Shown: positions 1 through 64,000 of the stretch, in pieces
How the letters are laid out: every line of letters begins with the position of its first letter
How positions within the stretch are numbered: position 1 is the first letter of the stretch
Origin: Fidelibacterota bacterium
Lineage (GTDB): Bacteria > Fidelibacterota > Marinisomatia > Marinisomatales > JABMOV01
DNA: 64,000 bases
Assembly: GCA_046861395.1 (NCBI GenBank)
Contig: JBHHUC010000002.1
Coordinates: 1 to 64,000, forward strand
Direction: 5' to 3'
Translations under genes and position numbers: made by a program
The notes under the pieces: generated by a model
Databases searched by the model: none
What the model was told of the DNA's origin: nothing
Seen by the model: only the letters and a program-made list of their open reading frames with translations

Positions 1-1
1 T

Positions 2-115
2 GAACAATATTTACTGGATATTGAGCGTGAGGCCTTCGTTTCCCTGGCCGGAGAACCCCTGACCCACGACCGGATTCGCTATATGTTGAAACGGGGCAAA
101 CCACTGCGGAATTAA
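2..115 (+). CDS. 3' end (partial) of 3-hydroxyacyl-CoA dehydrogenase/enoyl-CoA hydratase (FadN-like)
   Basis: Frame 2 reads [37 protein letters not shown], the characteristic FadN-family C-terminus (LLDLEREAF...GKPLRN). Confidence 0.8.
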
Positions 116-128
116 AATTCCATATTTC

Positions 129-170
129 CTAATCATATTCTAATGTTTCTGTTGTAACATTCGCTTAAAC
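129..170 (+). promoter_or_regulatory. Putative Pho box array upstream of phoB
   Basis: CTAAT at 129 and 140 (11 bp apart); GTAAC at 154 and TTAAA at 165 (11 bp apart). Confidence 0.55.
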
Positions 171-181
171 AGAAATAGGAT

Positions 182-868
182 ATGAAACAAATCCTGATCA
201 TAGAAGATGAATCGGATATTCTGGAGTTGATCCAGTTTAATCTCGAAAATGCCGGTTACCGCTGCCATGGATCATTGCACGGAGACCGGGGATTGACCTG
301 GGCCCGAAACCACCGGCCGGACCTCATCATTCTCGATATCATGCTGCCGGGAATTAACGGCCTGGATATCTGCCGCCTGCTCAAAGGTGATCACAATACA
401 GACGGAATTCCCATTCTTATGGTAACGGCCCGGGGCGAAGAAGCGGATATCATCCGGGGACTGGAAATCGGCGCCGATGATTATATGACCAAGCCTTTCA
501 GTCCGCGGGTTCTGGTGGCCCGAGTCGAAGCTTTGCTGCGGCGCAGCCGGAGATATGAAGACAGTCCCGATGTACTGGTCATCGAAGGGATTACCATTGA
601 CAAATCAAAGCATATCGTGTCGATCGACGGGCAACGAATTGATCTGACAAAATCGGAGTTTCGCATTCTGTCCCTGCTGGCATCTCATCCGGGATGGGTC
701 TATACCCGCAACCAGATCATTGAATACGTCCACGGGGACCATTATCCCGTTACGGATCGTTCCGTGGACTTTCAGATTGTGGGACTGCGAAAGAAAATTA
801 AGGATAAGGGAGAATTCATTCAGACGGTCCGGGGTGTTGGATATAAATTCAAACATGAAAAGTTCTAA
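182..868 (+). CDS. phoB: OmpR-family response regulator PhoB/PhoP
   Basis: Receiver domain (IIEDE, LDIMLPG, ADDYMTKPF) plus winged helix (DRSVD, IQTVRGVGY); next to phoR and pst genes. Confidence 0.9.
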   Translation: MKQILIIEDESDILELIQFNLENAGYRCHGSLHGDRGLTWARNHRPDLIILDIMLPGINGLDICRLLKGDHNTDGIPILMVTARGEEADIIRGLEIGADDYMTKPFSPRVLVARVEALLRRSRRYEDSPDVLVIEGITIDKSKHIVSIDGQRIDLTKSEFRILSLLASHPGWVYTRNQIIEYVHGDHYPVTDRSVDFQIVGLRKKIKDKGEFIQTVRGVGYKFKHEKF

Positions 869-2624
869 GCCCCTTCTTTTTCAACTCTTCCCCCTGTTTC
901 TCCTGATTTCCCTGGTAGCCATCATTGCCCTGGGTATGATCAGCACCAATACGATTCGTAATTATATTCAGCAATCCACAACCCAGGATTTACTAACCAA
1001 CGCAAAAATTATACGGCATATCATATCAAATAACCGGTATGACGACCCCGGGGAATTGCAATATGAGGTCTCGGAACTAAAAATAGACACCCAACTTCGC
1101 ATTACCATCATTCGTCCTGACGGCAAGGTAATCGCCGACACGGATGAAGACCCGAATGTGATGGATAATCATCGTGACCGGCCTGAAATCCTCGTAGCTC
1201 TGCGCGGAGATACCGGTACCAATACCCGCTTCAGTCATACCCTGCAAACGCCCATGCTGTATGTGGCGATTCCCCTCACCATCGATGGAGAGATACGAGT
1301 CATAGTCCGCACCGCCATGGCGTTGGACCGCATGCAGAATACCATCCAGGCTCTGCAGCACCGGGTTTGGATCAGCGGATTTATTGTCATTTTCCTCACG
1401 GCACTGGTGAGTTATACCTTGTCCCGGCGAATCACTGCGCCGCTAAAACGGATGCAGGAAGGGGCTGCCCGCTACGCCAGAGGAAATTTTCAAAAAAAGA
1501 TCCCCATGCACAATACGGAGGAAATCGGCGGTCTGGCCAAATCCCTGAATCGTATGGCAGAGCAACTCCACGAACGCTTTGAAACTATCCTGCATCAACG
1601 CAATGAACTTGAGGCCATGTTGTCCTGCATGATTGAAGGTGTTCTTGCCATCGACCAGAATGATCATATTCTACGAATTAACGCCACGGCGCTGACCCTG
1701 CTTGATATTCCGGATAACTCCTGGTATCAGCATTCCATCCATGAAATCATCCGTCACCCGAATTTGTTAGCCTTTATCCGGGATGTTCTGAACAGTGAGA
1801 AGGCTTTGGAGACGGATATCATTGTCCGGCGGGAGCAGAATATTTATTTACAGGTCACCGGTACGCCCCTGATTGGAACTAACCGGAGCAAATTCGGGGC
1901 ATTGTTCGTACTGAATGACATTAGCCGCATCCGACGCCTGGAACAAATACGCAGTGATTTTGTCGCCAACGTATCCCATGAATTGAAAACGCCTATCACC
2001 GCCATTCAGGGTTTTATCGAAACCCTGAAGGATGGTGCCATCCGGGATCAGGATAAGGTTGAGCATTTCATTGATATCATAGATCGTCAGTCCAGCCGGT
2101 TGAATGCAATTATCGAAGATTTACTTGAACTATCCCGTATTGAACGGGAAAGTGAAGGCGGCGATATTGAAACACATCCATCCGCTCTGGCTCCCCTCTT
2201 CGAATCGGCCATCCGGGATTTCGAATCCCAGGCCCGGCAAAAAGATATTACCTTCCAAATGGAATGCGAACCCGGGATGAAAGTCGATATCAATGTTCAG
2301 TTAATGCAGACCGCCATTAATAATCTGGTGAATAATGCAGTCAAATACAGTCCCGAACATTCAACGATTTTTCTTTCCAGCTTCCGTGATGATCACCAAG
2401 TCAAAATTCAAATCCAGGATGAAGGACAGGGCATACCACGACAACATTTACCCCGTCTTTTCGAACGGTTTTATCGGGTCGACAAGGCCCGCAGCCGGGC
2501 CCTGGGTGGTACGGGACTGGGACTGGCAATCGTCAAACATATCGTACTGGCTCATCATGGCACCGTTTCTGTCGATAGTCGACTGGGTCGGGGCAGTACC
2601 TTCACCATTTCCCTCCCGCGCTAA
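855..2624 (+). CDS. phoR: Phosphate regulon sensor histidine kinase (TM-HAMP-PAS-HisKA-HATPase)
   Basis: DFVANVSHELKTP H-box, NLVNNAVKY, FERFYRVDKARSR, GGTGLGLAIVKH; start set at ATG 855 (MKSSKPLL), overlapping the phoB end. Confidence 0.9.
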   Translation: MKSSKPLLFQLFPLFLLISLVAIIALGMISTNTIRNYIQQSTTQDLLTNAKIIRHIISNNRYDDPGELQYEVSELKIDTQLRITIIRPDGKVIADTDEDPNVMDNHRDRPEILVALRGDTGTNTRFSHTLQTPMLYVAIPLTIDGEIRVIVRTAMALDRMQNTIQALQHRVWISGFIVIFLTALVSYTLSRRITAPLKRMQEGAARYARGNFQKKIPMHNTEEIGGLAKSLNRMAEQLHERFETILHQRNELEAMLSCMIEGVLAIDQNDHILRINATALTLLDIPDNSWYQHSIHEIIRHPNLLAFIRDVLNSEKALETDIIVRREQNIYLQVTGTPLIGTNRSKFGALFVLNDISRIRRLEQIRSDFVANVSHELKTPITAIQGFIETLKDGAIRDQDKVEHFIDIIDRQSSRLNAIIEDLLELSRIERESEGGDIETHPSALAPLFESAIRDFESQARQKDITFQMECEPGMKVDINVQLMQTAINNLVNNAVKYSPEHSTIFLSSFRDDHQVKIQIQDEGQGIPRQHLPRLFERFYRVDKARSRALGGTGLGLAIVKHIVLAHHGTVSVDSRLGRGSTFTISLPR

Positions 2625-2702
2625 CTTCCGCCCCATACTAAGTCTTCTCCTGTCCGGTAAATCACCGGTCCCGGCCAATTGTGTTAGAATACTCGCCCTG
2701 TT

Positions 2703-2754
2703 CTAACCGAATACAAACTTTCTTCTCATCCCATCCTAATACCCCACCTCTAAT
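2703..2754 (+). promoter_or_regulatory. Putative Pho box array upstream of the TonB-dependent receptor
   Basis: CTAAC 2703, CAAAC 2714, CTCAT 2725, CTAAT 2736 (11-bp period), plus CTAAT 2750. Confidence 0.6.
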
Positions 2755-2799
2755 CTTTCCGCGAATGCAGTCAGTAATTCACACATTTAAGGAAAAATA

Positions 2800-5700
2800 A
2801 TGTCAATTCCATCCATCAGAATACTCGCATTGGCTATCGCCGGTATCGTATCCCTGATCGCTGCGCAAGACCACGGTACCCTTTCCGGTCGGATTACCGA
2901 TCAGGACAGTCAACACCCCCTGATTGGCGCCAATGTATTTATCACAGGGACATCCCTTGGTGCCGCGACCGATTATGACGGATATTATTCCATCAGCGGA
3001 ATTCCGGCCGGGACCTATTCCATGAAGGTCACTTACATGGGGTATGAAAAGGCCGGTCGAACATTGGTCATGACGGCCGGAGAACAGAAACATATCAATG
3101 TTCAGTTGGCGCCGGCCATCATTCAAAGCAGCGAAGTCACGGTAGCGGCCGATACGAAACGTGACAACGAACTTTCCGCATTTGCTCGCCGGCAGGAGTC
3201 CGTTGAAATTCAGAACAATATTTCCGCCACCCAGATGGCCAGGGCCGGCGACAGTAATGTGGCTGCCGCCCTCCGTCGGGTAACCGGAGTCACTGTCATG
3301 GATGATCGCTATCTCGTGGTGCGGGGTTTGGGCAACCGATACAGCTCCGCCCAGTTGAACGCCGTGAGCATGCCAAGTCCCGAACCCGAAAAACGTGCCG
3401 TACCGCTGGACATATTTAGTACTGCCATCATTGAAGCCATTGATGTCACCAAAAGTTATCGTCCCGACCTGCCCGGTACATTCGGCGGCGGAAACGTCAA
3501 CATCAAGACAAAGGTATATCCCGATCGCACAATCTACCGTGTGAAAATCGGCGCCAGCGTAAACAGCAACATTGTCCCGGGAAGTGTATTCATCAGAAAT
3601 ATGGGGGGCTCCATGGATAAACTTGGATTTGATAAGGGCGTCCGCGATCTGCCCTCCGGATTCGGGGATAAGGAAGTCAATCTGGCCTGTTGTCCTCCCG
3701 ATTTCGCGGAAAACCTTTTGGACGATTATACCTGGACTTTTGATACAACTACCACCGTATTTGGGATCCGGATTGATAGTATGCAGGTCCCTAACCCCGA
3801 CAGTCTGGCTTATCGTGAATATTTATGGAAAACACTGAATTATCCTACCAACCGTCGTTTTGCCCGGGTCTTTTCACAGAAGAATAGCCAGTCCGGCCTA
3901 CCGGCCTCCGTGGGCCTGACTTACGGAACCAAATATGAACTGACATCCGACCTGGAAGCCGGTTATATGATCGATGGTAATTTTTCCAGCCGCTATACCC
4001 ATCACCACGAAAACCAGGTGCGCTACGCCGCCAAGATGCAGGGCATTAACGACTCATCCCGAATATTAATTCCCGACGACATTCAACTGGACCGGAATCA
4101 ATATCAATATTCTACGAATCTAGGCATCAGTGCCAGCACCGGTATTTCATTCCGGGATGCTTTGAAAATCAGTTTTCGTTCCATCTTCACTCATACATCT
4201 AAGGATGTGTACAATATGTTTCTGGGCCGTTCCGGTGAAATTGATGAATCTGGATTGTTTATCAATCAGCTCTACCATGAAAAATCCATCAATCTGAACA
4301 CCCTAACCTATAACCAGCAGTTAACCGGAAAAAAATTCACACATGATATTGAAGCCAACTACACCTTTGGCAAATCCATACTTTATGAACCGTACGCCAT
4401 AAAGCATCAGTATCAGAAAGATGAAAGCGTTGGTTTGTACAAGGTCTATGCGCGCAACGCCGTGGACCCGGCTGAATTATACAGCAGCATGGGGTATGAA
4501 GACAGCCGAACCGTGGCCTATGATCATACCATCACGTCACAGAGGGGAAAAATAAAACTGGGGTTGAAGCACGATCGGAAACAGCGAACTTTCAGCCGGC
4601 GCCTCCTTGTTATCGATTATTCCAGTGATTTAATCCGCAATGATTCTGCCCTGAATTATATCCGGGATGAATTCCATGCCGGCACTCAGTTCAACCAACT
4701 GGCCGGTGTGGACCGGGACGGGATTCATGAGGGATACCTGTTTTCCGAAAGGACCGCCACGGGAAAAGGAACAAAGAACACCGATGCCTACCGGGCCAGC
4801 GAAACCATAGCCGCCGGTTATCTGATGTTCAGCAAGGATGATCTCTTCCGGGATAAAGTACAGATACGTTTCGGGGTGAGAAATGAAATTTACAGTCTGA
4901 CCATGTCTCCCCATCATCCCGTCACCGGTTACCGTCCGTTTTACACTACCCGTCACGAAGATCAGTCGATGGATACTACCTATATCGAATTTGCCAAATG
5001 TGAAAACGATTTTCTGCCGGCTTTCATTGTGAATTATAACGTGACGGACAAACTGAAATTGCGTCAGTCCTACTCCCGAACGGTTGCCAGGGCACAATTC
5101 CGGGAATATGCACCTTATGAATATCAGCCTTTCTTTCTGGCCAATGTTGCCATTGGTTTTCCCTTCCTGAAGAATACCAAGATTCAGAATATGGATATTC
5201 GCCTGGATTATACACCACAGGGAATGGATATCATTTCGCTGGGATTATACCAGAAACATTTTCGGCATCCCATTGAAGAATCAATCGTAGCCGGATTCGG
5301 ACGTTCCTATTACCAGACCTGGCAGAATGCCAAATCCGCCCGATTGTCGGGACTGGAATTTGAATACCGCAAACATCTGAATGTCATCCCGGCCCGATAT
5401 GGCTTTATCACCATTAATTCCAATCTCACCCTGAGCCGGTCGGAAGTAAACGCACCTGATTCATCTGCCCTTTATATCGTGGCGGAAGGAAATTCGGCAC
5501 CGGATATCGTCAAAATTTATAATCGCGTCACCGATAAGAGCCGTCCGTTGCAGGGACAATCCAATCTGGTTTTTAATCTCTCGCTGAATTTCATTACCCG
5601 GTCAGGCCTGGATCTTAATCTGGTTTACAATACGTTCAGTCGTCGTCTGTTGGCCCTGTCGGGTGATGTCGCCGGGAGTTACTGGGAATTACCGTTCCAA

Positions 5701-5874
5701 TCCATGAATATTGTCCTGCACAAGAAGCTGGGCCCGGTGCGCCTTTCGCTAAAAATAAAAAATCTTCTCAATGACAGTGTTGTCATTGCTCACAACTATC
5801 AGGGAAAGATCTATCCTACCAGGACCTACAACCCCGGGAGAGATTTTTCCGTCGGAATTTCATTTTATCGATAA
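2800..5874 (+). CDS. TonB-dependent receptor with N-terminal carboxypeptidase-regulatory-like domain
   Basis: Signal peptide; PLIGANV..GAATDYDGYY N-domain; plug (AALRRVTGV, VRGLGNRY, VPLDIF, GGNVNIKTK); barrel ending IKNLLN...PGRDFSVGISFYR. Confidence 0.9.
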   Translation: MSIPSIRILALAIAGIVSLIAAQDHGTLSGRITDQDSQHPLIGANVFITGTSLGAATDYDGYYSISGIPAGTYSMKVTYMGYEKAGRTLVMTAGEQKHINVQLAPAIIQSSEVTVAADTKRDNELSAFARRQESVEIQNNISATQMARAGDSNVAAALRRVTGVTVMDDRYLVVRGLGNRYSSAQLNAVSMPSPEPEKRAVPLDIFSTAIIEAIDVTKSYRPDLPGTFGGGNVNIKTKVYPDRTIYRVKIGASVNSNIVPGSVFIRNMGGSMDKLGFDKGVRDLPSGFGDKEVNLACCPPDFAENLLDDYTWTFDTTTTVFGIRIDSMQVPNPDSLAYREYLWKTLNYPTNRRFARVFSQKNSQSGLPASVGLTYGTKYELTSDLEAGYMIDGNFSSRYTHHHENQVRYAAKMQGINDSSRILIPDDIQLDRNQYQYSTNLGISASTGISFRDALKISFRSIFTHTSKDVYNMFLGRSGEIDESGLFINQLYHEKSINLNTLTYNQQLTGKKFTHDIEANYTFGKSILYEPYAIKHQYQKDESVGLYKVYARNAVDPAELYSSMGYEDSRTVAYDHTITSQRGKIKLGLKHDRKQRTFSRRLLVIDYSSDLIRNDSALNYIRDEFHAGTQFNQLAGVDRDGIHEGYLFSERTATGKGTKNTDAYRASETIAAGYLMFSKDDLFRDKVQIRFGVRNEIYSLTMSPHHPVTGYRPFYTTRHEDQSMDTTYIEFAKCENDFLPAFIVNYNVTDKLKLRQSYSRTVARAQFREYAPYEYQPFFLANVAIGFPFLKNTKIQNMDIRLDYTPQGMDIISLGLYQKHFRHPIEESIVAGFGRSYYQTWQNAKSARLSGLEFEYRKHLNVIPARYGFITINSNLTLSRSEVNAPDSSALYIVAEGNSAPDIVKIYNRVTDKSRPLQGQSNLVFNLSLNFITRSGLDLNLVYNTFSRRLLALSGDVAGSYWELPFQSMNIVLHKKLGPVRLSLKIKNLLNDSVVIAHNYQGKIYPTRTYNPGRDFSVGISFYR

Positions 5875-5895
5875 TTACAACCGAAAGGAAAAACA

Positions 5896-7491
5896 ATGAA
5901 AAATACATTACTAACCGTCATGATGATGTTTGTCACTGTCGGCTTTGCTCAAATTGATGTGAGCGGCGATATTACATCGGACGTCACCTGGACGGCAACC
6001 AATACCTATCGATTAACCGGTCAGGTTTTTGTCAAAGACGGCGTTACGCTGACGATTGAAGCCGGGACCAACATCTACGGTAAATACGGGATTTACGATG
6101 CCAATAATACGGCACCGGCCCTGGTCATTGAACGGGGTGCAAAAATCATGGCCGAAGGAACCATCGATGCTCCCATCACATTTCGCTCCGAACTCCTGGA
6201 AACCGATCCCAACTATGGCAACGGCCGCGGCCTCTGGGGTGGTTTGATCCTGAATGGTAAGGCTCCCATCAGTACCACGGGCGGAGAAAATTTCGTAGAA
6301 GGAATCGCCGGAGTGCTTTACGGCGGGACCGATCCCGATGACAATTCCGGTGTCCTCCGTTATGTCCGGGTATACAACGGTGGCTCCGTAATTGGTGCTG
6401 ATAATGAAATCAATGGCATTACTCTGGCCGGAGTTGGGCGCGGTACTACCGTGGAATACTGTGAAGTGGGTCTGAACGCCGATGATGGGTTCGAAATGTT
6501 CGGCGGCACGGTTGATTTGAAATATTGTTCCGTCGTACAGGTGAAAGATGATGCTTTTGACACCGATGAAGGCTACCAGGGACGTGGTCAATTCTTATTT
6601 GTCCAAAAGGCCGCCGATAGTGATCGGGCCCATGAAATGGACAATAAGACCAACGGTGACCTGGATTCCCAACCTCGCTCTCATCCCCGTTTTGCCAATG
6701 TTACGATCATCGGTGGAGACGCCAGCAGTGACATTTTAAAGCTGCGGGAAGGGACCGGGGGCGACTTCCGGAACTATATCATTGTTGGGGGCGCCGGTGA
6801 CGGCATTGAAAATGATGATAACGGTTCCGAAGTGGTTACGCAGAACTGGACGACTGCCCAGGCTGCCGGATATCCCGATTACCTCTATCTGTCACCTCAC
6901 ATTCTCATGTGGAACGTGGCGGATCCGTTTCAGGATAATACGGTGGAATCTTTTGTTTTCGATTCTCTTGATCCCGGTCTTTCCTATACCATGGGCAGTG
7001 ATGGTTTTGTCGTCAGTGTCGATCCGCGACCGACTGCCGGTGGTCCCGCCTACAGCGATGTGGATTCCGTGATTGCCGATGATTTTTTTGTACAGACCAA
7101 CTACCGCGGTGCCTTTGCCAGCAACCATAACTGGCTGGCCGGCTGGTCCTGGCTGGACGAGAACAATGTATTGCTGGATGTTGATGACCCTTCTCAATCC
7201 GCTTCTGTTCCGGGTGACTTTCGGATTGTTTCCAGTTACCCCAATCCGTTCAATCCCTCGACCCGCATTCAGGTCAATTTAGGCAGCGCACATGAACTGA
7301 CTTTCTCCGTCTATGCCCTGAACGGAGCCCTGGTTTATACCGAACAGTTTCATCACCTGAACGGTTCTCGGCATGAATTCCGGTGGTCGGGAATTGATCA
7401 AAACGGATCAGCCCTGCCGTCGGGGATTTACCTGTATCAGGTCAAAACTCCGAATCAGATTGCCGACGGAAAGCTGACCCTTCTGAAATAA
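5896..7491 (+). CDS. Secreted Asp/Gly-rich, probably beta-helical protein with T9SS type A-like C-terminal domain
   Basis: Signal peptide; YGGTDPDDNSGVLRYVRV, DDGFEMFGGTV, DDAFDTDEGY motifs; C-terminal YPNPFNPST...LPSGIYLY...KLTLLK. Confidence 0.8.
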   Translation: MKNTLLTVMMMFVTVGFAQIDVSGDITSDVTWTATNTYRLTGQVFVKDGVTLTIEAGTNIYGKYGIYDANNTAPALVIERGAKIMAEGTIDAPITFRSELLETDPNYGNGRGLWGGLILNGKAPISTTGGENFVEGIAGVLYGGTDPDDNSGVLRYVRVYNGGSVIGADNEINGITLAGVGRGTTVEYCEVGLNADDGFEMFGGTVDLKYCSVVQVKDDAFDTDEGYQGRGQFLFVQKAADSDRAHEMDNKTNGDLDSQPRSHPRFANVTIIGGDASSDILKLREGTGGDFRNYIIVGGAGDGIENDDNGSEVVTQNWTTAQAAGYPDYLYLSPHILMWNVADPFQDNTVESFVFDSLDPGLSYTMGSDGFVVSVDPRPTAGGPAYSDVDSVIADDFFVQTNYRGAFASNHNWLAGWSWLDENNVLLDVDDPSQSASVPGDFRIVSSYPNPFNPSTRIQVNLGSAHELTFSVYALNGALVYTEQFHHLNGSRHEFRWSGIDQNGSALPSGIYLYQVKTPNQIADGKLTLLK

Positions 7492-7526
7492 TAATACCTC
7501 ACCTGGTGAATACTCACCAAACACGG

Positions 7527-7550
7527 AAGGGCCGGCCTTGCCGGCCTTTT
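7527..7550 (+). terminator. Rho-independent terminator
   Basis: GGCCGGC-ctt-GCCGGCC stem-loop followed by TTTT, just after the 7491 stop. Confidence 0.75.
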
Positions 7551-7661
7551 CGTTTCCCTGGTCGCTTACACTGAAAAATGTCTACCTGATTCCACCTTTT
7601 TTCCACTTCTCACTGTAACGTTTCTCCCTGATCTCTATCATAAACACCAATGGAAAGGGAA

Positions 7662-7700
7662 ATAATCGATTACTAACATTATCCTAACAATACACTAATA
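7662..7700 (+). promoter_or_regulatory. Putative Pho box array upstream of porin-like gene
   Basis: ATAAT 7662, CTAACA 7673, CTAACA 7684, CTAATA 7695 (exact 11-bp period). Confidence 0.7.
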
Positions 7701-7763
7701 GTTTCCCGTCCCGGATTTTTCCGATTCCCAAAACAATCATACATCATTAACGCGGAGAACCAA

Positions 7764-8702
7764 ATGAGCCAGGTGAGGACCTTCATCATTTTCCTATTGT
7801 TACTGAGCGGCATTTATGCCCAAACCAATAAATTCAGTGGTCTGACATTTTTCGAATACCGCAATGACGGTTCCAATTCGGCCTTTGATCTGAACCGGGC
7901 CTATTTTACTTATCAGAAAAAACTTTCGGATCAACTCAGTTATAAGTTTCAAATTGATGCCGGCCGGGAGAAAATCCCCACCGCCGTTGACAGGGTAACC
8001 CTTCAGGTAAACCGTACATCTCCGACCAGACTGTACACCTATATCAAGAATGCCAAACTCAGCTGGAAGACCCACGTGGGTACCATCACGATCGGTATGC
8101 AGGGAATGAACATGTTCGGGGTTCAGGAAAAAAACTGGGGCTACCGGTTTATTGAAAAATCAGCCATGGATAAATATAAATTTTCCAGTTCGGCCGATCT
8201 AGGACTGGGGTATGCCAGGACCTTCGGTCCCGTGTCTACCCGCTTACTCATCACCAATGGCGCGGGATATAAAAAAGCAGAATCCGATTCGTATAAAAAG
8301 GTGTCGTTGAGTTTCATCACAGGCCGCAAACTGAAGGTTGCCAAGGATTACAATACCGGTCTCGTGTTTTCCTACGAACCCAGCACTACCGATCCCACTG
8401 TCATATATGGTGTTTTTGCTGCCACGCAGCTGAAAAACCTGCGGCTGGGCGGGGAATACGATATGAAGCAAAATGGCACCACGACCCTGCCCCTGATTTC
8501 ATTCTACACTACTGCCATGGTCGGCAGAAAATTTGAATTTCTGGGACGGATTGATAACCTGAATAATGAAATATCCGTCATTGCCGGGTTTAATATCAAA
8601 CCTGAAGCCGGTCTTTCCATTGCGCCGGTGCTGCGCTACACTACAACGGACGGCAGCGAAGCCACATCAATCTATACGGTAAATTTTCAATTTAAGATAT
8701 GA
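7764..8702 (+). CDS. Outer-membrane beta-barrel, putative phosphate porin
   Basis: Signal peptide, alternating aromatic strands, C-terminal VNFQFKI, Lys-rich; lies immediately upstream of pstS. Confidence 0.6.
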   Translation: MSQVRTFIIFLLLLSGIYAQTNKFSGLTFFEYRNDGSNSAFDLNRAYFTYQKKLSDQLSYKFQIDAGREKIPTAVDRVTLQVNRTSPTRLYTYIKNAKLSWKTHVGTITIGMQGMNMFGVQEKNWGYRFIEKSAMDKYKFSSSADLGLGYARTFGPVSTRLLITNGAGYKKAESDSYKKVSLSFITGRKLKVAKDYNTGLVFSYEPSTTDPTVIYGVFAATQLKNLRLGGEYDMKQNGTTTLPLISFYTTAMVGRKFEFLGRIDNLNNEISVIAGFNIKPEAGLSIAPVLRYTTTDGSEATSIYTVNFQFKI

Positions 8703-8755
8703 TCACCATACCGTACCCTGTTGTTCGACCCGGAATTATCGCTCCCGAAGAGTGA

Positions 8756-8797
8756 TTAATATTCGAGTTCTAACACTAAACTAACATTCATCTCATA
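8756..8797 (+). promoter_or_regulatory. Putative Pho box array upstream of pstS
   Basis: CTAACA 8770, CTAACA 8781, CTCATA 8792 (11-bp period); TTAAT at 8756. Confidence 0.7.
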
Positions 8798-8873
8798 GCT
8801 TCCCGGGGAAGAAATACAGGTTATTTCTTCCTTTTTCACAAGAAGATTGACGTTATTAATAAAAGGGAATGAT

Positions 8874-9728
8874 ATGAAACAATTATTCAGCCTCCTGGGG
8901 TTATCTGCCTTGCTGATCGTTGGCTGCGGCGGCCGCAATGCCAAATCCGGTGATTACATTACCATCAAGGGATCGGATACCATGGTTCACCTGGCCAGTA
9001 ACTGGGCCGAAGCCTATATGAAGACGCATAAGGATGTAAATATTTCCGTTACGGGCGGTGGCTCCGGCACCGGTATTGCCGCCTTGCTGAATGGATCAAC
9101 CGATATTTGTATCGCTTCCAGAAAAATCAAGGCCAAGGAATTACAACAAGCGGAGAAACTGGGGATTGATGTTCGGGAAATTGTTGTGGCCAGAGATGGA
9201 ATTGCCGTGGTGGTGAATCCTGAAAATTCGGTGTCTGAACTGAGTATCGAGCAGTTGGGGAAAATCTATACCGGTGCGATTGAAAACTGGAACCAGGTCG
9301 GCGGTCCCGATCAACCTATCGTCCTGCTCTCACGGGAATCCAGCTCCGGAACCTTTGTTTATTTCCAGAAACGGGTCATGAAGAAAAAGGATTATTCACA
9401 AAATGCCTTGTTGATGCCATCCACTTCTGCCATCGTACAATCCGTCGCCCAGGATAAATGGGCCATCGGATACATCGGATTGGGATATGCCGTGGAATCG
9501 GCCGACCGGGTAAAGGTGTTACGCATCATCGATCAACCGGGAAGTCCGGCCGTCGCCGCTTCTGTGGCAACCGTGAAAGACGGTTCCTATCCCATTGCAC
9601 GGCCCTTGCACTTTTATACCAACGGGACGTCCACCGGTCTGGTGAAGGCCGTGGTGGATTTCTGTCTTTCACCGGAAGGACAAAAAATCGTTTTGAAAAC
9701 CGGTTACGTTCCGGTAACGGCTGACTGA
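8874..9728 (+). CDS. pstS: Phosphate ABC transporter substrate-binding lipoprotein
   Basis: Lipobox LIVGC; IKGSDTM, GGGSGTG, SRESSSGT, YPIARPL; start set at ATG 8874. Confidence 0.93.
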   Translation: MKQLFSLLGLSALLIVGCGGRNAKSGDYITIKGSDTMVHLASNWAEAYMKTHKDVNISVTGGGSGTGIAALLNGSTDICIASRKIKAKELQQAEKLGIDVREIVVARDGIAVVVNPENSVSELSIEQLGKIYTGAIENWNQVGGPDQPIVLLSRESSSGTFVYFQKRVMKKKDYSQNALLMPSTSAIVQSVAQDKWAIGYIGLGYAVESADRVKVLRIIDQPGSPAVAASVATVKDGSYPIARPLHFYTNGTSTGLVKAVVDFCLSPEGQKIVLKTGYVPVTAD

Positions 9729-9735
9729 CCGTTTT

Positions 9736-10599
9736 ATGTGGAAGGATAAAGCAATCCGAATCCTTCTCTGGGGAGCCGCTTCTACCAGCATTCTGGTCGT
9801 GGCTCTCATTTTTATTTTCCTGGGAAAAGAAGCTTTTTCCTTTATTGCCGATCCGGGTCTGGATCAGCTTTTCAGCCGGCACTGGATCCCTGTATCCTTT
9901 ACACAGGAACAGTACGGCATTTATCCCATGATTGTGGGATCGGCACTGATCACCATCCTGGCTACGGTAATCATGATTCCTTTCGGTGTTTTCGGGGCCC
10001 TGTACATCTCCGAATTTGCCTCGTACACGGAGCGGGAAATCCTGAAACCGTTCATTGAAATACTGGCGGGTATTCCTTCCGTTGTCATTGGCTTTTTCGG
10101 TCTGATTGTCCTGAGTCCCATGGTGAAAAACCTTTTCGGTCTGGACACCGGACTCACAGCTCTGACGGGAGCATTACTCCTGGCCTTGATGGCCATACCC
10201 ACGGTTATTTCCATTTCCGAGGATGCCATCCGGAGTGTTCCCCGGGCCTATAAAGAGGCCAGCCTGGCACTGGGAGCCAGTCATTTACAGACCTCGTTCC
10301 GGGTCGTTACACCGGCCGCCCTGCCGGGAATCATTGCCGCCATCATGCTGGGGATGGGACGGGTCGTGGGCGAAACCATGGTCGTCCTCATGGTTACCGG
10401 AAACGCTGCAAAAATCACACTGTCCCCCTTTGATTCGGTACGCACCATGACGGCAACCATAGCTGCTGAAATGGGCGAAGTGGCTTTCGGAAGTACCCAT
10501 TATGCCGCTTTATTCTGGGTCGGGATCGTTCTTCTGATTACAACCTTCGGATTGAATATGGTCGCCCAGCATGTTCTCAAGAAATACCAAATGCGGTAA
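9736..10599 (+). CDS. pstC: Phosphate ABC transporter permease PstC
   Basis: IEILAGIPSVVIGFFG, EASLALGA, GRVVGETM. Confidence 0.93.
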   Translation: MWKDKAIRILLWGAASTSILVVALIFIFLGKEAFSFIADPGLDQLFSRHWIPVSFTQEQYGIYPMIVGSALITILATVIMIPFGVFGALYISEFASYTEREILKPFIEILAGIPSVVIGFFGLIVLSPMVKNLFGLDTGLTALTGALLLALMAIPTVISISEDAIRSVPRAYKEASLALGASHLQTSFRVVTPAALPGIIAAIMLGMGRVVGETMVVLMVTGNAAKITLSPFDSVRTMTATIAAEMGEVAFGSTHYAALFWVGIVLLITTFGLNMVAQHVLKKYQMR

Positions 10600-10602
10600 C
10601 CC

Positions 10603-11454
10603 ATGAATCAATCGAAAAAGGAATTCTTCATTGTCTGGATAATCCGCCTGATTACCTACAGCGTAGTTGGCGTCATCGGGTATATTATATTCGATATTAT
10701 CCGCAACGGACTCCCGGCTATTAGTTGGGAATTTCTGACGGACTTACCCCGTCGCAGCGGTGCCGAAGGAGGAATCCTTCCGGCCATTCTGGGCACCATT
10801 TATCTGGTGTCGGGAGCCGTCCTGGTCGCCATCCCCATAGGAATGGCAACGGCCATTTACCTCACGGAATATGCCCGGCAGGACCGCTTCAATCGTTTGT
10901 TGCGTCTGGCCATCGTAACCCTGGCCGGCGTTCCTTCCATTGTCTTCGGGTTATTCGGACTGGGATTATTTGTAATTTTCTTCGGTTTCGGAGCCTCCAT
11001 TCTCTCCGGCAGCCTTACCTTGGCATTCATGATCCTCCCCACCATCATTGTTTCCAGCGAAGAATCACTCCGGGCTGTCCCGCTGGCCCTGCGGGAAGGG
11101 AGTCTGGCCCTGGGGGCAACCAAGTGGCAGACCATTTACACCAATGTCCTGCCTTATGCCTTGCCGGGCATGTTTACCGGCTCCATTCTCGGTATCGGTC
11201 GGGCAGCTGGTGAAACGGCGCCTATTCTGCTGACGGCCGCCGCTTTTTTCCTGCCCCGTTTACCCTCTTCCATTTTAGATCAGGTAATGGCACTGCCCTA
11301 TCATCTATACATTCTGGCCACGCAGCATCCGGAAGTGCAAAAAGTCCTACCCAAACAATACGGTACGGCGCTGGTTCTGTTGTCACTGGTCCTGTTTTTC
11401 AATTTGGCGGCGATTTTTCTAAGACGACATTTCAGGAAAAAATATATATGGTAA
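10603..11454 (+). CDS. pstA: Phosphate ABC transporter permease PstA
   Basis: [32 protein letters not shown]. Confidence 0.93.
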
Positions 11455-12218
11455 ATCATGCAATAAAACTGGAAGCACGACAACTGGATTTCTATTACGG
11501 AAATACCCAGGCCTTGTTTGATATCAATCTTCAGATACCCGAAAATCAGGTCACGGCCTTGATCGGGCCGTCCGGCTGCGGTAAATCAACCTTTCTGCGC
11601 ATGTATAATCGTATGAATGACATCATACCTGGTACCCGGCATACGGGTGGTGTATTTATCGATCTGGAAGATATTTATACTGGAAAAGGTCCTGCTGACA
11701 TCGTGGCCCTGCGGAAAAAAGTGGGCATGGTGTTTCAGAAATCCAATCCGTTCCCAAAATCCATTTGGGAAAACGTCGCCTACGGTCCGAAAATCCATGG
11801 GTTGAAAGATATGGATCAACTGGAAGCCATTGTGGAAAAAAGCCTGAAAGGAGCAGCATTGTGGGAGGAAGTGTCCGACCGGCTGGAACTGAATGCCCAT
11901 GAATTATCCGGTGGACAACAACAGCGGCTATGTATCGCTCGGGCCCTGGCGGTGGAACCGGAAATCCTTCTCATGGATGAACCGGCCTCAGCACTGGATC
12001 CAAAATCGACATCGCGAATTGAAAATCTGATTATGGAATTACGGGAGAATTATACCATCGTAATCGTAACGCATAACATGCAACAGGCCGCCCGCATCTC
12101 TGACTATACCGCCTTTTTCTATGAAGGCCGAGTTGTTGAATTTGCCGAAACGACAAAAATATTTACCAATCCTGACAAACAACAAACCGAAGATTACATC
12201 ACCGGCCGGTTTGGGTAA
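11448..12218 (+). CDS. pstB: Phosphate ABC transporter ATP-binding protein
   Basis: [41 protein letters not shown]. Confidence 0.96.
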
Positions 12219-12227
12219 GGAGAAATC

Positions 12228-12884
12228 ATGACCATTCATTTTGAACGGGAAATCACCGATCTCAAGAAAAACGTATTACTGCTGGGATCGTTGGTGGAAG
12301 AAAGTCTGGATCAGGCCCGGGAAGCCCTCCTGGAACGGGATCACCGACTGGCCAAACAGGTCATCAAAGCAGATGAACGCATCGACATGAAAGAAATTGA
12401 GATCGAAGAGGATTGCCTGAAAATTCTGGCCCTCCACCAGCCCGTTGCTACCGACCTCCGATTCGTGGTATCGGTATTGAAGATCAACAACGACCTGGAA
12501 CGGATTGGTGATCTGGCCACCGGAATTGCCCGACGGGTAAAAGCCCTGGCGGATAAACCGGAAATTCTCATCCCCGATACCATATCCGAAATGGCTTATC
12601 TGGCCCGGGACATGGTCAAGCAAAGCCTCGATGCCCTGGTGAACCTGGATTATGCCCAGGCGGAAGCCGTCATTAACCGTGACCGAAAAATGGACAAACT
12701 GCACCGGTCCATGTATGCCTTTACCTATGAGAAAATCGCCAATGACCGGGAACGATCTCCGGCCTGGATGGAAGTCATTACCATTTCACGATTCCTGGAA
12801 CGCATTGCCGACCATTCCACCAACATCGCTGAGGATGTTATTTACCTCATCAACGGTGAAATTATCCGACACAGCGATTTATAA
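12228..12884 (+). CDS. phoU: Phosphate signalling protein PhoU
   Basis: QPVATDLR, DLERIGDLA, LERIADHSTNIAE. Confidence 0.95.
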   Translation: MTIHFEREITDLKKNVLLLGSLVEESLDQAREALLERDHRLAKQVIKADERIDMKEIEIEEDCLKILALHQPVATDLRFVVSVLKINNDLERIGDLATGIARRVKALADKPEILIPDTISEMAYLARDMVKQSLDALVNLDYAQAEAVINRDRKMDKLHRSMYAFTYEKIANDRERSPAWMEVITISRFLERIADHSTNIAEDVIYLINGEIIRHSDL

Positions 12885-12983
12885 ACCACCATCTTTTATT
12901 CCATCTGGCATGGATTAATCCCAAATTCGGACTGGATTATCCTCTTTTAATCATCATTCTCAACCACTTGCTCGGGGGACGGC

Positions 12984-13656
12984 ATGAAATTTCGATCGAT
13001 TATCGCAACTAACCATTGGCTGGTTGTATTCGGAGCGGTTCTTATTCAGCTTTGTCTGGGAGCGATTTACGCCTGGTCCGTGTTTACACCGTCGTTGGTC
13101 GCCGCCGGTTGGACGAAAGCGCAAACCCAGACGGTTTTCAGTATGGGACTCTTCTTTTTTGCCATCGTGATGGTCCTGGCCGGTCGCATCATGCCCATCT
13201 GGGGTCCCAGACGTGTGGCCCTGTTTGGTGGCATCGTGCTGGGACTGGGATATACCTGTGCCGGTTTGTTCGGTGGGAGCGATTTTATATCTCTGCTCTT
13301 CTTCATCGGTGTCGTGGGCGGTTCCGGTATTGGCTTGGCCTATGTCGTGCCCATTGCCGTGGGAATGCGCTGGTTCCCCGACAAAAAAGGACTGATTACG
13401 TGATTGGCGGTGGCCGGCTTCGGGTTCGGTGCTACACTCTGGGTGAAAATGGCCGGATCCTGGGGGAATTTGATCCAGACCTATGGATTGAATACGACGT
13501 TCACACTGTATGGGATTGTGTTTCTGGTGGCCATTTCTTTCGGCAGTATCTGGATGTTATTTCCCCCTGGCCTTCACCATTTGCGGCGGGCTCTGTCTGG
13601 TGGCGGCGGTAATCATGTTCAACCTCAAGCCCCTCCGAGGAGCTGCCATCCACTAG
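12984..13656 (+). pseudogene. OFA (oxalate/formate antiporter-like) MFS transporter pseudogene with a nonsense codon and a large internal deletion
   Basis: QLCLGAIYAWSVF and WFPDKKGLIT*LAVAGFG (TGA 13401-13403 at a normally Gly position); after ~13560 another frame gives a last TM helix FPLAFTICGGLCLVAAVIMFNLKP ending TAG 13654-13656. Confidence 0.8.
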
Positions 13657-14912
13657 AAATGATAGGTCAGTCCCAGGCGGTAATGGGAAAAATCCTCCAG
13701 GGCGGTAAACGGATAGTCCGGTTTATTCTCATCCCCCATTAGCGTGGTTATTCCCAGGGACATCTGCCAATTTTCGAGGGGGGAATAGTCGGTTGTCAAT
13801 CCCAGCATTTTTCCCTGTTCATCCAAATCATAAAAGGTAGTCAATCCGATTTCCAAGGCATTGTCCAGCAAGGTGGCTTTGGCACCGGCCATGATACCAT
13901 TGTCGGCCAACATGGCAAAGGGCGTCCCCATTCCCGGTTGGAAATAATCTTTCGTCAAAGGAATCAATGACGGTGGCTGGTTTGGCGGCAGTAGCAACAG
14001 TTCACCGCTGACATCCAATATTTTTGACCGTATCCACTGACCGGTAAACTGGATGTCCAGCACTCCGGTGAATTCCAGCTGGGAAACCAATTGGTAATAG
14101 GTCGCAGCCGAAGGAATTTGCCAGTCTTCATCCCTGGTATCGAAATAGGCACCTTCGATGCGATAGGTAAGTTCGCCCAGGAAACCCACTGCATCGGCGC
14201 CATAGACCTGGGTCCGACGGTAACCGAAGTTGGGAATCATGACATCCGGAGCCGGGTTCAGCAGGGCGGATGGAACGAAAGTCCTGTCATGTCCGCGGAA
14301 ATAACTGACGGTAACATCGGTTTCGCCGATGATGGTTCCCAGCCGCAATCCGAATTCCCATTCATTATCCGGCGTTAGAATCAGTTCATCGGCCGGTTTT
14401 TCAATGGGAATAAAATCAAAATCCGGTTCATTGAACGGCATCCGGTTGGCCTGAAATTTTGGACTGATGACCGTTTCCAGTTGAAACATATCCGTCACCC
14501 AGGTAACAGAGGCCAGTATGGTTCCCATTTTCCGGTCCGTCCCCGGGAGAAACATGAAATAATAATCATAGGGGTTAACATTGTCGGTAGGATTGTTCCC
14601 GTCGGCTCCGCCCCAGACCAAAATCTGCTTTCCCACTTTAATCTCACCCCATTCAGGATACCAGATCGCATAAAGTTCCCGTACATCCACCTCCAGAGTT
14701 GTAGAATTCCAGCGATGCTCCAGACTGACGGAGGACTTCAAATCCAATTCACTGAACGCCCAGCCGATATCTGCTGAAATAGACCGGGTGGGGAGCTGGA
14801 TAATTCCGCCGTCCGACTGACGGACCATGGCCATGGGTGCAACCTCACCGGTTATGTAGAATTGTCCCAGCAAGGGAACGAGACACACTGTACTAAGAAG
14901 GATATTTCGCAT
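13653..14912 (-). CDS. Outer-membrane beta-barrel protein (DUF1302-like)
   Basis: Signal peptide; RELYA...KVGKQILVWGGADGNNPTDNVNP motif; C-terminal LGLTYHF; SD GAGGTG before ATG 14912. Confidence 0.7.
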   Translation of the reverse strand: MRNILLSTVCLVPLLGQFYITGEVAPMAMVRQSDGGIIQLPTRSISADIGWAFSELDLKSSVSLEHRWNSTTLEVDVRELYAIWYPEWGEIKVGKQILVWGGADGNNPTDNVNPYDYYFMFLPGTDRKMGTILASVTWVTDMFQLETVISPKFQANRMPFNEPDFDFIPIEKPADELILTPDNEWEFGLRLGTIIGETDVTVSYFRGHDRTFVPSALLNPAPDVMIPNFGYRRTQVYGADAVGFLGELTYRIEGAYFDTRDEDWQIPSAATYYQLVSQLEFTGVLDIQFTGQWIRSKILDVSGELLLLPPNQPPSLIPLTKDYFQPGMGTPFAMLADNGIMAGAKATLLDNALEIGLTTFYDLDEQGKMLGLTTDYSPLENWQMSLGITTLMGDENKPDYPFTALEDFSHYRLGLTYHF

Positions 14913-14965
14913 TACTAACACCTCAGAGGTTTTGCGCAGAAAAAGGATCGTCCAAAATCGTCATC

Positions 14966-15280
14966 CTAGTCGCGAATCATTGTCAGCATCATTTTAAATT
15001 TCGTTACCGCCCTAACGGCATGGGGTTCATTGGCCGGCAAAATGATAATATTTCCGGATTGCAGGGAAAAATCCTTCCCGCTGATAGTAATGATGGTTTT
15101 ACCTTCCAGAACTTGTACCAGAGCATCATAAGGGGCCGAATGTTCACTGAGCCCCTGATGTTCTTCAAATGCGAACAGTGTAACGGTCCCCGTTTTCTTT
15201 TTCATAATCGTTGTACTCACAACCGATCCCGAATGATATCGGGCCAGGTCTGTGATTTTTTCTACGGTTGAATGATTCAT
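14966..15280 (-). CDS. Cupin domain protein
   Basis: VTLFAFEEHQGLSEHSAPYDALVQVLEG...PANEPHAV. Confidence 0.85.
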   Translation of the reverse strand: MNHSTVEKITDLARYHSGSVVSTTIMKKKTGTVTLFAFEEHQGLSEHSAPYDALVQVLEGKTIITISGKDFSLQSGNIIILPANEPHAVRAVTKFKMMLTMIRD

Positions 15281-15327
15281 ATTTATCTCACATTAAGGAT
15301 TAATGATAGTATTAAATGTCTTCTTCG

Positions 15328-16083
15328 TTATTGCGGCAGTCGTTTCAGATATTTTTCCTGAAAGAGTGATTCCTTCACCCCGGTATCCACTTCTATGTTA
15401 TCAAATGTAAGCAACGTGGAATGATTCTTCTGGACATTTTTTACAAAGATCTCCTGGGGCAGCGTGTATTTTCCCATCCTGTGGATGCGAATACGTTTGG
15501 TTTTAATGAGCTGTTGCGATCGATCGTATGATTCTTCCTTCACAATATTCAACTCATCAACCGTTATCCAGGTTTTATGATACGAGTAAGTGCTTCGCAA
15601 TTTGGGCTTGGGGCGGGATATAAGTATATAACATTCCTGACCATCCACAATTTTCCGGCCTTCCAGTTCATAGGTATAATCATCCAGGTCCCGGTTGGTC
15701 ATATCTTCATAACTCATATCGGATCCCATGAATGAATCCCCTTTTTTCTTGGATGAAATTCGCCGCACTTTCTTAAAAGCAGGCAACCAGAGACGCATTT
15801 CATCATCCTTGCCCTCATGTTCAATTTTCAGAAAGGAAACACCTCGGTCATCCTTGGGGGACAAGAACCAGATGATCTGCTTTTTCCCATCTTCGAGGGT
15901 AATGCTACGGATTTCCGAAGTGCGGGTCTTCCCCGCTGTATTGGTGAGAATCATTTTCAAATTGGCTTTCATGTCCCGAGGCTTCACCTTTTCCTGCAAT
16001 GCTTTCGCAATTTCGAATCCGGTTTGACCAGACAGGAGGGAAACCATCAGAAAGCCGGCAAACAGTGGAATGAATTTTTTCAT
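15328..16083 (-). CDS. LolA-like outer membrane lipoprotein-sorting protein
   Basis: FLSPKDDRGVSFL, LWLPAFKKVRRI, SFMGSDMSYEDM motifs; signal peptide. Confidence 0.85.
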   Translation of the reverse strand: MKKFIPLFAGFLMVSLLSGQTGFEIAKALQEKVKPRDMKANLKMILTNTAGKTRTSEIRSITLEDGKKQIIWFLSPKDDRGVSFLKIEHEGKDDEMRLWLPAFKKVRRISSKKKGDSFMGSDMSYEDMTNRDLDDYTYELEGRKIVDGQECYILISRPKPKLRSTYSYHKTWITVDELNIVKEESYDRSQQLIKTKRIRIHRMGKYTLPQEIFVKNVQKNHSTLLTFDNIEVDTGVKESLFQEKYLKRLPQ

Positions 16084-16094
16084 TATTTTCCTCC

Positions 16095-18389
16095 CTATAT
16101 TTTTTCTGCCAGACGACTGCGCATGAGTGATATCAATGTCGCCAGGAGCGTGAGGGTTCCAACCGATGTTGAAAACATGGCAAAAACCATTAACCCGCCA
16201 ATATATTCCACCGGAACAAAGGATGAAAAGATCAACGCGGCAAACCCCAGTGATGAAGCGGCATTGAGAATGATGGGATAGCCAACATCCTTGATGACAT
16301 CATGGCTCAGGTTGGGTACATTGCCATATTTTCGCAAATAATGTTTATACTGAGCAATATAGTGAATGGCAAAATCGACACCCACACCAATGATGATAGA
16401 ACTGAGTAAGGCGGTTACATGACTGAGTTCAACCCCGAACAACCCCATCAAGCCGAAATTGAGTATTATGGCGGCTGACAGAGGAATCACCGCCAGCACG
16501 GCCCAGATAAAGCGACGGAAAAATACCCAGGCGATAAGAAAAACCACCAGGACGGATAAGGCAATACTCATAAAGGAACTGCGTATGACGATATATATGA
16601 AATCCCGCATGATTACGACCAGTCCTGTCGTCTCCGTCTTAAAGTTATCATTGCTGAGCGGTTCCAAAAAACCATTCAGGTCATCCGTTAGTTTCCAGAC
16701 CATGCTGGTAGAGAAATCACGGATCAGGGCCGTGACCAATCCCCGCGTATAATCATAATCCACCAGAGAACTGAAATCGTCCGGGTCACCTGACATGGAA
16801 TAGAGTGTAAATAAATTATTGACTTTATCCCGGCTGTCAGGAATGACTTCATAGGCCTTGTCATCATCCATGACCGTACGGTGCAATTGTTTTATGATAT
16901 CGGCAATTGAGATTGTGGTCGTAATATTGGGCGATTCTTCCAGAAAGGATTGCATGCGTTCTATTTTCCGTAAAACCACCGGGTCCTTCATATCGCCCAC
17001 AACTTCCACTTCCAGATCATAAGCTCCGGTCATTTCTTCATCTATGAAATCAAAGCTATTGCGAATGGGTGTACCCGGTTTAAAGAAATTCGCCGGGTTT
17101 ACCTCTATTTTCAAGAGTGTTATGCCATACGCACCGATAAGAATTGCTAGAATCCCCAGAGAAAACACTTTTTTTGGATGTTGCAATACCTGGTCTCCGA
17201 AACGAACACTGAGATCGTCAAAGATGCTGTTTTTATCAATGCTTGTTGAGGACAGGTTCCATTTTTTCAGATATATCACAGCCGGGAGATAGTACACCGA
17301 TAAAAACCAGGCCCAGCCAATACCGAAACTGATCGTTAATCCATATCCTAAAAACTGTTCGATCGGAGCAAAGCCAATGGATAGAAAAGCGGCAATCGTG
17401 GTTATGCTCGTGAGAAAAATCGGCAACATCAGGGTGTTCATTGTTGTTTTTAAAGCCCGGTGCGGATGCCCCTGTTTACGTGCTTCCCGCAGAAACTTGG
17501 TCAATACATGAACACCGTCGGCCACCGCAATCGTCAGCAGGATAATTGGCATGGAAGAATTGATGATTCCAAAGAAAAAACGCCTCGATCCTGTAAACCA
17601 GGTAATCCAGCCCATGAATCCCAGCATCGCCAACAATGACAATAGGATAACCGATAACATCATGAGAACGGCCGGAATACTGCGCAGGTTGGCAATCAAA
17701 ATGATTACCATAATAATAAGTCCAACCCGCACCAGACGCATTACATCGTTACGAATCAGAGGTGGTGTAACGCTGGTGACATAGGTAATACCGCCAAAGT
17801 GTACATCCCAGTCCCGCAACATGTATTCCGCTACCGGAACAACTTCCTTCCCGAATTCTTCCGCCGTGACATTGCGCACCGGTTGAATCACAACATTGAG
17901 ATAATCTCCGTGTCGCCCGACAAGCCGGATCGCCATGTCATTATTTTTCGCCAGGTACTCCTTGATGCTGATTATATCCTCTTCGGACAAATCCCGGTAT
18001 GGTTGCAGATCACCAGTTTCCAAAAACCCGTCTTCATTATCGATCCGGATCAACGTGGACACACACAAGACATCTTCCACGGATGGCAGGGTCTGGAGGG
18101 TATCCACCATATCCCACAGGGCGGCCAAAGCATCAGCATTGATGATATCCGTATTCTTCTTCCCAAAGGCAACGAAGATCCGTTCGGTGGAACCATATTG
18201 ATCCAGGATTCTTTCCCAGACTTTCTTCGATTGAATCGTATCCGGAATCAGACCCATGAAATCATCATCCAGAACCATAAAGGGAATACCGCTGGCGATG
18301 ATGGCTGTCAGCAGTAAACTGATAATTACCGATCGTTTCGGGTGAGACGTCATCTGTTCCAGAAACCATTTTTTCACTATATTAGCCAT
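16095..18389 (-). CDS. MMPL/RND-superfamily transporter
   Basis: Two pseudo-repeats with IAVADGVH and GVGVDFAIH TM motifs, LTSITTIAAF. Confidence 0.88.
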   Translation of the reverse strand: MANIVKKWFLEQMTSHPKRSVIISLLLTAIIASGIPFMVLDDDFMGLIPDTIQSKKVWERILDQYGSTERIFVAFGKKNTDIINADALAALWDMVDTLQTLPSVEDVLCVSTLIRIDNEDGFLETGDLQPYRDLSEEDIISIKEYLAKNNDMAIRLVGRHGDYLNVVIQPVRNVTAEEFGKEVVPVAEYMLRDWDVHFGGITYVTSVTPPLIRNDVMRLVRVGLIIMVIILIANLRSIPAVLMMLSVILLSLLAMLGFMGWITWFTGSRRFFFGIINSSMPIILLTIAVADGVHVLTKFLREARKQGHPHRALKTTMNTLMLPIFLTSITTIAAFLSIGFAPIEQFLGYGLTISFGIGWAWFLSVYYLPAVIYLKKWNLSSTSIDKNSIFDDLSVRFGDQVLQHPKKVFSLGILAILIGAYGITLLKIEVNPANFFKPGTPIRNSFDFIDEEMTGAYDLEVEVVGDMKDPVVLRKIERMQSFLEESPNITTTISIADIIKQLHRTVMDDDKAYEVIPDSRDKVNNLFTLYSMSGDPDDFSSLVDYDYTRGLVTALIRDFSTSMVWKLTDDLNGFLEPLSNDNFKTETTGLVVIMRDFIYIVIRSSFMSIALSVLVVFLIAWVFFRRFIWAVLAVIPLSAAIILNFGLMGLFGVELSHVTALLSSIIIGVGVDFAIHYIAQYKHYLRKYGNVPNLSHDVIKDVGYPIILNAASSLGFAALIFSSFVPVEYIGGLMVFAMFSTSVGTLTLLATLISLMRSRLAEKI

Positions 18390-18990
18390 GTGCCATTTCC
18401 TTCTTTACCTTCTTCCCCTGAGCCGTTAGAAATCCCTCCATGATCAAGTCAAAAAAGAGATCAAATAATTCAATAAAAGAAAGATTGTATTTTACCAATG
18501 TTTCAGGTTGAAAAATTTCATTGATGATGATCATCATGACCCCCGCCAGTTTATTAGCATCCTTTTCCCGGCTCACATATCCTTCCTCCTGTCCCTGCTG
18601 TAGAATAATGGCAAAATCATTTCGTCGTTCCTGGCGAAATGTTTCAATCCGGTGCCAGATTTCAGGATAACGGGCTTTGACTTCCACCATTTTTACGATT
18701 GAAATCCGGTGATTGATCTGGGCCAGAATATCCCGGATTTCCACCAGTTTCGCAATGGCATTTTTATCACTATTAATGATGTCCCGGAATCGCTTGCGGA
18801 CGTATTCCATGAAATAATCGAACATATTGTTGATTAAATCGGCTTTAGTGGGAAAATATTTATAAATGGTTTTCTTACTCATCCCGATGGTTTCCGCCAG
18901 ATAATCAACGGTAAAGAAACGCAGACCCACCTTCCGCAACAGGTCGAGGCCGGAATTCAGGATACGGTTCGGGGGATTTTGCATGCTCAT
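18382..18990 (-). CDS. TetR/AcrR family transcriptional regulator
   Basis: HTH TVDYLAETIGMSKKTIYKYFPTKADL; start probably ATG 18990 or 18984, because 18991-19024 is an operator-like palindrome. Confidence 0.88.
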   Translation of the reverse strand: MSMQNPPNRILNSGLDLLRKVGLRFFTVDYLAETIGMSKKTIYKYFPTKADLINNMFDYFMEYVRKRFRDIINSDKNAIAKLVEIRDILAQINHRISIVKMVEVKARYPEIWHRIETFRQERRNDFAIILQQGQEEGYVSREKDANKLAGVMMIIINEIFQPETLVKYNLSFIELFDLFFDLIMEGFLTAQGKKVKKEMAHG

Positions 18991-19024
18991 AATGGAAACG
19001 AAATTAGTATTATCCGTTTCCATT
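18991..19024. promoter_or_regulatory. Putative TetR operator palindrome
   Basis: AATGGAAACG-N14-CGTTTCCATT, a perfect 10-bp inverted repeat abutting the tetR start codon. Confidence 0.7.
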
Positions 19025-19035
19025 TATCAAGATTT

Positions 19036-20295
19036 CTAAAACACAAAACGAGCTGCCAGAAAATAATGGTCATTATTGGCAAAACGGCCAAAGGGAGTAC
19101 CGGTTCGTCCGGAAAGCAGTGTCAGTCCGGCCTGTATTTGAATTTGAGAGGAGTATTGCCAGGTGAATGATCCCTGCGTAAACCGACTGTTGTCGGTCAA
19201 ATCCATCAGTTGCCAGATTTCACACACCAGACTCAGTGCCGGCAAGGGTGCCCGGAAGGAAACGGTGGCTTCCCGGTCTGTCTGTCCGGCTGCTGCGGTC
19301 AACCCGCCTTCGCCGATGCGACGGTAAATCAACTGGCCGGCCACTTTCATTTGTCCCGGCATTCTGATTTCCAATCCCAGCATGCCCAGCCATCGTTCCC
19401 GGCGTAGTCGCGTTGTATTAAAATGATAGGTACTGTCAAAGGCCGGTGAAGAATTGATATAATAGGCAAACTGCCGACCGAATTCACCGGTTATGCTGAA
19501 CGGACCCCAAACTCGTTCCAAATCCAGTCCCAGCATATCCTGGCGGGGATGATCTTCATAATAGGAAACGGTCACATCAGAATTGGAATTTCCCGGTTCG
19601 CCCTGCCAGACCGTGCCGGTATAGACGGCAACAGGTTCATCCTGAAAACCGCTGAACCACATCAAGCGGTAGTCCGTTCCAGCCAGTCGTCCGGCCCAGC
19701 GAAGTCCTAGTTCATGGTTTGACGGATCCGGGTTCTTTCCCTTTTCCCACAGAACGGTATAGCTATCAATGAAGCGCACTTCAGCGGTGGGCGTGGACCA
19801 CGGTCCCCATGTCACAACCGGATCCTCAACATAGTGGGGTATCCAGATGATTTCCAGATCGTTCTCTCCCAGGGATGCTCGAGCCCGGATCAGGGGTAAT
19901 CCCTGACGAATATCCGCCTGCGACCAGGTATAAAAATACCGCCAATCCCGGGGATTAATGTGGTCAAGTAAAAATGTATATTGAGTCCGACCCCAGATCA
20001 CCTGCTGCACACCTGCTCGCAATCCGATATTTTGCCCCTGCCATTCGATATAGGCATTACGCAGGCGCCAGTACAACGCCGGTCGGCTAAACGTATCCTG
20101 GGTCAATTCACCTCCGGTCCGAATCGTGAAACCGGGCAGAGCAAATTCGGCATCCATACGCAGACGGTCGCGACGTTCCTGAAATTCTGATCCCGTCCCG
20201 GCTGGATTTGCCAACCAGTGTTCCGCGAAACCGGTGATCTGGGCCGATATGGGATGCAGTAACAAAATGACCAACAGCGTAATCGATGTTTTCAT
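19036..20295 (-). CDS. Second DUF1302-like outer-membrane beta-barrel
   Basis: LRNAYIEW...RAGVQQVIWGRT...DHINPRD; C-terminal LAARFVF; signal peptide from MKTSITLL (ATG 20295). Confidence 0.65.
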   Translation of the reverse strand: MKTSITLLVILLLHPISAQITGFAEHWLANPAGTGSEFQERRDRLRMDAEFALPGFTIRTGGELTQDTFSRPALYWRLRNAYIEWQGQNIGLRAGVQQVIWGRTQYTFLLDHINPRDWRYFYTWSQADIRQGLPLIRARASLGENDLEIIWIPHYVEDPVVTWGPWSTPTAEVRFIDSYTVLWEKGKNPDPSNHELGLRWAGRLAGTDYRLMWFSGFQDEPVAVYTGTVWQGEPGNSNSDVTVSYYEDHPRQDMLGLDLERVWGPFSITGEFGRQFAYYINSSPAFDSTYHFNTTRLRRERWLGMLGLEIRMPGQMKVAGQLIYRRIGEGGLTAAAGQTDREATVSFRAPLPALSLVCEIWQLMDLTDNSRFTQGSFTWQYSSQIQIQAGLTLLSGRTGTPFGRFANNDHYFLAARFVF

Positions 20296-20581
20296 GATCG
20301 GCAAATTTACTGGCAAAGACCGGTTCATCGTTGTTTGTTTATTCCATTGTTGGATTTCAATTCCAGCTCTGTTTTACTACCGCATTTACAATAATATCAT
20401 GAAAAACGTGACAGACTTACCGCCGGATTCCATCCTGGCAAAGGATCCTGGACCTCATGGTTACTTATAATCTCATTGTCAAGCCCCTTGATCACCAAAT
20501 AGATGAATGGATTCCTGTTTATTTCCTGCTGGCATGCCGGTGCTGCCAGTGATAATTTTCCCCGATACACTGTCATCATAG

Positions 20582-21532
20582 ATGAAATTTGCCCGAAAAA
20601 TACGCCAACATTCAGTTCACGAACTGGACCCCATCCTGCGGCCGCGACCGCGCAAATACCGGAATATCGTCCGCCACCTGTCCGATTATGTGATGACATC
20701 CAATGATAGCGGCCAACCCTTAACACCACAGGATATCTTTAATGATTTATCATCCTCCCGGGGCACTAATCGGTTTCTGGGATTTTTCAGTGAACGGGGA
20801 ATCCGGCGCGGGTTCGAATTGTTCGGTGTTATCGAAAAGCTGGAAAAACAAGGTTTGACCCAGCTGAAAATTGAACTGGATACCCTTGATCCCTATATCC
20901 ATACCATCCGCACCCGTTCCCATATTTCCGGCGGACCTCATCTCTGCATGGAACAGGCCATACGCCGCGGACCGATTCAGTTACCCGACCATCAACAGAC
21001 CACGGCCGACTGTTTTATCGTGGAATGGTTCCTTCTGCAAAATCCGATAAAATCTTTTTCCAAAAGACGACCCCAGTTACCGGGTCAGGATCATCCCGGC
21101 CTGGGCGTCAGCATGCGTATTTTCGAAATCCTCTATTGGTCTGCCCGGCGGTTGGGAGCCGATGGCGTTCTCTTCGTTCCCAATTATCTTCATACCGGAC
21201 TGTTTTACGGCCGTCAATGTGCCTTTCTGGATCCGGTTCGTCAGGGCGAATTGCTGGCCCTGCGAAGTAAACAGGAAAAACGATACGGCCTGGATCAGTT
21301 TTCCTGGGCCTGTTCCGAAGGGCAACTCCTGAATAAACACACCGGCCAGCCATATCTCTGGACACCGGCTCCTATGGCCCTCCCCGTATCTCGCAAAATC
21401 AAGGATTGGTTCTATTCCGCCGCCTATACGACGAAAATGCGACAAGCCCGGGAAACACTGAAGGTAAAAATTCGCAAAGGATACAGGAAAAGTTTTGATC
21501 CCGACTGGACCGCAATCAGCAATCATGAATAG
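20582..21532 (+). CDS. Hypothetical protein resembling the C-terminal domain of some bacterial histone-deacetylase-family proteins
   Basis: IVEWFLLQNP...LPGQDHPGLG...PNYLHTG motifs; no deacetylase catalytic domain visible. Confidence 0.55.
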   Translation: MKFARKIRQHSVHELDPILRPRPRKYRNIVRHLSDYVMTSNDSGQPLTPQDIFNDLSSSRGTNRFLGFFSERGIRRGFELFGVIEKLEKQGLTQLKIELDTLDPYIHTIRTRSHISGGPHLCMEQAIRRGPIQLPDHQQTTADCFIVEWFLLQNPIKSFSKRRPQLPGQDHPGLGVSMRIFEILYWSARRLGADGVLFVPNYLHTGLFYGRQCAFLDPVRQGELLALRSKQEKRYGLDQFSWACSEGQLLNKHTGQPYLWTPAPMALPVSRKIKDWFYSAAYTTKMRQARETLKVKIRKGYRKSFDPDWTAISNHE

Positions 21533-22151
21533 AAAACGTATTCTGGTTCTGGCAAACGGGGCTTTCCCCAGCCATCCCCGGCCCCTGGCCCTGCTTTCCT
21601 CCCAGCATCCCATACTCTGTACCGACGGTGCTGTTGCCGGGTTACTGAACCACGGTCTGGCACCGGATTATGTCATTGGCGACATGGACAGCATTCCGAC
21701 CTGCATTCCGGACTCCGTGAATCAAATTCCCATTCCCGATCAGCATGATACCGACTATGAAAAAGCCTTACGCTGGTGTGCGGACCAAGGGTTCACAGAT
21801 GTGACCATCCTGGGTATATCCGGTGGCCGGGAAGATCATCACCTGGTAAATCTCCTGGCTTTGTTGAACTGGGGCGATCGACTCACAATTCGCGGCGTGA
21901 CCGATACCGCCACGATCTGGCCGGTACATGATATCTATTCCCTGTCCGTAGCCGTCGGACAAACCATTTCCCTTATCGCACCGGTGCCAGAAACCAGAAT
22001 CACAACCAATGGATTGCAATGGGATTTATCCCACCAGCCCCTGCCATCTTATACCGGTGGTATTAGTAACCGAACCATCCGCGAGCGGATAACGGTGAAG
22101 GTGACCCACCCGGTATTATTATTTCTGATTCATCCTGATATCCCGGTATGA
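21525..22151 (+). CDS. thiN: Thiamine pyrophosphokinase
   Basis: CTDGA, VIGDMDS, DQHDTDYEKAL, GGREDHHLVN, GISN. Confidence 0.9.
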   Translation: MNRKRILVLANGAFPSHPRPLALLSSQHPILCTDGAVAGLLNHGLAPDYVIGDMDSIPTCIPDSVNQIPIPDQHDTDYEKALRWCADQGFTDVTILGISGGREDHHLVNLLALLNWGDRLTIRGVTDTATIWPVHDIYSLSVAVGQTISLIAPVPETRITTNGLQWDLSHQPLPSYTGGISNRTIRERITVKVTHPVLLFLIHPDIPV

Positions 22152-23533
22152 ATCTGACACCTCTTGACGGACTGGCCCTTTTTCTTTACCTGGCGATTCT
22201 CCTGTGGTTGGGTTTCCGTCGCAGTCATCGTTCGGAAAAAAGTGATACTGATTATATTCTGGCCGGACGCCGTCTCAGTCTGCCGGGTTTTGTAATGACC
22301 CTTGTCAGCACCTGGTACGGTGGCATCCTGGGCGTCGGTGAAAACACCTTCCGTTACGGACTACAAACTTGGGTTATCTTCGGTTTGCCCTATTATCTTT
22401 TCGCCCTCTTATTCGCCCTGTTTCTGGCCCCGCGGATCCGTTCTGCCCGTCTTATTTCCATCCCTGACCATTTTGCTAAGAAGTACGATAATGGAAGCGC
22501 CGTAATTGCGGCCGTATTCATTCTGTTTATCGCCAGTCCGGCACCCTATATCCTGAGTATCGGTGTTCTCGTTCAATCCATAACAGGAATGGAAAGTGGA
22601 CTGGCATTGATTCTGGCCACCGGCACCAGTCTGGCATATATCTGGTACGGCGGTTTTCGGTCGGTGGTCCGCACGGATATTTTTCAGTTTATTCTCATGT
22701 ATATCGGTTTTATCCTGATCATTGCTTTCGCCTGGCAGAAGGCCGGATCTCCGCTGGCGGTCTGGGACGCACTTCCGGTTACCCACCGGCAACCGACCGG
22801 AGGAAACTCTATCTCCTATATTCTGGTATGGTTTTTTATTGCCCTGTGGACGTTTATCGATCCCGGCTTTTACCAGCGTTCTGCCGCAGCTAGGTCAGGA
22901 AAGACTGCTGCCCGGGGTATCATCATTGCCATTGGTTTCTGGTTTCTATTTGATATGTTGACCCTGTTCGCCGGCTTTTACGCCAGAGTCATTTTACCCG
23001 ATGCTACACCTCTTTTTGCATTTCCCGCCTTGGGACAGGCTATACTCCCTCCCTTTATATACGGACTATTCCTGGCAGGATTACTTGCCACCATCATGTC
23101 CACCATCGATTCGCTGGGACTCCTGAGTGCGGTAACGTTCGGTCGTGACATCCTGTGGCGAATCCGGAAAGCCGTACCTAAGTTGTCGAATCTTTCCAGC
23201 GTGGATATGACCCGGCAGGGATTGGCTGTCATGGCCTTACTCTCCGTGATCCTGGCCGCCAGTATTCCTTCGGTAGTTGGACTTTGGTATACCATCGGTT
23301 CCCTCATCATCCCCGGGTTACTGCTACCTTTTATTATGACCTTCACTTCCTGTTCCGTTTCTCCGTTCCAGGCCCGGCTACTTCTGATATTGCCCGTCGT
23401 CTCTGCCAGTGCATGGTGGCTGCTTTCCATCTGGATTGGTCCTCCATTTGCGGCCCTGGAACCTTTTTATTGCGGGTTGGCTGTTTCAGTTGCAACTTTT
23501 ATCATGATTCGATACAGCTCATCTGGCAACTGA
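22148..23533 (+). CDS. Sodium:solute symporter family protein (candidate thiamine or precursor importer)
   Basis: YILAGRRL, GGFRSVVRTDIFQF, YQRSAAA, LATIMSTIDS; start overlaps the thiN stop (ATGA). Confidence 0.88.
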   Translation: MNLTPLDGLALFLYLAILLWLGFRRSHRSEKSDTDYILAGRRLSLPGFVMTLVSTWYGGILGVGENTFRYGLQTWVIFGLPYYLFALLFALFLAPRIRSARLISIPDHFAKKYDNGSAVIAAVFILFIASPAPYILSIGVLVQSITGMESGLALILATGTSLAYIWYGGFRSVVRTDIFQFILMYIGFILIIAFAWQKAGSPLAVWDALPVTHRQPTGGNSISYILVWFFIALWTFIDPGFYQRSAAARSGKTAARGIIIAIGFWFLFDMLTLFAGFYARVILPDATPLFAFPALGQAILPPFIYGLFLAGLLATIMSTIDSLGLLSAVTFGRDILWRIRKAVPKLSNLSSVDMTRQGLAVMALLSVILAASIPSVVGLWYTIGSLIIPGLLLPFIMTFTSCSVSPFQARLLLILPVVSASAWWLLSIWIGPPFAALEPFYCGLAVSVATFIMIRYSSSGN

Positions 23534-23535
23534 AC

Positions 23536-24006
23536 ATGAAGACGGAAATTGAACGCAAATACTTGGTAGCGGGCAACGCCTGGCGGAATGAACAGCAACG
23601 CGTTTTTATCCGGCAGGGTTATCTGTCCCTGGATCGCGAACGGACCGTCCGGGTGCGGCTGGCAGACGATCGGGGTTTCCTCACCATCAAGGGTTCCGCC
23701 ACGGGGATTACGCGTCCGGAATACGAATATACCATCCCGTCGGAAGATGCACGTTTTCTCATCGAACATCTTTGCCTGAAACCCTTGATAGAAAAATACC
23801 GTTATACGGTGGAATACGCCGGGGCTCAATGGAGTGTAGACGAATTCCTGGGAGTCAATGCGGGACTCGTGGTGGCTGAAATTGAGCTGAAAACCGAAGA
23901 TCAGGACATCACATTGCCCGACTGGGTTGTAGAGGACGTCACCAATGATCCCAAATATTTGAATGTACAGTTAACCCAAAATCCCTATCTGGACTGGCAT
24001 GCATAA
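23536..24006 (+). CDS. CYTH-domain (triphosphate tunnel metalloenzyme) protein
   Basis: EIERKYLV, IRQGYL, TVRVR, LTIKG, EYEY, IEKYRY, VAEIEL; start ATG 23536. Confidence 0.9.
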   Translation: MKTEIERKYLVAGNAWRNEQQRVFIRQGYLSLDRERTVRVRLADDRGFLTIKGSATGITRPEYEYTIPSEDARFLIEHLCLKPLIEKYRYTVEYAGAQWSVDEFLGVNAGLVVAEIELKTEDQDITLPDWVVEDVTNDPKYLNVQLTQNPYLDWHA

Positions 24007-24628
24007 ACCATTTATTCTTCTCAGCCTTTTATCAACCTTGTTATTGGCCTCCAGTATGACCGACTACCAATTCTGGCACACTGAGACCATGGTAAAATCT
24101 TTGGCCAACGACCGAACCATTTCTCTTGATGTCGATTCACGTTTTCGGGAACACGGTTCGCAGCAATACTATTTTCACAGCGATTTACGCTATCGGTTTC
24201 CTCTGTCGTCGGGATTAACGGCCGGTGTCAGTTTCCGGGAGATATTCAGCCTCAAACCGGAAGGCTGGGTACGGGAACATCGTCCCAATGTGGAATTCAT
24301 TTTCAAGCGTAAAACGGGAAATGTTACCTCCAGCCTGCGCAATCGTCTGGAATACCGTATTTTTACCGATCAAACTGCTTTCCGAAATCGGACCTTGCTG
24401 ACTCAGCAATTCCCCCTGCCGTTTTCCTCCCGTTTCTCATTCTATATTGCAGATGAAATATTCTACGATTTTTCCATCGATGACTTCAATACCAACCGGA
24501 TTTACCTGGGGATCAAACCGGGGATGATCCGGGGTATGAAGATTTCACTTTATACCATGTGGCAATCCACGCTGCGCGGTGATGCCTGGACCACTTTTCA
24601 GGTATCCGGCCTGAAAATAGGCTTTTAA
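23999..24628 (+). CDS. DUF2490-like outer-membrane beta-barrel protein
   Basis: Signal peptide; EHRP, RNRLEYR, RNR, DEIFY, NRIYLG; C-terminal F. Confidence 0.7.
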   Translation: MHKPFILLSLLSTLLLASSMTDYQFWHTETMVKSLANDRTISLDVDSRFREHGSQQYYFHSDLRYRFPLSSGLTAGVSFREIFSLKPEGWVREHRPNVEFIFKRKTGNVTSSLRNRLEYRIFTDQTAFRNRTLLTQQFPLPFSSRFSFYIADEIFYDFSIDDFNTNRIYLGIKPGMIRGMKISLYTMWQSTLRGDAWTTFQVSGLKIGF

Positions 24629-24658
24629 TCTGATGGGGTTCTCGCGCCGGGAGCCGGA

Positions 24659-24862
24659 CTAAATGATCTTTACGTTGATCGCCTTATCGCCCTTCATATC
24701 AAAATCCACATCAAATGCCACCCGCTGTCCCGGTCTCACGCCTCGTTGTTGCAGATGGGGACGTAATCCGCTAACATGAAGAAAATAATCTTCCCCGTCA
24801 TCACCGCTAATAAAGCCAAATCCTTTCGTGGGATCATATTCTTTCACAATACCTGATTTCAT
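24659..24862 (-). CDS. Cold-shock domain protein
   Basis: KGFGFI (RNP1), DYFLHVS (RNP2), KAINV. Confidence 0.9.
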   Translation of the reverse strand: MKSGIVKEYDPTKGFGFISGDDGEDYFLHVSGLRPHLQQRGVRPGQRVAFDVDFDMKGDKAINVKII

Positions 24863-25686
24863 TCTTCCTCCTTTTTATCTGATATGATGGTGGTAATCAG
24901 AGATTGTTCTATACTTTCAAAATAGGTATTCAGAACCGTAATACCCGATATACCATGTCCCAGTTCCGCCGGGTCGTGCTCTTCGCCATCCTTCGGTAAC
25001 AATTCGGATAACCATTTACTCTTATCGGCCAAAACAATAACGGGAATATGCTCTTCCCTTGCCAGTAACGCCATCATCCGGCTGCCCACTTTATTGCGGA
25101 TATTCCCAAGGGCATCCACCGCGTCGGCACCCAGGATAACACAATCGATTTCCGGAATGATGCGCATGATATTGGTATCGGTAATCAATGTCACCGGAAC
25201 AATTTCACATAGGCTCCGGGCCAGTCCCAATCCTTCGTATCCCGGGCGTGATTCGGTGCAATACACCATTTCCAGGAACCCTTCCTTTCCAGCCTGACGC
25301 AAGACGGTCTCCACGGTGGAGCTGCGGGAATGAGTGAGAACGCGGGTGTAATGTTTATCCTGACACAGAGCGTTAAAGAGGCGCCCGATGATCTGGTCAC
25401 AATCCTGCAACTGCCGGTGCAAGGCCGCAATGCGGTCCGGAAATTGATGTAATGAGTCAAGACCGGAAGATAATTCCCGGGCCAGATAGGCAAAGACGGA
25501 CATGGCCGGACGAATGGAATTCAGGGCCGTAAGGAACTCTTCCATGGTCTGCCGATCATACTGGTTGGATTGCGCCCAACGCTCCAGGTCCTGCAGCATG
25601 TGGCAGGCAATCATGCGACTGCCATGATCCTGATCCCGACGAACTCGGTTCAGAATATCTGCCAATGATGGAACTGGCTGCGACAT
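24859..25686 (-). CDS. eIF-2B alpha/beta/delta-family (IF-2B) protein
   Basis: LTHSRSSTV, TESRPGYEG, ILGADAV, NKVGS, NTYFE. Confidence 0.8.
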   Translation of the reverse strand: MSQPVPSLADILNRVRRDQDHGSRMIACHMLQDLERWAQSNQYDRQTMEEFLTALNSIRPAMSVFAYLARELSSGLDSLHQFPDRIAALHRQLQDCDQIIGRLFNALCQDKHYTRVLTHSRSSTVETVLRQAGKEGFLEMVYCTESRPGYEGLGLARSLCEIVPVTLITDTNIMRIIPEIDCVILGADAVDALGNIRNKVGSRMMALLAREEHIPVIVLADKSKWLSELLPKDGEEHDPAELGHGISGITVLNTYFESIEQSLITTIISDKKEEE

Positions 25687-25729
25687 GAATGTAATTTATA
25701 TCCGTTGTTTTTCCAGCGACAGAAAAATT

Positions 25730-26113
25730 ATGCATAGAATATCATCACGGTGGAAACTGGGAATGATTCTTTTGGGACTGGTAATGCTTCCCCGGATCAT
25801 CACAGCCCAAGTCACCGCCATACCAGTCGATACAACAAAGGATACAGTACGATATGATCCCTGGATGGGGTTTGACAAAGTCCAGCACTTCACCGTATCA
25901 TGTCTGTGGACACTTTCATCGCAATATTTACTGGAATCCAAATTGCAGTTTTCCGCATCTGAAGCCTTGCCATTATCGATGGGATCGGCTTTTCTGGCGG
26001 GGATTGGGAAAGAAATCTACGACCGGGAAAAAAAGAATGGCTTTTTTAGCCGTCGCGATTTGGTGGCTAATGTGCTGGGCATAACTGTCGGGATACTACT
26101 CATTCAACTGTAA
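25730..26113 (+). CDS. YfiM/DUF2279-like small membrane or exported protein
   Basis: DPWMGFDKVQHF, GIGKEIYD, FSRRDLVAN; start uncertain (25685, 25730 or 25763). Confidence 0.65.
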   Translation: MHRISSRWKLGMILLGLVMLPRIITAQVTAIPVDTTKDTVRYDPWMGFDKVQHFTVSCLWTLSSQYLLESKLQFSASEALPLSMGSAFLAGIGKEIYDREKKNGFFSRRDLVANVLGITVGILLIQL

Positions 26114-27205
26114 GGCATAATCCCGGATAAAACTACTGTCAATCCTATCCTTCAACCGCATGGGCAAACCCCCGGAAAAAACCAGTCCGTTCCGAACAAA
26201 CACTCCGTTTCCGTCCCCCAGATTAAACAACAGCAAATACCGCTTTTGAGGTCGGAAGTGACGCAAAGGTTTTCCTGTCAAGGAGCGTAGAATATTGTCA
26301 AACAGGACCGGTCCCTGGCGAATGGCATAAACACCGACCCTATCCAGCGGATTTTCGCGAAAATTGACACAATCGCCACCTCCGAAAACTCCACGGTGGC
26401 CAACTACTTCCAGGTGAGTATTGACACGGAGCGAACCGTCGGTATTTCGTGGCAAGGTCGTACCGGTAAACAAAGGATAGGGTTGAATTCCGGTGGCAAT
26501 TAAGGCTACATCATAAGACAAGGAATCGCCGTTTTCCAGTTTCAGCATCCGGGCCGTAATATGGTTCACGGGAGAATGCGTTTTAACCTTTATTTTCCTT
26601 GAAGTGAAATTTTCAACCACACAACGAACCACACGTTTGGGAAAGTGTCGCAGGACAGACTCCCCTGCCGTGACCAAGGTAACCTTGGCGCCGGGATGGT
26701 GTCGATCACATAACCGCCGGATGGCCCCGGCCATTTCGATACCGGCCGGCCCGCCGCCGACTATCAGAATATTTTCCGGTTTTTCCTGCATGATTTGTAA
26801 TTGCAATGCCGGATGTTTGGCAATGGGTTTTACCGTGTGTACCTGAGTGGCACCATCATCTGTAGTGGGAGATGTCACGCCACTCCCGGTGGCAAAGGAA
26901 ATAATGTCGTATTTGATCTTTTGGCCGTTATCCAATTCCACTTCATGGGCTTCAGCGTCGACTGCCACTATTTTTTGTTCCAGGAAAGTGGCACCGGCCT
27001 GTTCGGTAATTTTCCTCACATCGATGCGAATATCGTCAAGGGAATAGAAACCGGACAGATAACCGGGAGCCATTCCGGAATAATATAAATGACGATCGGG
27101 GTTAATCACCGTGACCGTGGCGCCGGCCTCCTGCAAGCGGGCAATCCGTTTCAGTGTATAGAGATTGGCATGGCCGCTCCCGGCCAGGACAATATGGCGG
27201 GACAC
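26096..27205 (-). CDS. FAD-dependent pyridine nucleotide-disulphide oxidoreductase (NDH-2-like; resembles the N-terminal domain of SelD fusions)
   Basis: LAGSGHAN, YYSGMAPG, IVGGGPAGIE, FGGGDC, GVYAIRQGP. Confidence 0.82.
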   Translation of the reverse strand: MSRHIVLAGSGHANLYTLKRIARLQEAGATVTVINPDRHLYYSGMAPGYLSGFYSLDDIRIDVRKITEQAGATFLEQKIVAVDAEAHEVELDNGQKIKYDIISFATGSGVTSPTTDDGATQVHTVKPIAKHPALQLQIMQEKPENILIVGGGPAGIEMAGAIRRLCDRHHPGAKVTLVTAGESVLRHFPKRVVRCVVENFTSRKIKVKTHSPVNHITARMLKLENGDSLSYDVALIATGIQPYPLFTGTTLPRNTDGSLRVNTHLEVVGHRGVFGGGDCVNFRENPLDRVGVYAIRQGPVLFDNILRSLTGKPLRHFRPQKRYLLLFNLGDGNGVFVRNGLVFSGGLPMRLKDRIDSSFIRDYALQLNE

Positions 27206-27207
27206 GA

Positions 27208-27633
27208 TTATTCTTTCAGGAATTCAAACGCTTCTTTATAGCGCAGAAGACGATCTCTGTCCTGAGCGGTTACACCCGCCGGACGACGATAATTCATATT
27301 GTCGGTCAGGTCTTCCAGTTTGACCCGTACCGCCAGTTTCGATTTGGAAACACGTTTCAGGTAGGATTTATACCGTTCGCCTTTGCGTTTGGACAAAGCA
27401 TCGACAGCTTCCACGATTTTCTTCGGGTACCCCTTTTTCCGCAAATCCCTGGTTGTGATATCGGAATCCTCGATCACATCATGCAGGACGGCGACGATCC
27501 GTTCATCTTCGGTTTCCATTTTCATCATGACACGCAAGGGATGAAAAATATAGGGATTCCCGCCTTTATCCTTCTGTCCGGCATGGCATTTCACGGCCAG
27601 CCGTATGGCGTGCTCCAGTTTGGGTTTTTTCAT
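27208..27633 (-). CDS. HD-domain protein, small alarmone hydrolase-like
   Basis: HAGQKDKGGNPYIFHPLRV, LHDVIED, VKLEDLTDN. Confidence 0.8.
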   Translation of the reverse strand: MKKPKLEHAIRLAVKCHAGQKDKGGNPYIFHPLRVMMKMETEDERIVAVLHDVIEDSDITTRDLRKKGYPKKIVEAVDALSKRKGERYKSYLKRVSKSKLAVRVKLEDLTDNMNYRRPAGVTAQDRDRLLRYKEAFEFLKE

Positions 27634-27674
27634 ATATCATACTCCCTGTATTCAGATGAATTTATAGTATACTT

Positions 27675-28265
27675 TCAGTTCAGGGTTTTATCCAGTTTAT
27701 CCAATTTGGGTTTAATCACAAAAACGCAATACGGTGCATTGGGATTGTTCCGAAAATAATCCTGGTGATAATCTTCCGCCGGATAAAAGGGTCCGGCCGC
27801 TTCAATGGCCGTAACAATCGGTTTGGGGTAAGTACCGCTGGCATCCATTTCCCGGAGTGATTTTTCCGCAATCTTTCGTTGCTCTTCATCATGATAGAAA
27901 ATAACGGATCGGTACTGGGAACCTACATCGGCCCCCTGACGATCCATGGTGGTGGGATCATGACTATGCCAGAAGATATCCAGTAATTCTGCGTATGAAA
28001 CCTCTTGGGGATCATACGTAATGCGACACACTTCGGCATGGCCGGTTTTTCCAGACGATACCTGCCGGTAAGAAGGCTTTTCCACCGTTCCACCGGAATA
28101 GCCGGATACAACATCCATCACACCGGGGATTTTCTCAAACACTGCCTCGGTACACCAGAAGCATCCCGAACCAAATGTAGCGATTCTAGTTTCTTTCATA
28201 TTTTCTTCTCTGTTCTGGCCAGGTCCAAAAGCAAGTAAAAATACGATTAATAGTAATGTTTTCAT
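27675..28265 (-). CDS. msrA: Peptide methionine sulfoxide reductase A, probably exported
   Basis: GCFWC, SGYSGG, TGHAE, RQGADVGSQYRS, AEDYHQDY; N-terminal MKTLLLIVFLLAFG signal-like segment from ATG 28265. Confidence 0.92.
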   Translation of the reverse strand: MKTLLLIVFLLAFGPGQNREENMKETRIATFGSGCFWCTEAVFEKIPGVMDVVSGYSGGTVEKPSYRQVSSGKTGHAEVCRITYDPQEVSYAELLDIFWHSHDPTTMDRQGADVGSQYRSVIFYHDEEQRKIAEKSLREMDASGTYPKPIVTAIEAAGPFYPAEDYHQDYFRNNPNAPYCVFVIKPKLDKLDKTLN

Positions 28266-28344
28266 GTAATAACCGCTCTGATATGAAAAACTACCACGTA
28301 CCTGATTGAAAAAATGTCTCCAGCCTGCCATTCCGGATCGATTA

Positions 28345-28881
28345 TCATTGTTTTGCCCGGCCAATGACACCACAAGCCAACCGGGGACCGGCAGCCCCTG
28401 AAGGCTGGGACGTGAGATCATCTCGACCGGCATGGACCACCACGGCCCGACCGATAATATTATTGTCACCGCTGAAGCTTAACAACGGATCAATGAAATC
28501 GATCTGAGCAATCCCTTTCTTATCCGCCACAATATTTCCTAAATCTCCCACATGCCGTTTATTGGCCGGTTGACCACGGTCGCCGTGAGGAGCACCGGCG
28601 GGATTAAAATGACCCCCGGCCGACTTCCCGGCTGGATCGGTGCAATCACCGTACTCATGAATATGAAATCCGTGAGGACCGGCTGTTAATCCGCTAATCG
28701 TTCCGGTAACTCTGATACCGTGAGCAGCCTGAGAAAAACGAACAATGCCTTGCACCGAACTCCCCTCTGTAGGCTGCAATATCACGATGGCCGATTGTCC
28801 CACAACCAATGACAGCATGATTAAACCGGGTAAAATGGATTTCCCAAATCCTTGTAGAATATTGATAATGTTCATTCTCAT
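28345..28881 (-). CDS. sodC: Cu/Zn superoxide dismutase
   Basis: HGFHIH, AGGHFNP, RHVGDLGN, VVH, RLACGVI. Confidence 0.95.
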   Translation of the reverse strand: MRMNIINILQGFGKSILPGLIMLSLVVGQSAIVILQPTEGSSVQGIVRFSQAAHGIRVTGTISGLTAGPHGFHIHEYGDCTDPAGKSAGGHFNPAGAPHGDRGQPANKRHVGDLGNIVADKKGIAQIDFIDPLLSFSGDNNIIGRAVVVHAGRDDLTSQPSGAAGPRLACGVIGRAKQ

Positions 28882-28948
28882 TTCTCCTTGTTGCTGACTG
28901 GCAATTTACGACTGTTTGAACAATCGGAAACTCGGGAAAAGCATCTCC

Positions 28949-29383
28949 CTAACGTCTCATTGTCAGACGGCGTTCGCCCTGGTTCAAGACATAGAGCAAT
29001 ACCAGCGGAACAATAAGCCATTGTAAAACCGGAATGATACCTACATTTATACCGGGAATGACGGGCATCAGCGGTGAATAATCCCATCGGCCCAGAAGAT
29101 AGATATTAATCCATTCCAATACAATGGTGAGGAGAACCCCCACGGACAGATATACGACATACTGGCTTTTTCCGGGCGAACGGTACCAGTCCGGAGCGTC
29201 ATCACGATAGCGAACCGTCAGATAGGCCAAAACGGAAATGAGCCCGTCACCAATACTGGCCCGGGTACACATCCAGTTCATGGCGGTATAGGATTGTTCG
29301 GCCGTAAAGCGGAAAAACGGCATTTGCCACATTTCCCAGACAAAATTCAATAGAAAAGACAACAGGAAAACGACGGCCATCAT
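28949..29383 (-). CDS. Four-TM membrane protein of unknown function
   Basis: Hydrophobic helices; LNFVWEMWQMP, CTRASIGD, WDYSPLMP, PVLQW. Confidence 0.7.
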   Translation of the reverse strand: MMAVVFLLSFLLNFVWEMWQMPFFRFTAEQSYTAMNWMCTRASIGDGLISVLAYLTVRYRDDAPDWYRSPGKSQYVVYLSVGVLLTIVLEWINIYLLGRWDYSPLMPVIPGINVGIIPVLQWLIVPLVLLYVLNQGERRLTMRR

Positions 29384-29389
29384 TGTGAA

Positions 29390-29767
29390 TTACGGAACCC
29401 GGTTGGTGGTTGAATCCGGCTGCGACGGCAGTACTCTGAAATAGGAAACCTGGAACCGTCCGTTCCGAAGTTCGCCTGATACTTCCGCCCGGCGAATGGT
29501 TTCACAGAAACCGTCATCGGCATGGGCGTCGCCGTGGTCATCAATGTGGGTTCCATCGACAAAATAGGCCTTACCGTCCACGCGAATGGCCAGGTCGCAA
29601 CTAGTTCCTTCCAGTCCAAACTGACATTCACCGCAGGATGCTTCCACAATCTGCTTTTCGATTTTCATCGTACTTTCCTTTTCTTTTCCCATGATATCCT
29701 GCGCCTGAAGGAACGAAAGCACCAACAGGGATACAGTAAAAACGGTTATGAGTGCTTTAGTCATCAT
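29390..29767 (-). CDS. Exported Cys/His-rich protein (DUF6370-like)
   Basis: VEASCGECQF...CDLAIR...DDHGDAHADDGFC. Confidence 0.75.
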   Translation of the reverse strand: MMTKALITVFTVSLLVLSFLQAQDIMGKEKESTMKIEKQIVEASCGECQFGLEGTSCDLAIRVDGKAYFVDGTHIDDHGDAHADDGFCETIRRAEVSGELRNGRFQVSYFRVLPSQPDSTTNRVP

Positions 29768-30824
29768 GGCCTTCCTTGTCCATGGTTTGTACCGTAATGG
29801 ATTTTATTCTGATAACTCCGGTGCCGTTCATATATATACCCACCGGTCCGGGTGGCAGATCACCGGCGTGGCTGTGCAGAACCAATTTATCATTTACATG
29901 GAAGCGAAAATGGCGTTTCATACCAATGACCGATAATTTTGCCGGACCGGCCAAAACATATTCGCCACTGGTTTCTATATTCGGTGTTCCGTCTTCCATC
30001 CGACCCATTTCAGCCACCTGAGGTGTCAGGGATAAAAAGTCATAATTTTTCATATTGTTGAAATGATGCAGAATCTGGAAATTTCCGTCGAAGCCGGATA
30101 AATCGACGGTGACATCGATCTGAACGGCGGCCAAAGTATCCCCCATGACGAACAACACGGGTTTCTCCTTCGGATAAAAAGCCAAATGTGTCCCCAGTTC
30201 CGGCTTTGATTCGACGGCCAGAGAAATATCGTCCGGCGATCCGACCTGCCACTGTACCTGATCCACCCAATCATCAGATTCGTTTTCCCCCGGTGTCCAG
30301 GTCCAGTTTCCTTCCTGTGACAGGTTGAAGTAGTGTTCTGTTTCTTCTTGTACAACGCTTTCACTGGATTCAATCCCCGCAACCGCCAGACCGTATTGAT
30401 AGACCAATCGTCCCCCGTGATCGGCGGTGGCAGCCAGAAGCCCGGCGCCCAGCAAACCGGTAACCAGGAGAAGTCCGTCTCCCTTTTTTCCCTGCCAGGT
30501 CTGTCGATACCAATAGAGCAGATACAGAATACCGTAGGCCAGGAAGAATAATAATGTCCACAGGGCCAGGTCGGAATGTTCAATTACGGCTTCATTGGCC
30601 AGGAATGGTATCTGGACCGAATCGACGGCAATTCTTCCGGAAAACCAGGTCACCACCAGGCTCAGGATGCCGATACCCAGAATGATACCGTTTACGGTAC
30701 GCCAATACGATTCCTTCAGAAACAGGGCCACGCCTTGCAGCAACAAGGCCAATAAGAGGATCCCTACAGGGAAGTGTACAATCAGCGGATGCAGGTTGGG
30801 CATCCAGGTTGGTAAAAAATTCAT
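29757..30824 (-). CDS. DUF2231-like membrane protein with C-terminal soluble beta-sandwich domain
   Basis: HPLIVHFP, EH, ADHGGRLVYQYG. Confidence 0.78.
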   Translation of the reverse strand: MNFLPTWMPNLHPLIVHFPVGILLLALLLQGVALFLKESYWRTVNGIILGIGILSLVVTWFSGRIAVDSVQIPFLANEAVIEHSDLALWTLLFFLAYGILYLLYWYRQTWQGKKGDGLLLVTGLLGAGLLAATADHGGRLVYQYGLAVAGIESSESVVQEETEHYFNLSQEGNWTWTPGENESDDWVDQVQWQVGSPDDISLAVESKPELGTHLAFYPKEKPVLFVMGDTLAAVQIDVTVDLSGFDGNFQILHHFNNMKNYDFLSLTPQVAEMGRMEDGTPNIETSGEYVLAGPAKLSVIGMKRHFRFHVNDKLVLHSHAGDLPPGPVGIYMNGTGVIRIKSITVQTMDKEGHDD

Positions 30825-31118
30825 TTCTCACTCCTTTTCTTCATTAAACACAGGGTGTCTGTCGATCTTACACGCATTCTCCCACCATGATTGCATTAAA
30901 CGATCATCGCTGTTTCTCTCTATTGGAGAAACCGGTTATAAACCCACTCCTCCGGTATCCGACGGGAAAAAGGGTTAATTTCCCCTATAATCCGACGAAA
31001 TTCGGAAAAATATACCGGCTGTTTTACCGGAGGTATGGTCCGGGGCGTTTACACCCTGAACTGCCGCAGGCAGGAGTCAAAAGAATTATTCCAATTACAC
31101 CGGCCGGGGATCAGCAAA

Positions 31119-31586
31119 TCAGTTTTTCTCCAGCGCTGCCGGAATCATCTCCATCCCGCACTCTGAACATTTGCCCGGTTCATTGCTGCGGGTATTGGAA
31201 TGGGACGCCATGGGACAGACGTAAAATTCCGCTTTTTCCGCAGTTGCTTTCTTGACGGCAACCAACGCCATCCCGCATTCCGAACATTTACCCGGTTCAT
31301 CGCTATGAATATTTTTATGCGATTCCATGGGACAGGTATAATACAGGGCTTCGCTGTCGGATTCCATCATAGCCATTCCTTTCTTATGTTTCATGTTTTC
31401 CATCATTTTATCATGATCCATGTTCTTCATCATTTTGCCATCCATCTTGTGTTCTTTCTGGCCTTTTTCCATTTTTTGCATCATGGTTTTATCCATGGTA
31501 TGATCATCCTGATCTTTGTCTTTCTGTTGACCGGAAACCAGTCCAATCGACATGATCAGCATGACCGGTATGAGTATTCTACGCAT
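31119..31586 (-). CDS. Exported Met/His-rich protein with two heavy-metal-binding domains
   Basis: Signal peptide; Met/Lys/His tract; YTCPMESH...PGKCSECGM and YVCPMASH...PGKCSECGM. Confidence 0.85.
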   Translation of the reverse strand: MRRILIPVMLIMSIGLVSGQQKDKDQDDHTMDKTMMQKMEKGQKEHKMDGKMMKNMDHDKMMENMKHKKGMAMMESDSEALYYTCPMESHKNIHSDEPGKCSECGMALVAVKKATAEKAEFYVCPMASHSNTRSNEPGKCSECGMEMIPAALEKN

Positions 31587-31619
31587 TGTGACTCCTTGTG
31601 TGTTGTGAAATTGTTTGTC

Positions 31620-32006
31620 TTACAAGCCCTGAATGATGGATTGCAATTTATCCCTGATTTCTCCGGCAATCCCTGCCAGTCCGGGGTTCTGAATGGACTG
31701 CATGGATGCCAGGGGATCCACCGCAGCGATTTCGACTTCACCGGGTGCTTGTTCCATGACAACCACATTGCAGGGCAGCATGGTTCCTACTTTCTCTTCC
31801 GCCTGTAGCGCCTTATAGGCATAGGGCGGATTACATGCCCCCAGAATGACATAGGGTTTGAAATCCACATCCAGTTTCTTCTTCAGCGTTGCCTGCACAT
31901 CAATCTGGGTAAGGATTCCGAATCCTTCCTCTGCCAGGGCAGCGGTCACCTGATCGATGGCTTCGGCAAAATAAGCCTGGATTGTTTTACTAAAATAATA
32001 GCTCAT
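31620..32006 (-). CDS. DUF302 domain protein
   Basis: GFGILTQIDV, YVILGACNP, GTMLPCNVVV; start ATG 32006. Confidence 0.88.
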   Translation of the reverse strand: MSYYFSKTIQAYFAEAIDQVTAALAEEGFGILTQIDVQATLKKKLDVDFKPYVILGACNPPYAYKALQAEEKVGTMLPCNVVVMEQAPGEVEIAAVDPLASMQSIQNPGLAGIAGEIRDKLQSIIQGL

Positions 32007-32052
32007 GGTCTTTTCTTTCTTGGTTGAGCGTCCCGATTTTTCATTTCCTTCA

Positions 32053-32457
32053 TTATTTCCGGGAAAAACGCGCATTATACTGCGCCATGGTGGCCGGGGA
32101 CTCAAAGTAGCGGATCAAGCCGTCCTTTTGGGCCCCGATGACAGCAACAGCCTTATCGACGGTCGCGCCGGTTACCGGGTCTTTCGCCACCCGCAGACCG
32201 GCATCTTCCAGTAAGCGTGACTGGCAGCCCTTGCAACAGCCGTAATAGGTTTTATCTCCCACCACAGCCGGAAGCAATTCCTTATCAAATAACCGGTCTT
32301 CACCCATGCCCATGCAGACATATTTCGCTGCTGCCGGTGTGACGGGTCCCGGTTCTGAAACGGAGGGCGTCATGTCGTGCTTCATTTGCGCCGGCAGAAA
32401 TGTAATCATCAGGAAGATCACTGTCAGTAAAAACCGACTCGTACTGTATTTCATCAT
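32053..32457 (-). CDS. Exported TRASH/YHS-like metal-binding protein
   Basis: VCMGM, GDKTYYGCCKGC, DPVTG. Confidence 0.75.
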   Translation of the reverse strand: MMKYSTSRFLLTVIFLMITFLPAQMKHDMTPSVSEPGPVTPAAAKYVCMGMGEDRLFDKELLPAVVGDKTYYGCCKGCQSRLLEDAGLRVAKDPVTGATVDKAVAVIGAQKDGLIRYFESPATMAQYNARFSRK

Positions 32458-32488
32458 TGTGTCCTGTCTTATGAGAATTAAGTCACCG

Positions 32489-32944
32489 TTATTGGTCTGT
32501 GGGAGAGTCGCCCATCATACCACCGTTATCCCCCATCATGCCGTCATGATTCATCATTTTACCCTTATGTTCCATTTTTCCTTTCATCATGCCGCCTTTT
32601 TTATCCATCATGGGACAATTGTCGCCATCTTTTCCGTGCATGCCACCGGCCTTCATACCACAACCGGCGCCCATTCCCATCATCGGTCCGCCGTGCATGG
32701 AACCCATCATGGCGTCCATCATCGGAGCCCGGGACTGAAAACGACCGTCTTCCCAATTCCTTACGGCGTAGTAGCTGGTGCAAAGCAGGGCAAAGAAGGC
32801 TAATATCAGGATAAAATATCCCAGGACTCTACCCAGTCCCCGATAAGAACCCGTTTCATCTTTCTGGGCTTTCAGTAAAACAAAAAACCCAACTCCAAGT
32901 GCGATTAATTCCAGCGCAAAGGCTGTATCTGCGAGAAACAACAT
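32489..32944 (-). CDS. Two-TM membrane protein with Met/Gly-rich tail
   Basis: Two hydrophobic helices followed by MMDAMMGSMHGGPMMGM...CPMM...MMNHDGMM. Confidence 0.75.
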   Translation of the reverse strand: MLFLADTAFALELIALGVGFFVLLKAQKDETGSYRGLGRVLGYFILILAFFALLCTSYYAVRNWEDGRFQSRAPMMDAMMGSMHGGPMMGMGAGCGMKAGGMHGKDGDNCPMMDKKGGMMKGKMEHKGKMMNHDGMMGDNGGMMGDSPTDQ

Positions 32945-32962
32945 TGTGTTCTCCTTTCCTGT

Positions 32963-33805
32963 TTATTCCGTAACAAAGGCGATGAAAACACCACCGTTAA
33001 CCTGGTCACCCATGGATATCATCTCTGACATCATGGTCTGATGGCCATCCTGCATCGTTTCCATGCCATCCATGAGACACAACGTATACATCGTTGAATC
33101 CATTAACATGGAATCGGGATCAAATACCATGGTCATATCGGTTTCGTTCCAGGTATAACTGCCATCCAGGCCCGACATCATACCCATCATGGGCATTTCC
33201 GTCAATTCACCCTGATGTAACTCAATCCGGCTTTCCACCGAATTATGATTTATGGGAACCGAGAACCGAATCTCCACGGTTGTCATGGGATTGATCCCCG
33301 TACTTCCGGCTGCCGGAGTGACCGACAGAATCCGGGGTGAGGTACGGGCAGCGGTAGTGAAAAAGGAAATAATACCTTCTTCGACTTCCATGCCATGATC
33401 CTGCATTCCCGACATCATCATTCCTTCGCCGTGATCACTGTCCATCATCATTCCCGATTGGAGACAAACCGAATACTGGGTGGAATCCATCAGCGTATCC
33501 GGATGAAAGGTCATGACCGTCCGCTCACCGTTCCAGCTGAACTGTCCTGCCATCCGACCCATCATACTCTCCGGGATCGTACTCAACTGTCCCGCAAATA
33601 TTCCAAATCGCGATTCACAGGATCCGGTATCCATGGGATCGCTGAACGTCACTTCAACCGCCGTTGTCCGGGCCACTTCGGTGGCACCATCCGGGGGTGA
33701 AATACTGACAATTTCCGGGGCGTCCCCGTTATTATTGTTACAACCCGTCGCCAGCCATAGAAGGGCTATGATTCCGAGCAGGATACTTAATTTTCTTTTC
33801 ATCAA
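32963..33805 (-). CDS. Lipoprotein with two Ig-like (Big_5/SbsA-type) domains carrying Met-rich loops
   Basis: Lipobox LATGC; repeats PEIVSISPPDGAT..VTFSDPM and PRILSVTPAAGST..IRFSVPI; MMMDSDHGEGMMMSGM. Confidence 0.78.
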   Translation of the reverse strand: MMKRKLSILLGIIALLWLATGCNNNNGDAPEIVSISPPDGATEVARTTAVEVTFSDPMDTGSCESRFGIFAGQLSTIPESMMGRMAGQFSWNGERTVMTFHPDTLMDSTQYSVCLQSGMMMDSDHGEGMMMSGMQDHGMEVEEGIISFFTTAARTSPRILSVTPAAGSTGINPMTTVEIRFSVPINHNSVESRIELHQGELTEMPMMGMMSGLDGSYTWNETDMTMVFDPDSMLMDSTMYTLCLMDGMETMQDGHQTMMSEMISMGDQVNGGVFIAFVTE

Positions 33806-33820
33806 ATTTTTCCTTTTCTA

Positions 33821-34189
33821 TTAATTAATGGCATGACCGTACATGTTTTTAACCAGCTCCACGACGTAGGCCATGGTTGACCCGCTGCGCAGATTCGACT
33901 CAATGAATTTTTTGGTCGAAATGGCCGTCGGACAGGTACAGGCATTCAGATTTTCTTCGTCACATGAGCCACAGGAACATTTAAACTGTTCGGCGATGGC
34001 CACCGTCTGCGGACTGAAAACGACCGGCAAGGCTTGTGCTTTCTCCTGCATCGGTGTGTGCTGAGTGTTTTGAACAATGCTGCCGATCCAGATTCCCACG
34101 GCCAGGAGGATTGCGCTTACGGCCGCATATCCGGCCACACTTTCCGTGCGTTGTTTTGCCCCCTTCTTTGGCTTGGTTTTTCTGGCCAT
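33821..34189 (-). CDS. Single-TM Cys-rich protein, distantly CcmH-like
   Basis: Basic N-terminus, TM helix, FKCSCGSC-x7-CTC, C-terminal VKNMYG. Confidence 0.6.
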   Translation of the reverse strand: MARKTKPKKGAKQRTESVAGYAAVSAILLAVGIWIGSIVQNTQHTPMQEKAQALPVVFSPQTVAIAEQFKCSCGSCDEENLNACTCPTAISTKKFIESNLRSGSTMAYVVELVKNMYGHAIN

Positions 34190-34205
34190 GATTGATCTCC
34201 TTTTC

Positions 34206-36695
34206 CTATAGTTTCAGGGTCCGTAACCGCAGGGCATTTCCAATCACTGATACGGAACTGAAACTCATGGCAGCAGCCGCGATGATGGGACTGAGCAACA
34301 ATCCGAAAATGGGATAGAGAGCTCCCGCGGCCAGCGGTACGCCCAGGGCGTTGTAGGCAAAGGCCCAGAACAGGTTCTGGCGGATATTCCGCATGGTACC
34401 GCGACTGAGATACACAGCCCGGACGATGCCATTCAGATCGCCTTTCACCAGGGTGATTCCAGCACTTTCGATGGCGACATCCGTACCGGAGCCCATGGCA
34501 ATTCCAATGTGAGCCTGGGCCAGAGCCGGGGCATCATTGATACCATCGCCCGCCATGGCCACGATTTGGCCCTTCGCCTGTAATTCTTTTACTACTTCAT
34601 TTTTCCGGTCGGGCATGACGTCCGCCACCACATCATCGATACCTAATTGCTGTGCGACGGCTTCAGCCGTAGCGCGATTGTCGCCGGTCAGCATCACCAC
34701 CCGAATTTTTTCCTTCTGCAGGGCCTTGATGGCCTTGGGAGTGGTAGCCTTGATGGGATCGGCAATGCCCATGATGCCGGCCAGTTGCCAGTCCACTGTA
34801 ATGAATATCACCGTTTCGGCCTTTTTCCGCAGGCGATCCGCTTCTTCACCCATGGAACCAACATCGATCCCCAATTCATCCATGTAGCGGCGGTTTCCGA
34901 TATTGACCACCCGACCACTGACGGTTCCGGATATCCCTTTACCGGTCACTGAATCAAATGCTTCGTATTTCACGATGGACAATCCGGTTTCCCGGGCTTT
35001 GGCCACAATGGCTTCACCCAGCGGATGTTCACTGCCCTGTTCCAGACTGGCGGCCAGCTGCAGCAATTCATTCTCCGTGACAACACCGGTGGTCTTGATG
35101 GTTACTACGGCCGGTTTCCCTTCCGTAAGCGTGCCGGTTTTATCCACCACCAAGGTGTTGACCTTTTCCATTATTTCCAGGGCTTCGGCATTTTTAATCA
35201 ATACACCCGCCATGGCCCCGCGACCGGTGCCAACCATGATAGACATGGGCGTTGCCAGGCCTAAAGCACAAGGACATGCGATAATCAGAACGGCCACGGC
35301 ATTAACCAATGCATAGGCCAGACGAGGTTCGGGTCCGACAAACGCCCAAATAATAAATGTAATGATACTGATAATGACCACGGCCGGAACAAAATAGGAC
35401 GATACCTTATCCGCCAGTCCCTGAATGGGAGCCCGGCTGCGTTGCGCCTCACTCACCATCTGGACAATACGGGACAGCAATGTATCACTGCCGATTTTCT
35501 CAGCCCGCATCAGGAATGATCCGGTTCCGTTGACCGTGGCACCGGTAACCTTATCACCGACACCTTTTTGCACCGGCAGGGGTTCTCCCGTCATCATGGA
35601 TTCATCCAGAGTGCTGCTGCCTTCGATAATTTCACCGTCAACGGGGACCTTATCACCGGGACGAACGCGGAGGATGTCACCTTCCTTGACCTGATCCAGA
35701 GGAATATCCTCTTCCGAGCCGTCTTCCCGGACAATCCGGGCCGTTTTCGGCGCCAGACCCAACAAAGCCTTTATGGCACTGCTGGTTTTATCCCGGGCTC
35801 GTAATTCGAGGACCTGTCCCAAGAGGACCAGGGTTACAATGACAGCCGCAGCTTCGTAATACACTTCCACATTTCCATCCGGTCCGCGGAACGCAGCGGG
35901 GAAAATATGGGGGAAGATCGTCGCAATCAGACTGTAGCCATACGCGACACCGGTACCGATTCCGATGAGGGTGAACATATTCAGATTCCAGCTGACAATG
36001 GAACGCCAGCCCCGAACGAAGAAGGGGGCACCGCCCCAGAGAACGACCGGCGTAGCCAGTAACAGTTCAATCCAGGGTTGCCAGCCACCGCCAATTAACG
36101 GCTGATCGGTAAACATGACCGCCATGGTAAGCAGGACCAGCGGCACGGAAAGAATCGTACTGAAAATAAACCGTTTCGTCATATCCTTCAGTTCCGGATT
36201 TCCCTCTTCCTCCGCCGTCACGGTCTTGGCTTCCAGAGCCATACCGCAGAGGGGGCATTCCCCCGGTTCATTTTTTACAATTTCAGGGTGCATGGGACAG
36301 ACATATTCCGTCGAATCTATTCGGGTTGTCACGGGGACAAACGGTTCCAGGGCCATGCCGCATTTCGGGCAGGAACCGGGACCGGGCTGCTGGACATCGG
36401 GATGCATGGGACAGGTGTAAATCTGATCTTTCTTCCCGGCTTGATGATTATGTTTTTTGGCCTGCTTGTCATGTTGCTGGTGAGCATCGTGAGAACCGCC
36501 GCAACAACGGTGATTATGCGCCGTTGCGGATTCATCTTTCTCCGCTTTTTTCGCACTGGTCACATATTGATCGGGGTGAGACACAAAGCTGTCATGACAA
36601 TGGGAAGAGCAAAAATAATATTCTTTTCCTTCGTGCGTTGCCTTGGCGGCAGCAGTGGCAGGGTTTATATCCATATTACATACTGGATCTTTCAT
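34206..36695 (-). CDS. copA: Cu(I)-translocating P1B-type ATPase with YHS and heavy-metal-binding domains
   Basis: DPVC/YFCS YHS, two TCPMHP-type domains, TGEP, CPC, DKTGT, SEHP, GDGIND, YN, MSFSS; SD GAGGAG before ATG 36695. Confidence 0.95.
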
Positions 36696-36815
36696 TTTAA
36701 ATCTCCTCTTGGGTTTCGCTGTAGAAATCATGGGCGAAGATGATAATTCCGCGCCGTAATATTTCTTTGATTATTGCCTGTAAATATTCTTGTTTCATTT
36801 TAATCATTATTTATC

Positions 36816-37427
36816 CTAAAGGTCGATTCCCGAAAATGCCATGAATGACATGGATAGAAGTCCGGTGACCAGCATGGTAATTCCCAGACCGCGTAATCCC
36901 ACCGGTACATTGGAATACCGCATCTTCTGCCGGATCGTCGCCATGGTAATGATCGCCAGAAACCAGCCGAACCCCGAACTGAAACCATACACGGTGGATT
37001 CCATCAGGTTATAATTCCGTTCAATCAGCAGCAGCGATACACCCAGGATGGCACAATTGACGGCGATCAGGGGGAGAAAAATTCCCAGAGCGGAATGAAG
37101 GGCCGGACTGAAACGATCCAGCACCATTTCCAGTAATTGGACGGTGGCGGCAATGACGGCAATGAACACAATGTAGGACAGATAGCTCAGATCGATATCC
37201 GGGAAGCCTAACCAGGCCATGGCCCCGTCATTCAGAAAATAATAGTTAATCGCCCAGTTCATCGGTGCGGTTATGGTCAGGACAAAGGTTACTGCCAGCC
37301 CCAATCCGATGGACGGTTCCACTTTCCGGGAAATGGCCAGAAAAGGACAAATCCCCAGATAAAAGGCCAGAATAATGTTTTCGGTAAAAATGGAGCGCAG
37401 GGCAAGGCTGAGATAATGTTCCATCAT
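36816..37427 (-). CDS. nqrE: NqrE homologue (Na+-NQR subunit E-like), no other nqr genes except nqrD nearby
   Basis: YLGICPFLA, GAMAWLGFPDIDLSYL, VQLLEM, LGIFLPLIAVNCAILG, VPVGLRGLGIT. Confidence 0.9.
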   Translation of the reverse strand: MMEHYLSLALRSIFTENIILAFYLGICPFLAISRKVEPSIGLGLAVTFVLTITAPMNWAINYYFLNDGAMAWLGFPDIDLSYLSYIVFIAVIAATVQLLEMVLDRFSPALHSALGIFLPLIAVNCAILGVSLLLIERNYNLMESTVYGFSSGFGWFLAIITMATIRQKMRYSNVPVGLRGLGITMLVTGLLSMSFMAFSGIDL

Positions 37428-38077
37428 GATCCGTGTCCTCCATGGCCCTCAGCCGGCAGATTCTTTTGTAAATCGGGTAAAAGGGCGTTCTGCAACCAAA
37501 CCAATAATCCCAGAATGATGAATGCTCCCGGAGCCAGAATCATCAACAGAGTATTCTGATAGCCGGCGGCATAAAAGGATTCGGGAATGATGGTCCATCC
37601 GAACAATGACCCGAAGCCAAGCAATTCCCGGAAAAAGGCCACGGAAACCAGTGCGATGCCATATCCTACCGCATTCCCCAGACCATCCAGAAAGGCTTTC
37701 CCGGGAGAATTATGTATGCTGAATCCTTCGGTTCGTCCCAGGACAATGCAATTGGTAATGATCAGGGCCACAAAGACCGACAACTGTTTGCTGATGGAAT
37801 ACAGGTAGGCTTTTAACACCTGATCGGTAATAATCACCAGTGAAGCAATGATCACCAGTTGAACGATGATTCTGACGCGGGATGGAATCAGGTGGCGCAG
37901 CAGTGAAACAAAGGTACTGGATAAGGATAATACGAAGATCACGGCTGCCGTCATTACAATGGCTGTTTCCAGCTTTACGGTCACCGCCAACGCCGAACAA
38001 AATCCCAGCACCAGATAGGTGATCGGATTTCGTTCAATCAATGGATCGGTAAAGATTTTCATGGTTTTGGATGCCAC
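37424..38077 (-). CDS. nqrD: NqrD homologue (Na+-NQR subunit D-like) with His/Gly tail
   Basis: NPI..VLGFCSALAVT, IPSRVRII, DQVLKAY..SKQLSVFV, IITNCIVLGR, DGLGN; GTG start with GGAGG SD. Confidence 0.9.
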   Translation of the reverse strand: MASKTMKIFTDPLIERNPITYLVLGFCSALAVTVKLETAIVMTAAVIFVLSLSSTFVSLLRHLIPSRVRIIVQLVIIASLVIITDQVLKAYLYSISKQLSVFVALIITNCIVLGRTEGFSIHNSPGKAFLDGLGNAVGYGIALVSVAFFRELLGFGSLFGWTIIPESFYAAGYQNTLLMILAPGAFIILGLLVWLQNALLPDLQKNLPAEGHGGHGS

Positions 38078-38134
38078 GGTATTACCTCCGATTAGGGATT
38101 GGTTTGCAATGATTGTGGCATGGCAGAAGGCATA

Positions 38135-38713
38135 TCAACGGTCCTTGATTTGATCCAGGCTGATCCGTTGATCTTTTTTCAACGATTTAAAGTGACGGGG
38201 CGTTAACCCCGTCACTTTCTTGAACTGGCTTGATAAATACTGTACCGAACTGTAACCAAGGAGGTCGGCTATTTCCGTTAATGTTAATTCATCATACACC
38301 AGTAGTTCTTTGGCTTTTTCAACTTTCTGCAGGATGTAGTATTTTTCGATTGTCATACTTTCCACCGCTGAAAAGAGCTGAGTCAGATAATGGTAATCCT
38401 GACCCATCTTTTCGGCGATATAATCAGAAACATTGATATTGAGCCGGGCCACCTCACCGCTTTGAATCAAATCGATGATGATGGTTTTAATATTTTCAAT
38501 CAATTGCGCCCGCGTATCGATCAGCAATTCAAATCCGTTGTTTTCCAGGACCTTTTCCAGGTCGGAAACGTCGGTAATGATTTCTGCATTGGACACAATG
38601 ACCCGACCCAACCGGATATCCAGGATATGCAATCCCAGTTTTTCCAGTTCTTCCTTTACGACTTTGATACACCGGTCGCAGACCATGTTTTTGATATAGA
38701 TCGTATTTCGCAT
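38135..38713 (-). CDS. AraC-family regulator with N-terminal HMA-like metal-binding motif
   Basis: IKNMVCDRC; TIEKYYILQKVEKAKELL; LGYSSVQYLSSQFKKVTGLTP; start ATG 38713. Confidence 0.9.
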   Translation of the reverse strand: MRNTIYIKNMVCDRCIKVVKEELEKLGLHILDIRLGRVIVSNAEIITDVSDLEKVLENNGFELLIDTRAQLIENIKTIIIDLIQSGEVARLNINVSDYIAEKMGQDYHYLTQLFSAVESMTIEKYYILQKVEKAKELLVYDELTLTEIADLLGYSSVQYLSSQFKKVTGLTPRHFKSLKKDQRISLDQIKDR

Positions 38714-38726
38714 GATGATCTCCGGT

Positions 38727-39071
38727 TCAGGCCAGAGCTTCGGCCCCGGTTTTTCCCGATCGGATTTTGACAACCTGTTCCACAGGAGAGGCCAGAATCA
38801 ATCCGTCCCCGGATTCCCCGGAATAGGCCGCTTTTCGGATGATGGCAATAATCTGACCGGCGTCCTCATCACTGCTGATGATTTCCAGTTTGGCAATGGT
38901 GGAATAACGTTCGATGCATTCAATGGAATACTTGTAATGATGTTTATCCACCATTCCGCGGCCCAGTGCCATCACATCGATAACCGTCATGTTATGGAAC
39001 CCTTTATCCTTCAATGCCAGGATCACTTCATCCACTTTGGTACAACGGACATAGGCTTTTATTTCTTTCAT
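38727..39071 (-). CDS. PII-family protein coupled to cusA
   Basis: MKEIKAYVR, KLEI, SGESGDG, KIRSG; ATGA overlap with the cusA stop. Confidence 0.88.
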   Translation of the reverse strand: MKEIKAYVRCTKVDEVILALKDKGFHNMTVIDVMALGRGMVDKHHYKYSIECIERYSTIAKLEIISSDEDAGQIIAIIRKAAYSGESGDGLILASPVEQVVKIRSGKTGAEALA

Positions 39072-42000
39072 GAAACGTCAACTCCTTTCTCATGATGTTT
39101 CATTTCCCAGGCACGCCAGATGTAGTACACGGTGGGAATAACCACCAGGGTCAGTATGGTTGAAGTAATCATTCCGCCCACCATGGGTGCCGCAATGCGT
39201 TTCATGACCTGGGAACCGGTTCCAGCTCCCCACAGGATGGGGATTAAACCGGCCATGATGGCTGTTACCGTCATCATCTTGGGCCGTACCCGTTCCACAG
39301 CCCCTTCCATGACGGCATCGTATAAATCTGACAGTGATTTCATTTTCCCATTGTCCTTCCGATAGAAATAGGAATGATCTAGGTAGATTAGCATAATGAC
39401 ACCGGTTTCGGCAGCAACACCTGCCAGGGCGATAAATCCGACACCCACGGCAACACTCATGTTATATCCCAGAATGTACATGAACCAGATTCCTCCCACC
39501 AATGCGAACGGCAGGGACAGCATGACAATGATACTTTCCGTAATATTCTTGAAATTGAAATACAGCAGAAGGAAAATAATGACCAGGGTAATGGGTATGA
39601 CCAGTTTCAGTCGTTTATTGGCCCGTTCCATGTATTCGTACTGACCGCTCCAGACAATGGAATATCCGGCGGGAATCTGTACTTCTTCTTCCAGGACCTG
39701 TTTGGCACGCTTGACATAGGTTCCTACATCGATGCCTGCCAAATCCACGTAAATCCAACCGGTCATACGGGCGTTTTCGCTCTTGATCACCGGCGCACCC
39801 TTTTTGATGCGAATATCGGCGACCTGGGAAATGGGAATCTGGGCGCCCGTGGGTGTGGGGATAATGACGCGTTTCAGCTTTTCAATATTATCCCGCAGTT
39901 CCCGACTGTAACGAACATTGACCGGATACCGTTCCAGACCTTCCACCGTATAGGTCACATTCATGCCACCTACTGCGGATTGAATGATATCTTGAATGTC
40001 ACCGACCGTCAAACCGTAGCGTCCCGCTTCTTCCCGGTTAATTTCGAAATCCAGGAAATTTCCGCCGGTTACCTTATCGGCATAGGCACTCAGGGTGCCG
40101 GGGATCTTCTGTACCACAGCCTGAATTTGTCCGCCCAGAGCGTTCAGCGAATCCAGGTTGGAACCCATCACTTTAATCCCTACCGGTGTTTTGATCCCAG
40201 TACTAAGCATATCAATCCGGGTCTTGATGGGCATGGTCCAGGCATTGGTCAGGCCGGGAAACTGAATGGCGTTATTCAGTTCGGTGGTTAATTCCTCAAT
40301 GGTTACCACACGGTTTTCCGGCCAGAAATATTCCAGCGGAGTGCTCAGGAAATCGGGGAGTGACCAGTCAGAATAGAATCGATCGACACGTTTTCTTTTG
40401 GGCCACATTTCGATGGGTTTGAGGGTGATGGTTGTTTCAATCATGCTCAACGGTGCCGGATCGGTGGCCGATTCGGCCCGGCCGATTTTTCCGAATACAC
40501 GTTCCACCTCCGGGAATGTCTTAATGATCCGGTCTGTTTGTTGCAGAATTTCTCGAGCCTTGGTAATGGAAATACCAGGGTCCGTGGTAGGCATATAGAG
40601 CAGATCACCTTCATTCAGGGGCGGCATGAATTCCGATCCGATATGTTCCAGCGGATAGACTGAAATGGCAATGGCTGCCAGACCGGCAATCAGGGTTGTC
40701 TTGCGGAAATGCAGGACAAAACGAATGACAGGTCGGTATATTCTGATGAGAAATCGGTTGATAGGATTTTTTTCTTCGGGCATGATTTTTCCGCGCACGA
40801 AGTACCCCATCAGGACCGGCACAATGGTAATGGCCAGTATTGCCGAGGCTGCCATGGAATACGTCTTGGTAAATGCCAGGGGCCGGAATAAGCGACCTTC
40901 CTGAGCCTGGAGCGTAAACACCGGCATGAATGAAACCGTGATGATGAGCAGGGAATAGAACAGGGCCGGACCCACTTCCTTGGAGGCATCCAGAATGACT
41001 TTCCAGTGATCCACCTTCCCCTTGTTGCGCTCAATATGTTTATGTGCATTCTCAATCATGACAATGGCCGCGTCCACCATCGCCCCGATGGCAATGGCAA
41101 TACCTCCCAGCGACATGATATTGGCATTGATTCCCTGATAGCGCATGACCAGAAATGCCATGAGGATACCCACCGGAAGGGTGAATATGGCCACAAAGGC
41201 ACTGCGGAAATGAAGCAGGAAGAGAATACAGACCAGAGATACGACAATACTTTCTTCCAACAGTTTGTCTTTCAGATTATCAATGGCGCGCTCAATCAGG
41301 AGGGAGCGGTCATAGGCCGGTTTAATCGTCACCCCTTCCGGTAAACCTATTTTCAGATCTTCAATTTTTTCCCGGACTTTATGGATGACTTTCAGGGCAT
41401 TTTCACCGTAACGCATCACAATAATGCCACCCACCGTTTCACCGATACCGTCCCGCTCGGCTAGTCCCCGGCGCAGTTCAGGTCCCAGATGAATATTAGC
41501 GACATTCTTCAATAAGATCGGTGTGCCGTTGTCATCTACTTTGAGGGGAATATTTTCCAGGTCCGTCAGGGATTTGATGTATCCCAGACCGCGGACCATG
41601 TATTCCGTTTCCGACATTTCTACCAGACGGCCACCCACATCATTATTGCTGCGTTTGATGGCCATTTTCACATGATTCAGGGGAATGTTGTAGGCCAGCA
41701 GCTTATTGGGATCCACTTCCACCTGATACTGTTTCACGAAACCGCCGATGCTGGCGACTTCCGAAACACCGGGCACCGACATGAGTTCGTAGCGCAGATA
41801 GAAGTCCTGAATGGAACGCAATTCCTGGAGATCGTGGTTATCCGATTCCACCGTGTATTCATAGACCCAACCCACGCCGGTGGCATCGGGGCCTAATTGC
41901 GGTGTCACACCTTGGGGCAGTCGCCCGGATACGAAATTCAGATATTCCAGCACCCGGCTTCGAGCCCAATATATATCCGTCCCGTCTTCAAAGATGATGT

Positions 42001-42280
42001 ATACAAAGGATATCCCGAAGAAGGAATACCCCCGCACCACTTTGGCGTATGGGACGGAAAGCATGGCGGTGGTCAGAGGATAGGTAATCTGATCCTCCAC
42101 CACCTGCGGGGCCTGCCCCGGATAATTGGTCTGAATAATGACCTGAACATCGCTCAGGTCGGGAATGGCGTCCAGCGATGTGGTGGACATGGCCAGAAAC
42201 CCTCCCAGGATGATGAAGACCATGGCCAGGATCACGAGGAAGCGATTGTTTATGGACCATTCTATAATTTTTTCAATCAT
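39068..42280 (-). CDS. cusA: CusA/SilA heavy-metal efflux RND permease
   Basis: LDAIPDLSDVQV, GPDATGVGWV, GAMVDAAIVM, EFMPPLNEG, DPAPLSMIET, ERVRPKMMT. Confidence 0.96.
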   Translation of the reverse strand: MIEKIIEWSINNRFLVILAMVFIILGGFLAMSTTSLDAIPDLSDVQVIIQTNYPGQAPQVVEDQITYPLTTAMLSVPYAKVVRGYSFFGISFVYIIFEDGTDIYWARSRVLEYLNFVSGRLPQGVTPQLGPDATGVGWVYEYTVESDNHDLQELRSIQDFYLRYELMSVPGVSEVASIGGFVKQYQVEVDPNKLLAYNIPLNHVKMAIKRSNNDVGGRLVEMSETEYMVRGLGYIKSLTDLENIPLKVDDNGTPILLKNVANIHLGPELRRGLAERDGIGETVGGIIVMRYGENALKVIHKVREKIEDLKIGLPEGVTIKPAYDRSLLIERAIDNLKDKLLEESIVVSLVCILFLLHFRSAFVAIFTLPVGILMAFLVMRYQGINANIMSLGGIAIAIGAMVDAAIVMIENAHKHIERNKGKVDHWKVILDASKEVGPALFYSLLIITVSFMPVFTLQAQEGRLFRPLAFTKTYSMAASAILAITIVPVLMGYFVRGKIMPEEKNPINRFLIRIYRPVIRFVLHFRKTTLIAGLAAIAISVYPLEHIGSEFMPPLNEGDLLYMPTTDPGISITKAREILQQTDRIIKTFPEVERVFGKIGRAESATDPAPLSMIETTITLKPIEMWPKRKRVDRFYSDWSLPDFLSTPLEYFWPENRVVTIEELTTELNNAIQFPGLTNAWTMPIKTRIDMLSTGIKTPVGIKVMGSNLDSLNALGGQIQAVVQKIPGTLSAYADKVTGGNFLDFEINREEAGRYGLTVGDIQDIIQSAVGGMNVTYTVEGLERYPVNVRYSRELRDNIEKLKRVIIPTPTGAQIPISQVADIRIKKGAPVIKSENARMTGWIYVDLAGIDVGTYVKRAKQVLEEEVQIPAGYSIVWSGQYEYMERANKRLKLVIPITLVIIFLLLYFNFKNITESIIVMLSLPFALVGGIWFMYILGYNMSVAVGVGFIALAGVAAETGVIMLIYLDHSYFYRKDNGKMKSLSDLYDAVMEGAVERVRPKMMTVTAIMAGLIPILWGAGTGSQVMKRIAAPMVGGMITSTILTLVVIPTVYYIWRAWEMKHHEKGVDVS

Positions 42281-42293
42281 GATATCCCCCGCC

Positions 42294-44144
42294 TTAATCT
42301 GTTACGGATGTTGTGGACATGGCCTTCAGGTTCATCCCGCATTCGGGGCATTTACCCGGTTCGTCCATCACAACATAGGTGTGTTCCGGCATGGGACAAG
42401 TGTACCAGGTGGTATTCTCATCCACCGGAACCGTCTTTTTCACCAAGGCCATGCCGCATTGGGGACAATCACCGGCTTCAGCCATTTTAACAAAGGAATG
42501 GGCTTCCATGGGACAGGTGTAATATGTCAATTCATCACCCATCACCGTTCCGAAGGGGACGGCGGGCATGTCATGATTATGATTATTATCGTGCGTTTTT
42601 TCCACGTCCATCTGCATCGGCTGATCCATGTTCATGTCCATCTGCATTGACTTGTCCATGTTCATCTTCATGGGTTTATCCATGTCCATTTCAGATTCCG
42701 ATGCGCTGGGCTCCGGTTCTTCCTGGGACTGGCCCGCCTTGCGGTTGGCCAGCATCTTGGCGATGCCTTCCTGGAGGCGGCTTTCTGAATCCAGCAGGAA
42801 CTGTCCGGACAGAACAATGGTTTCGCCCGGCTTCAGGCCGTCTCTGATTTCATAATAATGGTCACCGGACTGGATGCCCACCGTTATATCACGAGGTGCA
42901 AATCGTCCGCCACCCAGGGCCACAAACAGCAGGGTTCTTTCGCCGGAGAACAGGACGGCTTCCTGCGGTACGGCCACGACATTTTTCACCGGCTCGGCTT
43001 GGATCGTTACATTGGCGTACATCCCCGGCTTCAGACGAAGATCCTCATTATCCACCACCAGCCGGACCTTGATGGTGCGGCTTTTGGTTTCAAGGATGGG
43101 ATAGATATAATCCACGATACCTTCAAAGGATTCACCCGGAAAGTAGGGTAACGTCACCGTGGCCCGCTGTCCCTGGGCAATCCAGGGAAGTTCCGATTCA
43201 TAGATTCTGGCCTGAATCCAAACCTGAGACAGGTCGGCCAGGGTATAGAGCGTCATGCCCGGTTTGACTTCCATGCCGTCAAGAACGTGTTTCGTAATGA
43301 CAAAACCGTCATAGGGCGACTGGATAACCAGGGTTTTACTGATTTTACCCGTTTCTTCCAATACTTTGATTTGTTCACTGGAAATATCATAGTATTCCAG
43401 TCGGGTCCGGGCCGAATTGAGAATATTTTCCATATTGCGCCGCAGGACAGAATCACTGGAAGCCGGCAATATCTGGAGATTATGGTAAGCATCCAGGTAC
43501 TCATCCTGAGCCGTCACCAGCTGGGGACTGTAAATTTCCAGCAATTGCTGTCCCCGAACGACTTTCTCACCGGTGGTGGCAACAAATGTTCTTTCCACCC
43601 AGCCAGATATCTTGGTATGAATATGGGAAACGCGTTTTTCATCCGTTTCTACCTCGGCAAAGGTACGAATCGCAAGCGATAGATCACGCCGTTCCACCTT
43701 GGCTGTACGGACGCCCATATTCTGTTCCGTAACGGGATTGATTTTTACCGTACTGCCGAATGCCTCTTCACCTTCATAGACGGGAATCAAATCCATACCC
43801 ATGGGGGATTTCCCCGGTTTGGGACTGATGTAGGACGGATCCATGGGCGCCTGCCAATAGAGAATTTTCTTTTCCCCGGAAGAAGAGGACGCTGACGAAC
43901 CGCCGGTAGCAGCAGCTGTTTCGCCGGGACCGTTCAGCGGATTGAGGCGCATGCCGCAAATGGGACAGTCACCGGGACCCTCCTGGATGACATTGGGGTG
44001 CATTCCGCAGGTGTAGAGTTCCTTGCTGGCCGCATCCGCCTGAGCGGTGGCCTGATCTTCCGATGATCCACACCCCGCAACCCCCAGAGCGAAGATAATA
44101 ATTATACCGATCACTAGATTTTTCGTTATGATTAATTTTTTCAT
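42294..44144 (-). CDS. cusB: CusB-type periplasmic adaptor lipoprotein with extra heavy-metal-binding domains
   Basis: Lipobox VAGC; YTCGMHP; YWQAPMDP..PGKSPMGMDL; YSPQL; LKPGMY; SGQFLLDSES; two C-terminal CPMxxH domains; ATG 44144. Confidence 0.92.
   Translation of the reverse strand: MKKLIITKNLVIGIIIIFALGVAGCGSSEDQATAQADAASKELYTCGMHPNVIQEGPGDCPICGMRLNPLNGPGETAAATGGSSASSSSGEKKILYWQAPMDPSYISPKPGKSPMGMDLIPVYEGEEAFGSTVKINPVTEQNMGVRTAKVERRDLSLAIRTFAEVETDEKRVSHIHTKISGWVERTFVATTGEKVVRGQQLLEIYSPQLVTAQDEYLDAYHNLQILPASSDSVLRRNMENILNSARTRLEYYDISSEQIKVLEETGKISKTLVIQSPYDGFVITKHVLDGMEVKPGMTLYTLADLSQVWIQARIYESELPWIAQGQRATVTLPYFPGESFEGIVDYIYPILETKSRTIKVRLVVDNEDLRLKPGMYANVTIQAEPVKNVVAVPQEAVLFSGERTLLFVALGGGRFAPRDITVGIQSGDHYYEIRDGLKPGETIVLSGQFLLDSESRLQEGIAKMLANRKAGQSQEEPEPSASESEMDMDKPMKMNMDKSMQMDMNMDQPMQMDVEKTHDNNHNHDMPAVPFGTVMGDELTYYTCPMEAHSFVKMAEAGDCPQCGMALVKKTVPVDENTTWYTCPMPEHTYVVMDEPGKCPECGMNLKAMSTTSVTD
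42606..42690. repeat. Imperfect tandem repeat encoding the Met-rich CusB linker
   Basis: GTCCATCTGCAT at 42606 and 42636; TCCATGTTCAT at 42625 and 42655 (30-bp period); encodes MDMDKPMKMNMDKSMQMDMNMDQPMQMD. Confidence 0.7.
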
Positions 44145-44145
44145 G

Positions 44146-45408
44146 TTATCCCTCAATGTTTAACAGTCCGACAACTTTTCGCAGATTTGCTTCTCCGATA
44201 CGCTGTTCCATAAGAACCCGCTCATATTCCAGTTTCAGTGTGACGGTCATCCGTTCACTGTCCAATAAATCAAGAAAACTGATTTTACCCGTTTTATAGG
44301 CGGCATAGGCTGAAGACAGCATCTGTTCCGCTTCCGGTAACAACCGGTTTTCATACAGGGCCACCGTTTCATCGGTCTGGGCCAGAGCGGCCAGAATGGT
44401 TTCAATCCGCTCCGTGACTTTATTGCCCACATCAACAGTCGTGATCTGACTGGCTTCTTCCGTCTGCCGGGCAGATTCTACCCGTGCCTTATTGCGTCCC
44501 AGCCATAACGGCAGGTTGAGGCCGATCTTAACCCCCAGGGCATTTTTACCGGCGGCGACGGCACCGGGCAAATCGGTCGGTCCTACCACCGTATAGGTCA
44601 CACCGGCCACCAGATCGGGAAGGTTTTGTTTTTCACTGAGTTCCCGGGTGACGGTGGCAATTTCCTTCTTGATCAGAGAGGATTGGAGCAGAGGATTGGA
44701 AGTCGTTGCGGCGGCAACCCAGCCGGCAAGAGGTTCTTCCTCCCGTGGCGGCCAGTTCAGCGATGCCAGACGGACCGTGTCCACCGGTTCATTAAAGAGA
44801 CGTGTCAGGGATTCCAACACAGCGACCTTTTTTCCCATAAGATCATTGGTTTTGGCCTCCACCCGCGTCTGCTCAATCTGCAATTTCAAAATGGGGTGCT
44901 GGGTCAATCCCTGCCCGGTGGAATACTGGGTCAGAGCCACATTGCGAAACGATTCCAGTTCGGCACGATAGCCGTTCAGAATATTCAGCGATCGGGTAAT
45001 CTGAACGTATTGGGCAAATCGCGTTTCAAACTGGTTAATAATGGACAGCCGCACCTGTCTGGCATTTTGACGGGCCAGTTCACGATTCAGGACCGCGATT
45101 TTTTCCTGGCGACTGAGTTTCCCCCAGAGCGGAAATTTTTGTCCCAGCATAAGCTGGTTTTCGATGGGGCCATTCCGTGTTTCCACGGGGGCCAGGGCAG
45201 TAGAAAATTCGAATTTGGGATCCGGCAGTGTTCCGGCCACCTTGATGGCCGCTTCCCGGGCAGCAATCTGCCGATCGGCAATACGCACTTCCGGATTTGT
45301 TGTCAGCAGGGTGTTTAATTCCTGGTCCCAGTCTGAAATCTGCGCCCCGACGACCGAGATCAACAGACTGACCAACATTATATTTCTATTAAAATTGTAA
45401 GTAAACAA
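44146..45408 (-). CDS. cusC: TolC-family outer-membrane efflux protein (CusC role)
   Basis: LPDP, QKFPLWGK, LNLPLW, YKTGKISFLDLLDSER; TTG start with GGAG SD. Confidence 0.88.
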   Translation of the reverse strand: MFTYNFNRNIMLVSLLISVVGAQISDWDQELNTLLTTNPEVRIADRQIAAREAAIKVAGTLPDPKFEFSTALAPVETRNGPIENQLMLGQKFPLWGKLSRQEKIAVLNRELARQNARQVRLSIINQFETRFAQYVQITRSLNILNGYRAELESFRNVALTQYSTGQGLTQHPILKLQIEQTRVEAKTNDLMGKKVAVLESLTRLFNEPVDTVRLASLNWPPREEEPLAGWVAAATTSNPLLQSSLIKKEIATVTRELSEKQNLPDLVAGVTYTVVGPTDLPGAVAAGKNALGVKIGLNLPLWLGRNKARVESARQTEEASQITTVDVGNKVTERIETILAALAQTDETVALYENRLLPEAEQMLSSAYAAYKTGKISFLDLLDSERMTVTLKLEYERVLMEQRIGEANLRKVVGLLNIEG

Positions 45409-45410
45409 AT

Positions 45411-45507
45411 TTATTCTCCAATTTGGTGAGTGAACTGAACAATTCCATTGAGGATTTATTCAATAAGGTACACCGGGTTAACGGCAGGTGCTAAGCCGGG
45501 AGAATAA
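45411..45507 (-). promoter_or_regulatory. Putative SD/anti-SD pairing in the cusC leader
   Basis: On the mRNA strand UUAUUCUCC (45507-45499), 2 nt after the leader stop, is perfectly complementary to GGAGAAUAA (45419-45411), which contains the cusC SD. Confidence 0.6.
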
Positions 45508-45509
45508 TG

Positions 45510-45869
45510 CTATATTAAAAGAGGACGATTAAAGGCAGGAGGTGCATGGGGTAAAATTAAGTATTCCAGAACATAGGAAATATATGGTTCAATGGGAACA
45601 ACTACAACGTTATCAGCTGGAACCATATTCATTTCCTGGCTCACTTTTTGTTCCGTTTTGGTAAGGGGCACTACCACCAGGGGTAACAGTACCGGCGTAT
45701 CACATTCTGACATTTCCATGCTGCAGGCAGTAGCTTCACCCAACATGCACGTATCCATATTCTCTTCACAGCAACACAGGTCACAGGATTCCTGGGCACC
45801 CAGCATGGGCGCCGTCGTCGTCATGACGAGCAGAAACAGAGTTAATATGGATGTAATCTTACGAATCAT
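45510..45869 (-). CDS. Cys-rich exported leader protein with HAPP motif (functionally CruR/CutF-like candidate)
   Basis: Signal peptide MIRKITSILTLFLLV..., CDLCCC..C..C..C cluster, C-terminal LPHAPPAFNRPLLI; first gene of the cus operon. Confidence 0.65.
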   Translation of the reverse strand: MIRKITSILTLFLLVMTTTAPMLGAQESCDLCCCEENMDTCMLGEATACSMEMSECDTPVLLPLVVVPLTKTEQKVSQEMNMVPADNVVVVPIEPYISYVLEYLILPHAPPAFNRPLLI

Positions 45870-46258
45870 ACGCCGTAATATTAGTTTGCTTAGACAAAAG
45901 TTCCAATAAACGTTTCTTATAAAGTTATGATCCGAATTTATACTCATACCAATTATCGGACAATGACTCCGCAAGTTGAGAGTCCATACCACAGTCAACC
46001 AATCCAATGCCTACAGAACCTGATGAACATCGTCCGGGTTCCACACTATATTTATTCTAGAGAAACCAGTTGTGCCCATTAGAAGAAGTTTTTTGATAAA
46101 ACAGTTATGAGGCGGCTAATGATAAAGAATTATTCCTATTTTACTTCAAATTGCCGTATATGGAGTGGATTGAGCGTCTCAATCCATGCAGCAACACGGT
46201 CGATGCATTCCAATAATAATTTTCCTTGTTAATCTTTATAATACTTGCCCAAAATTAA

Positions 46259-47539
46259 GGTTCATCGCAATAACCCGTACCTAGATTCGTGCAACGAGTA
46301 GATCTTCAGTTTAAAATATTCCATATCCCTATAGCCATATGCTTTTCGTTTTAGGACTTTGATTTTATTATTCATTCCTTCCAAAGGCCCGGTTGATATG
46401 GGATACAAAAACCAGTTAAAGATATCCGTTCGATGCGCAAGCAACGTATGGGCATATTGTTTCAGTCGTGGTATCTCTGATGCCATGGCCTTAGCAACCC
46501 ATTGTCCCAAAATACTTTGGCGTGTTCAACAGAATCCTGTTGCCATAACAACTGTAATTCCTCTTTCAGGTAATAAGCGGTTACCAGAGGTTTATTAATC
46601 CTAAGCGCCTCCTCTAAACGGTTCTTCTGGTGGGGGGTGCTCACAGATGACCGATTCATCAATTACAGCCATCGTGTCCCCTTCAAGATATTTTTCTTAA
46701 GAGCACCTTTCTCCTGGTGAAATAATTCCCGTCTTATATCTTGAAGGTGGCGGTGGAGTATTTGTGTTATATGAAAACGATCAAACACAATCTTCGCTTG
46801 TGGAAGTTTCATTGTTACGGCATCAATATATGCCGGCCACATATCGGTTGCCACAGCTGGAATCTGGGCACGGGAGGCCTTGAGGCGTTTTAAAAAAGGG
46901 ACTAATGTGGACGCCGAACGTCCCTCACCAACATAGACTACGGACCCTGTGGTTAAATCCATAACCACCGTATAATAACGATGTCCTTTACGAACCGCAA
47001 ACTCATCAATGGCGATATATTTTAAATCTTTTAATCGGGGTGGCGAGAATATCTCTGCTGTAAATGGGTTTTGTCTATCGCTTTGATTAGCCCCCAACTC
47101 ACCTGAAAATATGCTGCCACATCCTGAACCGTGCCAAAAGATAATAAGGTTATGGCACATCGCTTAAATGCATGAGTAAATCGTTTTTTTATCCGCAAAC
47201 TTGATCTTCTCCTGACGAAGAACTCCGCATGAATTACAATACAATCGTTGTAGTGCTATCTTGATGAAAATAGGTTTCATCCCCACATTCACACTGCGAA
47301 ATATCCGAGGAATCGCCCCCTTCTTGATCACATCAGGGCTGCCACATACACTACAACGTAGCTTACTCGCTTTGGTCTTTACATGAAATATGATGGACCC
47401 CGATTTATATTCAGTTTTTATATAATGCTGATCCTTCAGGCCCAAGGCATGGTATATTAAACTGGTTGACATTGCTTTCCTCTCTTTTGGTGAAATTTAA
47501 ACATAAGGGACCGATAGGTACGCATTATTGTGATGAACC
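46259..47539 (-). mobile_element. ISL3-family insertion sequence, inactive
   Basis: 25-bp terminal inverted repeats matching 22/25 (GGTTCATCGCAATAACCCGTACCTA at 46259-46283; 47515-47539 in reverse); no clean target duplication. Confidence 0.88.
46262..47472 (-). pseudogene. ISL3 transposase pseudogene
   Basis: Fragments in several frames: CSVC/CNSC zinc finger, IAIDEFAVRKGHRY, DMWPAY, FDRFH, STGPLEGMNNKIKVLKRKAYGYRD; frameshifts plus in-frame TAA at 46665-46663. Confidence 0.9.
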
Positions 47540-47952
47540 TGAATTTATATGATTACAGTAGTGGCGTCTATTTCATCGAATTACGTACCCGCAAACAATC
47601 TTCCGTACGAAAACTGATGCTCGTGAAATAGAAAATGATTATGTAACCTCTTTTTTGTAGAAAGGATTAACAGGGTTTTTAACCAGTTCTCCTTCGACCC
47701 TACTTAGGTACATTCTACCTATGTCCAGTTGTCATGGATTCAGGATACAGCGACGATATTCCCTGAGTGCTTAAATTTTCCTGGACACGATCGGCGCTTA
47801 ACATAGCACCCCGTGATCTGATATACGATTTTTCATACATCAAACCTAACATATCGTCGCCCCTACATTCACCCACGGGCACAACCTGCGGAACTCTGTT
47901 CGTTGGGCTTATTAGTCATTAAACAAAAGTGACAAAGGAATAATAACAGGTG

Positions 47953-48027
47953 TCGAGGTGGAGGGATTCGAACCCCCGATCCCCTGCTCCCAAAGCAGGT
48001 GCGATAACCGGACTTCGCTACACCTCG
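47953..48027 (-). tRNA. tRNA-Pro(TGG)
   Basis: CGAGGTG/CACCTCG acceptor stem, CCTGC-ttTGGga-GCAGG anticodon arm, GGTTCGAATCC T-arm; CCA not encoded. Confidence 0.95.
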
Positions 48028-48042
48028 CAGGTGGTACTGAGG

Positions 48043-48117
48043 GGTGAGTGATGGGACTTGAACCCACGGCCTCCTGGGCCACAACCAGGTGCTCTAACCA
48101 GCTGAGCTACACCCACC
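48043..48117 (-). tRNA. tRNA-His(GTG)
   Basis: G-1 and C73, GTGGGTG/CACTCAC stem, CCTGG-ttGTGgc-CCAGG anticodon arm, GGTTCAAGTCC; CCA not encoded. Confidence 0.95.
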
Positions 48118-48283
48118 ATACGGCTCTTTTCCAGACGAAAAGAGCGGCGGAAATTAGGCGTTTCTTTCTTCCATCTCCAATGGAAATAGACTACCAGGTT
48201 TGTCCGGTTTCCACTGGCAGGTTATCGCACGAAACATAACATTACTTTGTTCCATCCCTTCCCTTCCATGAATAACTTTTGCC

Positions 48284-49666
48284 ATGCGATTGCTGAATCG
48301 ATATATCCTGAAGGAAATGTTTCCGCCCTTTTTTTTCTCCTTGCTGATCATTACCTTCATCTTGTTCACAAACTTTCTCCTGCGGGCCATTGACCGTTTC
48401 CTGGGTAAGGGTTTGACCATCGGTGTCATCCTCGAATACCTATTCCTCAATCTGGCCTGGATCATTGCCCTGTCGGTTCCCATGGCCGTCCTGATTGCCG
48501 CTCTCATGACCTTTGGCCGGTTGTCAGAAGATAATGAAATCACCGCCATGCGTTCTTCCGGCATCAGTTTTCTTATCATCATCCGCCCGGCTCTGCTTTT
48601 CGGCCTCATTATTGCTCTATCACTGACGTATTTCAATAATTTCATCCTGCCGGAGATGAATTTTCGGGCCCGCATATTATCGGGAGACATTTATCGCAAA
48701 CGCCCCGGCCTTAATATCAATCCCGGCCATTTTATAGACGATTTACCGGACTACGGCATGATCATCCAGGGCAAGACCGGCGACGTCATGGAACGGGTGT
48801 TTATCAGCAGTAAAAATAATCGCGATACCAAAACCAATATCATTGCCAATACGGCCACCCTTCATACCATTGATGACGCCTTGGTGCTGACACTTTACGA
48901 CGGTGAAATCCAGGAAATAAAAAATGATGATTACGGTTCTCTACGCCGGATCGGGTTCGAGAAAAATGTCATTATCTTGCCTGCCGACGATCTGGTGCTG
49001 AATCGCCGGGACACCTCCAATCGGTCGGATCGTGAAATGACTATTCCCATGATGCTGGATAAACTGGAACGGTATGATAAACGGATCAGTACCGTTCATC
49101 GCCGTATTGCTAACAGCTTCAAACGGACCGTCAAGGACAGTATTGTCCCCGCCACCGTCCAACTAGCCCAGGTGGAAGTACAGAAATACCGTCTGCTGCT
49201 GGAATCAGATACCAGTCGAACGGAAACACAGAAAAAGGTACGGGAGCGACGACTGAAGGCCCTGGAGCGACAAATGAATAATGAATACAAGCTACTGGCC
49301 AGTTATCACAAGAATCGAAATAAATATGAAGTAGAAATCCACAAAAAGTTTTCCCTGCCGGTGGCTTGTATCCTCTTTATTCTGGTAGGGTCACCGCTCG
49401 GCGTCCTGGCCAAAAAAGGCGGATTTGTAGTCGGGGTCAGCTTGTCCTTCGGCTTTTTCCTGGTATACTATATCCTTTTAATCGCCGGGGAGGAAATGGC
49501 CGACCGGTCCCTTGTCAGTCCCACGGTGGGTATGTGGGCACCTAATGTTGTCCTCGGTACCATCGGACTTTATCTCACACTGCGGACGGTCCGGGAGCGG
49601 GAACCATTTGATATTGTTTTACCAGCCTGGTTGCAAAAACAAAAACGTGTTCCGGATCAGAGTTAA
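48284..49666 (+). CDS. lptF: LptF/LptG-family LPS export permease
   Basis: LNRYILKE, GRLSEDNEITAMRSSGIS, EIHKKFSLPVAC, MWAPN. Confidence 0.85.
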   Translation: MRLLNRYILKEMFPPFFFSLLIITFILFTNFLLRAIDRFLGKGLTIGVILEYLFLNLAWIIALSVPMAVLIAALMTFGRLSEDNEITAMRSSGISFLIIIRPALLFGLIIALSLTYFNNFILPEMNFRARILSGDIYRKRPGLNINPGHFIDDLPDYGMIIQGKTGDVMERVFISSKNNRDTKTNIIANTATLHTIDDALVLTLYDGEIQEIKNDDYGSLRRIGFEKNVIILPADDLVLNRRDTSNRSDREMTIPMMLDKLERYDKRISTVHRRIANSFKRTVKDSIVPATVQLAQVEVQKYRLLLESDTSRTETQKKVRERRLKALERQMNNEYKLLASYHKNRNKYEVEIHKKFSLPVACILFILVGSPLGVLAKKGGFVVGVSLSFGFFLVYYILLIAGEEMADRSLVSPTVGMWAPNVVLGTIGLYLTLRTVREREPFDIVLPAWLQKQKRVPDQS

Positions 49667-49714
49667 TTCCTAATTTTTAACAGATATTTTCATCATAACA
49701 TTGGGATTCATTCC

Positions 49715-51010
49715 ATGATTCCAGCGGAATTAATTAAACGAAAACGTGACCGTCAGTCTCTGTCCCACACGGAATTAAAGCAATTCATTGCCGGATACGT
49801 TTCGGGCTCCATTCCCGATTACCAAATGGCCAGTCTGCTCATGGCAGTCTATTTCAATGGGATGGAAATCCATGAGATTCATTCCCTGGTGGATGTCATG
49901 ATTGCTTCCGGAAAGCGGATGGACTTTTCTCACCTGGAGCAATTCGTGGCCGATAAGCACAGTACAGGCGGTGTCGGGGATACGGTCTCGCTGGTGCTGG
50001 GACCCCTGATGGCTGCCGCCGGTCTGGCCATTCCTATGCTCAGCGGACGCAGCCTGGGTCACACCGGAGGAACACTGGATAAGCTGGAAAGCATTCCCGG
50101 CCTGTCGGTAAACTTGTCCCTGGCGGAATTTCGCCGCATCGTGGAAGATGTGGGAATCTGCATGATCGGTCAGACCGGTGATATCTGTCCCGCCGATAAA
50201 AAAATGTATGCGCTGCGTGATGTGACGGGTACGGTGGAATCCATCCCCCTCATTTGCGGCTCCATCCTCAGTAAAAAAATTGCCGAAGGAATCCAGGGGT
50301 TAGTCATGGATGTGAAATTCGGCGCAGGAGCCTTCATGCGGGAGACGGACCGGGCTTGCGCTCTGGGGCAAATACTCCATGATGTAGGCGAACATTTCGG
50401 TGTAAAGACTGATATTCTATATACCAGCATGAACCAGCCCCTGGGACGCTACGCCGGCATCTGGTGTGAAGTCCGGGAAGCGCTGGATTGCCTCAACGGT
50501 CAGGGGCCAGCTGACACGATGGAAGTCACCTATGCCCTGGGAACAGCCATGCTCCGGCAGGCTCATCCCCACCTTTCACGACCCGAGGCCCGGGAACGGC
50601 TAGAAGCCCTGATTCAGTCCGGAGCGGCCCGGGATACTTTTTACCGCATGGTCACGGCTCAAGGCGGAGACATATCAGCCTTCGAACATCCAGACCAAAT
50701 TCACCGACCCCAATATGAGCAAACCGTCCCGGCACCGTCCGCCGGTATTATTCAGGCCATGGATACCTATCACATCGGACTGGCCACAGTGGAACTTGGC
50801 AGTGGACGAAAGCGTACTGACGATGTTGTCGATCCTACATCCGGGATTGAATTCCTGGCAAAAATCGGTGATCGCGTCGAGGCCGGGGAAAGTGTTTTCC
50901 GTTTTTTCAGTGCCGACGAATCCCGGTGTCGGCAGGCGGCGGATACTCTAGGCGGGACCGTGACCATCGGATCGTCTCCCGCAGAACATCAACTGATTAT
51001 GCAATCATGA
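49715..51010 (+). CDS. pdp: Pyrimidine-nucleoside/thymidine phosphorylase
   Basis: DKHSTGGVGD, SGRSLGHTGGTLDKLESIPG, PADKKMYALRDVT, SKKIAEG. Confidence 0.93.
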   Translation: MIPAELIKRKRDRQSLSHTELKQFIAGYVSGSIPDYQMASLLMAVYFNGMEIHEIHSLVDVMIASGKRMDFSHLEQFVADKHSTGGVGDTVSLVLGPLMAAAGLAIPMLSGRSLGHTGGTLDKLESIPGLSVNLSLAEFRRIVEDVGICMIGQTGDICPADKKMYALRDVTGTVESIPLICGSILSKKIAEGIQGLVMDVKFGAGAFMRETDRACALGQILHDVGEHFGVKTDILYTSMNQPLGRYAGIWCEVREALDCLNGQGPADTMEVTYALGTAMLRQAHPHLSRPEARERLEALIQSGAARDTFYRMVTAQGGDISAFEHPDQIHRPQYEQTVPAPSAGIIQAMDTYHIGLATVELGSGRKRTDDVVDPTSGIEFLAKIGDRVEAGESVFRFFSADESRCRQAADTLGGTVTIGSSPAEHQLIMQS

Positions 51011-51021
51011 AGGAGGGATTT

Positions 51022-51789
51022 ATGGATAGTATGTACCGTAAACTGTGTTCGACGGATCCCGCCATCGTGGCGGAAGGCCTGGGGGAAATTGATGCTGCAT
51101 TACCCACTTTGGAAGATGATCAGATCCCCCTGGTGGTCGACGCCCTTACTTCCCTGTTCTATATAGATACCTTTGATGTGCCAGACCTGGCTTCTATTGT
51201 GGAAGAAGCCCAGCAGATTGTCGCAAAATTAGGTCCGCAGGTCATTCCGCACCTGCTGGAAAAAGTCCGGAATTCGGACATCAAGGCGGAGCTGGCCCTG
51301 GCTCGAACCTGCGGCCTCATGGGAGAGAAAGCGATCGATCCCCTGCTGGATGTCATCCGGGAAAAGGAAAACATCACTGATATGTCCTTTGCCCTCTATG
51401 CCTTTGGCAAAATCAAATCGCCAAAGATTGTGAAAACCATCCCCCATCTCATCGCCGCTGTGAAAAGTCCGGCACGGGAAACCGAGGATACCGCGGTACG
51501 GGCGCTGGGAAAAGTGCTGGAATCCACTCCTCGCGATGGACTTTCAGCGGAACAGATTCAGGAAATCGTTGATATTTTTATGGCCAAGAGTCATCACAGC
51601 AATGAAGTGATTCGCTCCAAGGCTATTCGGGGATTGGGGAAAATGCTGCAATTCGGATTTCTCGATGAACCGGAAAAAGTGGCAGTCATGAATCGCCTGC
51701 GGGAAATTGTGGGTCTGGATGACCCGGAGCGCTGGGATTCTTCCTACCTGGTGCGCCGCGAAGCACAGCAGATTCTGGACAATCGTTAA
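51022..51789 (+). CDS. HEAT-repeat protein
   Basis: Helical repeats (VIPHLLE, AIDPLLD, AVRALGK, AIRGLGK, VRREA); SD AAGGAGG before ATG 51022. Confidence 0.75.
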   Translation: MDSMYRKLCSTDPAIVAEGLGEIDAALPTLEDDQIPLVVDALTSLFYIDTFDVPDLASIVEEAQQIVAKLGPQVIPHLLEKVRNSDIKAELALARTCGLMGEKAIDPLLDVIREKENITDMSFALYAFGKIKSPKIVKTIPHLIAAVKSPARETEDTAVRALGKVLESTPRDGLSAEQIQEIVDIFMAKSHHSNEVIRSKAIRGLGKMLQFGFLDEPEKVAVMNRLREIVGLDDPERWDSSYLVRREAQQILDNR

Positions 51790-53918
51790 TACGTTTTATG
51801 AATTTTACAGCGCCGGGTCGGTTCGGTGCCGCGAATGAATATTTCCGTCTCTGTGGGACAGGCCGGTGTGGGTAGGTCTTTGGTAACGGAACAGATTTCC
51901 ACATCAATCACACCTTCGGGCCGAATGAAATCTTCCACGGCATAGTGCAGCGAATCATGACCATCCCGCATGAACCGAGCCCAGGCCGGTAACGCGGCTA
52001 CCGTTCCCGACTGACCTTTCCCGAGGGAAATACCGTACTGGTCGACACCATACCAGACTCCGGCGGCAATCTGAGGTGTATAACCAACAAACCAGGCGTC
52101 GCTGTAGCCCTGAGTTGTTCCCGTCTTCCCGGCAGCCGGCCGGTAAAAATGATACATCCAGCGAGCCCGCCCCCCGGTGCCGGCATCCACTACAGTCTGC
52201 AGTAAATTGGTCATGACATAGGCCGTTTCGGCGCTCAGAACTTCCTCCTGTTCAGGAAAATATTCCTTGATCACGTTCCCGTAGCGGTCTTCGATCCGGG
52301 CAATACCGAACGGTTTAGAATAGACACCCTGATTGGCATAGGTGGCATAGGCGGCCACCATTTCTAGAGGATAGACTTCGGACGTTCCCAGCGCAATGGC
52401 GTCTACAGCCCGAATATTGGTTGTAATCCCCATGCGAATGGCCATTTTCTTCACTTCCGTTGCCGGGACCAACTCCTGAATCAGACGAACCGCAATCAGA
52501 TTCAGTGACATCCGTATCCCTTCTCGGAGGGTCGTCAGACCTCCGGTGGAACCGTCATAATTCTGGGGCATCCATTTTTCGTATTCGCCATTGGCATTCA
52601 TGACATTCAGGACTACGGGCAGATTCAGCAACTGTTTGGTCACCGGATATCCGTTTTCTATCGCCGTAGTGTACACGAAGGGCTTGAATACGGAACCCGG
52701 TTGGCGTTTGGCCTGAACGGCCCGGTTATATTGATCGGGATAATCGGGACGGCCTCCCACCATGGCCAGGATGGCTCCCGACTTGGGATCCAGGGCCACA
52801 AAAGCGGTCTGAACCAGTAATTTATTTCTCAATTCCTTATATAGCGGAAACTTCCCCTCCATCATCATTTTCACCGAATCTTCGGGATAGATGCCCAGAT
52901 AGGCCAGCTGTTCGAATTCCTCCCGGTTGGCAAACAGGCGTTTGTTCAACATCTTCTGATTGTCCCGCACCGTACGCATGACCATGTCTTCGGCAATGGC
53001 CTGCAAACGGGAATCGAGGGTCGTATATACCTTGAGTCCGTCACGATAAATATTAACGCCCAGGGCATCATCTTCATTTTCCAGAATGCGGCGGATATAT
53101 TCGGTGAAATACGGTGCTTTTCCTTTCAGCGGCTCATAAATCACGGATTCCAGCCCCCGGGCCCGGGCCGCCTTGTATTCCTCATCGGTGCAATATCCCT
53201 GTTCATGCACCAGACGCAGAACCGTATTCCGACGCCGCAATGCCCGTTCGGGATGGTTGATGGGCGAATAAATGGCCGGTCCCGGTAATACACCCACCAG
53301 AATGGCGGCTTCATCCAGCGTGAGGTCGCGGGCATCTTTCCCGAAAAAGCGTTTGGCCGCAGCCTGTACCCCGTAGGTCCCGTGACCGAAATGAACGGTA
53401 TTCAGATACATTTCCAGGATTTCATCCTTGGTATAGGTCCGTTCGATCTGAATGGCCGTGATAATTTCTTTTATCTTGCGGGTCAGGTTTTCCTCAAAAC
53501 CAATGGACTTGTACAGATTCCGCGCTAGTTGCTGGGTCAGGGTACTGAATCCCTGACGATAACTCAGGGACAGGGAATTGACGACTATGGCACGGGCCAC
53601 ACTGAACAGGTCGATGCCCCAATGATTCCGGAAACGGCGGTCTTCCGAGGCCAGGATGGCATTCTGCATATGTTGGGGAATGTCTTTCAATTCCACAAAT
53701 ACCCGTTTCTGCAGGAATAATTCATGCAGGACCACTCCGTCGGCTGAATAAATCCTCGTTACCAGATCGGGGTCAAAATTTTCCAGTTGTTCAATGGAGG
53801 GTAAATCCCGGGACAGGTATAACATATAGGCCAGGATTAGCAGTCCGCCGGCGCCCAGCAAAATCATGGAACGCCAGACGATGCGGTATAGCGGTGGACT
53901 TTTTTTATCTTTTGCCAT
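51786..53918 (-). CDS. Class A penicillin-binding protein (PBP1A family)
   Basis: EDRRF, STLTQQLARN, RKIKE, RQPGSVFKP (SxxK), SLN, GKTGT. Confidence 0.93.
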   Translation of the reverse strand: MAKDKKSPPLYRIVWRSMILLGAGGLLILAYMLYLSRDLPSIEQLENFDPDLVTRIYSADGVVLHELFLQKRVFVELKDIPQHMQNAILASEDRRFRNHWGIDLFSVARAIVVNSLSLSYRQGFSTLTQQLARNLYKSIGFEENLTRKIKEIITAIQIERTYTKDEILEMYLNTVHFGHGTYGVQAAAKRFFGKDARDLTLDEAAILVGVLPGPAIYSPINHPERALRRRNTVLRLVHEQGYCTDEEYKAARARGLESVIYEPLKGKAPYFTEYIRRILENEDDALGVNIYRDGLKVYTTLDSRLQAIAEDMVMRTVRDNQKMLNKRLFANREEFEQLAYLGIYPEDSVKMMMEGKFPLYKELRNKLLVQTAFVALDPKSGAILAMVGGRPDYPDQYNRAVQAKRQPGSVFKPFVYTTAIENGYPVTKQLLNLPVVLNVMNANGEYEKWMPQNYDGSTGGLTTLREGIRMSLNLIAVRLIQELVPATEVKKMAIRMGITTNIRAVDAIALGTSEVYPLEMVAAYATYANQGVYSKPFGIARIEDRYGNVIKEYFPEQEEVLSAETAYVMTNLLQTVVDAGTGGRARWMYHFYRPAAGKTGTTQGYSDAWFVGYTPQIAAGVWYGVDQYGISLGKGQSGTVAALPAWARFMRDGHDSLHYAVEDFIRPEGVIDVEICSVTKDLPTPACPTETEIFIRGTEPTRRCKIHKTY

Positions 53919-54029
53919 GATTCAGTCTATGTCACGTTTCCCGGATAGCTGACTGGTTCTACAATCCCAGCGGGGTACCGGTTCCATCAAACGGCAAGAA
54001 GGAAACGAAATGAATATATCAGACGACGG

Positions 54030-54611
54030 TCAATGGTTATGAATCAACTCCCTGGCAATTTCTTCCGATGCCTTTCTGATATTGGCATGGAGCGATTGCC
54101 CGTGTGAATCCATGGTGACTACCGCCCGGAAATCCCGGACCTCAATGACCCACATGGCTTCCGGCACACCGAATTCTTCCAGTTTGAAGACACGGTGGAC
54201 CTTCTTAACGCGTTGCGCCAGAATGGTGGCCGCACCACCAACGGCATGGAGATAGACGGCCCCGTTTTCTTTCAGTGCCTGAAGGGTTTTGTCCCCCATT
54301 CCGCCCTTGCCGATTACACCGCGGATCCCATATTCCCGGATGACATCCCCCTGGTAAGGTTCCTCCCGAATGGAGGTGGTCGGTCCCGATGCAATAAAAG
54401 AATATTGATCACCGTCTTTTTTTACCACCGGTCCGCAGTGATAAATAATGGAATCATTGAGATAGGGACGAATTTCATCCGGCTTTTCCTTGATCATCCA
54501 GGTATGGGCCGTATCACGGCCGGTAATCATCATACCGTTAATGGACACTTCATCACCGACGTTCAGGGCACGGATTTCTGTTTCCGATACCGGCAGATTC
54601 AATTCAATCAT
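54030..54611 (-). CDS. Class I fumarate hydratase (two-subunit type), beta subunit
   Basis: TGRDTAH, YHCGP, GPTTSIR, IGKGGM, GVPEAMW, MDSHG. Confidence 0.88.
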   Translation of the reverse strand: MIELNLPVSETEIRALNVGDEVSINGMMITGRDTAHTWMIKEKPDEIRPYLNDSIIYHCGPVVKKDGDQYSFIASGPTTSIREEPYQGDVIREYGIRGVIGKGGMGDKTLQALKENGAVYLHAVGGAATILAQRVKKVHRVFKLEEFGVPEAMWVIEVRDFRAVVTMDSHGQSLHANIRKASEEIARELIHNH

Positions 54612-55491
54612 AATGAACCTCCGTATTCGAAAGAGTTAAGGTATGGCGCCGGTCCGCCCAGCACATGTAAGCAATCGATACGAAAAAGGAAGCCGGCAAG
54701 CGGTGCAGCGTACCGATTTTTACCCCGAGAATGGTCGTTTTCCCGCCAAAGCCCATGGGACCGATACCCATGGTATTCAAATCATCAAACAGTTTGGCCT
54801 CCAGTTCGCGCAGCTCAGAATTGGGATTCTCATCCGATAATAACCGGAACAGTTGCTTTTTGGCCTGAATCATTCCCGAGGCCCGGTCACCGCCGATTCC
54901 GATACCCAGCACGCCGGGCGCACAACCCAGTCCCTGAGCTTTATGGACGGCATCCACAATACATTTATACACGCCCTGCAGATCACGTCCGGCTTTCAGC
55001 CGTGTATCGGGCAATTTATACTGGTCCGATACATTTTCACAGCCGCCTCCTTTCAGTGCCAGGCTGATTTTGAGAAACGGTTCATCCCATTCATCAAAAT
55101 GAATAAAGGGTGCCATGAGGCCTGTGTTATCGCCCGAATTTTCTCCGGTAACCGGGTCAACAGCGTTAGGCCGCAGATAATTCATTTTCGTCGCCTGCCG
55201 AGTAGCGTCAATGATGGCATGTTCCACAAATCGCATTGACAGTCCTTCCGGGATATTCACAAAATAGATGTTCGTTCCCGTATCCTGGCAAATGGGCGTG
55301 CTGCCCTTCTCAGCTTCCAGGGCATTATCCAGCATAAAGCGCAATACCGATTTGGCCGGACTACCATCGTCCTCCCTGGCAATGCCCGCTTCCATCGCTG
55401 CCACAACGTCCCGGGGGAGTTGGGTGGATGTCATCCGGATCAATTCCAGAATGGCCTCGGTTAATTTACCTTGGTCAAATGCAGTGTTCAT
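54604..55491 (-). CDS. Class I fumarate hydratase (two-subunit type), alpha subunit
   Basis: PICQDTG, LRPNAVDP, KGGGCEN, GIGPMGFGG, CWADR. Confidence 0.88.
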   Translation of the reverse strand: MNTAFDQGKLTEAILELIRMTSTQLPRDVVAAMEAGIAREDDGSPAKSVLRFMLDNALEAEKGSTPICQDTGTNIYFVNIPEGLSMRFVEHAIIDATRQATKMNYLRPNAVDPVTGENSGDNTGLMAPFIHFDEWDEPFLKISLALKGGGCENVSDQYKLPDTRLKAGRDLQGVYKCIVDAVHKAQGLGCAPGVLGIGIGGDRASGMIQAKKQLFRLLSDENPNSELRELEAKLFDDLNTMGIGPMGFGGKTTILGVKIGTLHRLPASFFVSIAYMCWADRRHTLTLSNTEVHYD

Positions 55492-55506
55492 GCCCCCTCC
55501 TTTCCT

Positions 55507-56517
55507 TTAGTCCACGGTCCAGGTATCACCGGAATTCATTAATTCCTGTACCGTCATGGAACTCTTTTCCCTGGCATGGGCAATCTGTTCCATGTGCATG
55601 TCTTCATAGACCGGAGCCTCAACAGCATACAGCACCCCAACAGGCGTGGGGAAATTGGGACGGTAGGTCAAATGACTCAAAATGGACGCAATCACAAAAT
55701 CCGTCTCATCGTGAACCAGGACATCATCCACCGACCATTTACCGTCATCCAGATTAATAATCCGTGGTGTGTTGCCATCCAGATGAATCCCCTTCCTGTT
55801 GCCGGGTCCGAAAAGCAGAGGTTGTCCGTGTTCCACATAAAGCACGTGATCCTGTTTCGTCTGCTTATCCGTCAGCGGCGCAAAGGCCTTATCATTGAAA
55901 ATGACACAATTCTGGTACACTTCCAGGAAGGAAGTCCCGTGGTGGGCATAACTGCGTTTAATCATGGCCTGCATGTGTTTGATGTCGCGGTCCAGGGTCC
56001 GGGCCACAAAACTGGAATCGGCACCCAGGACCAGCATGGCCGGATTAAAGGGCCGGTCGATGGATCCCATCGGCGTGGATTTGGTCACCTTGCCCAGTTC
56101 CGAGGTAGGCGAATATTGCCCTTTGGTCAAACCATAGATGCGGTTATTGAACAGGATGACATTCAAGTCCAGATTACGCCGCATGAGATGAATGGTATGG
56201 TTGCCGCCAATGGATAGACCGTCTCCGTCGCCCGTGACGACCCAGACGGACAGATCGGGATTTGCCAGTTTAACACCACTGGCAATGGCCGCCGCCCGTC
56301 CATGAATAGTATGGAAACCATAGGTATTCATATAATAGGGGAAACGACTGGAACAACCGATTCCGGAAATGAAAACGAATTTCTCCTTTTCCAAACCCAG
56401 GTCGGGAAAAACCTTCTGCGTTTGGGCCAGGATGGCATAATCTCCGCAACCGGGGCACCATTTAACCGCTTGATCAGAAGCGAAATCAGCCCGGCTCAGA
56501 CTCTGTGTTGTACTCAT
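55507..56517 (-). CDS. korB: 2-oxoacid:ferredoxin oxidoreductase beta subunit
   Basis: WCPGCGD, SGIGCSSR, HGRA, GDGDG..IGGNH, NNRIYGLTKGQYSPT. Confidence 0.92.
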   Translation of the reverse strand: MSTTQSLSRADFASDQAVKWCPGCGDYAILAQTQKVFPDLGLEKEKFVFISGIGCSSRFPYYMNTYGFHTIHGRAAAIASGVKLANPDLSVWVVTGDGDGLSIGGNHTIHLMRRNLDLNVILFNNRIYGLTKGQYSPTSELGKVTKSTPMGSIDRPFNPAMLVLGADSSFVARTLDRDIKHMQAMIKRSYAHHGTSFLEVYQNCVIFNDKAFAPLTDKQTKQDHVLYVEHGQPLLFGPGNRKGIHLDGNTPRIINLDDGKWSVDDVLVHDETDFVIASILSHLTYRPNFPTPVGVLYAVEAPVYEDMHMEQIAHAREKSSMTVQELMNSGDTWTVD

Positions 56518-56519
56518 GA

Positions 56520-58379
56520 TTAATTTCCTAACAATGCATTTATTTTGGCCATGATATCACTGGCCCGGATTGGACGTCCCCGAACGATATTCAATCCGAT
56601 GGCATCCACCAGATATTCCGCCCGGATGATGGTCCGTAATTGTCCTGTATTGATCTCGGGAATCAGAATGGTCTCGAAGCGGGATAGAATATCTCCCAGA
56701 TCGGCCGGCAGGGGGTTGACCCAGCGCAAATGGACATGGCTCACAACCATGCCTTCCCGTTTCAGCCGTTCCGTGGCGGACCGGGCCGAACCATAGGTAC
56801 TCCCCCAGGTCACGATGAGCAGTTTCCCCTTATCAGGACCATAAATCGGTGTCGGATCGAATTCACGGGTAATGCCCGCGACTTTCTGGGCCCGTTTGGT
56901 CACCATTTCATGGTGGTTGTCCGGTTCATAATTCACATCGCCGGTGGGATCGGATTTTTCCAGTCCGCCAATGCGATGTTCCAGTCCCGGCGTTCCGGGG
57001 ATGGCCCAATTCCGTGCCAGTGTTACCGGATCGCGGCGGTAAGGCATGAATTTACTGTCGCCTTCCTGTTTCTCCGTTTCGAACTGCAACGGAATATCGG
57101 GCAGGTCCTTGAGTGTGGGAATGGCCCAGGGTTCAGATCCGTTGCCCAGATAGCCATCGGTAAGCAAAATGACCGGTGTCATGTATTTTACGGCAATCCG
57201 GGCCGCCTCATAGGCCGCATAGAAACAATCGCCGGGCGTGGAGGCCGCAATAACCGGAATCGGCGCTTCGCCGTTACGACCGTAAACAGCCTGGAATAAA
57301 TCGGCCTGTTCCGTTTTCGTAGGCAAACCGGTGCTGGGTCCTCCCCGTTGTACGTTAACAATCACAATGGGCAGTTCCGCCATGACGGCCAGACCCAGTG
57401 CTTCCGTTTTCAGGGCGACACCCGGACCCGATGTAGCCGTACAGGCCAGATTGCCGGCAAAGGAGGCCCCGATAGCGGCCGCAACGCCCGCAATTTCATC
57501 CTCAGCCTGGAAGGTACGAATATTCAAATGTTTCCAGGCCGCCAGAGTATGGAGAACATCGGAAGCCGGTGTAATGGGATAGCCACCGTAGAACAAAGGA
57601 CGTCCGGCTCTTTCGGCCGCCGCCGCCAGTCCCAGCGCCGTGGCATAATTCCCATTCATATTCCGGTAGGTTCCCGGGGGCAGTGATGCTTTTGCCACCT
57701 GGTAACGGGTAGTGAAAACTTCCGTGGTGCTGCCGTAGTTCCGTCCTGTTTCCAGGGCCCGGATATTGGCTTCGGCAATCAACGGTTTCTTGGCAAACTT
57801 CTTTTTCAGCCACGTCTTGGTATTCTCCAGGGGACGATTGTACATCCATAGGAGAAAACCCAGCGCCAACATATTTTTCGTCCGCTCCACATCCTTGGCA
57901 TTGAGATCAATATCCTCACAGGCCAGTCGCACCAGTTTACTCATTTCAATGGAATAAAGGGTATAATTCTGGTTGAGGGACGGATCTTCCAGAGGATTAG
58001 TATCATACCCGGCCAGAGCCAGATTCTTGGGTACAAAGGCATTGGCGTTTACAATGATGATTCCCCCGGGAATTACTTCCGGCAAATGCGCCTTCAAGGC
58101 GGCCGGATTCATGGCAACCAGTACATCCGGCTGATCACCGGGTGTGTGGATATCCCGTGAACTGAACCGGATCTGAAAGGCACTGACACCTGCCAGAGAG
58201 CCGGCGGGAGCGCGGATTTCCGCCGGATAATCCGGTAAGGTGCTCAAATCATTCCCAACAATCGCCGTATTGGCTGTAAAACGACTGCCGGTCAATTGCA
58301 TTCCGTCACCCGAGTCACCGGCGAAACGAATTACAACTTCTTCAACGTGTTTGATTTCTACTGAATGTTCTGTCATCAT
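56520..58379 (-). CDS. korA: 2-oxoacid:acceptor oxidoreductase alpha subunit
   Basis: FAGDSGDGMQLTG, YPITPAS, QAEDEIA, TSGPG, QRGGPSTGLPTK. Confidence 0.92.
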   Translation of the reverse strand: MMTEHSVEIKHVEEVVIRFAGDSGDGMQLTGSRFTANTAIVGNDLSTLPDYPAEIRAPAGSLAGVSAFQIRFSSRDIHTPGDQPDVLVAMNPAALKAHLPEVIPGGIIIVNANAFVPKNLALAGYDTNPLEDPSLNQNYTLYSIEMSKLVRLACEDIDLNAKDVERTKNMLALGFLLWMYNRPLENTKTWLKKKFAKKPLIAEANIRALETGRNYGSTTEVFTTRYQVAKASLPPGTYRNMNGNYATALGLAAAAERAGRPLFYGGYPITPASDVLHTLAAWKHLNIRTFQAEDEIAGVAAAIGASFAGNLACTATSGPGVALKTEALGLAVMAELPIVIVNVQRGGPSTGLPTKTEQADLFQAVYGRNGEAPIPVIAASTPGDCFYAAYEAARIAVKYMTPVILLTDGYLGNGSEPWAIPTLKDLPDIPLQFETEKQEGDSKFMPYRRDPVTLARNWAIPGTPGLEHRIGGLEKSDPTGDVNYEPDNHHEMVTKRAQKVAGITREFDPTPIYGPDKGKLLIVTWGSTYGSARSATERLKREGMVVSHVHLRWVNPLPADLGDILSRFETILIPEINTGQLRTIIRAEYLVDAIGLNIVRGRPIRASDIMAKINALLGN

Positions 58380-58526
58380 AGTCCTTTTTGTATAACATAA
58401 TGGCGATACCCATGCTTACTGTAGCCGGGTCAATCTTTAGGGTGGCCGGAATTATGTAATTCATCCTGATAAATTGACAAGAAATTTAGACAGTCGGTAT
58501 TTTATTATGCAATCGACCATTCCGGT

Positions 58527-59243
58527 TTATGTCGGATAAATCACATCCGGGGGCAACCAGCGCCGGCTCAAATAAATGAACGGTGTATCAATGGCGGCGA
58601 CGAGAATTTTCAACAGGTAGGTTGTGAGTGCGATTTGCCAGATTACGGAAACTGGCAGAGCCGCGGCCGGCCCCAAAAACAAGCGGGGAAACAGGTAAAA
58701 TCCCAACACACAGAAAATGACCGTATCCAAAAACTGGCTGACCCAAGTGCTAAGATTGTTCCGTAACCAGAGATATTTCCCGTCGAATTTCCGTTTCCAA
58801 CGTTCGAAGGCCCAGACATCATGGATCTGGGAAATGAGATAAGCACTTAAACTGGCAAAAATGATACTGGGAGCAAAACTGAAGATCGTCGCCATCCCTT
58901 CCGCCGGACCCCAGTCATTGCTGCTGGCTTCATAATAGACCATGAATTGACTCATGATCAAATAGACCAGAACGGCGGCAAAACCGATATAGACCCCCTT
59001 TCGGGCGGCGGCTTTCCCGTAATATTCTGACAATAAATCCGTGCTCAGAAAGATAGCGCCGTAAAGAACATTCCCACCGGTGGCTTCCAGCCCGAAAAGA
59101 ACAATTGTTTTGGTTACAAAAATATTGGCCAGAGCATAGTACAGAGCGATCAGGGCATAGAGCCAGGTTTTTCCCGCGCGAAAAGCAATCAAGACAATAA
59201 TCAGACTGATTATAGTCTGACTGATAAATAGGATTTCATTCAT
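58527..59243 (-). CDS. Queuosine precursor transporter (YhhQ/VUT family)
   Basis: ANIFVTK, TDLLSEYYG, SLSAYLISQIHDV, WLRNNLSTWVSQFLDT, AIDTPF. Confidence 0.88.
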   Translation of the reverse strand: MNEILFISQTIISLIIVLIAFRAGKTWLYALIALYYALANIFVTKTIVLFGLEATGGNVLYGAIFLSTDLLSEYYGKAAARKGVYIGFAAVLVYLIMSQFMVYYEASSNDWGPAEGMATIFSFAPSIIFASLSAYLISQIHDVWAFERWKRKFDGKYLWLRNNLSTWVSQFLDTVIFCVLGFYLFPRLFLGPAAALPVSVIWQIALTTYLLKILVAAIDTPFIYLSRRWLPPDVIYPT

Positions 59244-59682
59244 GCTGGTCCTCCCGGATTTGAATTAACTCAATACCCGCTTCCCGGGCATGTTGATAAA
59301 TCCGTTCATCGCGGTACAATTCACTATAATAGATTTTTCGAATCCCGGCATTGGCAATGAGTTTAAAACAGCTATAGCAGGGACTGGCCGTAACATAAAT
59401 TTCGGAATCACCGATGCGAATCCCGTGGCGGGCGGCATGTGCAATGGCATTGGCTTCGGCATGGACGGTCCGAACACAATGTCCGTGATCCATTTCATGA
59501 CCGATATCATCACAATGGCCTTGGCCCCGGATACTGCCGTTGTATCCGGTGGAAAGGATGGTCTTTCCTCGAACAATGACGGAACCGACATGTTTACGGT
59601 CGCAAGTGGAACGGGTAGCCACTTCCTGAGCAATATTCATGAAATACCGCTCCCAGCTTACGCGCTTTTTACCCTGTGCCAT
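59236..59682 (-). CDS. dCMP deaminase (ComEB-like)
   Basis: RSTC, TGYNG, TVHAEANA, PCYSC. Confidence 0.9.
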   Translation of the reverse strand: MAQGKKRVSWERYFMNIAQEVATRSTCDRKHVGSVIVRGKTILSTGYNGSIRGQGHCDDIGHEMDHGHCVRTVHAEANAIAHAARHGIRIGDSEIYVTASPCYSCFKLIANAGIRKIYYSELYRDERIYQHAREAGIELIQIREDQHE

Positions 59683-59684
59683 GG

Positions 59685-60710
59685 TCACTCAAACAATGAA
59701 CTGACATCCATGATGAATAACTGCAAGGCCCGTTCTCCGGGTTTGGCCAATCGGGAGGAAGAAAACATGACCGATTTCCCGTCGGGAGATACGGCGGGGA
59801 AACCGTCAAATGCCTCGTTATAGGTGAGACGGGTCTGTTCCCCCGTTTCCAGATTCATCAGAAATAATTCAAAATTGTGCGGTGGTAATACTTTGACAAA
59901 AACAAAATGCTTGCCATCGGGATGGGGATAGGGCGCCCAGTTCGTACCGTCATCAAAAGTGATACGTTTCAGATCCGTACCATCATGTTTAATGGTAAAG
60001 ATGGACATAGGAATTCCACGCTGATCATCGTATTTCTTTTCCCAGGCCCGGTAGAGAATGGTTTCATTGTCCGGCATGTAGAATGCCCCCCCCTCCTGCC
60101 AGTCCGGCGTGTGAGTGATCTGTTGTTCATCACTGCCGTCGGGACGCATGCGCCAGAGATCGACTTCACCATTGATTTGACGGGAAAACAATATCCATTT
60201 GCCATTGGGCGACATGGAGACTTCGGCATCATAATACTGGTTGTGGGTCAGGCGAATTTCATTACTGCCGTCATAATCGGCAATATACAACTCGGCCCCG
60301 CGGGGATAGTCGGAGGGAACGGACCATTGTCCCTTGGGCAGGTCAAGATTATCTTTCGTGGAAGTATAAATCACCCGTTTCCCGTCCGACGTGAAAAAGG
60401 AACAGGCATCCTCTCCCCTGTCATTGGTCCGGATGATTTCCGTACCGTCCAGGGTAGCCACATAAGTGTGATGCACCGAATCATCGGAGGCCACGCGGGC
60501 ATTACAGATCAACCGCTGACCGTCGGGTGAATAATAGGCTTCGGCCGCCATGGGCAGCCCCGGCACCAGCGTGACGAGAAAAGGTTCTTCCATGGCTGGC
60601 TGGGTTGCCGTGGCACCACTGTGCCCCTCTGGTTTATTCTCCCCCATGAAATGACAGGAAATAAGTAGCATGAATGAGACATAAGTAATGACTTTTGCGA
60701 TTGACTTCAT
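59685..60710 (-). CDS. TolB-like PD40 beta-propeller lipoprotein
   Basis: Lipobox LISC; repeated SPDG/SPNG/HPDG blades; YDAE, FDGFP. Confidence 0.82.
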   Translation of the reverse strand: MKSIAKVITYVSFMLLISCHFMGENKPEGHSGATATQPAMEEPFLVTLVPGLPMAAEAYYSPDGQRLICNARVASDDSVHHTYVATLDGTEIIRTNDRGEDACSFFTSDGKRVIYTSTKDNLDLPKGQWSVPSDYPRGAELYIADYDGSNEIRLTHNQYYDAEVSMSPNGKWILFSRQINGEVDLWRMRPDGSDEQQITHTPDWQEGGAFYMPDNETILYRAWEKKYDDQRGIPMSIFTIKHDGTDLKRITFDDGTNWAPYPHPDGKHFVFVKVLPPHNFELFLMNLETGEQTRLTYNEAFDGFPAVSPDGKSVMFSSSRLAKPGERALQLFIMDVSSLFE

Positions 60711-60787
60711 AGGACTTCCTGAAAATAATTTGTTCGTGTAATGAAGCGTAAAATTTACGGTAGATTTCCCCCTACAACGACAGGAAT

Positions 60788-61813
60788 CTATCTGAAATTC
60801 AGCATGAGCGCCAATTGACTCGTGGTACCAAACGGTCCCATGGGATGAACCGAATATTGCACATCCACATCTCCGAAGGCTGGCAGGGACACCGCCAAAC
60901 CGGCGCCCAGAGTCATGGAATCTATATCATAATTCAATCGATAGCCAGCCCGCAGGTAAAATCGGTTCCAGATGCCGTATTCCACACCCAGATTCACGTG
61001 TTCCCGGCTGTCATTGGGGTGCTCCGCATCAACCGCGATACGAATCCGCTGCGTTTCCGAAGCCAGCACCGCATCCCCCGGCCCTATCAGATCCAGCGCC
61101 AGACCGATTCGGATCATCAGCGGCAGGGGCCATGATTCGGTCCGTAAATCCACGTCGCTTTCCACATTTCCGGCGAACTGATTATCTATATCGGACTTGG
61201 CAATCAAGTCGACTCCTTCATACCGCAATTCACCACCGAAATTGCTAAGGGCCATGCCAATCACCAGGCCGGAGAAGCCTGTTTTTAAACGGGAACCAAT
61301 ATCGAGGGCGAAGGTGGACGCTTTTTCATTATAGGCAGCCGATTGGATATATTTCACCGATATGCCATAACTTAAACGATCACTCATGCGCCGGGCCAGG
61401 GAACCCGTTACAGCAATGTCCATAACCGAATAGGTCAACCCTGTTCCGTCCGGATTGGCTACCGTCGTCACATCCTGCTCATTCATGGTCAGGGCCGAAA
61501 TGGCAAGGCCGCCATACACCGACCGCGACAAGGGCATCTGGAGGGCAACAAAATCATGGGCTACATCCAAAAACCATTGCTGGTGATTAAACATGGTCCG
61601 GACACCAGTGCCCTGCGTCAATCCCGCCGGATTCCAGTAAACGGCGGTGGGATCGTCGGCTATGCCCACGAAGGCCCCGCCCATGCCGTCGGCTCGTGCC
61701 CCGACGCTCAATTTTAGAAACTGGGCTGCCGTGGTCCCCACCTTGTCGAAGGATCCACCCCAGGCCATCTGAGCCGGTAACAGCAGGACAATGATAATCG
61801 TTTTCCACATCAT
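60788..61813 (-). CDS. PorV/PorQ-family (UPF0164-like) outer-membrane protein
   Basis: AAQFLKLSVGARADGMGGAFV..DPTAVYWNPAGL; LRAGY. Confidence 0.85.
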   Translation of the reverse strand: MMWKTIIIVLLLPAQMAWGGSFDKVGTTAAQFLKLSVGARADGMGGAFVGIADDPTAVYWNPAGLTQGTGVRTMFNHQQWFLDVAHDFVALQMPLSRSVYGGLAISALTMNEQDVTTVANPDGTGLTYSVMDIAVTGSLARRMSDRLSYGISVKYIQSAAYNEKASTFALDIGSRLKTGFSGLVIGMALSNFGGELRYEGVDLIAKSDIDNQFAGNVESDVDLRTESWPLPLMIRIGLALDLIGPGDAVLASETQRIRIAVDAEHPNDSREHVNLGVEYGIWNRFYLRAGYRLNYDIDSMTLGAGLAVSLPAFGDVDVQYSVHPMGPFGTTSQLALMLNFR

Positions 61814-64000
61814 TTGATCACCAGGAACCGGCCGGTCGTTTCTTCTTTATCCGGGGTTTGAATATGATAGAAATAAACCCCGGGGGCAATAAATTGATCA
61901 TTCTTGGTGCGCATATCCCAAAAGGCGTAACCCCGTGTATCGTCATGATCAATGGTGGCTATATGATCACCGGCCAGGGAATAAATCTTGATTGTACACT
62001 GATCCGGCAAATGATTGAATTGCAGTTTTTTCCCAAATTCGGTCTGTTCCCAGATATTGGTAACAATATAAGGATCGGGGACTACCCGCACATCGGCCAG
62101 GGATCCTTTCCGGTCGGATGAAATCATTCGTGCGGTAGTGCCAAAACGGTAGGAAATATCTTTCCGAAACGGTTTATAGGTAATGATGGTGAATTCATCC
62201 CCCTCCGACGGAGCATGGGCATCGATGATTTCCATTTCGCCCAGAACATTGTAAGACGTATCCGGTTTATTATTGGTAAACAGGTATAGATAATTGGGAA
62301 TGGTGTCTCCCGTTTCCGAATCGAATTCCACATGATCCAAAATGAAGAAATCCACATGCTTTTCATACCAGCCAGGACTGCCGGGAAGGTACCCCAACCC
62401 ACCGGGAACCAGATCCCAGCCCAGCGGACTGTAAAAATCCTTGCGGTAATCTTCCCAGGGCGCAGCGATGGCAAATTCACCTAACCAGGCCTCCTGCGTT
62501 ACATTGATGGGATTGTCCGGATCGGTGATAATTTCGATTTTCAGGGGAACAAATTGTTTCTGAGGCTGTGTAATGCCGGAAAAGGCATCAAACCAGTGAA
62601 CGGAATCCCCGCCACTGTAGGTGGCCGTAATGCGCCAGTCATCAATGGTACTGATATCTTCCTGAATCAGTTGCGGTCCCATGCTGGGATCAATACTTTG
62701 CGTGCGCCAGTCAAAGGTACACATATCACCGCTCACCTTTGTCCAGCCCAAGGATTTCACGCCGTGAGGAGCATCCTGAACCGTGAGGCGGAAACCATCC
62801 ACAACGGGCAGATTGTCCCCCGAATTATCCGATAGAGCGTGGAAGACAAATAAGGTATCCATTTCGGTAGTGTCCACCAGCGTGAAACCGGTCTCATCCA
62901 GGGTATCTCCTTCCGATATGATCTGATTGGTGAACGTAATTTCATACCCATGTCCGGTAATCTCAGCCGGATCGACAACTTCGACTTTTACGATGCCCTC
63001 GCATTGTCCCCCAATGGGACTAAGGGCACCGGACGGAATATCCGCTTCCCGGATGATATTGGATACGGCAACACCGGGCGTCACGGCCACCACATGGGGC
63101 TCCAGCGGGGCAGAACCGATGGGATACATGTAAGACTGCTCCAGGCTGTCTGGTTTTTGATTCCCCTTGTCGTAGGGTGTAACACAATACCAGTACTCGA
63201 CACCGTTGATGAGATTGGAATCCACAAAGGTATGGGACAATCCGCTATTAATTCCAAGGTATTGTGGAAAAGCCGGGTCAAGTCCGGAAATGTCCTGGCC
63301 GAAGCGGATCATATCTTCTTCATAGGATAAATCAAAGGTTGCCAGTGGCTCGAATCCTACCGGAACACCGTGGGCATCGGTAATGATCTTCCCCCAACTA
63401 GTCCCAAAATCGGTACTGCGAAATATTTTATATCCTTCGAAGTCCCGTAACCCGGTCAGGACATCGTGGGATATTTCTGCCGGTTCACTGGACCAATGCA
63501 AGGTTACACGACCATCACCGGGTACAGCTGATACCAGGGGCGGGTCGGGCGGACCGGAACCAAGAAAATAATTTCGGTACATCAGATTTGCCATCCGTAC
63601 ATTGGCCATTAAATCGGTCGTATCGGGCTGATCGGGAATCGTTCCTCCGTCCCCCATGATCAGTGCCAGAGAAAATGTAACCACCGAATCCTGGGGCAGA
63701 TCGAAGGGACCGCAGGATACGATAAAGTTGATGGCATCCCCAGGCAATTCCACACCGCTTTCATCATCCAGCCAGGTGGGATAATAAGTGCTCAGAAAAT
63801 CGTCACTCACATCATCAAACCGGGGATTGGTGCCATGGAAATAATAATCGGGATTGGGAAGGTCACTGCTTGTCGGATCACTGGTCATGATGGCCCAGTA
63901 CTGTTCATCATTGATGGGGGAAACGCCACGGCTGAAATGATGGAAATCGGTAACGCCCAGATTGCCCGGCGTATCATAGATGCGAACCGCTGGAATACCC
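61810..64000 (-). CDS. Large secreted protein with FnIII-like domain and T9SS-like C-terminal domain (5' end outside the window)
   Basis: Frame stays open to the window edge; PGDGRVTLHW, DFEGYKIFRS, NGVEYWYCVT; CTD VRVVPDPY..LPDQCTIKIYSLAG..WDMRT..GVYFY. Confidence 0.8.
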   Translation of the reverse strand, partial: GIPAVRIYDTPGNLGVTDFHHFSRGVSPINDEQYWAIMTSDPTSSDLPNPDYYFHGTNPRFDDVSDDFLSTYYPTWLDDESGVELPGDAINFIVSCGPFDLPQDSVVTFSLALIMGDGGTIPDQPDTTDLMANVRMANLMYRNYFLGSGPPDPPLVSAVPGDGRVTLHWSSEPAEISHDVLTGLRDFEGYKIFRSTDFGTSWGKIITDAHGVPVGFEPLATFDLSYEEDMIRFGQDISGLDPAFPQYLGINSGLSHTFVDSNLINGVEYWYCVTPYDKGNQKPDSLEQSYMYPIGSAPLEPHVVAVTPGVAVSNIIREADIPSGALSPIGGQCEGIVKVEVVDPAEITGHGYEITFTNQIISEGDTLDETGFTLVDTTEMDTLFVFHALSDNSGDNLPVVDGFRLTVQDAPHGVKSLGWTKVSGDMCTFDWRTQSIDPSMGPQLIQEDISTIDDWRITATYSGGDSVHWFDAFSGITQPQKQFVPLKIEIITDPDNPINVTQEAWLGEFAIAAPWEDYRKDFYSPLGWDLVPGGLGYLPGSPGWYEKHVDFFILDHVEFDSETGDTIPNYLYLFTNNKPDTSYNVLGEMEIIDAHAPSEGDEFTIITYKPFRKDISYRFGTTARMISSDRKGSLADVRVVPDPYIVTNIWEQTEFGKKLQFNHLPDQCTIKIYSLAGDHIATIDHDDTRGYAFWDMRTKNDQFIAPGVYFYHIQTPDKEETTGRFLVIK

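Follow-up and report, generated by a model that had tools for sequence, protein, structure and literature searches.

A stretch of 64,000 nucleotides from a Fidelibacterota bacterium (the window; contig JBHHUC010000002.1, positions 1 to 64,000) encodes intact paralogs of NqrD and NqrE, here called D′ and E′, inside a block of copper genes. Trees, selection ratios and gene neighborhoods show that, as far as sequence can tell, the pair is an old duplicate of NqrD and NqrE from the host's own lineage, kept by selection and travelling with copper islands. The explanation we tentatively prefer is that D′ and E′ stand in for the regular subunits of the host Na+-NQR during copper stress. The features of the block are given below in window coordinates.

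46262–47472, minus strand: ISL3 transposase, broken into three or more pieces, upstream of cusC and the island, with a GC dip to 0.415
39068–45408, minus strand: cusC-cusB-cusA, heavy-metal RND efflux genes
38727–39071, minus strand: P-II-like protein, by domain match
38135–38773, minus strand: HMA-AraC regulator, NMVCDRC (MxCxxC) at the N-terminus plus an AraC HTH; likely start 38713
37424–38077, minus strand: nqrD′, island NqrD paralog, 217 aa, with Cys27 and Cys110
37427–37450, minus strand: His-containing C-terminal tail of D′ (residues 210–217), predicted to be cytoplasmic, in place of the acidic tail of operonic NqrD
36816–37427, minus strand: nqrE′, island NqrE paralog, 203 aa, with Cys27 and Cys125
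34206–36731, minus strand: copA, P1B-1 Cu(I)/Ag(I) ATPase with YHS and HMBD domains; likely start 36695
33821–34189, minus strand: CcmH-like membrane-anchored protein, CSCGxC...CxC
29757–33805, minus strand: downstream island genes for Big_5/CopC-like, Met-rich membrane, 134-aa Cys, DUF302, HMBD and DUF2231 proteins

Both reading frames lie where the first-pass annotation of this DNA had placed them, intact, co-oriented and overlapping by 4 bases between the HMA-AraC gene and copA. nqrD′ starts with GTG behind a GGAGG, 57 bp downstream of the regulator gene, and a scan of the sequence between araC and the copA start gave weak promoter consensus matches only and no terminator-like site. The four membrane cysteines and the unusual tail that had been read from the letters are likewise present (LGFCS and TNCIV in D′, LGICP and VNCAI in E′, and EGHGGHGS at the end of D′). 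An assembly artefact as the origin of the pair is ruled out by bridging contigs in all four sequencing runs of one sample, possibly the source of the window DNA: copA, E′, D′, araC and part of cusA share a single contig (33000–39782) in three runs, and a single contig covers 35971–39782 in the fourth.

The gene order is cusC-cusB-cusA-PII-araC-D′-E′-copA-ccmH-like-Big_5-...-DUF302-HMBD-DUF2231. CopA carries CPC, YN and MSFSS, which we take to be the Cu(I)/Ag(I) signature. The window cusA is 92% identical to cusA of genomes G023 and G035, whose copA and araC are distant, and the island is therefore a mosaic. In the CcmH-like protein the pattern F-x-C-S-C-G-x-C-x-E-x-x-L-x-x-C-x-C is invariant in six islands, and this is probably a periplasmic metal/thiol protein that belongs to copper islands and has not been described before. 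msrA and a Cu/Zn sodC lie directly below the island on the same strand (27675–28881).

The proteins themselves are members of the NqrD and NqrE families; the arrangement and the clade are what is new. The only domain match of the pair was PF02508. D′ and E′ passed the NCBIfam equivalog cut-offs for NqrD (TIGR01939, 271.5 against 244.85 bits) and NqrE (TIGR01940, 294.3 against 247.55 bits) and did not reach those for RnfE and RnfA (165.8 vs 213.4 and 202.3 vs 229.3 bits), and their closest named homologs were NqrD and NqrE of Marinimicrobia/Fidelibacterota. The context of a canonical nqr operon, with nqrA, B, C and F, is missing on the contig and at 10 related loci. The absence of other nqr or rnf genes nearby, claimed from the window, extends to the whole 103.8-kb contig, where tblastn with NqrA, B, C, F and ApbE of the host and RnfB, C, D and G of a relative gave no match at E ≤ 0.01, as was also the case at the 10 related loci.

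The host genome has a complete pump elsewhere. PF02508 occurs in four places, namely the window pair and a pair on contig C94, where a complete nqrABCDEF-apbE operon directly follows nuo-type genes; no rnf genes were found in this genome. D′ is 63% and E′ 75% identical to these operonic copies. This result answers the question raised at the outset of whether the window pair might be the only nqrD and nqrE of a genome with split subunits, and the split-operon explanation is ruled out. The genes directly before the operon, on the same strand, are of nuoL/M/N type (L005:188–12856, which is G000:C94; likewise at L008–L010 and L012–L015), and at those operons the gene after apbE encodes a membrane protein, putatively Na+/H+ antiporter-like; the genes for complex I and Na+-NQR may be transcribed as one unit. 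In another genome (G033:C5, L010:7109–8284), a gene for a 391-aa PKD/T9SS-tail protein stands between nqrD and nqrE of an otherwise complete nqr operon.

The origin of the pair was examined with quick IQ-TREE runs supported by SH-aLRT only, after removal of same-locus duplicates and one truncated reading frame. D′ (29 of 82 rows) formed one clade (SH-aLRT 99, stem 0.53) inside operonic NqrD of the same order (SH-aLRT 98), and E′ (13 of 57 rows) formed one clade (SH-aLRT 99, stem 0.41) inside operonic NqrE, although support for the latter nesting was only 86–88. One clade each within the same-order operonic proteins indicates a single duplication in this order, followed by fast change and later stabilization. 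Pairwise dN/dS was 0.056–0.116 for D′ and 0.026–0.034 for E′, compared with 0.041–0.063 for operonic nqrD and 0.019–0.029 for operonic nqrE; several distant pairs were saturated, and all six unsaturated paired comparisons fell within 0.03–0.12. As judged by these ratios, the pair is under purifying selection similar to that on the operonic genes.

The pair is rare. Scanning for the exact D′ motif pattern gave seven stretches in the GTDB collection, five true and two by chance (Dehalobacter), and seven in metagenomes, six true and one by chance; one of these six repeats L006 and another is near-identical to L023. With a D′ profile, six of 401 genomes of the phylum scored 380–420 bits, while all operonic matches stayed at or below 346. 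The six are the host genome (family f1), two of family f14 and three of f10, and all six encode NQR; in the other five, nqrB and nqrF are over the cut-off, and in G210 the operon is fragmented over short contigs. Plasmids gave 71 matching records, all below 60% identity, and the three inspected among the 40 listed were full operons. No relative of D′E′ was found on viral contigs, and among representatives at 50% identity the G[FY]CSAL motif occurred in none of the 12 flagged among the best 150. Some clade members are labelled Planctomycetia or Simkaniaceae in database records, by transfer or mis-binning.

When the neighbors of such pairs in other genomes were tabulated, as the first-pass annotation had proposed, all 10 distinct D′ loci were found among copper genes. 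At seven of them, including the window and covering three families, copA and araC lie no more than two genes from D′E′, in the order araC-D′-E′-copA or D′-E′-araC-copA (E′ of L021 is partly N-masked). The same pair beside HMA-AraC and copA at six other distinct loci in three families indicates an association beyond chance. It had been reasoned beforehand that nesting within operonic clades, combined with a copper neighborhood seen nowhere else, would speak against a special role; the nesting is there, yet the copper neighborhood recurs at every locus, so the objection fails. The remaining three loci, with D′ beside copA, araC or cusA-PII, belong to a D′-only sublineage described below.

The islands do not require the pair. 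HMA-AraC relatives occur in 35 of the 401 genomes; the pair is present in 6 of 25 such genomes with NqrD and in 0 of 10 without, numbers too few for a test, and is absent from 29 of the 35, 19 of them with NqrD. Neither D′ nor E′ was found at any of 20 control AraC loci, four of which have the same cus-PII-araC-copA-ccmH block with araC adjoining copA. The CcmH-like, Big_5, DUF302 and DUF2231 genes are thus not linked to D′E′ in their occurrence. A gene for a PetC-type Rieske protein is found one or two genes upstream at five of the 10 loci, including all three D′-only loci, and is absent from the window island. No candidate for a dedicated island partner (CcmH-like, Big_5, DUF2231 or Rieske) co-varies with the pair. 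An apparently exclusive CopA clade of D′ islands (7/7 among 17 rows) was biased by the choice of loci and was undone by a wider tree with the 30 best CopA matches added, in which D′E′ accompanies seven of nine rows of one clade, the two others being pair-less (G014 and G252), and a D′-only locus falls in the sister group with two pair-less genomes. The AraC phylogeny does not follow the pair either, requiring four changes. Several local insertions were noted: genes for ICMT-like, FAD oxidoreductase, DUF5676, PetC-type Rieske and truncated GrdB-like proteins between P-II and nqrD′ (L007:3979–7389 and L006:7997–11390), and a gene for an 88-aa half-size GDT1 (UPF0016) cation/proton antiporter between nqrE′ and copA (L021:3797–4063). 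Identical CopA core sequences at L181 (G107:C61) and L182 (G172:C448), from two families, reflect recent transfer or a binning error.

One D′ sublineage appears to keep D′ without E′. Its 13 D′ rows form a subclade (SH-aLRT 99). At L029 an intact D′ is followed after 19 bp by araC, with no E′ directly after; at L025 D′ is frameshifted by an 8-bp deletion and followed by copA, with no E′ within 17 kb; and at L030 the contig ends inside D′. No E′ protein was found on five long D′-only contigs (8.6–23 kb), and when 8000 candidates were scored with an E′ profile, the best 120 included no clade members beyond the 13, whose contigs match those of many paired D′ in length (57478, 51349, 61963, 19283, 17384, 6858, 5186, 2952, 3745 and 9285); the evidence for the sublineage is thus one short contig, one decayed locus and E′/D′ contigs matched by size, and a diverged E′ could escape it. 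dN/dS of the D′-only pair was 0.041. A dual-topology homodimer was considered for this D′ and rejected, because the K+R bias is normal rather than near zero (+6.8 in 12 solo and 16 paired D′ rows, +5.6 in 53 operonic rows, with hand-set loop limits). If the sublineage is real, the normal bias implies that its D′ needs a partner of opposite topology, most simply the NqrE of the host.

Residues were mapped by alignment to V. cholerae NqrD/E (7xk3) and nine Marinimicrobia Rnf pairs, with key residues taken from the available parts of PMC12901251, PMC11889175 and PMC10643135, and interfaces were assessed with residue lists from the literature and helix limits set by hand. In the accessible portions of the structural literature, NqrD/E holds a [2Fe-2S] cluster through four Cys and switches between an inward-open and an outward-open state, with two Leu pairs as gates and with an R/E/E ion pair (PMC10643135, PMC12901251, PMC11889175, PMC9325719, PMC12174285). 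Two studies place the Na+ path inside the NqrD/E or RnfA/E dimer (PMC12901251, PMC11889175), and whether Na+ passes via NqrB or via NqrD/E is disputed in papers of 2023–2026 (PMC10643135, PMC12901251, PMC12174285, as excerpted).

Judged from these alignments, all residues tied by published structures to cluster binding, gating and Na+ coupling are retained. The cluster cysteines (D C29/C112 and E C26/C120 in V. cholerae) correspond to D′ C27/C110, present in 29/29, and E′ C27/C125, present in 13/13, and the gate L105/L24′/L120′, T108, V123′, P119′, E117, E100′ and D131 are invariant in the clade as well. The ion-pair R69 of D′ is kept in 28 of 29, with Lys in one. The inward-gate Leu24 of D′ is Met in 14 of 16 paired D′ (14 of 29 overall), and the window D′ keeps Leu24. 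NqrD contacts NqrB through P185, L190 and F193 (PMC8755685, available part), and the NqrB-facing P183, I188 and L191 of D′ are invariant in 29/29.

Of the columns conserved in operons, D′ keeps 80/105 and E′ 95/113. At sites near-invariant in 50 operonic NqrD and 43 operonic NqrE of the phylum, D′ has the fixed changes Q22L, I26F/Y, A116T, A118G (27/29) and I142A, and E′ has L19I, M26I, S28P, Y111H, G130V and A194S; A116T alone is not unique to D′, since the GRTE motif is present in other NqrD lineages. At least two His in the tail were found in 23 of 29 island rows (one row cut by a contig end) and 0 of 53 operonic rows, and five complete island rows have 0–1 His. In a post hoc test, with topology from the published gate assignment and hand-set helix mid-points, positions were lost more often on the cytoplasmic face (12/102) than on the periplasmic one (4/115; p = 0.034, rising to 0.17 with the loosest threshold); in two control groups of operonic rows the counts were 6 vs 12 and 6 vs 5. 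Nqr-specific conserved positions were lost more often than Rnf-shared ones (D 15/40 vs 7/52; E 10/39 vs 8/63), and E′ shares GICPF with 9/9 Marinimicrobia RnfA. Clustering of changes beside the cysteines was not robust (Fisher p = 0.72, 0.33 and 0.04 at windows of 4, 6 and 8), and a systematic loss of Met was not seen, the overall Met content not being reduced. Neither chain has an extra Cys or Met motif, the mean being 2.0 Cys per chain.

The reading we prefer, that D′E′ is a copper-stress isoform of the NQR core, would work as follows. The pair, predicted to bind [2Fe-2S], would be co-transcribed with copA, induced through HMA-AraC, and would replace NqrD/E in a complex with the housekeeping NqrA, B, C and F, the D′ of the D′-only sublineage probably pairing with host NqrE. 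The swapped core would keep NADH oxidation and Na+ pumping going at high Cu(I)/Ag(I). Most speculatively, changes in the cytoplasmic vestibule (Q22L, I19L, A116T and A118G; Y111H and M95T/V of E′) might protect the cluster or catch copper as it enters, as might the bulkier residues on the ligand side (I26F/Y; M26I and S28P) and the His tail. Work with housekeeping subunits is suggested by the intact coupling machine, the kept NqrB-facing residues, the NQR in every host, the lack of a partner gene and the D′-only lineage. Cu(I) attacks Fe-S clusters, and Toulouse et al. (2018) reportedly connected the copper sensitivity of a Vibrio with the loss of NQR, a connection that we count in favor of the exchange. 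Of the two roles offered by the first-pass annotation, replacement subunits thus fit better than a stand-alone thiol conduit, considering that no gene co-varies with the pair, two DsbD_TM proteins are encoded in the host genome, NQR is present in 6/6 hosts and a sublineage apparently has D′ only. The accompanying idea that D/E is a copper-sensitive part of NQR is not established: the documented Ag+/Zn2+ target is Cys377 of NqrF (PMC12682751, available part), and no report of copper damage to the D/E cluster was found in the literature searched. This target is also the main objection to the exchange, since it is apparently kept in the host (Cys378, matched by position) and the island has no NqrF′. 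In addition, changes on the NqrF-docking face and the losses of Nqr-specific positions possibly point to a different electron donor, and the pair is dispensable, as seen from the 29 regulator genomes without it and the frameshifted copy at L025; both count against the exchange.

It is conceivable, though doubtful, that the core was instead repurposed for copper itself: on the NADH-dehydrogenase arm the His tail would capture copper, and electrons would reduce it for CopA or expel Cu+. An Fe-S cupric reductase analogous to CcoG, in which electrons, likely from NqrF, would turn Cu(II) held by the tail and vestibule into Cu(I) for CopA next door, seems unlikely to us. It would suit the lean of the changes toward the cytoplasmic face, unlike in the operonic controls, the His tail with the invariant His111 of E′, and the presence of copA within two genes at 7/7 paired loci with one CopA clade largely shared, features that accommodate such a reductase just as well as the exchange, and CcoG and the Fe-S CopZ of Archaeoglobus offer a precedent (PMC7558416, available part). 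However, the chains have no additional Cys or Met motif, five complete tails are poor in His, two CopA-clade members have no pair, and the Na+-coupling apparatus, needless for a reductase, is fully kept. That D′E′, once exchanged into NQR, turns the Na+ pump into an NADH-driven Cu+/Ag+ exporter is very improbable, even though the proposed cation path inside the dimer, the Leu-to-Met change at the inward gate of most paired D′, His111 of E′ and the cytoplasmic His tail could be read in this way. The window D′ keeps its gate Leu, export is already done by CopA and Cus, and Cu+ beside a [2Fe-2S] cluster is expected to destroy it. The cation site, as modelled, consists of backbone carbonyls and not of soft ligands (PMC12901251, available part).

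A minimal one-electron transmembrane conduit outside NQR, with a Rieske protein, DUF2231, cytochrome c, the CcmH-like protein or a multicopper oxidase as client, is in our judgment improbable. The pair is a transmembrane electron carrier in NQR and Rnf (PMC10643135, PMC12174285, as excerpted), the Rieske gene is near half of the loci, and the RnfA-like GICPF of E′ and the relaxed Nqr-specific positions agree with such a role, whereas no gene for a donor or acceptor is shared by every locus, the window island has no Rieske gene, the CcmH-like and DUF2231 genes occur in pair-less islands too, the genome already has its DsbD_TM proteins, conservation is stronger in the periplasmic half, and the NqrB-facing residues are invariant. 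A Cu(I) sink or sensor formed by the Cys4 site and tail without an Fe-S cluster is a remote prospect: four membrane Cys, a His tail and changes on both sides of E′ Cys27 would fit it, but invariant gates and switch proline, the ion pair, and constraint equal to that on operonic subunits would not be expected. Least probable of all, and largely refuted, is the view of D′E′ as a leftover piece of an operon duplication that is carried along neutrally; the patchy distribution, the frameshifted copy and the apparent loss of E′ in one lineage are consistent with it, and the low dN/dS of paired and D′-only comparisons, fixed radical changes on a long stem and retention through gene-order changes in three families are not.

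If the exchange of subunits is true, D′E′ would give a respiratory pump an isoform that is specific to stress and carried in by a metal island, and if copper is handled by D′E′ itself, this would be new chemistry for the fold. The fixed substitutions around the cation entrance provide a natural variant set for the question of a Na+ path through NqrB or NqrD/E, and in uncultured Marinimicrobia, of which few have so far been seen to carry it, the pair would tie metal tolerance to energy metabolism; the window DNA is from one hydrothermal vent sample. The claim that the arrangement is undescribed held for openly licensed PubMed Central and bioRxiv papers, supplements aside, where no description of orphan nqrDE or of nqrDE in copper clusters was found. 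The available part of a paper on NQR evolution (PMC4014512) makes no mention of orphan nqrDE, the available parts of PMC10739449, PMC7769058 and PMC7542103 added nothing, and NqrD/E, in the text accessible to us, never appears apart from the six-subunit NQR/Rnf pumps to which it inseparably belongs.

DsbD/ScsB conduits deliver electrons across the membrane near copper-tolerance genes by a two-electron dithiol relay with thioredoxin partners. Such partners are absent from the D′E′ islands, and the DsbD_TM genes of the host lie elsewhere. CcoG and CopZ of Archaeoglobus fulgidus resemble the predicted D′E′ only by analogy, as Fe-S proteins beside a Cu(I) P1B ATPase (PMC7558416, available part); CcoG has two [4Fe-4S] clusters and dedicated copper sites, while D′E′ has an unrelated fold, two Cys per chain and no such motifs. 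With RnfE/RnfA (RsxE/RsxA) the pair shares PF02508 and the GICPF of E′, but it scores below the rnf cut-offs, retains the periplasmic loop and the basic C-terminal patch of NqrE, and comes from a genome with no rnf. The closest relatives are NqrD and NqrE of Na+-NQR (V. cholerae 7xk3_D/E and 8a1t; host C94), with which D′E′ shares the family cut-offs, the cysteines, the gates, the ion pair and the NqrB-facing residues. Unlike these operonic proteins, it lies in a copper island away from nqrA, B, C and F, forms its own long-stemmed clade, is changed at near-invariant sites (Q22L, I26F/Y, A116T and A118G; M26I, S28P and Y111H) and carries a His tail where they have an acidic one.
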